Assembly: GCA_002269645.1 (NCBI GenBank)
Contig: NIVC01002646.1
Location: 89,243-153,242 of the forward strand
Direction of reading: 5' to 3'
Length of the DNA: 64,000 bases
DNA from: Macrostomum lignano
Lineage: Eukaryota
Shown here: piece after piece, positions 1 to 64,000 of the stretch
How the letters are laid out: every line of letters starts with the position of its first letter
Numbering within the stretch: position 1 is the first letter of the stretch
The notes under the pieces: model-generated
Seen by the model: the letters and a program-made list of their open reading frames with translations, nothing else
Database searches by the model: none
What the model was told of the DNA's origin: nothing
Program-made: the position numbers and the translations under genes

Positions 1-405
1 AGTCGCTGGGCCAGCCTCCCAGATCACCAGTTGCTGGGCCAGCCTCCCAGATCCTCAGTTGCTGGGCCACCAACCTCCCAGATCCTCAGTTGCTGGGCCA
101 CCAACCTCCCAGATCCTCAGTTGCTGGCCCAGCCTTCCAGAGTGTCAGTCGCTGGGCCAGCCTCCCAGATCCTCAGTTGCTGGGCCAGCCTCCCAGATCC
201 TCAGTCCCCAGTTGCTGGGCCAGCCTCCCAGATCCCCAGTTGCTGGGCCAGCCTCCCAAATCCTCAGTTGCTTGGACAGCCGCCCAGATCCTCAGTTGCT
301 AGGCCAGCCTCCGGATCCTCAGTTGCTGGGCCAGCCTCTCAGATCCTCAGTTGCTGGGCCAGCCTCTCAGATCCTCAGTTGCTGGACCAGCCTCCCAGAT
401 TCTCA
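1..405 (+). repeat. 28/32-bp minisatellite (GCTGGGCCAGCCTCCCAGATCCTCAGTT), intronic
   Basis: Tandem copies read directly; same unit as 3712-4765 and, inverted, 36205-37953. Boundaries approximate. Confidence 0.95.
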
Positions 406-442
406 ATCCTGACCCATGGCAAGCTTATTTCACTTTCCACAG

Positions 443-632
443 GTGATGCAGCAACGGCAGCATCTCAGCGGCGTCCAGCAGCTCCCAGCCTCCCCATCGC
501 CTTCCTCATCCTCATCGTCGGTGGCTTCGCCTGCGCCTCCGCCGCCGCCGCCACCCCGAAGCGAGACCACCGTGGCCACCGTTGGCCGCCCATTGGCGCC
601 GCCGCCCTACCACCAGGCCGTTGCTAGGCGAG
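443..632 (+). CDS. Penultimate coding exon of an unidentified gene (Pro/Ser-rich tail with PPPY motif)
   Basis: Acceptor ctttccacag|GTG at 442/443, donor GCGAG|gtgagt at 632/633, GC-rich island, open frame VMQQRQ...PPPPPPP...LAPPPYHQAVARR; ends in phase 1, matching exon 3548. Confidence 0.7.
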
Positions 633-894
633 GTGAGTCATAATTGAATTTATTCTTATTATAAGCGCAAATCATAGTTTTTATGCTTGTTGTTCACGTA
701 TTGCTGAAATGCTTTGTATGTTATTCACGCTTCTTTATGTGGTTGGTTGTTATGTTATCACTGGGAGCACTTTTTATTAATTCGGAGGGAATGTATTGAT
801 TTTCCAGATTTGTACTTCTTTGTAGGTTTTATTATGATTTGCTCAATTTCAATTCGCAATCTTTTGGTCAGGTGCCTCTTGTAATCTGCTTCTT

Positions 895-1370
895 GCTATC
901 TACCCTTCCTATCTACTTTCCAATCTACCCTTCCAATCTACTTTCCTATCTACCCTTCCTATCTACCCTTCCTATCTACCTTTCCTATCTACCCTTCCTA
1001 TCTACCCTTCCTATCTACCCTTCCTATCTACCCTTCCTATCTACCCTTCCTATCTACTTACCTATCTACCCTTCCTATCTACCCTTCCTATCTACCCTTC
1101 CTATCTACTTACCTATCTACCCTTCCTATCTACCCTTCCTATCTACCCTTCCTATCTACCCTTCCTATCTACCCTTCCTATCTACCCTTCCTATCTACCC
1201 TTCCTATCTACCCTTCCTATCTACCATTCCCATCTACCCTTCCTATCTACTTTTCCGATCTACTTTTCCTATCTACCCTTCCAATCTACTTTCCTATCTA
1301 CCCTTCCAATCTACTTTTCTATCTACCCTTCCAATCTATTTTTCCTATCTATATCTTCAATCTACTTTCT
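895..1370 (+). repeat. 13-bp minisatellite (CTACCCTTCCTAT)n
   Basis: Direct reading; approximate ends. Confidence 0.9.
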
Positions 1371-2214
1371 TTAACCCTATGCCCTTCTTTTTAAGCTTCT
1401 TTGCCACTGATTTTTGTCAATAATGCTTTAAATTCATTGACATCTTGTTAATTAGAATTTTATTTATAATTTATTAAGTTGATGTGTATTTTTCTCGAAT
1501 CTCAGTGCTGATATTTATTACAATTATCAGTAGAGGTTTCGGACTTAGTAACTGTTTGTTATATTTAACCCACGCACCACTGTCCCATGATTACATAAGT
1601 TAATAAATAAAGATAATCCCTAATCCGGAATACAAAACTTTAACAGATTATTAACAATTATTTATTATAAAGTTTTGCCGTTGTGTGATAACATTTGTCA
1701 CAATTTGTTGATTTTAATAAATCAATCAATTATATCTTTCCCGATTGTAAAATGATTAAATCCTCTACCGAAAACAAAATCACTTTATTTAATAAGCCAA
1801 TCGTATTTGTGCAGTTCCTTTACCTTGCCGTTTTTTTCTTAGAATCTCTCGGATAGAATGACTAAAAATTCCTACAAATTGAACAAGGTATATTTGTTTA
1901 ACTATACTGCAATAACTCATGTTTAATAGTAATATATAACTTAACTATATTTCATTAACCTGCGAAACCAGCAAGCCAATGTCTTTGGCAGCTTAATAAT
2001 GTTATAATATCAATGCATAACAAAGTTATTTTTGTTTTTTTGACCATTATCTATAAAACGACATTTTTTTGGTTTGTTTGAGCTAATCTGCAGTAGTTCG
2101 GTCTGGCTTTTAACTCATGGTGTGCTGGAAATTAACAATGAATGACAGCGTCAAATTGAAGTGCAAAACTTTATAATGCCCGTCAAAATTATTCCAAGGT
2201 CATTTTAAGCTTTA

Positions 2215-2990
2215 TCACTTCGCACTATCTCATTTATGGGTCATTGTTGGTTGCGTCACTTCACATCCTCTCTCATTTATGAGTCATTGTTGGTTGCATA
2301 ACTTAACACCCTCTCTCATTTTTTGAGTCATTGTTGGTTGCATCACTTCACATCCTTTCTCATTTATGAGTCATTGTTGGTTGCATCACTTCTCACCCTC
2401 TCTCATTTATGAGTCATTGTTGGTTGCATAACTTAACACCCTCTCTCATTTTTTGAGTCATTGTTGGTTGCATCACTTCACATCCTTTCTCATTTATGAG
2501 TCATTGTTGGTTGCATCACTTCTCACCCTCTCTCATTTATGAGTCATTGTTTTTTGCATCACTTCACACCCTCTCATTTATGGGTCATTGTTAGTTGCAT
2601 CACTTTACACCCTCTCATTTATGGGTCATTGTTGGTTGCGTCACTTCATACCCTCTCATTTATGAGTCATTGTTGGTTGCATCACTTCACATCCTCTCTC
2701 ATTTATGAGTCATTGTTGGTTGCACCACTTCACATCCTCTCTCATTTATGAGTCATTGTTGGTTGCATCACTTTACACCCTCTCATTTACGGGTCATTGT
2801 TGGTTGCGTCACTTCATACCCTCTCATTTATGAGTCATTGTTGGTTGCATCACTTCTCACCCTCTATCATTTATGAGTCATTGTTAGTTGCATCACTTCA
2901 TACCCTCTCATTTATGAGTCATTGTTAGTTGCATCACTTCATACTTTCTCATTTATAAGTCATTGTTGGTTGCATCACTTTAAACCCTCT
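2215..2990 (+). repeat. 41-43-bp minisatellite (CATCACTTCACATCCTCTCTCATTTATGAGTCATTGTTGGTTG)n
   Basis: Direct reading; approximate ends. Confidence 0.9.
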
Positions 2991-3547
2991 TAATGTCTTT
3001 GTCAAGCAAGCTATTTACATTTAAACTTACATTGAAGGTCATTTTCATGCGTTCTGAACTAGCATTTCCTCTTGTGCACAAACGGCAGTTTTGCTATACT
3101 AATTCACACAGCTCAGTTTTTGTAGTAAACTTCTCTATTTCTAATTAAAAGTTTTGTTTGTGACCGCATTAAAAAAACATCATTTAAAACAACAGTGTTC
3201 ACAACTTGGCTGTAAGAATGTGGTCACCCAGCATTGGTAACTAACTGGAATCCATATTTTCATGTACTTTAAAAGTTAAATCATTCTTCAGATGTAGTTG
3301 AAATTTTAGTGCAAACAAAAATAATGTAATTTTGCACTTTCTAATACTCTGACTAATAGAACTATTAGTAGTGTGTTACACAACTTTTAGTTGACTTTTT
3401 TGAATGATCTGAAAAGCAAATTTATTTGAGAAAGCATGAAAAATTACTGAATGCTATTAAACATTTTAATATTCTTACTAACTTTTTATTTCTATAGTTT
3501 TTATAAGTTTCTATATTGTTTGTTTCTTCATTTAATTTCCATTTCAG

Positions 3548-3627
3548 CTGACACCACAGAGGCCGGAAGTCAGCACTCGACGGTCAGGCAGCAATGCAAC
3601 GATGATGAGTTAATTACTTTTGTGTAA
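3548..3627 (+). CDS. Terminal coding exon of the same unidentified gene (ADTTEAGSQHSTVRQQCNDDELITFV*)
   Basis: Acceptor ttccatttcag|CT at 3547/3548, phase 1 joins exon 443-632 in frame; TAA at 3625-3627; C-terminal T-F-V fits a class I PDZ-binding motif. Confidence 0.65.
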
Positions 3628-3711
3628 CATTCTGCGTGTGATATAGCTTTGTATTTGCTTGGCCCTTCTGGTAGCTTGCTTTTGCTTGCTTTCACTGTGT
3701 TCGCTGTTTGC

Positions 3712-4765
3712 AAGATCCTCATCAGTTGCTGGGCCAGCCTCTCATATCCTCAGTTGCTGGGCCAGCCTCCCAGATCCTCAGTCGCTGGGCCAGCCTCTCA
3801 GATCCTCAGTTGCTGGGCCAGCCTTTCAGATCCTCAGTTGCTGGGCCAGCCTCCCAGATCCTCATCAGTCGCTGAGCCAGCCTCCCAGATCCTCATCAGT
3901 CGCTGGGCCAGCCTCCCAGATCCTCAGTTGCTGGGCCAGCCTCCCAGATCCTCATCAGTCGCTGGGCCAGCCTCCCAGATCCTCAGTTGCTGGGCCAGCC
4001 TCCCAGATCCTCAGTTGCTAGGCCAGCCTCCCAGATCCTCAGTTGCTGGGCCAGCCTTCCAGATCCTCATCAGTCGCTGGGCCAGCCTCTCAGATCCTCA
4101 GTTGCTGGGCCAGCCTCCCACATCCTCAGTTGCTGTGTCAGCCTCCCAGATCCTCATCAGTTGCTGGGCCAGCCTCCCAGATCCTCAGTTGCTGGGCCAG
4201 CCTCTCAGATCCTCATCAGTTGCTGGGCCAGCCTCTCAGATCCTCATCAGTTGCTGGGCCAGCCTCCCAGATCCTCAGTTGCTGGGCCAGCCTTTCGATC
4301 CTCATCAGTTGCTGGGCCAGCCTCTCAGATCCTCAGTTGCTGGGCCAGCCTCCCAGATCCTCAGTTGCTGGGCCAGCCTCCCCGATCCTCATCAGTTGCT
4401 GGGCCAGCCTCTCAGATCCTCAGTTGCTGGGCCAGCCTCCCAGGTCCTCAGTTGCTGGGCCAGCCTCCCCGATCCTCATCAGTTGCTGGGCCAGCCTCTC
4501 AGATCCTCAGTTGCTGGGCCAGCCTCCCAGATCCTCAATTGCTGGGCCAGCCTCCCAGATCCTCAGTTGCTGGGCCAGCCTCCCAGATTCTCAGTTGCTG
4601 GGCCAGCCTCCCAGATCCTCAATTGCTGGGCCAGCCTCCCAGATCCTCAGTTGCTGGGCCAGCCTCCCAGATCCTCAGTTGCTGGGCCAGCCTCCCAGAT
4701 TCTCAATTGCTGGGCCAGCCTCTCAGATCCTCAGTTGCTGGGCCAGCCAGCCTCCCAGATTCTCA
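3712..4765 (+). repeat. 28/32-bp minisatellite (GCTGGGCCAGCCTCCCAGATCCTCAGTT)n
   Basis: Direct reading; source of the spurious 240-390 aa ORFs in the track. Confidence 0.95.
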
Positions 4766-5714
4766 TAGGTACACCTAATGGCATAGTATCAAGGAAGCAG
4801 TTTATTCAGCGATTCCACTAAATATTTCATGTACAAGTTTCATCTCAAGTATGCAAAGAATTCAACCCTGCTTACTGTGTGCTTGCCACCAATAACGGTT
4901 CACACACTGTTGGACCTCGATAATGATTCACATGAGCTGTTATATCATAAGCTAGCCATTCATTCTCTGTCTACAAACTGTGCATTATCCAAAAAGTCTG
5001 AATTATATACGAGCGTAGTAGTTATTTCTAAGTTTAAAACAAAAATCAATTTTAACTGAAATCGGTTATGCTCACCTTTGCCGGCTGTGTTAACCTTTAA
5101 TTCTGTCTACTTATTTATTAATTAATAATACGCCTTATTTATTAACATTTTTCTACAAACTACACTTGTTTGTCCTTTTAGCCAACCAGAAAATGTTTTA
5201 ACATTATTTCTTAATTCTCCACGCAAACTTGGCGCATGAAATTTGGAAATCAAGCCTTATATAATTTAATTTCAAGCTTACCTGTATAACTACTAATTAC
5301 TTTGCTCTATATACTTAGATAAGTAGAAATGGCTGCTTATTTTTGTTTGAATTTTCTTGTTTTTAATTACAAGTAGAAATTAAAAATATGTAATGATATT
5401 CCATGCGCGCGCTTCTGCAGGTACAAATTATTGAATTGCTGTTTTGTCTGTCTAGAATTGTTTGTTTGTGTGTTGCATAAATTGCTTATTTTCTGTTTGT
5501 TGTTGTATATCTCTGTTTAATTGCTACTTCTACCGATTGTATATTGTATTGTAAATGTAAAAATAATTTAAATATAACTGAGAGTTGTGAACGCTTTATG
5601 CAGACCGTTTATGTATAAATAATAATTCTTGATTGTTTGTTGTCTATTTGTCTCTAAATTAATTCACCTTGTATGTATCTTTTGATTTCCGTCCTTCCAT
5701 GTACCTAAATATAG

Positions 5715-6075
5715 CCCTTTGGGATTCTCCTTGCCTTATATCCAACCTCTGGGATTCCCCTTGCCTTTATCCTACCCTCTGGGATTCCCCTTGCCTTTAT
5801 CCTACTTTCTGGGATTCCCCTTGCCTTTATCCTTCTCTCTGGGATTCCCCTTGCCTTTATCCTACCCTCTGGGATTCCCTTTGCCTTTATCCTACTCTCT
5901 GGGATTCCCCTTGCCTTTATCCTTCTCTCTGGGATTCCCCTTGCCTTTATCCTACTCTCTGGGATTCTCCTTGTCTTTATCCTATGGGATTCCCCTTGTC
6001 TTTCTCGTACTCTCTGGGATTCCCCTTGCCTTTATCCTACTCTCTGGGATTCCCCTTGCCTTTATCCTACTCTCT
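5715..6075 (+). repeat. 30-bp minisatellite (CTCTGGGATTCCCCTTGCCTTTATCCTACT)n
   Basis: Direct reading. Confidence 0.9.
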
Positions 6076-6626
6076 ATTCATTCTCTCTTCATTATCCTAC
6101 CTCTTCATAATCTCCTCTCGATTAAATCTACCATAATCCGGTATGTTATGAAGCTATGCAATTATATAACTACATCTGGGATTTGTGCAGAAAATCGAAT
6201 TAACTTTTCTAGTCATTCTACTTAAAGTAAAAACCCGATGAAGTCGAAATTGTTTTTTAAGACACACCTCTGATACGGGACTAAAATATATTTTAGAAGT
6301 ACGTAGTTTAGTAAAGATTATAAATTTATGCTTGTGGTTCCCGGAATGTAGGATTTAATTCAGTGAGATTTAACTAAAAGCTACATTACAGTAAGATTTA
6401 AATTAACATTATCGTATAGAGTCTGGTAAAATAATCAGATCTGGTTAGTATAAGCAGGACTACAAGAACTGACATATAGTTACTTCTTAAGATTCTTCAC
6501 AATGACACATTGTAATACAAGTTTATAATATGCCTACTAGGATACTAGATTCTGACCGCATGACCTTCTCTATACTTGTCCGAAAAACTAAATAAACTTG
6601 GAAACTGTTGTCATGGTTACGAGCTG

Positions 6627-28896
<22,270 letters not shown>

Positions 28897-29304
28897 TGCG
28901 CAGCACTTGGTGCTGTCTTAAAATTTTCTGTCTTATATAAAATATTGAAGTCTCTATTTAAAATTATGCCTACAGTCTTAGTTATGAAGATTTTTATCAC
29001 GCATTTATGGACTGTAGCCGAACTGATAGATGTTTTTCTGCCGGCATCTGCCTTTGGATTAGCTTGTACATGTCCGGATTATCCAATAGGGACTAGATGG
29101 AGAATGCTGCAGATTTTCACAGCCAGTTTCTATTGGATCTGGATGGGCATCCAATATGTTACCAGTTTCTGTTGCTAAATTGCTTGTCATTCCAAGAAAT
29201 CGCACATTCCTCTTACTACTCAGTTTTCAGTAGTTGTGTTCAATTAAAATCGGTGCAAACTTGCGTCTTAGGTCTACCGTAGGATTCGAGTAAGAAACCC
29301 GAAC

Positions 29305-30435
29305 ACTGACTAACACCTGACAAATACTGACCAACACCAATGACAAACACTGACCAACACCTGACAAAAACTGACCAACACCTGACAAATACTGACCAAC
29401 ACCTGACAAACACTGACCAACACCAATGACAAACACTGACCAACACCTGACAAAAACTGACCAACACTTGACAAATACTGACCAACACCTGACAAACACT
29501 GACTAACACCTGACAAACACTGACCAACATCTGAAAAACACTGACCAACACCTGAAAAACACTGACCAACACCTGACAAACACTGACCAACACCTGACAA
29601 ACACTGACCAACAACACCTGACAAACACTGACCAACACCTGACAAACACTGACCAACACCTGACAAACACTGACCAACAACTGGAAAACACTGACCAACA
29701 TCTGACAAACACTGACCAACACCTGACAAACACTGACCAACACCTGACAAACACTGACCAACATCTGAAAAACACTGACCAACACCTGAAAAACACTGAC
29801 CAACATCTGAAAAACACTGACCAACACCTGAAAAACACTGACCAACACCTGAAAAACACTGACCAACAACTGGAAAACACTGACCAACACCTGACAAACA
29901 CTGACCAACACCTGACAAACACTGACCAACAACTGGAAAACACTGACCAACATCTGACAAACACTGACCAACACCTGACAAACACTGACCAACACCTGAC
30001 AAACACTGACCAACACCTGAAAAACACTGACCAACATCTGACAAACACTGACCAACACCTGACAAACACTGACCAACACCTGACAAACACTGACCAACAA
30101 CACCTGACAAACACTGACCAACACCTGACAAACACTGACCAACAACACCTGACAAACACTGACCAACATCTGACAAACACTGACCAACATCTGACAAATA
30201 CTGACAGAACACCTGACAAACACTGACCAACACCTGAAAAACACTGACCAACACCTGACAAACACTGACCAACATCTGACAAATACTGACCAACAACTGA
30301 CAAAAACTGACCAACACCTGACAAACACTGACCAACACCTGACAAACATTGTCCAACACCTGACAAACACTGACCAATACCTGAAAAACACTGACCAACA
30401 CCTGACAAACACTGTCTTACACCTGACCAACACTT
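29305..30435 (+). repeat. 21-bp minisatellite (CTGACCAACACCTGACAAACA)n between the divergent PLCB and NIPSNAP starts
   Basis: Direct reading; source of 320-400 aa pseudo-ORFs. Confidence 0.95.
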
Positions 30436-30750
30436 GGTCAACAACACATTCAGTATAGACACTTTGTTCTTAACTTACAGCACCTAATTCTTGACTCTTA
30501 TAGCACTTGATAGCACAAGTCCCTAAAGTACGGTCGTAAGAACAGAACTGCATATTTACATAAGACGAACACTCTGCATACATTCATTGTAGGTATTGGC
30601 TTGGCAGGAAAGAATTAGAGTCAATAGCTGTCTGCCCCAGTCAACTCTGTACAAGTGGGTGAATATATTAGGGGACTAATCTTCAAGCCTTCTTATTACA
30701 AAATACCTGAATTATATTCTGATTTTTTATTCAAGTCAAAAGAAGAAAAA

Positions 30751-32966
30751 ATGTCAAGCCCCAAAGTGTACGAATTTCGTTACTACCAAATTGCTGCAAG
30801 ATTTGTCGTCCAGTTCAAGCAATTGGCAGCTCAGCATGTGCCGCACAGGGCGAGACGGTCGAGGCTCGTTGGAATCTGGATGACCGAGCTTGGGGCACTC
30901 AATCATGTGCTGCACGTCTGGGAGTACGGTATGCTGCACTTCTGAGGTCAATGGGTGCTGGGAGGGGTCAGTGGGTGCTGGAAGGGGTCAGTGGGTGTTG
31001 GAAGGGGTCAGTGGGTGTTGGAAAGGGTCAGTGGGTGCTGGAAGGGGTCAGTGGGTGTTGGAAGGGGTCAGTGGGTGTTGGAAAGGGTCAGTGGGTGCTG
31101 GAAGGGATCAGTGGGTGCTGGAAGGGGTCAGTGGGTGTTGGAAGGGGTCAGTGGGTGTTGGAAAGGGTCAGTGGGTGCTGGAAGGGGTCAGTGGGTGTTG
31201 GAAGGGGTCAGTGGGTGTTGGATAGGGTCAGTGGGTGCTGGAAGGGGTCAGTGCAGGTGCTGGAAGGGGTCAGTGGGTGTTGGAAGGGGTCAGTGGGTGT
31301 TGGAAGGGGTCAGAGGGTGCTAGAAGGGGGATTGGTGTGCTAGAAGGGGACAGGTGTGCTAGATAGGGGGGACAGGTGAGCTAGATAGGGGGAACAGGTG
31401 TGCTAGATAGGGGGACAGGTGTGCTAGAAGGGGGACAGGTGTGCTAGATAGGGGGGATAGGTGTGCTAGGAAGGGGACAGGTGTGCTAGAAGGGGGACAG
31501 GTGTGCTAGATAGGGGGGGACAGGTGTGCTAGCTAGGGGGGACAGGTGTGCTAAATAGGGGGGACAGGTGTGCTAGATAGGGGGGACAGGTGTGCTAGAT
31601 AGGGGGGACAGGTGTGCTAGATAGGTGAGACATGAGTGCTAGATAGGGGGACAGGTGTGCTAGAATGGGGACAAGTGCAACACAAAGTGTTATGCTTGTC
31701 CCCAAGAAGAGTGAAGACGCACTATAATCAAACACAATACATTTGTTCCATGCTCTTGCAGAATCCCTGGCTCACCGCAAGTCCGTGAGAGACGAGATGT
31801 ACACGGACACTGAGTGGACGGAATTTCTCGGCCAAGTTGGCCCAATGTTTCAAATGATGGACAACTGGCTCTGCCGCTGTGTGGCTGGCGATGCCAGCAG
31901 CCGGTGGCCTGACAAAGGTGAGAAGTAGAGAGGAAGGGGAGCACAAATGTCATGGTCCCAAAACTTCATGAGGGCAGGTTTATGATCCCAAACTTTATGA
32001 TCCCCTAACTTCATGATCCCCAAACTTCCTGATCCCCAAACTTCCTGATCCCCAAACTTCCTGATCCCCAAACTTCATGATCCCCAAACTTCATGATCCC
32101 CAAACTTCATGATTCCCAAGCTTCATGATTCCCAAACTTCATGATCCCCAAACTTCATGATCCCCAAACTTATAATGATCCCCAAACTTCATGATCCCCC
32201 AACTTCATGATCCCCAAACTTCATGATCCCCAAACTTCATGATTCCCAAGCTTCATGATTCCCAAACTTCATGATCCCCAAACTTCATGATCTCCAAACT
32301 TCATCATGCCCAAACTTCAGGATGCCCAAACTTCAGGATTCCCAAACTTAATGATTCCCAAACTTCATGATTCCCAAACTTCATGATTCCCAAACTTCAT
32401 GATTCCCAAACTTCACGATCCCCAAACTTTATGATTCCCAAACCTTATGATCACAAAACTTCATGATCCCCAAACTTAACAATCCCCAAACTTCATGATC
32501 CCCAATTTTCACAGATTTCATTAAATGCTAATTAAATTGTCACCTAATTATAAAATGCAGAGTTCTACCAGCTCAGCACACTGAAATTTGCACCAATCGA
32601 GTCAGCAAAGACTGCTGCGACCGACTGCATCGAAGTCTGCAGCCAACGACCCGGCTTCAAGGCCGCCTTTGAAAGCCTGGTTGGAAAGGCGAACAGGCGT
32701 GAGATGGCTGGAGATTCTCTGCCTCCAAAGCACCCACTGCTTCCCTCAGCAACCCGTGCTATTTTATAGCACAAAAATCTATACAATGCTCTCATTTAAT
32801 TGATTTTTTACTTCTTCCGCTTCTAAAACCCGCAGTCTATGTCGTGGAGTCGGCCGCCGATCCTGACGACTTTCTGAGCCAAACAAACCTGTTGGAAAAA
32901 TCGGCTGGCGTTGCTATGGAAACCAAGATATTGACACCGCTACCATGGAGCGAGTGGCAGAGCTGA
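30751..32966 (+). CDS. NIPSNAP3: NIPSNAP-family protein (NIPSNAP3-like), 4 exons, 200 aa
   Basis: Exons 30751-30928, 31762-31917, 32561-32698, 32836-32966, GT-AG and phase-consistent. Motifs VYEFRYY, LVGIWMTELGALNHVLHVWEYESLAHRKSVR, C-terminal ETKILTPLPWSEWQ, typical of NIPSNAP domains. Confidence 0.88.
30945..31680 (+). repeat. Two abutting G-rich minisatellites in NIPSNAP intron 1: 20-bp (GGAAGGGGTCAGTGGGTGCT) then 21-23-bp (CAGGTGTGCTAGATAGGGGGGA)
   Basis: Direct reading. Confidence 0.92.
31980..32510 (+). repeat. 16-bp minisatellite (CTTCATGATCCCCAAA)n, NIPSNAP intron 2
   Basis: Direct reading. Confidence 0.92.
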
Positions 32967-33004
32967 CAAATTTTATGTAAATAATATTTATCAATCTATC
33001 TATA

Positions 33005-33296
33005 GGGGTTGTAGTGGTTAGAGCGTCGGACTCAGGACTGGAAAGTCGGGGGTTCGATTCCCGATCCCACAGAAACAATTTGTGTTCTTGAGCAAGACAC
33101 TCAACTCTGCATTGCTTCAGTTCACCCAGCTGTAAAATGGGTGCCAGCATTAGCCACAGATACTAGAATAACTGGAATACTCTAGTATCTGTGGCATTAG
33201 CTGGGGTAACTGAGGGTGTGTGGCGACCCCCCGGTCCTTTGGACTGAACAGCCGTACGCAGCCTTCAGATGTGCCGCCCATTAGGGCAGGTGTAAT
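33005..33296 (+). mobile_element. tRNA-derived CORE-type SINE, copy 1
   Basis: tRNA-like head with B box GGTTCGATTCC (33051-33061); central GTGTTCTTGAGCAAGACACTCAAC...TTGCTTCAGTTCACCCAGCTGTAAAATGGG resembles the CORE domain of MIR-type SINEs; colinear with copy at 60431-60726. Confidence 0.85.
33155..33193. mobile_element. 39-bp micro-MITE (13-bp TIR CACAGATACTAGA, 8-bp TSD GCATTAGC) inserted in SINE copy 1
   Basis: TIRs 33155-33167 and 33181-33193; TSDs 33147-33154 and 33194-33201; SINE copy 2 has a single GCATTAGC (60583-60590), i.e. the empty site. Confidence 0.85.
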
Positions 33297-33315
33297 CAAT
33301 TATTATTTATTATTA

Positions 33316-33808
<493 letters not shown>

Positions 33809-34749
33809 GATGTTGGTGTGCTAGAATTTTAAATGAACAACAATGAAACACCAAAATATTATTATTTTGTGTCTAACCAGGGATAAAGAAGAAATCAGTA
33901 CAAAACTTGCTTAATAAAGTCTCTCTTATATTTTTACTATCAGCGAAGTCTATACAGTACAGGACACAGGATTATTATGTACTTTACTAATATAAATAAC
34001 CACTGTCTGTAAGTCTGTGCTATTCTTTAACTCTAACTAAATACATTTTTCTTGAATAATTTAACTTAAATTAACGATGAAGAAAAGTAGTCGCTTATTA
34101 AACAGAACAAAATAGATTGCATTACATACTTGTATACATCTTGGAACATAGTTCACACAAAAAAGGTTTTTAAAATTACATCGAATGTGAAGCAGTCAAA
34201 TAATTATTATTTAAATAACCGATTCTGAAAATCACGTGCTACTTTCTACTAATAATTTTAGCTACTTACACTAATGAGTAGTATAATTAGAATATACATT
34301 TCTGTAGCACTAAAAAAGGCACAGCCGTTTCAGCAAAGTTCAAATGTTTTATTGTTTTATTGTTTTTGGTAGTGTGGAATTCGGTGAAATTAAAAAGTAC
34401 AGAATGTACACCGAATGCAAAAGAAGGCATAGGATGGAATAAATAGGAAAGATGTACGGGAGTATACGCGTGACGTGCAGAAATAAATGTGTTTGAAGAA
34501 TGATATAATTTTCTACAATCAAACACTGCATGCTTCTTGGAACTTTTTTTGAAGACTTACTTCTGCCGAAGTATCGCGTATACTTCTTGTACATGGGCAG
34601 CAGATTATTTTAATATTCTATTTCTGTAGTACATGTGCATACTATTAAAGAAAAACAAAATATGAGACCAATATATCCATATTTATTCCATAGAATATCA
34701 GTAAACAAGCTCATTTAAAAATGAAAAAAGCAACTGTACTTTAATTAGA

Positions 34750-35680
34750 TCCAGTACAGGTAAGGAGCATAGGCGCAAAAAGTTGAGGCCCAACCCCCAT
34801 AGTCACGCGACCTATCAGAGACAGAGAGTACATAAAGTCAAGGCCCAATCCCCCATAGTCACCTGACCTAACAGAGACAGAGAGTACAAATAGTTTAGGC
34901 CCAACCCCCATAGTCACGTGACCTAACAGAGACAGAGAGTACAAATAGTTTAGGCCCAACCCCCATAGTCACGTGACCTAACAGAGACAGAGAGTACAAA
35001 TAGTTTAGGCCCAACCCCCATAGTCACGTGACCTAACAGAGACAGAGAGTACAAATAGTTTAGGCCCAACTCCCATAGTCACGTGACCTATTAGAGACTG
35101 AGAGTACATTAAAGTCAAGGCCCAACCCCTATAGTCACGTGACCTAACAGAGACCGAGAGTACAAAATCTTAGACAATTAGTATAGGTGGAAGTCAAGGC
35201 CCAATCCATCATAGTCACGTGACCTATCAGAGACAGAGAGTACATAAAGTCAAGGCCCAATCCCCCATAGTCACCTGACCTAACGGAGACCGAGAGTACA
35301 TAAAGTCAAGGCCCAACCCCTTTAGTCACGTGACCTATCAGAGACAGAGAGTACATTAAAGTCAAGGCCCAATCCCCCATAGTCACCTGACCTAACGGAG
35401 ACCGAGAGTACATAAAGTCAAGGCCCAACCCCTTTAGTCACGTGACCTATCAGAGACAGAGAGTACATTAAAGTCAAGGCCCAACCCCTATAGTCACGTG
35501 ACCTAACAGAGACTGTGAGAGTACATAAGCCAAGGCCCAATCCCCCATAGTCACGTGACCTAACGGAGACCGAGAGTACATAAAGTCAAGGCCCAACCCC
35601 TTTAGTCACGTGACCTATCAGAGACAGAAAGTGCATACAGTCGAGTCCCAATCCCCTATAGTCACATGACGTAGAATGCA
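34750..35680 (+). repeat. ~55-bp minisatellite containing GTCACGTGAC, between NIPSNAP and TRPT1 3' ends
   Basis: Period 55 (TAGGC at 34896 and 34951). Confidence 0.92.
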
Positions 35681-36108
35681 CACAAATGACCCGCCGCAAA
35701 GTCACGTGATGTATCGCAAATATCGAAAATTAGTATTTAGTCAACAAAACAAACAACGCACACGATTGATACGCTCAAAATTATTTTTTTGAATTTGTCA
35801 AATACCTTACAAATATAAATATTGCATCGCTATAAAGTTATTAACAATAAAGAAATTAATAAACCAATCCGAAAACTACTTACAAATCATGCATAATACA
35901 TTTTGCAGAGGGGTTAAGTAAGATTGTGTAGTTTTTCAAAAGAGCAGCATAGAACATAGAATAGAAGGCCACATATATATATTTGAATTAAAGCTGTCAT
36001 ATAAATAGCACTGCATTAGCTCGCGTCAGAATTGCTTCTCCCGTGGTGTGATAGAAATCTTTATTTATTATTCTGGCTTGATCTCGAATGAACAGCTGAT
36101 AGAGGAGG

Positions 36109-39100
36109 TCATTCATCCCGCCTCTGAATCAGAACTCCTGCGGGAAATGAAGACACGAGTTCGAAAATTTTACTGAGGCAACAATATTCTGCTTAAACGG
36201 GGTGGCGGTGACCCAGCAACTGGGGATCTGGGAGGCTGGCCCAGCGACTGATGAGGATCTGGGAGGCTGGCCCAGCAACTGAGGATCTGGGAGGCTGGCC
36301 CAGCGACTGATGAGGATCTGGGAGGCTGGCCCAGCAACTGAGGATCTGGGAGGCTGGCCCAGCAACTGAGGATCTGGGAGGCTGGCCCAGCAACTGAGGA
36401 TCTGGGAGGCTGGCCCAGCAACTGAGAATCTGGGAGGCTGGCCCAGCAACTGAGGATCTGGGAGGCTGGCCCAGCAACTGAGTATCTGGGAGGCTGGCCC
36501 AGCAACAGGATCTGGGAGGCTGGCCCAGCGACTGATGAGGATCTGGGAGGCTGGCCCAGCAACTGGGGATCTGGGAAGCTGGCCCAGCAACTGAGGATCT
36601 GGGAGGCTGGCCCAGCGACTGATGAGGATCTGGGAGGCTGGCCCAGCAACTGAGGATCTGGGAGGCTGGCCCAGCGACTGATGAGGATCTGGGAGGCTGG
36701 CCCAGCAACTGAGGATCTGGGAGGCTGGCCCAGCGACTGATGAGGATCTGGGAGACTGGCCCAGCAAATGGGGATCTAGGAAGCTGGCCCAGCAACTGGG
36801 GATCTGGGAGGCTGGCCCAGCGACTGATGAGGATCTGGGAGGCTGGCCCAGCAACTGAGGATCTGGGAGGCTGGCCCAGCGACTGATGAGGATCTGGGAG
36901 GCTGGCCCAGCAACTGAGGATCTGGGAGGCTGGCCCAGCGACTGATGAGGATCTGGGAGACTGGCCCAGCAAATGGGGATCTAGGAAGCTGGCCCAGCAA
37001 CTGGGGATCTGGGAGGCTGGCCCAGCGACTGATGAGGATCTGGGAGGCTGGCCCAGCAACTGAGGATCTGGGAGGCTGGCCCAGCAACTGAGGATCTGGG
37101 AGGCTGGCCCAGCAACTGAGGATCTGGGAGGCTGGCCCAGCAACTGAGAATCTGGGAGGCTGGCCCAGCAACTGAGGATCTGGGAGGCTGGCCCAGCAAC
37201 TGAGTATCTGGGAGGCTGGCCCAGCAACAGGATCTGGGAGGCTGGCCCAGCGACTGATGAGGATCTGGGAGGCTGGCCCAGCAACTGGGGATCTGGGAAG
37301 CTGGCCCAGCAACTGAGGATCTGGGAGGCTGGCCCAGCGACTGATGAGGATCTGGGAGGCTGGCCCAGCAACTGAGGATCTGGGAGGCTGGCCCAGCGAC
37401 TGATGAGGATCTGGGAGGCTGGCCCAGCAACTGAGGATCTGGGAGGCTGGCCCAGCGACTGATGAGGATCTGGGAGACTGGCCCAGCAAATGGGGATCTA
37501 GGAAGCTGGCCCAGCAACTGGGGATCTGGGAGGCTGGCCCAGCGACTGATGAGGATCTGGGAGGCTGGCCCAGCAACTGAGGATCTGGGAGGCTGGCCCA
37601 GCGACTGATGAGGATCTGGGAGGCTGGCCCAGCAACTGAGGATCTGGGAGGCTGGCCCAGCGACTGATGAGGATCTGGGAGACTGGCCCAGCAAATGGGG
37701 ATCTAGGAAGCTGGCCCAGCAACTGGGGATCTGGGAGGCTGGCCCAGCGACTGATGAGGATCTGGGAGGCTGGCTCAGCGACTGATGAGGATCTGGGAGG
37801 CTGGCCCAGCAACTGAGGATCTGGGAGGCTGGCTCAGCGACTGATGAGGATCTGGGAGGCTGGCCCAGCAACTGAGGATCTGGGAGGCTGGCTCAGCGAC
37901 TGATGAGGATCTGGGAGGCTGGCCCAGCAACTGAGGATCTGGGAGGCTGGCCCACAACAAAGCACAACAAAGGCTCTCACTTGGTCTCCGTTGATAAACC
38001 TCCTTGAAATACTTGGGCGCAATGGTACCAGTGGCGTCACCCTCGGACAGGATGACCTTGTTCTTGGACAGGACGAACTTGATGCCATCTGCAACAGTTG
38101 CATTGACTGTGCGTCAAAGTTAAAATGGATATGACAAACTAAGGCAGTCATGTCAAACAGTCATGCTCATTCCGCTGCAACTCTTGGACACGAATTCATT
38201 CATACGCTCAAACGAGGTGTACAGCGACTATCGACCTTCTAATAACCAACCTCTCAGCGCCATCTCCAAGTCAAGGTAGATGAGGATCTCAGCAGATCCT
38301 CGCATGCCGGATACGACGCCATCTTCACCGATTTCTCCCGGAGCGAAGTGGATATGAGTCCTGCCCATGGTCTTCAGGCCTTCCTGGCTGATCTGGCGCC
38401 AGTTCTTTAAATAGGTGCCGTGAATCACCACAGGGAACTGGTGAGCATTGGCCAGGTTCACGTCCGTGTATTCGATACCTTCCACTTTCATAGAGTGGCC
38501 TTGGGTTGCCCGCACCTGAGAGAATATGAGAATTGATGGGATAAATATGAGAATTTATGCGCTAACTATAAATGTTGATGGGATAACTATGAATGTTGAT
38601 GGGATAACTATGTATATTGATGGGATAATTATGAAAACCGATGAGGTAAATATTAAATTGATGGGATAAATATGAAAATTAATGGTATATTTTACGCAAA
38701 ACAATGAGTTATTATGAAAACCGATGGGATAAATAATGAAAACTGATGGGATAAATATGAAAAATGATGAGATAATTATGATAATTCATGGGATAATTAT
38801 AAAAACCGATGGGATAAAAATGAAAATGGATGGGATAACTATGAAAAATTATGGGATAAATATGATAATTCATGGGATAATGAGATAATTTTCATAGACT
38901 CAAGGTTCATTCACCTGCAAGCGACCAGTGCTTGGATCCGAGCGCAATTCGAATCGTTTCTTATCGTTAGCGTCGATCACCCGGCGTATGTCATCTACGT
39001 TGACGTCGGCGAACTCACTGTGGGCGAGCATCTCGTCCAGGTGCAGGTAGCCTCCGTCGGCAAACTTGAAGCCCTCCTTCTCGGCACCGTGCCGGAGGAT

Positions 39101-40076
39101 CCAAGCCAGCTTCTTGCTGATGATCACGTCGCGGTCCTTCTGCAAAAAATGATGGGTGAGATGGGCAGAGTGACAATATGGGTTCATTGTAGAGTGACAA
39201 TATGGGTCAATGTAGAGTGACAATATGGGTCAGTATAGAGTGACAATATGGGTCATTGTAGAGTGAATATATGGGTCATTGTAGAGTGACGATATGGGTC
39301 ATTGTAGAGTGACAATATGGGTAATTTTAGAGTGACAATATCAATATGGGTCAATATAGACTGACAATATGGGTCATTTTAGAGTGACAATATGGGTCAT
39401 TGTAGAGTGACAATATGGGTCATTGTAGAGTGACAGTATGGGTCAGTATAGAGTGACAATATGGGTCATTGTAGAGTGACAATATGGGTCAGTATAGAGT
39501 GACAATATGGGTCAATGTAGAGTGACAATATGGGTCATTGTAGAGTGACAATATGGGTCATTGTAGAGTGACAATATGGGTCAGTATAGAGTGACAATAT
39601 CGGTCAGTATAGAGTGACAATATGGGTCATTTTAGAGTGACAATATATGGGTCATTGTAGAGTGACAGAGTGACAACGCTCAAGGTAGTCACTAAAACAC
39701 ACGCAAACGCTACTACTAAGCTGGTAAGTAGCAAAAACAACTGAACTAACATTCAATTCTGGAGGCTTCAGTCGAATCTTAGCACCGCGCACACTGAACC
39801 TCAACTTGCCATCCGAGTGCACAGCGTTGTGCACCTCGCTGATGGAAACGCCAGCAAATTCATCTAGTTTAAGTATCTCCTCAATAAAGAAGTAATTATC
39901 TGAAAAAAATATTAAAAGTATAAAAATTCATAGAATATGTTCTATTGTAAATTTTCATAATTAGAAACACCAAGCATACCTGGAAGCATTCTTATGTCAG
40001 TTTCTTTGTAACCTCCATTGAAGAACCACTCAAGTTTTTTGAGTATATATTCATCCTTTTCTTTGCTGTTGCTCAT
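36109..40076 (-). CDS. TRPT1: tRNA/RNA 2'-phosphotransferase (Tpt1/KptA) with an extra degenerate N-terminal lobe, 6 exons, 290 aa
   Basis: Exons 40076-39980, 39899-39751, 39139-38915, 38515-38251, 38088-37981, 36137-36109, GT-AG and phase-consistent (873 nt). Motifs ISKKLAWILRHG, NDKKRF, VRATQGHS, VVIHGT, MGRTHIHFA, NKVIL, APKYF. Confidence 0.92.
36205..37953 (-). repeat. 28/32-bp minisatellite (same family as 1-405 and 3712-4765) with 722-bp higher-order duplication, TRPT1 last intron
   Basis: Rare variants recur at +722 (AGTATCT 36481/37203; GAGACT 36752/37474 and 36957/37679). Confidence 0.95.
38520..38890 (+). repeat. Degenerate ~21-bp AT-rich minisatellite (GATGGGATAAATATGAAAA..), TRPT1 intron 3
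   Basis: Direct reading. Confidence 0.85.
39160..39675 (+). repeat. 23-bp minisatellite (GTAGAGTGACAATATGGGTCATT)n, TRPT1 intron 2
   Basis: Direct reading. Confidence 0.93.
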
Positions 40077-40773
40077 GCCTGCCAAACTGAATTGGAAGCA
40101 TGCAAAGGGTTAATTTAGTGATTTAGTGAATTTTTCCTACACTTGATAGTGTGATTCTTATGTGACTTTGAAGGTTGCTCTAGTTTGATTTTTCTTTAGA
40201 ACAAATCCATCAAACATGTGATTACCCTACTAATTATGCAAATATAAGACTGTAACAATTGTATTAAAATCTATATTGAATATATAAACATATATCAAGA
40301 CATTAGGATCAAAATTGTTAGGATCTTTTAGGATTGAGATTTTATCTTCTTATCTCCAAATGTGAAGGCTTATCTATTTTGACTGATTATTTGCTATCTT
40401 ATTATTTTTTAGGCTTGTATACATTTTAACAAGTTCAAACTATATTTGAGTTTAAAAAATCCTATTTCACTTCAATAAAATACCAAATTTAATATATTTA
40501 CTAAAAATTTTTCTATTTCACTAAAATATTATTCAATAGATGATTGTTACTATTTAAAATCAAAATTGTAAAAATACTAAAAAGTCTATATAAGTCTAAC
40601 AAAGCATATTAGTTTGATTATATATATTTTAGTTTAATAGTCATATAAGTCCCAATTGTAGCTTAGGTCTAAACTGTGCAAGACACTCTACTTTTCTATG
40701 CCAAAGATACTATCTATAATAATAGCCATTGGTCTTTGCTACAATATGGAATATAATTAATTTAATTAATATG

Positions 40774-41345
40774 AGGGTCATCCCAAAAGTTCTCTATATC
40801 ACTGAATTACTTATACAAACTAGCACCAATTTTGAAGAAATCGCACATAAACTTTCACCAATATCTAAACACAAAATTGATGAATTTTCATAAAAAAATC
40901 TTAATGCAATTAGAAATAACAAGTTGAGTTGTCCAACACATTCAAAGCAAATAGATAGCTCTTATATATTGACTTCTTAAACTGGTACAGTGCAGCTCAT
41001 GCAGCATCACTGACCAGTCATATGAGTTATGACAGTTAGTCATGAATAAATGATGGAATTCTTATCAAATTCATTCATTCTTCTGCTTGTGACACTTGCC
41101 TTTTCAGTAAGTGATGATGCATGAAATGCATTGTGTCAATCTAAGAAGTCAATATGAGAGCTGTCTATTTGCTCTAAAGGTATAGGATAACTTAGCTTGT
41201 TATTTCTAATTGCATTGAGATTTTTTCATGAAAATTCATCAATGTTGTATGCAGATATTGGTGCAAGTTTGTGTGCAATTTCTTCAAAATTGGTGCCAGT
41301 TCGTATAAGTAATTCAGTGATATAGAGAACTTTTGGGATGATCCT
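40774..41345. mobile_element. Foldback-type MITE with ~205-bp imperfect terminal inverted repeats
   Basis: Arm 40774-40980 (AGGGTCATCCCAAAAGTTCTCTATATCACTGAATTAC...) is the reverse complement of 41141-41345; ~160-bp spacer; no TSD could be assigned. Confidence 0.8.
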
Positions 41346-41422
41346 TGTAGTTAATTTATTTATTAACATATTATTAAACTATTTAATTACTTCAATATAG
41401 CATAGTTAATTAATTATTATAT

Positions 41423-43004
41423 TGTGGTGGCCAGACTGTACACGACTGGCAGCACCAATGCAGCCACATTGGAAACCCTCCAACCTCTGTCTAGCTAAGG
41501 TGGGGTAGGTGCGCACCAAGCTAGCTGGCTTGCTAAGCTGGGGGGGGGGTGCACGTAGCCTATCATACCACGCCACCTTTTTGCACCTCCCTAGGCCTCT
41601 CAATATCGCGCTGTTTGTGTAAATATAAATATACGCACAAATCAGTGCAAAATCTTTGCTGCCATTACATCTATTGAACTAATTAAGGCTTTCCACCTCA
41701 TTGGTGAGCCTGACTCCCAGCGCAGAATGCTAGGCCTACCTGGTTGGCCCTGTGCAGTCCTGGTAGCCAACCACCTTGGCTGACTACAATCATACATGCG
41801 CAACAGTCGGCCGAGTCGGCCGATCCGGCCGACCGATTTGGCAGCCAATCAAGGAAGTCGCAAAAATGCCCATCCAAAAAAATACCAAAGTAGTATTACT
41901 AAGTAGCTGACGAGGCATTTTGACCTAATAAGACAGTCATAGTTACTCCTGCCGTTTACCCAAAGTTGCGTTAATTTTGCGTATGGTTTTTTTAATTACA
42001 TGTAAGTCGCATTTTGGCCAAAAACTACGTCGCATTTTTGTTAAAACTAAGTCGCATGGCCGACTGAATTTTGGAGGTTGCGCATGTATGACTACAATGG
42101 CATCATGGCAGCATAGTAGCACAGCAGCATGGCAGCACAGCAGCATGGCAGCACAGCAGCACGGTAGCACAGCAGCACGGCAGCACAGCAGCATGGCAGC
42201 ACAGCAGCACGGCAGCATGGCAGCATAGCAGCACAGCAACCCAGCAACATAGTAGTACCCTGTAGCTACAATTGGCCCAGTCAGCCTGCCCCCAGCCCCC
42301 AGTAGCTCCTGGGGTCTCGCCTTTTAGCCCCTATGTTGGACCAACCAATGCCATACACTGCAGCTAATTCTAGGTTAGCACCGCTGCTGCTAGCCTAACA
42401 TCCCCAGCCTCTGTGCAAGAGTTTCGACCCGGCTCACAGCGGCAACTGACTGTCAATTGCCTTGGGTGTGGTCCGGCTGTGCCCCTGCTGCTTTCGGCGC
42501 CCACCTGGCACCCCTGCTGCTTTTGGCACCTGCCTGGCGCCCTGTTGCTTTTGGCACCCGCCGTGTGCCCCTACCACCGTCAGCGCCCTGCTGCCTTTGG
42601 TGCCCAGCTAACTTCAGCGCTTGCTCTTTGGCACCTTTGATGCCTTCAGTGCCTGCTCCTTGACACTCTCGCTGCCTTGGCTATCACCCGACATTTGGCG
42701 CCTAGCTCAGTGCTGGGGGGAGCTGTGTAGTAGCCAGACTATACATGACTGGTAGCATCAATGCAGCCACACTGGAAACCCCCCAACATGTCTAGCTGAG
42801 GTGGGGTGGGTGCGCACTAAGCCAGCTGGCTTGCTAACATGGGGAGGTTGGGATTGGTGTAGTCTATCATGCCACGCCACCTTTTTGCACCTCCCTAGGC
42901 CCCTCAATATTGTGCTGTTTGTGTAAATATAAATATATGCCCAAAGCAGTGCAAAATCTTTGCTGCCATTACATCTATTAAACTAATTAAGGCCCTTTGC
43001 CTCA
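41423..43004 (+). mobile_element. Non-autonomous miniature LTR retroelement (TRIM-like)
   Basis: Diverged direct repeats 41423-41700 and 42724-43004, both TG...CA; 4-bp TSD ATAT; PBS-like TGGTGAGCC just after the 5' LTR; polypurine GGGGGGAG just before the 3' LTR; no pol ORF inside. Confidence 0.78.
41791..42090 (+). mobile_element. 300-bp hAT-type MITE, copy 1 (nested in the TRIM)
   Basis: 14-bp TIR CATACATGCGCAAC / GTTGCGCATGTATG; 8-bp TSD ACTACAAT (41783-41790, 42091-42098). Confidence 0.9.
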
Positions 43005-45254
43005 ATATATTATTTAATTATATATAGTATATATGGCAATTATTTTTTTCTCATTCTTATTCTCATACAATAAGACAAAATATCAATTCTATGCCTAGGC
43101 CCTAGATCTAAGAGAGCCAAATAAGGAGCAGAGGCAATTGGCTCACTTTACCAAGGCCTCTATTGGCACAACACAAATATGATCTTTTTACTAAACTTCA
43201 AGGCAAAATTGTAATAAAGGATAGAATAGAAACTTAAAGGCAATAAAAGTAGACATAGCCAAGATAGGACAAAAAGGCCAAAATAGGCCTATATTTAAAA
43301 AAAACTGCTAAATAAAAATAGTTTAAATCAAAGTGAGAATAGCATTGAGTTAAAATTAAGCAAAATTTTGGGTTCTGTTGTTTATTTTTCAAGTCATAAG
43401 GCTCAATGGATGCTAAGTAAAGCTAAGCATATCGCATATCATATCTTAAAGTGAAAAAGAGGAACACAAAGCTAGTAGTTGAATAGCCTCGCCCTATGCC
43501 AAAAATAAACCATGTTTTTTAGTTGCTTTGGAAATTTACTACCTATTTCATATTCGGTTATAGGCTTATATAGGCCTAGCACAGAGTTCAAGCCTTCAAG
43601 GTTGGCCTATAAAAGTATTTTTTCTGGATCCACATCTGCTTAAAATCAAAATACTGCAGTTAGAATAAATTGAATTTTTTAGAATAAACAAAAAGTATAG
43701 CATGTTGCAACACTATATTCTGACTTGCACAGTACATTCCTTTGAAATTTCGAAATTCATTATTTAATTCATGATTGATATTAGGCCTCGCAAGGTTTAG
43801 AGGCGACAAATCAATTAATTTAAACATTAGAACTAACTAAATTGCAAGGTGTAACTATATTTTTTTGAAAATGAGAGTAAGCATCTAGTGACGTTATTTT
43901 TAGTATAATTTTACATAATCTTATATGGCAATGCATTTAAAAGAATCATGGGAAACGAAGTTAAAAAGACGGCAAGTGCTAGAAATGCTTTTAAATTTTT
44001 GCCTAAATTTAAAATAATATATAGTAAAACGTTTAGCGACTTTCTTGCAACTGGTTTTTTGTTGACATATTTTATGCTATAGCATTTTATTAGTTTAAAC
44101 ATGTTGATTTTTTAAATATTTTCTCTCGGATTATTTATTTACTGACTGCTGCGTGTGTGCGTGTGAATGTCAGAGTGCACCTGACTGCAACCGATCTTAT
44201 CCGTAGAAAAGGTAGGGCCTACCGAATTTGATACGATCTTATCAGGATAAAAACGTGTCATCTGTCGTGCAGGCATGTCAACCATCAGATAAAAAGCGCC
44301 TTTAGCGCTAAGTAATCTGAATAGAGAGTCTTTCTTTTGGCGGCGCCGCGGCGGCGGCTTGGGCAATTATGCAGCTAGAAGATACACTGTAGAAATGGCA
44401 TACTTTATGCTTCTTCTTCAGCCTAATAGTGTATAAATTCACATGTATCCAAGGCCTATGTAAAATCCCTATGTCATAGGCCCTATTGTATTATTGATAT
44501 AATGCTTAAGCTTAACGCCTTAAGCATTAAGCATTAAGCAATGCTTAAGCATTAGTTGCCTGTTGTTAGGCCTATTAGTATTGGCTATTGTAGCCTATTA
44601 TAATTTGTGTTATTATGTTATTGCAATTTTGTTTATTACAGTTATGAATTATTATGAGTTGTTCCTTTCAAAAGTTACAAGGCAAGCCGCAAGGTAATTA
44701 GGCTAGAAATATTTGGACTAGGCCTAGCTTTATGGATATATAAACCTTAGATATTTAGTATATTTGGATTGTTGGTTTTTTAGCCCCTAGAGTGGGGGTG
44801 GCTACTATTGAACCTTATAATGAATTGGATTGTTGGTTATCAGTGCTCTTGGAACTTTTGTCTTATCTTGCATACTCTTAGCTCATGACTTTGTTCATTT
44901 CAACCCTGGTCCAAATTGGAAGCAAAACGGTCCATGGCCAAAATGGTTTGTGGGCGAAATGGTCTAAGGTGAAATGTCCATGGCTAAAATAGTTTATGGG
45001 CAAAATGACCAGTTACCTATTTTAAGAGTGCAAAAATGCTATTTTTGTAGCTTTTAGATATTGAGATAGGGGCCTAGGGGTAGAAAATAATTTTCTTGAA
45101 ACTGTTGCTTTTGAAAATTTGCTGACACCAGTGAGGTGGGGTGGGTTCCTTGTTTGAATAGTTGCTGACGTTGAGTTTGTACAAATAAAGCCGGAAAAAT
45201 CAAGTTTAGGTGAATCTCAACAAATTTCTTCTCCTTTTACTCCGATAGCCAGGG

Positions 45255-48200
45255 TAGGGGGTCCAGTGAGCCTGTTTTTGGCTTGTGCAGAAGGGAAAAA
45301 TGGCAAAAAAGTGGTCTTCTTTCTGTGGCTATAACTTTTGAAATAAGTGACACACTGCAACGATCTTACATTTGTTGGAAAGTAGACAAGTAGATCTTTC
45401 AAACAACATATTGCTTGTGTGTGTAGTACATACGACAAGAAAGTTGCAGACTGTGAAACATGGTGTACATTTTTGTACATTTTTAAAACTGTGCCGAAAT
45501 TGGAGAAAAATATGGGGTCAGGCAGCTCCAGTTTTCATTGAATGAGTGCAAAACTATCAAAAATGCATGCACATTGGATTGAGAGATCATTATGCAGACC
45601 ATTTTGGCTGAAAAAATTTTCCCAAAAAATGTACATGTACATATATATGTACATCGAAAAATTCAAATGGCCATAACTTTTGAATGGAATGAGTCGACTC
45701 CCTAATTCTTTTTTCCACTTACTTCTGGTGACAAAAAGAACCTGTTATGCCAAACAGGATGCTTCTAACCCTTGCCGCAGTGTGCTTACCAGAAATGGGC
45801 AAAATACATGTAAATCCCCATTAGAAACATGAAAATCGCAATTTTTTTAAAAATGGAAAGAGTTGACTGCAAATTTTTTTCACCAAATGGTAGGGACATT
45901 GGTCATATATTTTGTCCTAAAAGCGATTTCCACTAGCCCTTGCCGCACTAGGTGAAAATTCTCAACATTGGTGCAGGCATACATGCAAATACATTACGGA
46001 GATAGGAAAATGTACAGCAAGGGGTTGAAAAGATGAAGGGGAATTGCTGCATGCACTTTTTTTGCAAAACAGTATAGTAGGGCCCACTGTACCCTCTATA
46101 CAATATATACAGCTATATATATATGTGGTCAAATGGCTTCATACAAATCTGTACATCTAATTCCATACATGGAACATGGGGGTCAAAAGGAAGGCTTCCG
46201 CTGGAAAGCTGCTGGATACTGACCCCAGCAAAGCTATCCCAGCAAGCGACCCCTAGCATTCGTCTGGTCAACGACGCTAACTTCCTTTCTAATAATTGTT
46301 CAGTAAGAAAACTGCTCAACTGATTAGTAAGTACAAGTCTTTATGCAGAAACATAGAAACTGTACATACATGATACATACAATGATATATGTACTATATA
46401 CATTCCCCCTATGCCCCCCTTCCCTCTACCATGCGATGCAGTGCTGGGCCACAAAGTACTTTAAGAAGGACTTAAGCTACTCGTCATCGTCATCGCTGTC
46501 TAGCACGTGGAGGTCATTGTTCATCCAATCATTGCACAGTGTGTACCGGTACACATCCTCAGGGCCAGTCTCGTCGAAGACCATCTCAAAGACCCATGCG
46601 AGGACATCACGGCTCGAGCTTGGCACACGGCCCAGCACGTAGCCCTGCGACCAGCACTCCGACCCATCAGCGTAGCCGAAGCGCATTTCAATGCGCTGAC
46701 CCACAAGGTCTGGCAGGTTCTCGAGTGTCGGCACCAGTGCGGCTTGGGCATCCTCCGGGGCATCCTCAGGACTGGAGGCGTCAGAATCAGACTCGGACTC
46801 GGAGCTGGAGATACGAGGCCGCTTTGCACCGGCTCGGATGCCAGCACTCCCGCGTCCGCGCCCGGTCCCGCGTCCGCGCCCGGTCCCACGTCCGCGCCCG
46901 GTCCCGCGTCCGCGCCTGGTCCCGCGTCCGCGCCCGGTCCCGCGTCCGCCTCTGTCGGTGCCCTGAGCCGGAGGCTGAGCTCCTCGGCCAGAACCCCGGC
47001 CCCGTCCACGAGGTCTGGCGGCGCCTGGATGTGCTGATGCAGCTGGGGCCTTTCGTTGCGCTGGCTCCAGCTTCTTGGCAATGGCAGCCTGGACACGGCT
47101 AGTACGGTCGTCAGCAGACCGCACCGAAACAGCCTGCGCAGTGACCTCGTCGACAGGCGCATCGTTCTGCTTCTCCAGGTGGCCCAGGAAAGCCTGCAGG
47201 TTGTCGACAAGAAGCTGGACCGACCTCCTGGCGCCGGAGTCCGTCAGGTTGAGGCAGCCAGCCATGTCCTTGGGGACTGTCGGCTCTGTGTTTGAGGAGG
47301 GTGTAAAGCAGTACATATTAAGTTCTTTGATGACAGGAAAGGCATGAGTGCATATCGTGGCATTAAATTAATAACATTTACTCATGGCTTTGTGCAGTCG
47401 CAACTGGGCGGTCACTGCTTGCTCCTGCAGCTGCTCCGGCATGTCCTGCAGGTGCTGGCACATGTCAGCCACCGTAGTCGTGCACGGAGTTGATCAGATC
47501 GCGAAGGACACGCTCCTTAGTGGCCTTCTTGAGCTGGTCCTGCGCAATCCGGCTCTGCTGCAGGCGCTGCTGCGCCAGTCGAATAGCCTGGGTATCCGCC
47601 TTGGCCTGCGCCTCGACCTTCTTGGCCATCTGCCGTGCGCGCGTCATCATCGCATCCTGCTCCTGCTGTGACTTCTCGCGAAGCCATTCGCTAGTGCCGT
47701 TCTGCTTGAACAGGACGTAAGTCTCGCGGGCCACGTCGCGCATGTTTGGCTTCGACCTGACAATACTGTCAAGCCCGGCGAAGGCCTCCTCGCACGGGAC
47801 GTTGTCCTTCGGCGCAGCGGCAGCCATCCGGGCATGGTCGTCTGGCAGGCTGCGCAGCGCACCACCAGGCAGGTGATCTATCACCTCACGGCGAGCGAGG
47901 ACCAGCATGTGCGCGGAAGCAACCTGCAGAGCCTGGCCAAGGAGGTCTTTGTCCAGGTCCGAGGCGTCGGAGGTCAGGGCAGCCCAGGTGTCCCGTGCAT
48001 CCTGCGGCTTCAGGACGGCGTCAGCGAGGTCAGGAAATGGCCCGCTGAAGTCCGCTGAGAATTGGACAGCGTCCGACGAGGCCACGTCCTGGAGCCACTG
48101 ACACAGCTGCTCGTAGCGGCTGTTCATGTCCATGAGGCTCACCGCCGACCTCGGGCTCCGGAGAAGCAGCCACAAGGGCCTGTGGATAGAATTGGAGGGT

Positions 48201-51200
48201 TTGGAATTGTTTTATTTTTTTTCCTTTTCTTCATTTTTTGTCTCCCTTTCAACGACAAACCTTGTTCCAGCCTCACCTGACGACCAGGAAGTCGATGACG
48301 CCCAACGCGCGACAGCCGGTGAGGAGGATGTCGGACGCCAGGTCGTTCTGCACGGCAACGAGCAGTCGGTTGCTGCAGGGGTACTCCTGCAGGAAGGCTG
48401 TCAGTAGCTTCCGCTGGGCGAACACGTGGCCACCGTTGGGGAAGATTACGTACGCCCGGTTGCCCCGGAAGTCCTCCATCTGGAACGGCTTCGCCCCGCG
48501 CGACTGCAAGTAGACCTCGAACGGAACGGCAACGCCGCACTGCTCGTTCCCCAGTCGATGGAAGGCTTTGCTGACAGTCCTGATCAGCCGCTGAGTGCCT
48601 GTTTACAGGGAAGAATGGACGGAAATGGCACATGTTAAGTCTCTATCCCCCAAAGCCCCAGAGATCCCCCGGACATTGAAAACTTACCGGACTCCGCCTT
48701 GGCGGTCTTGAAACCGGGGACAGCTGCAGCCCCTAGCGGCGCGGCCCAAAAAACGCAGCCCTCCCAGTCGCGCAGGCCGCTCTCCATCGCAGCAGCCAAG
48801 TTGATGATAAGGTGCATTGCACAGTACACTGCAACCACCTTCTCAGGAGGAGGCAGGCCGTCGTTGGACATCATAGTGTCCCACATCTCGTTGAGCAGGA
48901 CCAGCAGGCACTTATTGACCACGTGCCGGTCCGTCATCAGGAAGTTGACGCGGACGAAGAGGTTGCGCTTCATCTCGCGCCTAGCCTCCGCGCCGTCTTC
49001 CCCCGGCTTCACGATGTCGCAATAGGCGTCGACGAGACGGTCGATGGATGTATCCATCTCGCGGGCGTACATCTGAGCAGTGCCGCCCTCGACCTGTCGC
49101 AGCGTCAGTGCCACCGTGCCGTCGCCAGTGTCGGCCTGAGTGGGTGGGTGGGTGAGTGGGTAGGTGGGTGGGTGGGTGAGTGGGTAGGTGGGTGGGTGTC
49201 ATTCTCACTACAATTAAAACTAACCTGCAGGACATTCCAGTGGTTGCCCTTCTTGCTAGTGGCGTCGGTCATCAGCGTCAGCGGCTGGTCAGTCCCGGCC
49301 GCGAGCAGGATGCTCTCCATGGCCTTCGCCTTGGCGAGACTGTTGCCCACGCCGTACGTGACCGCGCTGATCAGCGAGTCCGATGGCAGCTTGTCGACGA
49401 TCCGCCACTCGCAGAGGTCCTCCACGACAGTCCTGACGGTGTCGCGGACGGCTCGTACAGGGACGTGGCACTTGAGCACCAGGTCCATGCACGTGGAGAT
49501 GACCCTGTTGGTGTACTGTTGTCCACCGGTAGGGCGCGGCTCGCGCGTCTGGAGCACATGCGTCTGGCCGGCACGGATGTAGTCCTGGAGATACTGGATC
49601 TGTTAGGTGTTAGGAATAAGGGTTGGATTCGAAGTGGAAGTTGAATGAATGACACAAAGAATATTTCTTTTGTCTGTTTCTCTGTCTGTCTGTCTGTCTG
49701 TCTCTGTCTGTCTGTCTCAATAGCTACACATTATTTATATTCAATGCCTCTTACGCGACTGTTTGCGGCAGACAACATATCGTGCATCTGGCGCAGTTCG
49801 GCCTGAAGGTCGCGGATGCGCTGCGCCGCAGCAGCTTCTGCCCGGGCAACCTGGCGACGCTTCTGAGACTGCTTGGCATCACGCATGGCCAGCAGCACCT
49901 GGGTCTTGATCCGCGCATGCTGCCGAGCTGCTTGCAGTCGGTCCTGAAGACGCCGGACCCACTGCACCCAGACCTTCCGCAGTGGGCGCCGAGAGACCTT
50001 GGCACGCAGCTTCCACACAGTCTGCTCTGAGCTTGCCAGCTGGGCCCGCAGGTCCGCCACAGACGTTCAGAGCCCAGCCTCTACGCCCCGTTGCTCCCCA
50101 GGGGACGTGGCAGCAGCAGCAGCAGCAGAAGAGGACGCTCGGCCAACTGGTGTGCGAGGAATGGGCAGCGCCTGGGTTGCAGTCGCCATCACTGCAACAG
50201 GACAGACGAAAGCAGCCTCCATGAAGCTGGACCAGGCACTCTTCTTGCCAGCAGCCTCCTCGCGCACCCTTGACCGCTGCAGGTCCCGCGACTTCGCCTT
50301 CAGCTTCAGCACCACAGAGAAGCCTGAGGCCGTCCGAGCTTGTCTCACTTGGCAAATCTATACACTCTGCCAAGGAGTCCCAGATCTCAGTGGTGGGCAA
50401 CTTTGCGTCCATGGCGGTTTCCAGGGTGGCAAGCATGAGACTGTTAGTGACCCTGGTCTCCTGCCTTGCCTCAGTCCCCTTGGGCTTGGGCTCAGCCTGA
50501 AGCTCAGGCTCAGAATTAGGACTAGCCATGATGACCAAAAGCTATGCAAAGGCTGAAATGTCATGTAGTGTCATGGCCATGGCCCATGCCATGGGCATGG
50601 TCATGGAAATGGCCAAATGGGGATATGTTGTGACTTTCTGTCATTTTAGTAAAAGTTACTAATTCATTCTACTAATACTGCTAATGACAAAAAAGCCATT
50701 TGAAACCATTTGAAGGACAATAATCAATATGATAAGGTAATTGGAGATATACCTATATTGGCTATACTAAAAAAAAAGACTATACCCTGGGCCTGGGCCT
50801 GGGATAATTAGTTATTTACTTATTTTCTCCCATTTCCATTGAATTCCATACACCCTAGCAGCATATGTGCCTAGAAAAATATAAGATCCACAAGTGGCAA
50901 CAAAGAGCTACAAAATGACACCAAAAACAATAAGATTGGTTTAGGAATTATGGAGATATACCCTAAATAAGTAAAAGTAATATATCCCAGGAAAAATAGT
51001 ATTTAACAAATTTTTGCCAATCTTCACTAAAGTGCATTAATTCCAGCAAAACATGATTTTTCCTCCAAAAACAGCACAGTTTCTAGTGTATTTGAGATAC
51101 AAAAAAAGATGCATTTTTTCAGAAGAAAAACCTCAATAACTTTTTTATTATTGAACCGATTTTCAAAACCTTGGTGTCATTTCAATCAGAACATCCAGAT

Positions 51201-51263
51201 CTACAAAATGGCATAGTTAAAAGTTAAGAATTCAGAAAAAAAATTTTCTCACTGGACCCCCTA
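45255..51263 (-). mobile_element. 6009-bp hAT-like DNA transposon
   Basis: Perfect 16-bp TIRs TAGGGGGTCCAGTGAG (45255-45270) and CTCACTGGACCCCCTA (51248-51263); flanking duplication GCCAGGG (45248-45254, 51264-51270); internal DDE transposase gene. Confidence 0.9.
46477..50529 (-). pseudogene. Intron-containing DDE transposase (hAT-like) with C-terminal RG repeat and Spindlin-like domain; three lesions
   Basis: Exons 50529-49755, 49599-49225, 49135-48688, 48598-48277, 48179-47382, 47285-46477 (GT-AG). Motifs LTLMTDATSKKG (D1), FLMTDRHVVN (D2), YCAMHLIINL (CxxH), FRGNR, KDNVPCEEAFAGLD (E). Lesions: frameshift near 50330, in-frame TGA at 50067-50069, frameshift near 47465. About 1180 aa if repaired. 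Confidence 0.85.
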
Positions 51264-52202
51264 GCCAGGGTCTTCAAATTCTGGGGGGAGGGTAGTTGCA
51301 ATCGTAGCGGAGCGGTCGTTAGCGGCGCAGTTGTTTAAATGGTAGACGTCAAAGATTTTGTCACGTAGGCTGGTTGGTCAATTTGTCGCACAGATTACTT
51401 TTAGTAGGGTAGAGCTACCACCACTGTAATTCTCATATTACAGAACAATTATGTCTCAGAGCTTCTTTGAGATAAGAGCTTGGTTTGTTTTCAGCCCTGT
51501 GGGCAAATAACTCAAGATAGGCTATGGGCTTAATGAAGTAGTTATAAAATAGTGTTATCAATCGTTATTATTATTAATATTTATTAACTGAATATTAGAA
51601 GATTATAGTTTAACAGGCAGGTAAAAGTTATCTAGGTACAACAGAAATAATTCCTCGAGCAGAGCCGCGGTGCACTAAGAGATTCAAATGTGGCTTGTAC
51701 GCCTTATAAGGTTACTTACTTAAGGCTTATTGAAATATATTACTAAGGGGTAGACAGGAGAAAAAGTCTTAGCTGCAGCGCTTGAAACATGCAAATAAAT
51801 AGATAGTGAAAAAAATCAACAACAGGGGCGAAACTTAGACAGGCAGCTGGGTAGTGGGTTGGGCAAAGGAGTGGGCACAAGGTTGGGCAGAGGCAGACAA
51901 CACAGAAATAAACCAGAAAAATAACAAGACAAGAGTGGGGAAACATTGCTTCAAAGGTGGGACAAATGGAAGGAACAAAAATTGGGACGAGTGGACAACC
52001 TATGAACAAAATGACAAAATAACCACCATTGACAAGAATTACGCGAAATTCCAGGAGTTGGGGCACATAATTAATTTCCAAAACTTAGTAAATTAAAAAG
52101 AGAATATTAAACAAACTCCTATTCCAAAGTGGCAACCCGACTGCCACATGCGTAGGGATGCCCTACAAAAGTTAAAAATTTGCAAAACCTAGTGCTTTCA
52201 TT

Positions 52203-52853
52203 TCAGTAACAGCCACAGCTGGCAGGGGCTCGACCACCTTGGTTTGCAGGCCAGTCACCGCGGTCGCTGTCACCATTGGGGCGCTGGCGCGGGGGCCGGG
52301 CAGCTTCAGGTGGCTGATCCGCTGCATCGGCGGAACCCTTGGCTGGTGGCCATCCGTGCACCTGGAGTTGGCCGTCAGCAAAGTGAAGCCACTCAGGTAC
52401 TTTCTCTATGGCAGTGTCCCAGAAGGTGCAGAGCCTAGGTTGCCAGCCATCCTGAAGGTGGCCAGCTTCCAGATAAGCTAGGGCCAGCAGCAGAGCCAGT
52501 GCTGGCCTCTGTTGCCCGGGCCACTGCCGTAAATAGCCTTCAGCACAGCCGAGCAGGCTCTCTAAGATGTCCCATGTCGATTCTGGCGGCATCAGATTGC
52601 AATAAATCTGCCAGGGGGTGTCGAGCTGTATGCGCCCCTTTTGCATTGCCTGGTAATAGGCCTCGTCAAGCGCGTGTCGTAGCCAGACTTGCGCTGGGGT
52701 GGTGCCGGTGGCTGTTGCGGTGACTGCGCGGAGAGACAGGATTTCGTTAGGACGGAGCCAAGGGGCTCGGGCCATGGCGGCTGCCAAGTTGGGGGTCAAG
52801 TCGCGCGCGCCTGTGGATGGGGCAGCCCCTTCTGACATAAAGTTGCATGCCAT
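52203..52853 (-). CDS. Orphan intronless ORF, 216 aa, function unknown
   Basis: Open non-repetitive GC-rich frame from ATG 52853; TATATAAAG at 52967-52959 upstream; lies downstream of a Gypsy integrase remnant on the same strand. No family recognised. Confidence 0.5.
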   Translation of the reverse strand: MACNFMSEGAAPSTGARDLTPNLAAAMARAPWLRPNEILSLRAVTATATGTTPAQVWLRHALDEAYYQAMQKGRIQLDTPWQIYCNLMPPESTWDILESLLGCAEGYLRQWPGQQRPALALLLALAYLEAGHLQDGWQPRLCTFWDTAIEKVPEWLHFADGQLQVHGWPPAKGSADAADQPPEAARPPRQRPNGDSDRGDWPANQGGRAPASCGCY

Positions 52854-53829
52854 CGTAGTAGAATGGAGATGATTGAAAATGCAATTGAATTGATCGCGAG
52901 CGATAAAAATAGCGCAAATGGAAAATGATTTAGAGAAAAAATCGGGGCAAGAGTGAGGCTTTATATAGTCCAACACCCGACCAACAGTTGAAAGAAGGGG
53001 CGGCTCAACCGTAGGAGCTGGCTAGCACCCCTCATGCACTCTATGGCTGGTGCGCACAGAGATGGGGTGGGCGCATGAAATCAAGAGGCAATAAACAGAC
53101 AACTGCACGGCAGGGGGGGGGGGTCCAGGGCCAAAATGAATCAGATAGGACGCCCTAAATGGCTCACATTGAACAGGTTGGCAGTTAAGAAACTATAATT
53201 GCATAAACAGAAGGTTAAAATAGAATAATTGTAATAATAGTAAGTTAGCATATATATCAAATACGCAGGGGCTTCTATAAGGAGTTACAAAGCACAGGGC
53301 TGGCAAATGGCACTAGGAAGATGAGCCAAACTGGCGGCCCTCACAAATTCCTAGGCTCGAGCCAAAATCAGAACAAAGAAAAAAAGGGGGGGGGGTCGAG
53401 TCCTTGAATGCTTTCCGCTGAGGGCAAGGCCTAGATCCGGGGCGGCTTGACCTGAGCGGGGCACCGGACAGTTTGGGCCCTTAGATAGCGGGCTCGCAAA
53501 CTGGAAAGAGATATCTTCAGTAAATTGAACTGGAAGGCTTACAAAGTTAGTTGCTTTTCTCTGGAAAGCATAAGGAAAAGCGGGGATATTTTCCGCACTT
53601 TGATTATGTGCAAGGAAAACTCACATGAAATGGGCTACGCAAATAAGCAAGATTTACTATATCGCAATGATGAAATATTGACGCTTCGGAAAAATATTGT
53701 TGCATGAGTGCATGCTTTTGCCAGAAAGCATAAGGATAAATGATAAGCGCAGAGTGCTGGTTTAAAGTATTGCGTTGGATAACTAGCTAATTGCACACTG
53801 TACAAAAGAGTTGGACAGTTCAAATACAT

Positions 53830-54480
53830 TGCATTTAGCCGAAAAGCATAGGGAATGGCTGAGAATGACAGCTGCTTTTAACCCTGAAGCATAAGGAAAA
53901 GTATAAAATTGATCGCTTTTGACCCTCAAGCATAAGGAAAATACACAATTGATTGCTTTTAACCCTGAAGCATAAGGAAAAGTATAAAATTGATTGCTTT
54001 TGACCCTCAAGCATAAGGAAAATACACAATTGATTGCTTTTAACCCTGAAGCATAAGGAAAAGTACAAAATTGATTGAGCGGAAAGTTACAATTGACGCC
54101 TGCTTTTATCCTGAAAGCATAAGGAGAAGTACAAAATTGATTGCTTTTGAGCCTCAAGCATAAGGAAAATACACAATTGATTGCTTTTAACCCTGAAGCA
54201 TAAGGAAAAGTACAAAATTGATTGCTTTTGACCCTCAAGCATAAGGAAAATACACAATTGATTGCTTTTAACCCTGAAGCATAAGGAAAAGTACAAAATG
54301 GATTGGGCAGAAAGTTACAATTGATGCCTGCTTTTATCCTGAAAGCATAAGGAGAAGTACAAAATTGATTGCTTTTGACCCTCAAGCATAAGGAAAATAC
54401 ACAATTGATTGCTTTTAACCCTAAAGCATAAGGAAAATACACAATTGATTGCTTTTAACCCTGAAGCATAAGGAAAAATG
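53830..54480 (+). repeat. Composite ~41-bp tandem repeat (AAGCATAAGGAAAA..AATTGATTGCTTTT.ACCCT) with alternating subtypes
   Basis: Direct reading; lies between the integrase remnant and the orphan ORF. Confidence 0.9.
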
Positions 54481-54654
54481 AAATGGGAAATTACAGCAAA
54501 TTGAACTGCAAAATTAAAATTCTGCTTTAGAATTATAATTTCACAGAGCGGGTGCAGAGAAAGCTTACAGCAAATACATAATTAAAACGCATTCACAAGG
54601 TCAACTACTATTAGTAATGTGCATTGAAAGTTAGCAACTTGGCGCAACAATAGG

Positions 54655-55790
54655 CTACTTTGCCAACTTTTCTTTTGACCTTGTACATGCTCTTGTACGC
54701 CCGGTGAAACTTTGGCAGCTCGCCCAACTCAAGCTTTGGGTTGGCCAGGCAGACCAAGTCTCTGGGCTGCAGTTCCATGGGCTTGGGTTGGTTCTCGTAA
54801 TACTCTTTGTGGCGCTGGATCTCAGCTCGTAATCGCTGTCACACAATTCGCTCAGTCTCAGCCAGTCTGCGCTGATGCTTCGCAATGCACTCGGGGAGGT
54901 CCGGCGATACGTCCAGGCGGTCTAAGGTGTTATCGATGGGGTACCAATAGGGCACTCCGTAGACAATGTAATGCGGCAAGAAGCCCGTTGTACAGTTAAC
55001 AGCGGATCGCAGGGTGGTCAAAGCGGCTGGCAGCATCTTGTCCCATTGCTGATGGTCTTCTAAGAGACAAGTGAGCACCTTCTTGATATTTTTGTGGCAC
55101 AATTCAGCTTGTCCATTGGCCCAGGGCAAGTATGACAGCGTCGTTGTTTGTCAAATGCCATAAACTTCGCAGAAATGATGGAACTCGTGCCCTGTGAACT
55201 GTTTTCCTTGATTGGAGTGAATCCATTCCAGAATTCCAGTGATCAGAAAAACTTGTTCCTGCAGGAGAGTTATGATTGTCTTGGTGCGCTGATTTTTCAT
55301 GGCAAAGGCAAAAGGGTACTTTGACGTAGTATCGACGTAGGTGAGAATGTACTTATTTTCGCGGTCTGTCAGGTCTCCAGTGGGGCCCATGATGTTGATT
55401 GCGCATCGCCCATAGATTTCACAGACTAGAAATGATTGTACATGTGCCGGAATTCATCTCTGTCCTTTGCTCTGGGTGCAGGTCTGGCAGGAAGCAATGT
55501 AGTCGGACACGGCCTTGGCCAGGGCCAGTCGCCAGAATCTTTCACGCACCTTCGTGATGGTGAGATCTCGGCCCATGTGTCCGCAGTAGGGCAAACCATG
55601 AAGGTCGGCAAACACAGTGGCATCGAGACTCTTCGGCAGGACGATCCTCACTTTGTCCTTCTCACCAATATCATCGAGATGGATGACTAAAAGTCCATCG
55701 TCTCGGACTTCCAATTGTTCATAGAACGTTAATAGGTTTTACTCGTCTCTTGATAGGTTTAAGCGCTGTCTCAGCAGTGGTTTTGGTTGT
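54655..55790 (-). mobile_element. Decayed Ty3/Gypsy pol fragment (integrase zinc finger, catalytic core and C-terminus)
   Basis: HGLPYCGHMGRDLT...CQTC (HHCC), NKYILTYVDTTSKYPFAF, IHSNQGKQF, PWANGQAE...WDKMLP; several stops and frameshifts. Confidence 0.9.
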
Positions 55791-56019
55791 CAACTTTCAA
55801 TTAAGTTGATCATCATCGCGATGGTAGAGTCAGCACGCTGATGGGTCTGGAGCTAGCACTTTAAACTAGCACTTTAGCACTTTTTATTCACCCTGCATGG
55901 TAAAAAAATTTACTTCTACGAGGGGTGTCTGGCAAAATATAGGACTGTGCTCACTGCTCATTTCTATTCATGTATATCATGAAAATTCATTTTATACTAG
56001 AAAGAGCAACTATCAATTA

Positions 56020-56740
56020 GTCTATGGCTAAAGCCATCTCTGCTTTATTACCTTTTCCCACACTTTATTGCCCCCTTCCTTGCCTTTTTGCCCTCTCCCA
56101 TACCCTTTTGCCTTTTCTCTTGCCTTTCTGCCCTTATATCTTTCCACCCCTTCTATGCCTTTCTGCCCTCCCGCTTCCCTCCCTACCTTTCTACCTTCCT
56201 TTCCACATCTTTCCCTGCCTTTCTACTCTCTTTTATATCCTTTTGCCCCCCTGCCTTTATGCCATTTTCCTGCATTCTACCTTTCCTTTTACCCTCTCTT
56301 CCATCTCTTCCCCTTCCTTTCTGCCCTTTTCTACCCTTCTGCCTCCTCCTTTATCTTTCTGTCCTCCCACATCTTTCAACCCCTCTTCTGCCATTCTGCC
56401 CTCTCTTCTGCTTCTTCCTAAGCCTTTCTGCCCTCTCCCATATTTTTCTGTCCCTCCCTTGCCTTTTTGCCCTCTTTTCCACCTCCTCCCTAGCCTTCCT
56501 GCCCTTTCTCCCTTCTTTTACCCTTTAGTGCCCTATTATAACAATTTTACCTATTTGCTTTTTTAATATAAAGCACCTTCCACTCTGCTCAAGTCCCATC
56601 TATCCAGCCTTCCCTATCGCCTCCCATTTTCTTTTGTATTTTCCCAAATTATCTACAAGCTTCCACCCTCTCCCAACTATCTTCTATCTTTATCCACTCT
56701 TCCATCCTCTCCATTACACTTGCACTCTCTTATTCTCTTC
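56020..56740 (+). repeat. CT-rich low-complexity tract
   Basis: Pyrimidine-rich degenerate (TTCTGCCC..)-like repeats. Confidence 0.8.
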
Positions 56741-59700
56741 CACCCACATCTGGAATCATTGTTTTCATTGTGTCATTTTGTATTTTTGCATAATTCTGCA
56801 TAATAAGTAATAAATTATTGTTGATTACATTATACATTGTGGATATAGTCAGTTAAGACCTAATGTTAGATAATTATTTTTGGTTTAAAAAATTACTTTT
56901 AGTGCAATGATATGTTATTTAGCTCAAAAATATTTAAATAGCATTTACAGTCAAATTAGTCTTTATAAAATGAGAAATTTTAACTCACAATAACTATTAG
57001 TACCCTGTCTTCAAAGAAATAGCTCTTGCATGATGTAGGTCTTGAATAGTAAAAAAACAGCTCTTGTTACAAAGGTGCCATTACCATTTTTGTCACTGTG
57101 CATAATGGTACTATTGCGCATGATGACATCACCACTCCAGCATTGCCATCCGCTCTAGAACCACTGACCCCTTAGCACTGCCAGCTGCTCTAGCATTGCC
57201 AACCACTCCAGCATGGCTGACCATTCCTCTAATATTGTTGGCCATTCTAACAGCATCATTTATTTGCTCTTTGTCACTTAGAATGTCTATGACAGATAAT
57301 ACAAACTCAATGGTGTGGCAAGATAATTAGGCATTCCGGAGCACTGCTCTTTTTGGTTGTGCTAGATTGGCAATGTAATAAATAGAAGGTTCCTTTTAGA
57401 TTGGGGTAATTGATTTTTGCTCCCATTCTGACTTTAACTGAAAGTTAGGATTAAAGACATGAAAAAAACTAAATAAAATAGATTGCCAAGAAATAGCAAA
57501 TTCAAAATAATGGCCCAAATTGTCTAAAACAAAAAATGACTTGACTTTGCAGTTGCCCAATTAACCAATATCCACTGATTTATGATGCAAAATTTGAAAT
57601 GAAAATGTAGCTGATATTGCAAGACAAGTTTCACATTGATTCTATCCAGAACTAGAATCTGAGAAAATTTAGCTATGCTTATTATAGGCTATTCTTGCTG
57701 CAGCTTGCACTTCCTTGCACATTACATCTATCATGGCCACCTTCGTGCTTCCAGCATGGAGACCTGATAAGGGATGTTTAAACTTTTACAAATGAATGGT
57801 AGCCAAAATGCTAGCAAGCAGGATACTGGAAAAAGACACTATGGTTAATTAAAGATATAGATTGACAGCTATACCTATAGAAGTTTAGGGTCTCCATTAA
57901 GAAGTGTTTGAAATTCAGGCAATAGGCAGGCTCTAATGGTCACACCATTACACTTTTTTGTAACCAACAACATGTGATAGTCCCTAAAGCGAGTTAAGGC
58001 CTAAAAAGTGTTAAGGCCTAAAGCGAGTTAAGGCCTAGCTTGAGAGCTAGGCTGACAATATTTATTAGTTAGCAATGAGGTGGTGGGTGCAGACAGATTC
58101 AATCATGCTCGCATGGGATGGGGTTGAATACAATACCAAACAAATGTCTAAGCTAGTCAATAACAATCGTCACTACTAGTGAGCCAACACTTCAGTACAA
58201 GTATACACAAACTATCTGAAAGTCTATCGTGTCACTATATCACAAAACTAAAAACCATTTACTGAAATAAAATAGAGCATTATTGTGCTACAGTTTTGTA
58301 CTTTTTGTTAGAGATCACATGCTGAAGGACTACTTTGGTTTACATTTGCAGTTTGCGAATGCTCTAACTATTAGTCTTTATTCAGAGTGCTATGTTTGGC
58401 TTTCAAGGTGCTTATTCTTTGTTTCAAAAAATAAAAAGTTATCTACAATTTTTTTAAGGGCTGCTATATGAGGCTGCTCTAGAAGACAACAAAAACAAAG
58501 CAAGAAAACAAGAAAAATCAACTTGCTAGTGCCCTTCACCTTCAAAAAAACCTAACCATGTGCTGACCTTTTGTTGGTAGAAAACATTTTTTGTTTTTAA
58601 AAGTTTAATTAAAATAAACTTTTTAAAGTTCAACTAAAACTACTTTCCCAATCAATCAACTATGAAGAAAAATATGAAATTAAACTTCAGAAGAGTGCCA
58701 CATAGTGTTGTCAATTGTTTTAAATGCCAAAGTTTTCTCCAAGAAAAGCATTCCTCAATAGAATTGACTTGAAATTGCTTTAGCTTTTAAAAAGTATGAT
58801 AGGGGCTAAACAAACCTTGAAGAATGGCAAGAAACGTCCCAGGTATCCTTAGTGAAAGGCAAGAAAAAGCTTGAGAATGAGAAGCCTTTCCTATCTAATC
58901 AATGTTCTATGGCATATTTAGAACTGGGTCCAGTAAGGCTGCGCTGCAATTGGCAATGCAGTTGATGCCCTAGTACCTAGAAGGGGGGATGGCAGACAAT
59001 TTGAAGATTCATCTCATCTACTTATTTCAGATTTTCTATAAACCTAGTCCCACTGATGCCCAGTGCACAAGTTGCCACTATAGTGGCCATATGCATTTTG
59101 TTAGCTTAGTGCTCACTTTTAGTATCACAAAAAACCGGCCATATTTGCATTGCTAGAATCTTTTTTAGAGAGGTCGATCATCATCAGGAGTGTCTGATGT
59201 AGCCACACTGTAGCACTAGCAGCAGGAAGCCACTAAAGGCAAGTGACGTAGTAAATTTGCTCTTTAAAAAATAGAAGCCTCAGGTGATGACCATTTTGAC
59301 TTAAGGGATGACTTTGAGAACTTTGAGAACTCCCAAGAGCCTCCTTCGACTTGTGGAGTCTGATGGACTGCATACTATATACTACATGGCTGAACTTTCA
59401 GGATCAGCTCTAATAGCACTGGATGGCTCGTGCTAATCTAGTAAGGCAGTATGCTGCTATGTATGATACACTAATTTTACAAGGCTATTTAACATTACAG
59501 TGCTATTACTCTTTATAGCAGGTCCATCTTGTATATATTATAAAAATAAGTACGAGGGTAGCATCACAAACAGTAGACAAATGCGTTGAAATAGGATTTA
59601 TTTCAGTCTAACATAGGGACACCGGGTTTTTCAATGACTTGCCTAAAATAGTTGTCTCGATATTGGCTAGGCTATCAGGAACTATATCTACAACTTAGCC

Positions 59701-59889
59701 TACTGGGGCCCACGTTTGAGAGTACACCGAATTATTTATTAACAAGCCTTCCACTTATGCTAATCTATAATGGCATGATGGCTTAGCTAGTAATTGCACC
59801 TGTAACAAGAGTCTAATTTGATAGTAGTTTCAAAAAATTCTTGCATGCTCAATCAATTCAGTTTACCAAGCCAATAGAGAGGACTCCCA

Positions 59890-60222
59890 ATGGCCAAGCA
59901 CCATCCAGATTTGATTTTCTGTCGCAAACAGCCAGGCGTGGCCATTGGTCGACTGTGCGACAAATGCGATGGTAAATGCGTTATCTGCGACTCTTATGTT
60001 CGGCCATCGACGCTGGTTCGAATTTGTGACGAATGTAACTATGGTAGTTACCAGGGTCGCTGCGTCATCTGTGGCGGGCCCGGAGTTAGCGACGCTTACT
60101 ATTGCCGCGAGTGCACCATTCTGGAGAAGGATCGCGACGGCTGTCCGAAGATTGTAAATCTGGGCAGCGCTAAGACTGATCTGTTCTACGAGAGGAAGAA
60201 GTATGGATTTAAAAAGCGATAG
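59890..60222 (+). CDS. PHF5A: PHD finger-like domain-containing protein 5A (SF3b subunit, Rds3 orthologue), single exon, 110 aa
   Basis: [39 protein letters not shown]...[10 protein letters not shown] matches the highly conserved animal PHF5A sequence. Confidence 0.98.
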
Positions 60223-60318
60223 CTCTGGTGCTGGATTATGATTAATTAATGCGACTAATTTTAATATTATCCAGTAATAGTCTCTCGATTGTCTCTTTCA
60301 AAGTTCATAAACAATGTA

Positions 60319-60342
60319 AATAAAAGCGATAGCTCAAATAAA
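60319..60342 (+). terminator. Candidate polyadenylation signals for PHF5A (AATAAA at 60319 and 60337)
   Basis: Two AATAAA hexamers ~100 nt after the stop, followed by T/GT-rich sequence. Confidence 0.6.
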
Positions 60343-60430
60343 ACAAGTGAGTCCATTTGCTGTTGCAGTTTTTTGTATTTATTTTTTTTTCTATTAAATT
60401 TTAAGTATGTGTCAATTCAGTAGCAGCCTA

Positions 60431-60726
60431 GGGTTGTACTCGTAGCCTAGTGGTTAGAGCGTCGGACTCATGACTTTAGGGTCAGGGGTTCGATTCCCGA
60501 TCCTCTCGGAACGATTTGTGTCCTAGAGCAATACAATAACCTCTGCATTGCTTCAGTTCACCCAGCTGTAAAATGGGTGCCAGCATTAGCTCGGGGGTAA
60601 TTGAGGGCGTGTGGCGACCTCCCACCCAGTCCTTGGACTGAACAGCCGTACGCAGCCTTCAGATGCGCCGCGCAATAGCTGCGGCTGAGCTGTCGGTGGC
60701 ACATCTGCCCACTAGGGCAGGTGTAA
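60431..60726 (+). mobile_element. tRNA-derived CORE-type SINE, copy 2 (more complete)
   Basis: A box TAGCCTAGTGG, B box GGTTCGATTCC (60487-60497), CORE-like block, 3' stem-loop; colinear with 33005-33296. Confidence 0.87.
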
Positions 60727-61209
60727 TATAAAAGTAGTGTATGACGCTTCGATTCTTCAGCCTTTTTTTCAGCCATTGAATTATTTTCTAAGACACTTCC
60801 TACTTGAGCAGTTCTTATTTGCTTGTTTTCATTCCAGTGCTCGTTCAGTATAGGTTTATTCTACTATACTTTATGTAATAGTCGGTTGCTGTAAACTTCT
60901 AGCTAAATCGATTACAATTTTCCATTCTATTTTGCGTAGAGCTGGGAAATAAACGGTTAGTCTTCTAGCTAGTCATTGCCTGGGAGCTAAATCCCTAGAG
61001 AAATACATCCTGCCTGTCACCCTCGTCCACTCGATCGGTTCTTCTGCTCAGCTTCAACTTTCATCCCTATTTCTAATCTTCCCGTCCCCGTTGCCGTCAA
61101 ATCCCAAGAGTCTGGTTATGTGTGGCCAGTAAATAGTTAATAGATGTTCTCATGGCGTGTTATGCAGACCTAGTTTAGTTTTACGGAGAAGTAAGCCAAG
61201 GACTAGATT

Positions 61210-61505
61210 CATACATGCGCAACCTCCAAAATTCGGTCGGCCGTGCGACTTAGTTTTAACAAAAAATGCGACGTAGTTTTTGGCCAAAAATGCGACTTAC
61301 CTGTAAAAGAAACCCTTAAGCAAAATTAACGCAATTTTGGGTAAACGGCAGGAGTAACTATGACTGTCTTATAAGGGCTAAATGCCTCGTCATCTAATTA
61401 GTACTACGTATGATTCTTTCGGGTGGCATTTTTGCGACTTACCTTGGTTGGCCGCCAAATCGGTCGGCCGGATCGGCCGACTCGGCCGACTGTTGCGCAT
61501 GTATG
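61210..61505 (-). mobile_element. 296-bp hAT-type MITE, copy 2 (inverted relative to 41791-42090)
   Basis: Same 14-bp TIR; 8-bp TSD ACTAGATT (61202-61209, 61506-61513); body is the reverse complement of copy 1. Confidence 0.9.
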
Positions 61506-61950
61506 ACTAGATTCAAGGACAAAGCTGAATGACTGTGTAACAAAATGGGTAACACATTTCATTTTTTAATTTCTAGGCAGGACATGTATAATAAGGGATA
61601 TAAAATGAATGTAAAATCCAATTTTTTAACCGAAACGTTTCATAAATATCAATAGAGCTATAAGAAAACCAATACATATCAAATGATAAACGTTGGGTCT
61701 CCCTTCTATCAAAAGCAATAACAAATTTTGTGCTGAAAAATGAACCTTTTTGTCTCCATGATATATTTTTTCGGTAAAAACAACATCCTAAAATTCTGCA
61801 AGAAACTCAGTTTTCTGTCCGTCTACTTAAGTAGTCCTTGAAGTAAGCTTGAAGAGACGTTTTAGAAAGCACATAAATGGACATGAGAAGTTACTTACTT
61901 CCTCCGCCCAATGAAACATACTATCCTACAAGCTCTTTTAACTTTTTCAG

Positions 61951-62136
61951 TCTCAAAGTCGCAGCCTGTCTGAGGCGTTGGACTTTCTGGCATCGAAGCA
62001 TCGTGGCCAGCCAGTTGACAATGACTTAGTCAAAATTAGTAACAGAGATGACCAATTGTGTCAGATGTATTCGGTCTGCTTGGAGTTGACAAAAGAAAAT
62101 CAACAATTAAATAGTTATGCAGAGCATTTGAAACAG
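61951..62136 (+). CDS. Possible isolated coding exon (coiled-coil-like, 62 codons) of an unidentified gene
   Basis: Acceptor actttttcag|TCT, donor AAACAG|gtaagc, open frame SQSRSLSEALDFL...LELTKENQQLNSYAEHLKQ; no partner exons identified. Confidence 0.4.
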
Positions 62137-62739
62137 GTAAGCTTCTTAACTTGTGAATTTAACAAATATCATTTTGTGTGTATTATTAATGTAAGAATTG
62201 TTGCCCACATAATTCTTCAAAATCATGGTAATGTCACGCGGTGATGTCATTATTCCCTGTCAAAAATTTCTGGAAATTTTAGTAAATTGCACTGTAAGCT
62301 ACTAGTAGTAGTAGGTCACTGCCACCACCAAGAAAATTCGCGAAGAGCAATCAATCAGCTTTAAAGCGCTAACAAAATATGAGTATGTTTAAAAGAACTA
62401 GACCACAAATGAATTTATTTTCACTTGCAACCTTTCCACTGAGTAGGACACTGGGTCCAAAACAGCTACCAACAAAAACAGGAGAAGTCTGGTCATTAGC
62501 CACCAGGTAGGAAGCGGGCTTATGGATTTTTCCCTGGAGGTAACGATGCCTGGCGCATGGCAAAACAGCCATGACCCGAGATGGCCATGGTCACCGCCCC
62601 AATGTCCCTGCGGTTGAGTCCAAGCAGGGCCCTTTGCAGGGCGGAGGAATGACAGGGAGGGGACAGCGGCGCTGGATTGCCTGAAGTCGGGGCGCGTTAG
62701 CCCACCTCGTCTGTCCCTTAAAGCCACTAGTTGATCCAA

Positions 62740-64000
62740 GTGGTGACGTCCAAAGGTTCTTAGCTAAGCGTCAACATCATCTTAGCTAAGCGCCGGCCGG
62801 TTGTTGTCGCGGATGATCACCGCCGTGTTGCTGCCAGCTTGGACCACAAAGCGAGCGGTCTCGGCCGTTGCCCTGGAGCTTGGCTGGTAAACAACTGGTG
62901 CGTCGATCTCGAAGGTCATTGTCAGTGGACTCCTCAGCTGTCGGCCCATCAGCGCCGACGGGCTGCCCCGGCCGTCGCTCCCCGCCGTCGAACGGTAATT
63001 GAGCAGCAGCTTGGCCAGGTACGCTTCGAAGGAGCCGCGGTGCGCTGCAAATGCCCGGAGCCCGTGCTTCACCGTCTGGACCATGCGCTCAGCACAGCGG
63101 CGAGTGCACCAGGTTGCACCCAATGCGCTGCAGCCACTGCTGAACGTCCTCGAGTTTTAGCACGTCAGTCTCTGTCCAATGGATGACACTCTCGACCACC
63201 TCCGGTAGCTCGGACTTCTCCTCGAACTCGAGTCTCGACATCGCGTCGACATGTGGGATGCTTCTTTCGCGGACGTACGCGATATCGTAGTCGAAAGCAG
63301 CCAGTTGGATCGCCCACCGCGTGATTCTCGCAGACGTGACTTTCGGGATCTCCTTGGCTTGGCTGAAGCGGCTGATGGTCGCAGTTCAGGGCGAACTTGG
63401 CGCTCAGCAAAAAGTGTCGTGCTCGCTGAGTCGCCCACACGATAGCGAGGGCCTCTCGCTCGATGTTGGAGTAGTTCTGCTCTGCCGCTGTGAGCCGTCA
63501 AGACAGGTAGATCACCGGGTGCTCGTCTTGAGTCAGAATGGCCGAGATCGCTTTCTCACTGGCGTCTGTTGTCAGTGTTGTGCGCTTCGAAGCATCAAAG
63601 ATGCGCACTACTGGACACACTGCCAGAGCCTTCTTGAGGTCGTCGAATGCCTTCTGCTGGTCCTGGCCCCACTTGAATGGTGTCTGCTTACTTCTCAGCT
63701 TCGTGAGTGGCTCGACCTGCTCAGCGTAGGCCTGGACGTACCGCGCGTAGTAGTTCGTGAGCCCCAGAAAGGATTCGAGCTCCTGGCGGTTCGTCGGCTC
63801 ACGGGTCTGCTGAACTTTTCCCACCAGCTTCGAGTCGGGCCGAACACCATCAGCGGAGATATTGTACCCGAGGAATGAGATCGCAGTGCTTCTGAAAACG
63901 CACTTACGCTCGTTGATCTGCATTCCGGCCGCCTTGAGCTTGCGCAAGTTTCTCGACCTTCTCGTCTAGCTCAGCCTCGGACCTGGCTCCGACACAGACA
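62740..64000 (-). mobile_element. Decayed Ty3/Gypsy pol fragment (RT C-terminus, RNase H, truncated integrase) running off the window
   Basis: KCVF...FLGY, FLGLTNYY, LTTDAS, NYSNIEREALAIVWA, DHQPL, AERMVQTVK; stop, frameshift and a large internal deletion. Confidence 0.92.

What the first reader, a model, noticed from the sequence alone, without database searches (positions are those of the whole stretch)
39751..40076. TRPT1 carries a second, catalytically dead copy of its N-terminal RNA-binding lobe
Exons 1-2 encode KDEYILKKLEWFFNGGYKETDIRMLPDNYFFIEEILKLDEFAGVSISEVHNAVHSDGKLRF. This aligns without major gaps to the true lobe in exon 3, RDVIISKKLAWILRHGAEKEGFKFADGGYLHLDEMLAHSEFADVNVDDIRRVIDANDKKRF. 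The Arg-His pair of the Tpt1 Arg-His-Arg-Arg tetrad (LRHG) has become FNGG, while the KRF-type Arg is kept. Canonical Tpt1 has one RNA lobe and one NAD+ lobe (established). Animal TRPT1 has no clear tRNA-splicing substrate, so an added pseudo-lobe could be an extra nucleic-acid or protein-binding or autoinhibitory module revealing its real role (inference). I do not know this architecture from the literature.
Basis: partly seen in the sequence, partly recalled or inferred. Interest (0 to 1): 0.75.

Follow-up and report, generated by a model that had tools for sequence, protein, structure and literature searches.

The report
Flatworm TRPT1 with duplicated dead RNA-lobe
The Macrostomum lignano gene for the RNA-repair-type enzyme TRPT1 really does encode an extra, catalytically dead copy of its RNA-binding domain, made by an ancient duplication of two exons and kept by natural selection in flukes, tapeworms and a monogenean fragment, which gives a new handle on an enzyme whose job in animals is unknown.

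Summary
Confirmed. The window is Macrostomum lignano. On the minus strand a six-exon TRPT1 gene (40076-36109) encodes 290 aa identical to the RNA-seq-derived GenBank model PAA56265.

Exons 1-2 (40076-39751) encode an 82-aa module homologous to the enzyme's own N-terminal RNA lobe:
- BLASTP E = 2e-10.
- Profile-profile probability 97%.
- The AlphaFold model superposes on human TRPT1's N-lobe (TM 0.76, 1.9 Å).

The Arg-His dyad and the nucleotide-crevice residues are lost; only the third tetrad Arg is kept.

The same extension, with a nearly invariant LRFSxRGSKxRLKPPELN-KD junction, occurs in trematodes and a cestode (full-length proteins) and in a monogenean fragment, and in Schistosoma japonicum records from what I take to be cDNA accession series. 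dN/dS is 0.20.

The pseudo-lobe keeps the ancestral phase-1 intron and is bounded by phase-0 introns, exactly like the true lobe and the single lobe of Lingula. This marks a tandem duplication of a two-exon unit.

Extra N-lobes with the same intron also occur in an annelid and a bivalve. N-lobe-only arrays occur in a cephalopod and a metagenomic protein.

Function is inferred: most likely an accessory nucleic-acid-binding or positioning winged helix. I found no literature on it.

The parts
39980..40076 (-). Exon 1: start codon (ATG 40076-40074) and the first half of the pseudo-lobe (residues 1-32 plus the first base of D33). It contains FNGG in place of LRHG.
   Evidence: There is an in-frame stop eight codons upstream of the ATG. 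The exon ends CCA G|gtatgc, phase 1.
39900..39979 (-). Intron 1 (80 nt, phase 1), two codons before the conserved aromatic residue. It sits at the same position and phase as the intron inside the true lobe of Trichobilharzia, Spirometra, Lingula, Tegillarca and Owenia.
39751..39899 (-). Exon 2: second half of the pseudo-lobe (residues 33-82). It carries the invariant R66 and the basic wing plus linker LRFSVRGAKIRLKPPELN, and ends in phase 0.
39140..39750 (-). Intron 2 (611 nt, phase 0), the junction between the duplicated units. It is mostly a 23-bp minisatellite (39167-39667) and contains an in-frame ATG at 39187-39185 with no evidence of use.
   Evidence: The equivalent phase-0 junction intron is present in Trichobilharzia (51 nt), Schistosoma and Spirometra.
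38915..39139 (-). Exon 3: the true RNA lobe (residues 83-157) with S90-K91, R98-H99 and K142/R144.
38251..38515 (-). Exon 4: the QGHS hinge and most of the NAD+ lobe (HGT motif H189-T191, and R209, the fourth tetrad Arg).
37981..38088 (-). Exon 5: the end of the NAD+ lobe (…KYFKEVYQRRP).
36109..36137 (-). Exon 6: the last nine codons (RVLIQRRDE) and the stop codon TGA (36111-36109). It is reached across a 1843-nt intron filled by a 28-bp minisatellite (36212-37958).

Best explanation
SHOWN. Residues 1-82 of M. lignano TRPT1 are a degenerate copy of the enzyme's own winged-helix RNA lobe.
- The copy was created by tandem duplication of the ancestral two-exon unit that encodes that lobe. The unit has phase-0 boundaries and an internal phase-1 intron.
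- The duplication happened before Macrostomorpha and Neodermata diverged.
- The copy is translated in frame upstream of a complete, apparently active Tpt1 unit.
- It has been kept under purifying selection.
- It cannot be a second active site. The Arg-His dyad and the Ser-Lys/Lys crevice residues that hold the 2'-phosphate nucleotide are gone, and there is only one NAD+ lobe.

INFERRED. The pseudo-lobe most likely acts as a non-catalytic accessory module packed next to the true lobe, forming a tandem winged-helix platform. Its invariant basic wing (R66, R70, K73, R75, K77) and rigid Pro-rich linker would add nucleic-acid contacts or position the substrate. That would change the affinity or selectivity of TRPT1 for a structured RNA or DNA end rather than its chemistry.
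For: Homology:
- BLASTP E = 2e-10.
- hhalign probability 97.3%.
- Partial Pfam PF01885 match.
- PDB profile search: Tpt1 entries are the six best hits and eight of eleven.

Fold:
- The full-length AF2 model has pLDDT 93 and pTM 0.80, and the pseudo-lobe's secondary-structure order mirrors the true lobe.
- The isolated pseudo-lobe model's best PDB matches are Tpt1 N-lobes: 8tfz at E = 9.6e-4, and human 7yw3 at TM 0.76 with rmsd 1.9 Å. RNA-binding La motifs come next.

The catalytic unit is intact:
- PF01885 at 196 bits.
- R98, H99, R144, R209 and the HGT motif are invariant.
- TM 0.94 to mouse TRPT1.

Expression and splicing:
- P0001 comes from what I take to be the RNA-seq/StringTie/TransDecoder annotation.
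- S. japonicum records AAW24665, CAX75732 and CAX70718 carry the same junction.

Conservation and selection:
- 22 invariant positions across 9 flatworm pseudo-lobes, concentrated in the wing and linker.
- dN/dS is 0.20, against 0.08 for the true lobe and 0.05 for the NAD+ lobe. The binomial probability against neutrality is about 1e-4 to 6e-4.

Duplication mechanism: intron positions and phases are identical in the pseudo-lobe, the true lobe and the Lingula single lobe.

Loss of catalytic and crevice residues: read against the residue roles in PMC10622864.
Against: - No binding or activity data exist.
- The overall charge of the pseudo-lobe is about neutral, by my hand count from the sequence.
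- Most residues that contact the nucleotide in solved Tpt1 complexes are lost, so any nucleic-acid binding would have to use a different surface.
- The Calicophoron daubneyi gene model lacks the extension, and no pseudo-lobe was found between about 13.8 kb upstream of its true-lobe exon and the end of the locus. The module may therefore be dispensable in some lineages.
- dN/dS is 2-4 times higher than in the catalytic lobes.
Confidence: 0.6

Rival explanations
1. Autoinhibitory or regulatory decoy. The dead lobe competes with the true RNA lobe for docking on the NAD+ lobe, or caps the active-site cleft, and so gates activity until a partner or substrate displaces it.
For: - Tpt1 lobes are connected by a mobile hinge and move relative to each other (PMC10622864).
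- The pseudo-lobe keeps the one tetrad arginine (R66) that contacts the ADP-ribose 1''-phosphate or RNA 2'-phosphate.
- The pTM of 0.80 suggests a defined inter-domain arrangement.
Against: - The QGHS hinge that connects a lobe to the NAD+ lobe is replaced by KPPELN.
- The pseudo-lobe is tethered to the far (N-terminal) end of the true lobe by a short linker.
- There is no direct evidence of contact with the NAD+ lobe.
Confidence: 0.15
2. Protein-interaction or scaffold module. The winged helix has been re-used to bind a protein partner or to localise the enzyme, not to bind nucleic acid.
For: - The nucleotide-binding residues are lost while a different surface (wing plus linker) is invariant.
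- The full model draws weak structural matches (Foldseek E = 0.09-0.6, TM about 0.2) to multi-winged-helix protein-binding proteins (STK19, Stn1, ESCRT-II VPS25), on my reading of those proteins.
Against: - The closest non-Tpt1 structural neighbours of the isolated module are RNA-binding La motifs.
- The conserved wing is strongly basic.
- No partner is known.
Confidence: 0.15
3. Non-functional relic or annotation artefact. Exons 1-2 are a decaying duplicate that is mis-joined to the real gene, or is spliced in but neutral.
For: - GC3 of the pseudo-lobe is 0.48, against 0.75 and 0.68 for the rest of the CDS.
- The partial Pfam score is below the gathering threshold.
- An in-frame ATG exists in intron 2.
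- The Calicophoron model lacks the extension.
Against: - The reading frame is open, the splice sites are GT-AG and the junction is in phase in every lineage examined.
- The wing and junction sequence is nearly invariant from Macrostomum to Schistosoma and Spirometra.
- dN/dS is 0.20.
- S. japonicum sequence records carry the junction.
- The M. lignano model is transcript-based on my reading of the locus tags.
Confidence: 0.04
4. An unrelated winged-helix domain was fused to TRPT1. On this reading it is convergence or exon shuffling from another gene, not a copy of the enzyme's own lobe.
For: Winged helices are common, and La motifs score nearly as well structurally.
Against: - Sequence searches pick Tpt1 as their top hits.
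- The internal phase-1 intron and the phase-0 boundaries coincide with those of the true lobe.
Confidence: 0.02

Closest known systems
Canonical Tpt1/KptA/TRPT1 (Pfam PF01885): one N-terminal winged-helix RNA lobe plus one C-terminal NAD+ lobe. Examples are human 7YW3, mouse 7YW2, Clostridium thermocellum 6E3A and Pyrococcus 8TFI.
   Same: Residues 83-283 are a complete member of the family. The match covers the full length of PF01885 at 196 bits. The R-H-R-R tetrad, the HGT motif and the QGHS hinge are present. The model has TM 0.94 to mouse TRPT1.
   Different: An additional N-lobe copy (residues 1-82) precedes the enzyme. It lacks the Arg-His dyad, the Ser-Lys crevice residues and the QGHS hinge, and it has a wing hairpin about 6-7 residues shorter. 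In the libraries I could search, no paper that mentions TRPT1 also mentions flatworms or the other spiralian groups I queried.
Schizosaccharomyces pombe Tpt1-Yae1 fusion (PMC12810181)
   Same: It is another lineage-restricted, atypical multi-domain Tpt1 in which a non-phosphotransferase module is attached to a complete catalytic domain.
   Different: There the added module is an unrelated C-terminal Yae1 domain with its own essential function. Here it is an N-terminal, internally duplicated and catalytically dead copy of the enzyme's own lobe.
Multi-N-lobe Tpt1 relatives found here: Owenia fusiformis CAH1790725 (four degenerate lobes plus Tpt1), Tegillarca granosa KAJ8308379 (one extra lobe plus Tpt1), Argonauta hians GAB1608604 (two lobes, no NAD+ lobe) and a metagenomic 847-aa protein with ten lobes and no NAD+ lobe.
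   Same: All show multiplication of the N-lobe. In Owenia and Tegillarca the extra lobes checked (three of Owenia's four, plus the Tegillarca one) keep the same phase-1 intron, so they arose by the same exon-pair duplication route.
   Different: These extra lobes score better against a true-lobe profile than against the flatworm pseudo-lobe profile. They keep the long wing. In a neighbour-joining tree the Owenia extras and the Argonauta pair form their own clades, and Tegillarca's extra lobe sits next to the canonical lobes rather than with the flatworm pseudo-lobes. They are therefore probably independent events. Tegillarca's extra lobe still has LRHG.
La motif and other RNA-binding winged helices (LARP1 LaM 7SOO, La 1ZH5)
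   Same: They are the next-best structural neighbours of the isolated pseudo-lobe (TM about 0.7).
   Different: There is no sequence relationship. Homology evidence points to Tpt1 only.
2DBD nuclear receptors of flatworms and molluscs (PMC10497141)
   Same: By analogy only: a nucleic-acid-binding domain is duplicated inside a conserved protein, and the feature is reported from Platyhelminthes and Mollusca.
   Different: It is an unrelated protein family, and there both DNA-binding domains look functional.

Membership tests
Tpt1/KptA/TRPT1 (PF01885), catalytic unit, residues 83-283 | Full-length match to PF01885 above the gathering score | tested here: met
   196.3 bits against a cutoff of 26, covering profile positions 1-177 of 177
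Tpt1/KptA/TRPT1 (PF01885), catalytic unit, residues 83-283 | [quoted passage not shown] | tested here: met
   R98, H99, R144, R209 and H189-G190-T191 are invariant in a 13-sequence alignment. Residue roles are taken from PMC10622864.
Tpt1/KptA/TRPT1 (PF01885), catalytic unit, residues 83-283 | Two-lobe fold as in solved TRPT1 structures | tested here: met
   AF2 model against 7yw2: target-normalised TM 0.94, rmsd 1.5 Å. Against 7yw3: TM 0.93.
Tpt1/KptA/TRPT1 (PF01885), catalytic unit, residues 83-283 | NAD+-dependent RNA 2'-phosphotransferase or nucleic-acid ADP-ribosyltransferase activity | not testable with these tools
   Needs an enzyme assay
Tpt1 N-terminal RNA lobe, pseudo-lobe, residues 1-82 | Sequence homology to the N-lobe | tested here: met
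   BLASTP E = 2e-10. hhalign probability 97.3%, E = 2.8e-11. The partial Pfam hit alone is just sub-threshold at 24 against 26 bits.
Tpt1 N-terminal RNA lobe, pseudo-lobe, residues 1-82 | Winged-helix fold of the N-lobe | tested here: met
   Predicted only. pLDDT is 80 alone and 86-96 in the full-length context. The best Foldseek PDB hits are Tpt1 N-lobes, with TM 0.76 and rmsd 1.9 Å to 7yw3.
Tpt1 N-terminal RNA lobe, pseudo-lobe, residues 1-82 | Arg-His dyad (tetrad residues 1 and 2) | tested here: not met
   N20-G21 in M. lignano. The pair is K/Q/R-G in trematodes and S-H in Spirometra. No species has both residues.
Tpt1 N-terminal RNA lobe, pseudo-lobe, residues 1-82 | Third tetrad arginine (K-x-R-F) | tested here: met
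   R66-F67 is invariant in all 9 pseudo-lobes. The preceding Lys is kept only in M. lignano and Fasciola.
Tpt1 N-terminal RNA lobe, pseudo-lobe, residues 1-82 | Ser-Lys nucleoside-crevice residues and the QGHS hinge | tested here: not met
   The S90 equivalent is L, A or G. The K91 equivalent is K only in M. lignano. QGHS is replaced by KPPEL.
Tpt1 N-terminal RNA lobe, pseudo-lobe, residues 1-82 | Shared gene structure with the true lobe (evidence of paralogy) | tested here: met
   The phase-1 intron lies two codons before the conserved Tyr/Phe, and the boundaries are phase 0. This holds in the pseudo-lobe (M. lignano, Trichobilharzia, Schistosoma, Spirometra), in the true lobe (Trichobilharzia, Schistosoma, Spirometra) and in the Lingula single lobe.

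The most novel reading that the evidence does not exclude
The Tpt1 RNA lobe is an autonomous nucleic-acid-binding module whose copy number has been expanded repeatedly by duplication. Flatworms carry one dead copy. Owenia has four. A cephalopod and an uncultured eukaryote have lobe-only arrays of two and ten. In flatworms the fixed pseudo-lobe retargets TRPT1 to a lineage-specific structured RNA or DNA substrate, or gates its ADP-ribosyltransferase activity. Identifying what the pseudo-lobe binds would then reveal the long-sought physiological substrate of animal TRPT1.
Probability: 0.2. Interest if true: 0.7.

Novelty: new variant of a known kind. Interest (0 to 1): 0.5.

Why it matters
TRPT1 is conserved across animals. 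Yet animals ligate tRNA exons without leaving a 2'-phosphate, and the enzyme's real substrate is unknown. A dead extra substrate-binding lobe, fixed since before the Macrostomorpha/Neodermata split and still under selection, implies that substrate recognition or regulation by TRPT1 matters in flatworms.

It also gives an experimentally separable handle: delete it, swap it, or use it as bait.

The work further shows that the N-lobe is encoded by a phase-symmetric exon pair that has been duplicated repeatedly in spiralians. The extra copy is not recorded as a second PF01885 domain in the precomputed annotation, because the Pfam model spans both lobes and the partial hit falls below threshold. 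The flatworm members include major human and livestock parasites (Schistosoma, Fasciola, Paragonimus), so a lineage-specific feature of a conserved enzyme is also of comparative interest.

Tried and rejected
1. Wider survey for planarian, polyclad, catenulid and cyclophyllidean members. The search for homologous proteins failed three times on the pseudo-lobe alignment or sequence. The last allowed search returned nothing. Distribution therefore rests and the representative-library search.
2. Dating the duplication by similarity of pseudo-lobes to flatworm versus non-flatworm true lobes. Only the M. lignano copy prefers flatworm lobes (42.7 against 32.8 bits). The neodermatan copies show no preference, so the result is uninformative.
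3. Inspecting the predicted interface between the pseudo-lobe and the rest of the protein. Model coordinates are not exposed, so only pLDDT, pTM and secondary structure could be used.
4. Literature. No paper combines TRPT1 with Schistosoma. Among papers matching TRPT1 or the flatworm/spiralian terms, none of the top-ranked ones mentions TRPT1. The first, broad search was uninformative. 'Tpt1 + KptA + N-terminal extension' gave only general ADP-ribosylation reviews.
5. Pfam scan of ten long ORFs elsewhere in the window. It returned only spurious low-complexity hits (DUF4081, MSG) on ORFs that lie inside minisatellite arrays.
6. A second TRPT1 copy in the window. None was found by tblastn.
7. 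An alternative single-lobe start. An in-frame ATG at 39187 lies inside the intron-2 minisatellite, but nothing supports its use.
8. Calicophoron daubneyi. No pseudo-lobe was found upstream of the true lobe within the DNA fetched. I cannot tell whether this is loss, a very long intron or an assembly problem.
Full report
**What is at the coordinates**

The window is eukaryotic. A protein search identifies it as Macrostomum lignano: the spliced product is 100% identical to PAA56265.1 (BOX15_Mlig027782g1).

The gene lies on the minus strand and has six exons:
- 40076-39980
- 39899-39751
- 39139-38915
- 38515-38251
- 38088-37981
- 36137-36109

All junctions are GT-AG. The 873-nt CDS encodes 290 aa. 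The ATG at 40076 is preceded by an in-frame stop eight codons upstream.

**Is the resemblance real?**

Residues 1-82 align to the true RNA lobe (residues 83-148) over 66 residues without gaps, at 29% identity and BLASTP E = 2e-10.

Scanned alone, residues 1-82 hit Pfam PF01885 at profile positions 3-66, with E = 4.6e-5 and 24 bits. This is just under the gathering score of 26.

A profile of nine flatworm pseudo-lobes aligns to a profile of true lobes with hhalign probability 97.3% and E = 2.8e-11. Searched against all PDB sequences, Tpt1 entries are its six best hits and eight of eleven: yeast 7yw4, Pyrococcus 8tfi, Thermococcus 9ld4 and mammalian 7yw2/7yw3.

AlphaFold2 models the whole protein with mean pLDDT 93 and pTM 0.80. 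The pseudo-lobe's element order is H2-22, E35-37, H38-42, H52-60, E67-70, E73-76. The true lobe's order is H85-100, H116-120, H130-139, E145-149, E156-160, so the two match.

Modelled alone (pLDDT 80), the pseudo-lobe's best PDB matches are Tpt1 N-lobes. Pyrococcus 8tfz scores E = 9.6e-4, and human TRPT1 7yw3 gives TM 0.76 and rmsd 1.9 Å over 77 columns. RNA-binding La motifs follow.

Residues 83-283 are a complete Tpt1:
- PF01885 at 196 bits.
- The R98-H99-R144-R209 tetrad and the HGT motif are invariant.
- TM 0.94 to mouse TRPT1.

**Is it expressed and spliced as claimed?**

Nothing here lets me look at reads directly. Four independent lines support the junctions.

1. The Mlig_3_7 gene set was built only from RNA-seq, using StringTie/TACO, TBONE and TransDecoder (PMC5730564). 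From the naming style and my own knowledge I take the BOX15_Mlig locus tags to belong to that set. P0001 is flagged partial and begins with translated 5' leader (QFSLAG-M), as a transcript-derived ORF would.
2. A second M. lignano copy (PAA62391) and two UniProt models from another annotation carry the same N-terminus.
3. The S. japonicum records AAW24665 (clone SJCHGC01721), CAX75732 and CAX70718 come from accession series I know as cDNA-derived. All read …RGSKVRLKPPELN-KNPDVILSKKL…, that is, pseudo-lobe joined to true lobe.
4. The junction peptide is nearly invariant in gene models from Paragonimus, Echinostoma, Fasciola, Trichobilharzia, Heterobilharzia, five Schistosoma species and the cestodes Spirometra/Sparganum. 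A Protopolystoma (Monogenea) fragment carries the same LRFSVRGSKVRLKPPELN signature up to the exon boundary.

Non-flatworm animal, fungal and protist homologues in the same search are about 200-220 aa and have one lobe.

**Selection**

Across nine flatworm pseudo-lobes, 22 columns are invariant. They are concentrated in the wing and linker: L65-R66-F67-S68, R70-G71, K73, R75-L76-K77-P78, E80-L81-N82.

Between Schistosoma turkestanicum and S. mattheei, Nei-Gojobori dN/dS is 0.20 for the pseudo-lobe, 0.08 for the true lobe and 0.05 for the NAD+ lobe. The pseudo-lobe shows 12.5 non-synonymous and 13.5 synonymous differences, where neutrality predicts 80% non-synonymous. The binomial probability is about 1e-4 to 6e-4. 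The module is therefore constrained, though less tightly than the catalytic lobes.

**How it arose**

In Lingula, which has a single lobe, the N-lobe is encoded by two exons:
- A phase-0 intron precedes YFQGND.
- A phase-1 intron splits the first Gly codon of GGF (GAA G|gtaac … ag|GT GGA TTC).
- A phase-0 intron follows QGHSVQ.

In Trichobilharzia the true lobe has exactly this structure: a phase-0 start at KDPDV, then CCT G|gtatg … ag|GT GGC TAC, then QGHSVN|gtaag. The pseudo-lobe, immediately upstream, repeats it: a phase-0 start at RKSV, then CCA G|gtaag … ag|AA AAT TAT, then PPELN|gt in phase 0. A 51-nt intron separates the two units.

Schistosoma and Spirometra show the same arrangement.

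M. lignano keeps the pseudo-lobe's phase-1 intron (CCA G|gtatgc … cag|AT AAT TAC; 39980/39899) and the phase-0 junction intron (39751/39139). Its true lobe has lost the internal intron.

The internal intron falls at the aligned position in both copies, two codons before the conserved Tyr/Phe. This is the signature of a tandem genomic duplication of a phase-symmetric (0-0) exon pair.

All flatworm pseudo-lobes share a wing hairpin about 6-7 residues shorter than the canonical one (RFSVRGSKVRL against RFELRSDPSTGRLQVRA). They also form one clade in a neighbour-joining tree of lobes (no bootstrap support was computed). This points to a single event. On the accepted phylogeny Macrostomorpha branches early within Rhabditophora, so the event predates the common ancestor of Macrostomorpha and Neodermata.

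**What has been lost and what has been kept**

I mapped the pseudo-lobe onto the residue roles described for archaeal Tpt1 complexes (PMC10622864).

| True-lobe residue | Role | Pseudo-lobe equivalent |
|---|---|---|
| Arg 1 of tetrad (R98) | catalytic dyad | N, Q, K, R or S |
| His (H99) | catalytic dyad | G everywhere except Spirometra (H) |
| Ser-Lys (S90-K91) | lines the flipped-nucleoside crevice | replaced, except K13 in M. lignano |
| Lys of K-x-R (K142) | 2'-phosphate cage | mostly lost |
| Gln of QGHS (Q162) | contacts the 2'-phosphate | absent, because QGHS has become KPPEL |
| Arg 3 of tetrad (R144) | catalytic, phosphate contact | R66, invariant |

There is only one NAD+ lobe. The module therefore cannot catalyse anything, and it is unlikely to bind a 2'-phosphate nucleotide in the canonical way.

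**Most likely function (inferred)**

A stably folded winged helix is tethered by a short, invariant, Pro-containing linker to helix 1 of the true RNA lobe. It has a strictly conserved basic wing. Its nearest non-Tpt1 structural relatives are RNA-binding La motifs.

The best explanation is an accessory nucleic-acid-binding or substrate-positioning module that turns the RNA lobe into a tandem winged-helix platform. I put this at about 0.6. The rivals are autoinhibition of the NAD+ lobe (about 0.15), a protein-interaction module (about 0.15), a neutral relic or artefact (about 0.04) and an unrelated fused winged helix (about 0.02). None of these can be separated without biochemistry.

**Wider context found on the way**

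I searched the pseudo-lobe profile against 1.84 billion representative proteins. Besides flatworm fragments, it found other proteins with multiplied N-lobes:
- Owenia fusiformis: four degenerate lobes plus a complete Tpt1.
- Tegillarca granosa: one extra lobe, still with LRHG, plus a Tpt1 unit (the model matches PF01885 positions 3-141 of 177).
- Argonauta hians: two lobes and no NAD+ lobe.
- A metagenomic 847-aa protein with ten lobes and no NAD+ lobe.
- A foraminiferal giant protein.

These are documented.

In Owenia and Tegillarca the extra lobes checked (three of Owenia's four, plus the Tegillarca one) retain the same phase-1 intron. They score better against the true-lobe profile than against the flatworm pseudo-lobe profile. 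In the tree the Owenia extras and the Argonauta pair form their own clades, and none of the extra lobes groups with the flatworm pseudo-lobes. They look like independent uses of the same duplicable exon pair.

This makes the flatworm case less singular. It also suggests that the N-lobe is a module that works on its own.

**Novelty**

The proteins are in public databases, annotated simply as 2'-phosphotransferase. The precomputed Pfam annotation lists PF01885 once per protein.

The literature searches turned up nothing that links TRPT1 to flatworms or describes a duplicated N-lobe. The only atypical architecture I found described is the S. pombe Tpt1-Yae1 fusion.

I classify the finding as a new variant of a known kind. 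It is of moderate interest in itself. Interest would be higher if the pseudo-lobe turns out to define TRPT1's substrate in these animals.

Noticed in passing
window 39167-39667, 38523-38880, 36212-37958: Three of the five TRPT1 introns are each largely occupied by a different minisatellite, with units of 23, 21 and 28 bp. Intron 5 (1843 nt) is almost entirely the 28-bp array. Read without splicing, exon 5 runs on into that array as an open frame for about 60 codons.
   Followed up: partly
window 1-405, 3722-4748 and 36212-37958: The same 28-bp unit (AGTTGCTGGGCCAGCCTCCCAGATCCTC) forms arrays at three places in the window. In total more than 30 distinct minisatellite or microsatellite arrays score at least 400 in the 64 kb. 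This fits the 15% tandem-repeat content reported for this genome (PMC5730564).
   Followed up: partly
window 40076-39751 versus 39139-37981: Codon composition shifts sharply within one gene. GC3 is 0.48 in the pseudo-lobe exons, against 0.75 in the true lobe and 0.68 in the NAD+ lobe. The cause is unknown; regional composition or different constraint are possibilities.
   Followed up: no
window 39187-39185 (minus strand): An in-frame ATG lies inside intron 2, within the minisatellite, 16 codons upstream of exon 3 and downstream of a stop. It could in principle start a single-lobe isoform. There is no evidence that it is used.
   Followed up: no
L002 (Lingula anatina) 5873-7431 versus 10800-12412: The NAD+-lobe exons of Lingula TRPT1 are present twice in tandem (71-91% protein identity to the query across the matched exons, about 4.9 kb apart). 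The annotated isoform uses the last exon of the second copy.
   Followed up: no
L011 (Owenia fusiformis) 13920-14552: Five tandem copies of a small 3' exon encoding DKQGY(L/F)RPKYFKDVLNRKT lie within the Owenia TRPT1 locus. Each has the same flanking splice-site-like sequence.
   Followed up: no
P0121 (metagenome, 847 aa) and P0127 (Argonauta hians GAB1608604, 277 aa): These proteins consist only of Tpt1 N-lobe repeats (ten and two copies). No stretch matching the NAD+ lobe was found. Several copies keep LRH. They may be stand-alone RNA-binding repeat proteins derived from Tpt1.
   Followed up: partly
L009 (Calicophoron daubneyi) 1-13841: This trematode's TRPT1 model (212 aa) lacks the pseudo-lobe. 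tblastn finds none between about 13.8 kb upstream of the true-lobe exon and the end of the locus. This could be a secondary loss, a very long intron or an assembly gap.
   Followed up: partly
P0011 (Schistosoma mansoni Smp_037640, 423 aa): The S. mansoni model carries an insertion of about 80 aa of unrelated sequence between QGHTVT and IEGLD. This is exactly at the phase-0 intron, so it looks like intron retention in the annotation.
   Followed up: no
L006 and L008 (ENA metagenome contigs ERZ8811434, ERZ25070786): Two unnamed eukaryotic contigs from metagenome assemblies carry the flatworm-type arrangement of pseudo-lobe followed by true lobe. In L006 the pseudo-lobe lies in a single ORF and is more divergent (RFSIHGNLIRTKPLELN). 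The source organism is unknown.
   Followed up: partly

What the first reader, a model, noticed from the sequence alone, without database searches (positions are those of the whole stretch)
46500..46707. Transposase ends in a Spindlin (Spin/Ssty) Tudor-like domain: a possible histone-methyl reader steering integration
The C-terminus LVGQRIEMRFGYADGSECWSQGYVLGRVP...WVFEMVFDETGPEDVYRYTLCNDWMNNDLHVL aligns by eye with SPIN1 repeat 2 as I recall it ([29 protein letters not shown]...[29 protein letters not shown]): G, E, F, DGS, G.VL.R.P, W, Y.Y.L..D, DL. That repeat binds H3K4me3 via an aromatic cage (established), and aromatic residues sit at or near the cage positions here (F, W, F, Y). Inference: a cut-and-paste transposase using a Spindlin reader to target or avoid marked chromatin, analogous to chromodomain integrases, and a possible link between transposases and the origin of Spindlins. 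This copy lies ~5 kb upstream of TRPT1.
Basis: partly seen in the sequence, partly recalled or inferred. Interest (0 to 1): 0.85.

Follow-up and report, generated by a model that had tools for sequence, protein, structure and literature searches.

The report
Spindlin-like reader domain on flatworm transposase
A 6-kb cut-and-paste DNA transposon in the flatworm Macrostomum lignano encodes a transposase whose last ~75 residues form a single Spindlin-type Tudor-like domain with an intact-looking aromatic cage, so the element may read methylated histones to choose where it lands, although this particular copy is broken.

Summary
The quoted peptide is encoded at 46501-46707 (minus strand). It resembles Spindlin-1 repeat 2 far beyond chance. 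No shuffle of 20,000 reached the real alignment score. phmmer against PDB gave only Spindlins at E=0.002, and a six-member family profile gave only Spindlins at E=1e-5. An AlphaFold2 model (pLDDT 82) gave Spindlins as its 46 best Foldseek hits in PDB. Three of the four SPIN1 H3K4me3-cage residues align to aromatic residues, and the fourth is offset by one position.

The host gene lies in a genuine mobile element at 45255-51263. This element has perfect 16-bp terminal inverted repeats, a 7-bp target-site duplication and a paralogous empty site. Other copies include two that are 99.93% identical at unrelated loci.

The window is Macrostomum lignano contig NIVC01002646.1. The exon junction that links the domain to the transposase body is conserved in paralogs. 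A relative with ~25% identity carries a C-terminal β-rich domain in one open ORF.

Three caveats apply. This copy has two frameshifts and a nonsense codon. Pfam PF02513 does not match. The catalytic superfamily is unresolved, with no Pfam or PDB hit and only by-eye D..D..CxxH..E motifs.

Reader function and integration steering remain inference. I rate this a new variant of a known kind (transposon–chromatin-reader fusions).

The parts
45255..51263 (-). Whole transposon (6009 bp); the gene is on the minus strand
   Evidence: Bounded by a perfect 16-bp TIR pair and a 7-bp TSD. The two flanks are contiguous in an uninterrupted copy of the host repeat, L001 19912-20356.
45248..45254 (.). Target-site duplication GCCAGGG (3' side of the gene)
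   Evidence: Identical 7-mer at 51264-51270. The empty-site sequence ...ACTGCCAGGTTCTC... is in L001.
45255..45270 (+). Terminal inverted repeat TAGGGGGTCCAGTGAG
   Evidence: Exact match; its reverse complement lies at 51248-51263. The same TIR with 1-3 changes bounds copies in L001, L010 and L011.
46501..46707 (-). Spindlin-like (Spin/Ssty-type Tudor-like) domain, single repeat, LVGQRIEMRF...NDLHVL
   Evidence: PDB sequence hits are Spindlins only. AF2 pLDDT is 81.7 with a five-strand plus short-helix topology. The Foldseek top 46 hits are all Spindlins, rmsd ~2 A over ~70 columns. Shuffle test.
46480..46500 (-). Acidic C-terminal tail DSDDDDE
   Evidence: Translation. An acidic tail is also present in P0001, P0006 and the L010 copy.
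46848..46949 (-). 18-bp coding microsatellite giving the (GRGTGR)n RG-rich linker just upstream of the domain
   Evidence: TRF: period 18, 5.7 copies, 95% matches. An RG-rich stretch sits in the same place in P0001, P0004 and the L010 copy.
46477..47285 (-). Exon 6 (last exon, including stop TAG 46479-46477)
   Evidence: Acceptor cacAG|AG. Phase 1 matches the donor A|GTAAAT at 47382/47381, giving ...KAM-K-PTVPK as in P0009, P0011 and P0004.
47382..48179 (-). Exon 5: C-terminal part of the transposase body (DHLPGG, APKDNV..E..F..LD motifs, coiled coil). It carries a 17-nt net deletion and frameshift at ~47468 and a premature TGA at 47467-47465.
   Evidence: DNA alignment to the L001 and L010 copies, which read ...(Y/F)GG(V/M)W.T... 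in one frame.
48277..48598 (-). Exon 4 (FRGNRAYVIFPNGG block)
   Evidence: Splice sites read. 84% aa identity to the L001 copy. The block is conserved in the distant L007 ORF.
48688..49135 (-). Exon 3: candidate second catalytic Asp (LMTDRHVVNK, gac 48931-48929), CxxH (tgt 48823-48821 ... cac 48814-48812) and the conserved AES block
   Evidence: These residues are invariant across M. lignano paralogs and the metagenome relatives L007 and L003.
49225..49599 (-). Exon 2: candidate first catalytic Asp (LMTDATSKKG, gac 49266-49264)
   Evidence: Conserved T..TD.T.K block in all full-length relatives including L007.
49755..50529 (-). Exon 1: N-terminal region plus coiled coil. It carries a frameshift near 50312 and an in-frame TGA at 50069-50067 where paralogs have Arg.
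   Evidence: Three-frame translation compared with P0004 and P0013.
51248..51263 (-). Terminal inverted repeat (5' end of the element)
51264..51270 (.). Target-site duplication GCCAGGG (5' side)

Best explanation
The finding is the C-terminal module of the transposase of a TIR 'cut-and-paste' DNA transposon family of Macrostomum lignano. The transposase is about 1,100 aa. It has an N-terminal region with a coiled coil, then a D..D..CxxH..E-type core, a long helical region and a second coiled coil. An RG-rich and acidic linker follows, and the protein ends in one Spin/Ssty-type Tudor-like β-barrel with an acidic tail.

Most likely mechanism: the barrel keeps a four-residue aromatic cage (F, W, F, Y in this copy) and works as a methyl-lysine reader of histone tails. 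The likeliest ligand is an H3K4me3-like mark, as for SPIN1 repeat 2.

Shown: the domain, its fold-level and sequence-level kinship to Spindlin, its physical linkage to the transposase in the family, and the mobility of the element. Inferred: ligand binding, ligand identity and the effect on target choice.

The copy in this window is a dead one, with two frameshifts and one nonsense codon. Any function therefore belongs to intact family members, not to this locus.
For: Domain:
- All significant PDB sequence hits are Spindlins, by single sequence (E=0.002) and by family profile (E=1.1e-5). No shuffle of 20,000 reached the real score.
- The AF2 model has pLDDT 81.7 with four core strands plus one extra strand.
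- The Foldseek top 46 PDB hits are all Spindlin-1/2B/3/4 (E to 6.7e-5, rmsd ~2 A over ~70 columns). SGF29, another H3K4me3-binding Tudor, comes next.

Cage: the SPIN1 K4me3 pocket is F141/W151/Y170/Y177 (PMC3967050). In the HMMER alignments F141, Y170 and Y177 align to F, F and Y. The family-invariant W sits one residue before W151. W35, F56 and F60 are invariant in the six-member alignment.

Linkage:
- The same body-plus-domain order is seen in P0004, P0009, P0010, P0011, P0014 and P0001.
- It is also seen in paralogous DNA in L001 and L010.
- The distant L007 relative has an open 1162-aa ORF that ends in a β-rich domain at the same position (hhalign A1 vs A6 E=0.004).

Mobility:
- TIR, 7-bp TSD and an empty site.
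- A 7-bp TSD in 4 of 5 insertions, and two 7.29-kb copies 99.93% identical at unrelated sites.
- A 2-kb non-autonomous derivative.

Precedent: TE-reader fusions (Chromo, PHD) are documented.
Against: - No binding data exist, and the cage geometry could not be inspected in the model.
- The W is offset by one position from SPIN1 W151.
- Pfam PF02513 finds none of six members even at E<=10.
- There is only one repeat, whereas Spindlin's repeats pack as a triad.
- The distant clade's C-terminal domain (A6) does not hit Spindlin in PDB, and its link to the M. lignano domain is weak (hhalign probability 8%).
- The two youngest copies (L010 and L011) carry the RG and domain module in a shifted frame relative to the upstream part of the last exon. 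If that shift is real rather than an assembly indel, the module was not needed in cis for their recent transposition.
- The five insertion sites show no clear pattern. Three lie within ~2 kb of an annotated gene start, which is only anecdotal.
Confidence: 0.45

Rival explanations
1. The barrel is a methyl-arginine binder. It recognises methylated RG/RGG motifs, either the transposase's own RG-rich linker (giving autoinhibition or oligomerisation) or host RG proteins such as PIWI or Sm proteins. It would then regulate transposase assembly or silencing rather than target choice.
For: An RG-rich stretch lies immediately upstream of the domain in the window copy, made by an 18-bp coding repeat. 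P0001, P0004 and the L010 copy have one too. Spindlin repeat 1 binds H3R8me2a (PMC3967050). From general knowledge, canonical Tudor domains bind methylated RG motifs.
Against: The best similarity is to SPIN1 repeat 2, the Kme3 pocket (24 bits), and not to repeat 1 (~1 bit). The RG stretch is absent from P0002 and from the distant L007 and L003 proteins, which keep the barrel.
Confidence: 0.2
2. The barrel is a generic SH3/Tudor-like C-terminal domain that binds DNA, RNA or a host protein. In that role it would resemble the C-terminal β-barrel of retroviral integrases. The conserved aromatic residues would be structural, and it would read no histone mark.
For: Small β-barrels at the C-termini of DDE recombinases are common (general knowledge). 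The distant clade keeps a barrel-like C-terminus without detectable Spindlin similarity. The viral Foldseek search finds only generic small barrels.
Against: Similarity to Spindlin exists at the sequence level and is exclusive to Spindlins. It also covers the cage positions, which would be an odd coincidence for a purely structural barrel.
Confidence: 0.25
3. The gene is a host (domesticated) gene or a mis-joined exon, not part of a transposase. The Spindlin-like exon would be an unrelated neighbouring exon.
For: This copy's reading frame is interrupted between the body and the last exon. There is no Pfam or PDB hit for the body.
Against: The exon lies inside the TIR/TSD-bounded element. The junction is conserved in paralogs and is in frame there. 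The whole unit has moved as one piece to unrelated sites. L007 encodes the body plus a C-terminal domain in one uninterrupted ORF.
Confidence: 0.04
4. The Spindlin resemblance is a chance or compositional artefact.
For: Pfam PF02513 is silent. The single-sequence E-value is only 0.002.
Against: The profile E-value improves to 1e-5 with only Spindlins hit. The independent fold prediction agrees. No shuffle of 20,000 reached the real score.
Confidence: 0.03

Closest known systems
Spindlin-1 (SPIN1), Spin/Ssty repeat 2 (H3K4me3 pocket)
   Same: 25-29% identity over ~70 residues. Same predicted topology of four core strands plus one extra strand (PMC3967050). Aromatic residues lie at F141, Y170 and Y177 and next to W151. 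There is a shared ...DGS...G.VL.R.P... and ...Y.L..D...GDL.I/V... pattern, and acidic surroundings.
   Different: One repeat instead of three, so there is no triangular triad, no repeat-1 Rme2a pocket and no SPINDOC-binding repeat 3. It is fused to a ~1,000-aa transposase. It falls below the Pfam PF02513 threshold. The W is shifted by one position, and there is a 4-6-residue longer loop (PSSSRDVLA).
Transposable elements carrying chromatin-reader domains: chromodomain integrases of chromoviruses such as MAGGY, and Chromo/PHD fusions with DNA transposons including hAT+Chromo in a sponge (Grau-Bové et al., bioRxiv 10.1101/2021.11.30.470311)
   Same: A mobile-element recombinase with a Royal-family or other histone-mark reader appended at its C-terminal end. 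The proposed role is tethering to marked chromatin.
   Different: My paper searches for Spindlin plus transposase found nothing on it. The carrier is a Pfam-invisible transposase family.
C/DxxH group of DDE transposases (hAT, MuDR/MULE, P, Kolobok, Dada)
   Same: Short TIRs starting TAGGG, like the Ac/hAT YARNG ends (my knowledge). A long 7-bp TSD, within the ranges quoted for hAT, P, MuDR and Dada (and my knowledge). The conserved order is D, then 82 aa, D, then 36 aa, CxxH. After that come either an 'ES' block 79 aa after the second Asp (MULE-like) or an 'E(R)xF..LD' block 318 aa after it (hAT-like). The gene contains introns.
   Different: No Pfam hit (hAT dimerisation, DUF659, MULE, Tnp_P_element) and no PDB hit. 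No BED, THAP or zinc-finger motifs. The TSD is 7 bp, not hAT's usual 8 bp. Unlike Dada it has TIRs, no Zn fingers and no small-RNA-gene targets.

Membership tests
Spin/Ssty (Spindlin) family | Match to the Pfam Spin-Ssty model PF02513 | tested here: not met
   hmmscan found no family at E<=10 for the 82-aa domain or for any of the six family members. HMMER filters may hide very weak matches.
Spin/Ssty (Spindlin) family | Significant sequence similarity to Spindlin repeats | tested here: met
   phmmer E=0.0017. Family profile E=1.1e-5, with only Spindlin-1/2/3/4 hit. No shuffle of 20,000 reached the score.
Spin/Ssty (Spindlin) family | Tudor-like β-barrel of four core strands plus one extra strand | tested here: met
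   AF2 pLDDT 81.7, strands 21-27, 33-44, 55-60, 68-71 and 82-85. Foldseek top 46 hits are all Spindlins. This is a prediction, not an experimental structure.
Spin/Ssty (Spindlin) family | Three tandem repeats forming one globular triad | tested here: not met
   Only one repeat is present. The rest of exon 6 is a helical and RG-rich linker (domains 1 and 3 of SPIN1 score ~1 bit).
Spin/Ssty (Spindlin) family | Aromatic cage equivalent to F141/W151/Y170/Y177 | tested here: inconclusive
   F, F and Y align exactly. The invariant W is one residue N-terminal of W151.
Spin/Ssty (Spindlin) family | Binding of methylated histone peptides | not testable with these tools
   Needs a peptide array, ITC or a structure.
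Class II TIR (cut-and-paste) DNA transposon | Terminal inverted repeats | tested here: met
   Perfect 16-bp pair at 45255-45270 and 51248-51263. The same TIRs bound four other copies.
Class II TIR (cut-and-paste) DNA transposon | Target-site duplication and an empty site | tested here: met
   7-bp TSDs GCCAGGG, TTAAAAG, CCTATAA and GTATAAT. The window flanks are contiguous in a paralogous copy of the host repeat. This is a paralogous empty site, not an allelic one, because the duplicate locus L008 also carries the insertion.
Class II TIR (cut-and-paste) DNA transposon | Near-identical copies at unrelated loci, and non-autonomous derivatives | tested here: met
   The L010 and L011 elements are 99.93% identical with unrelated flanks. 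A 2008-bp TIR-bounded derivative lies in L001.
Class II TIR (cut-and-paste) DNA transposon | RNase H-fold DDE catalytic core | tested here: inconclusive
   Conserved D, D, CxxH and E candidates were identified by eye only. AF2 of the core was poor (pLDDT 54.8) and its Foldseek result was meaningless.
hAT superfamily | 8-bp TSD | tested here: not met
   7 bp in 4 of 5 insertions.
hAT superfamily | hAT C-terminal dimerisation domain, DUF659 or BED finger detectable | tested here: not met
   No such Pfam hit in the window protein, seven paralogs, the L007 ORF or the core alignment members. UniRef names P0009 'DUF659 domain-containing', but I could not reproduce that.
Dada superfamily | No TIRs, N-terminal CCCC and C-terminal CCHC zinc fingers, insertion into snRNA or tRNA genes, 6-7-bp TSD | tested here: not met
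   Only the TSD length fits. TIRs are present. There are no Zn-finger motifs in the intact relatives. Rfam finds no RNA gene at the target. Family features are from PMC3706591.
MuDR/MULE superfamily | MULE transposase domain; D..D..CxxH..E with the E ~100 aa after the second D; 7-10-bp TSD | tested here: inconclusive
   The TSD length and a conserved 'ES' 79 aa after the second Asp fit. There is no Pfam MULE hit.

The most novel reading that the evidence does not exclude
This is a widespread animal lineage of DDE transposons that current domain libraries do not see. Its transposases ancestrally end in a Royal-family β-barrel. In the Macrostomum branch this barrel is a bona fide Spindlin-type H3K4me3 reader that directs insertion to active promoters. 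The module also shares direct common ancestry with animal Spindlins, by capture in one direction or the other.
Probability: 0.15. Interest if true: 0.85.

Novelty: new variant of a known kind. Interest (0 to 1): 0.62.

Why it matters
Mobile elements that carry their own chromatin readers show directly how integration can be steered by epigenetic marks. Chromodomain integrases are the classic case, and PHD and Chromo fusions to DNA transposons have been catalogued.

A Spindlin-type reader on a cut-and-paste transposase would add a new reader class. It would probably be specific for an active mark, not heterochromatin.

The element sits in a flatworm where transgenesis and stem-cell and germline biology are tractable, and where family copies 99.93% identical at different sites suggest recent activity.

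It also bears on where the oddly distributed Spin/Ssty family came from.

Separately, the transposase body matches nothing in Pfam or PDB. It has relatives of ~25% identity in environmental eukaryote contigs, so the family deserves formal classification.

Tried and rejected
1. Pfam scans of every exon ORF, the spliced 617-aa body, seven paralogs, the L007 ORF and the members of alignments A1 and A7 found nothing relevant.

2. PDB sequence searches with the body gave no meaningful hit. I tried a single sequence and the profiles A4, A5 and A7.

3. AF2 of the 551-aa core with a 7-sequence alignment gave pLDDT 54.8. Its Foldseek result was noise, so it says nothing about hAT, MULE or P.

4. The search for homologous proteins with single exons returned nothing. 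Only the alignment query worked.

5. Dada was considered because of the 6-7-bp TSD. I rejected it on TIRs, Zn fingers and target.

6. I searched for a true allelic or homeologous empty site through the PHF5A neighbour. The duplicate locus L008 (99.85% identical) also has the insertion.

7. The profile of the distant clade's C-terminal domain (A6) did not hit Spindlin in PDB. The A1 HMM did not detect it either. Only hhalign gave a weak colinear match.

8. The BFVD viral fold search showed only generic barrels.

9. Literature searches for Spindlin plus transposase, and for a 7-bp-TSD family, found no description of this element.

The compact A5 worked.
Full report
**1. What is at the coordinates**

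On the minus strand an ORF runs from 47316 to the stop at 46479-46477. Counting on the sequence, the domain is encoded at 46707-46501, so the stated start of 46500 is one base off.

Just upstream lie a Ser/Asp/Glu-rich patch and an RG-rich stretch (GRGTGRGRGT...). The RG-rich stretch is made by an 18-bp coding microsatellite at 46848-46949.

**2. Is the Spindlin resemblance more than chance?**

Yes.

- A local alignment of the 69 residues with the SPIN1 repeat-2 segment scores 70. Composition-preserving shuffles have mean 22.9, sd 4.3 and maximum 50. None of 20,000 reaches 70. There are 20 identities in 69 columns.
- phmmer of the C-terminal 98 aa against all distinct PDB sequences returns Spindlin-1, -3 and -4 as the 16 best hits, best E=0.0017. 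All align to repeat 2.
- The exhaustive representative search found six relatives of the domain.
- A profile of the window domain and five of these relatives improves the match to E=1.1e-5. All 17 hits at E<=10 are Spindlins 1-4.
- AlphaFold2 with this small alignment gives a confident model (mean pLDDT 81.7). It has five strands and a short helix. This is the 'four core strands plus one extra strand' layout described for a Spin/Ssty repeat (PMC3967050).
- Foldseek against PDB ranks 46 Spindlin chains first. E goes down to 6.7e-5, TM normalised to the query is about 0.6, and rmsd is about 2 A over about 70 columns. The H3K4me3-binding tandem Tudor of SGF29 comes next.
- Against this, Pfam's PF02513 does not match the domain or any of the six relatives. 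By the curated model this is not a recognised family member.

**3. The cage**

The SPIN1 H3K4me3 pocket is F141, W151, Y170 and Y177 of repeat 2. Single alanine changes of F141, Y170 or Y177 cost 80- to more than 800-fold in affinity (PMC3967050).

I used the 40-residue offset between chain 4mzg_B and full-length numbering, which follows.

| SPIN1 residue | Aligned residue in this family |
|---|---|
| F141 | F of EMRF |
| Y170 | the family-invariant F of MVFD |
| Y177 | Y of VYRY |
| W151 | the family-invariant W aligns to E150, one residue before W151 |

In the six-member alignment G31, E33, W35, P45, L52, F56 and F60 are invariant. I could not inspect the model coordinates. Whether the W closes the cage is therefore open.

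**4. What carries the domain**

The window is Macrostomum lignano. Window 49890-64000 is 100% identical to GenBank contig NIVC01002646.1 (L009).

The GC-rich block 46.4-50.6 kb is a six-exon gene on the minus strand. I read the exons and checked them against paralogous proteins.

| Exon | Coordinates |
|---|---|
| E1 | 50529-49755 |
| E2 | 49599-49225 |
| E3 | 49135-48688 |
| E4 | 48598-48277 |
| E5 | 48179-47382 |
| E6 | 47285-46477 |

All introns are GT..AG and about 90-155 nt long.

The E5/E6 junction gives ...LRLHKAM-K-PTVPKDM.... The same junction appears in the M. lignano proteins P0004, P0009, P0011 and P0012 and in the DNA of paralogous copies. The last exon therefore does belong to the same protein in this family.

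This copy, however, is dead.

- E5 has a 17-nt net deletion at about 47468 relative to the L001 and L010 copies. It removes the conserved GG(V/L/M)W.T motif, shifts the frame and creates TGA 47467-47465.
- E1 changes frame near 50312.
- E1 also has TGA at 50069-50067, where P0004 has Arg.

**5. It is a real transposon**

- A perfect 16-bp inverted repeat, TAGGGGGTCCAGTGAG, lies at 45255-45270 and 51248-51263.
- It is flanked by the direct 7-mer GCCAGGG.
- The sequences outside it (45077-45253 and 51264-51532) are two halves of another repeat. That repeat is uninterrupted in M. lignano contig NIVC01000089.1 (L001 19912-20356), where the junction reads ...ACTGCCAGGTTCTC.... This is a paralogous empty site.
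- L001 also holds a 6560-bp copy (8908-15467). It has the same TIRs and all exons, including an intact Spindlin-like domain (95 bits to the family HMM).
- L001 further holds a 2008-bp non-autonomous derivative with TSD TTAAAAG.
- Two more copies of 7.29 kb (L010 and L011) are 99.93% identical to each other. They sit in unrelated flanks with TSDs CCTATAA and GTATAAT. This indicates recent transposition.
- The TSD is thus 7 bp in four of five insertions.
- The near-identical duplicate of the window locus (L008, 99.85%) carries the same insertion, so no allelic empty site was found.

**6. The transposase body**

Eight M. lignano paralogs with 39-62% identity were retrieved. Six environmental contigs encode relatives. 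One of them, L007, has an uninterrupted 1162-aa ORF with about 25% identity.

All share the same block order:

1. G..YTN
2. T..TD.T.K
3. M(T/S)DR..VNK
4. (Y/F)C..H..NL
5. (K/N)ES
6. FRGNR(A/F)
7. R...DHLPGG
8. PK.N....E..F..LD

Spacing in the window protein is D-82-D and D-36-CxxH. The 'ES' block follows the second Asp by 79 residues, and the 'E..F' block follows it by 318 residues. From my knowledge of transposase families, this is the C/DxxH pattern of the hAT, MuDR, P, Kolobok and Dada group. Either a MULE-like or a hAT-like position for the catalytic Glu is possible.

No tool confirms it.

- There is no Pfam hit.
- There is no PDB sequence hit.
- The AF2 core model was too poor to use (pLDDT 54.8).
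- Dada is excluded by the presence of TIRs, the absence of zinc fingers and the absence of an RNA-gene target.
- UniRef names P0009 'DUF659 domain-containing' (a family I know from hAT transposases). I could not reproduce that match.

**7. How old is the association?**

Within M. lignano the body and the domain occur together in diverged paralogs. P0001 comes from an environmental contig and is 40% identical in the domain. It keeps the whole C-terminal architecture: the E..F..LD block, a coiled coil, the GGVW motif, an RG-rich stretch, the barrel and an acidic tail.

The distant clade (L003, L004, L005, L007) also ends in a β-rich domain...KRI.H...(F/Y)(K/H)G.VLR...F(Y/F)T(V/I).YD...PL.K.W.... 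This aligns colinearly with the M. lignano domain by hhalign (E=0.004, but probability only 8%). On its own it does not hit Spindlin.

A C-terminal barrel therefore looks ancestral to the family. Recognisable Spindlin similarity is shown only for the Macrostomum-type branch.

**8. Mechanism**

The best-supported reading is a reader module that tethers the transposase to methylated chromatin. An H3K4me3-like mark is the first candidate, because the similarity is specifically to the Kme3-binding repeat 2 (24 bits, against about 1 bit for repeats 1 and 3).

This is inference. Two rivals remain open:

- binding of methyl-arginine in the adjacent RG repeats or in host RG proteins;
- a non-reader barrel used for DNA or protein contacts.

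In the two youngest copies the RG and barrel module is in a different frame from the upstream part of the last exon. If real, this would mean the module is not needed in cis. A homopolymer indel in the assembly (which, as I recall, is long-read based) is an alternative I could not exclude.

Three of five insertions lie within about 2 kb of an annotated gene start. That sample is too small to count.

**9. Comparison with what is known, and novelty**

Reader domains captured by mobile elements are established. Examples are chromodomain integrases, and Chromo or PHD fusions with DNA transposons such as hAT+Chromo in a sponge. That survey does not mention Spindlin. My searches found no report of a Spindlin-type domain in a transposase.

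I therefore rate this a new variant of a known kind. It is a new reader class on a Pfam-invisible, apparently recently active DNA transposon family of a transgenesis-capable flatworm. The origin-of-Spindlins idea is not excluded and was not tested.

**10. Context claims**

TRPT1 is present (PF01885; exons 38228-38515 and 38900-39223, minus strand).

Noticed in passing
window 59890-60222 (+): An intronless 110-aa PHF5A gene (PF03660, E=1.4e-50). The identical protein is encoded on two M. lignano contigs (L008, L009), which identified the source of the window.
   Followed up: partly
window 62782-63947 (-): Fragment of a Ty3/gypsy-like retroelement (RT C-terminus plus RT-RNaseH, PF17919 E=4.8e-13), with adjoining integrase-like ORFs.
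   Followed up: no
window 45077-45253 + 51264-51532; L001 19912-20356: The transposon is nested in another, unclassified repeat of about 450 bp. An uninterrupted copy of that repeat (70-80% identical) lies in L001. Rfam finds no RNA family there.
   Followed up: partly
window 48180-48276 vs L001 12824/12825: Intron presence/absence difference between transposon copies. The 97-nt intron between exons 4 and 5 of the window copy is missing from the L001 copy, where the two exons are contiguous.
   Followed up: no
L010 8593-15882 and L011 8593-15883: Two 7.29-kb copies are 99.93% identical at unrelated sites, with TSDs CCTATAA and GTATAAT. In both, the RG-rich and Spindlin-like module is open but in a frame shifted from the upstream part of the last exon. 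This could be a real mutation or an assembly indel.
   Followed up: partly
L001 17477-19484: A 2008-bp non-autonomous derivative with the family TIR (TAGGGACTCCAGTGAG) and TSD TTAAAAG. It lies inside the span of a DnaJ gene, about 1.1 kb from that gene's start.
   Followed up: no
L007 2005-5493 (+); also L003, L004, L005: Environmental contigs (JAAUXV..., JACSEG...) encode distant relatives of the transposase. One has an intact 1162-aa ORF from an AT-rich eukaryote, so the family extends beyond Macrostomum. The source organism was not identified.
   Followed up: partly
window 52203-52976 (-): A GC-rich 257-aa ORF with no Pfam hit lies about 1 kb beyond the 5' end of the element. It may be an exon of a host gene or another element.
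   Followed up: no
window 31-627, 3649-4821, 36129-37871 (inverted), 12187-13518, 23853-24670, 28042-30462: Very large minisatellite arrays produce long spurious ORFs in several frames. The arrays at 31-4821 and 36129-37871 share one unit in opposite orientation.
   Followed up: no
Technical point. Single-exon queries to the search for homologous proteins returned nothing, although P0004 shares a 14-residue identical stretch with the query. The same protein was returned once an alignment was used as the query.
   Followed up: no
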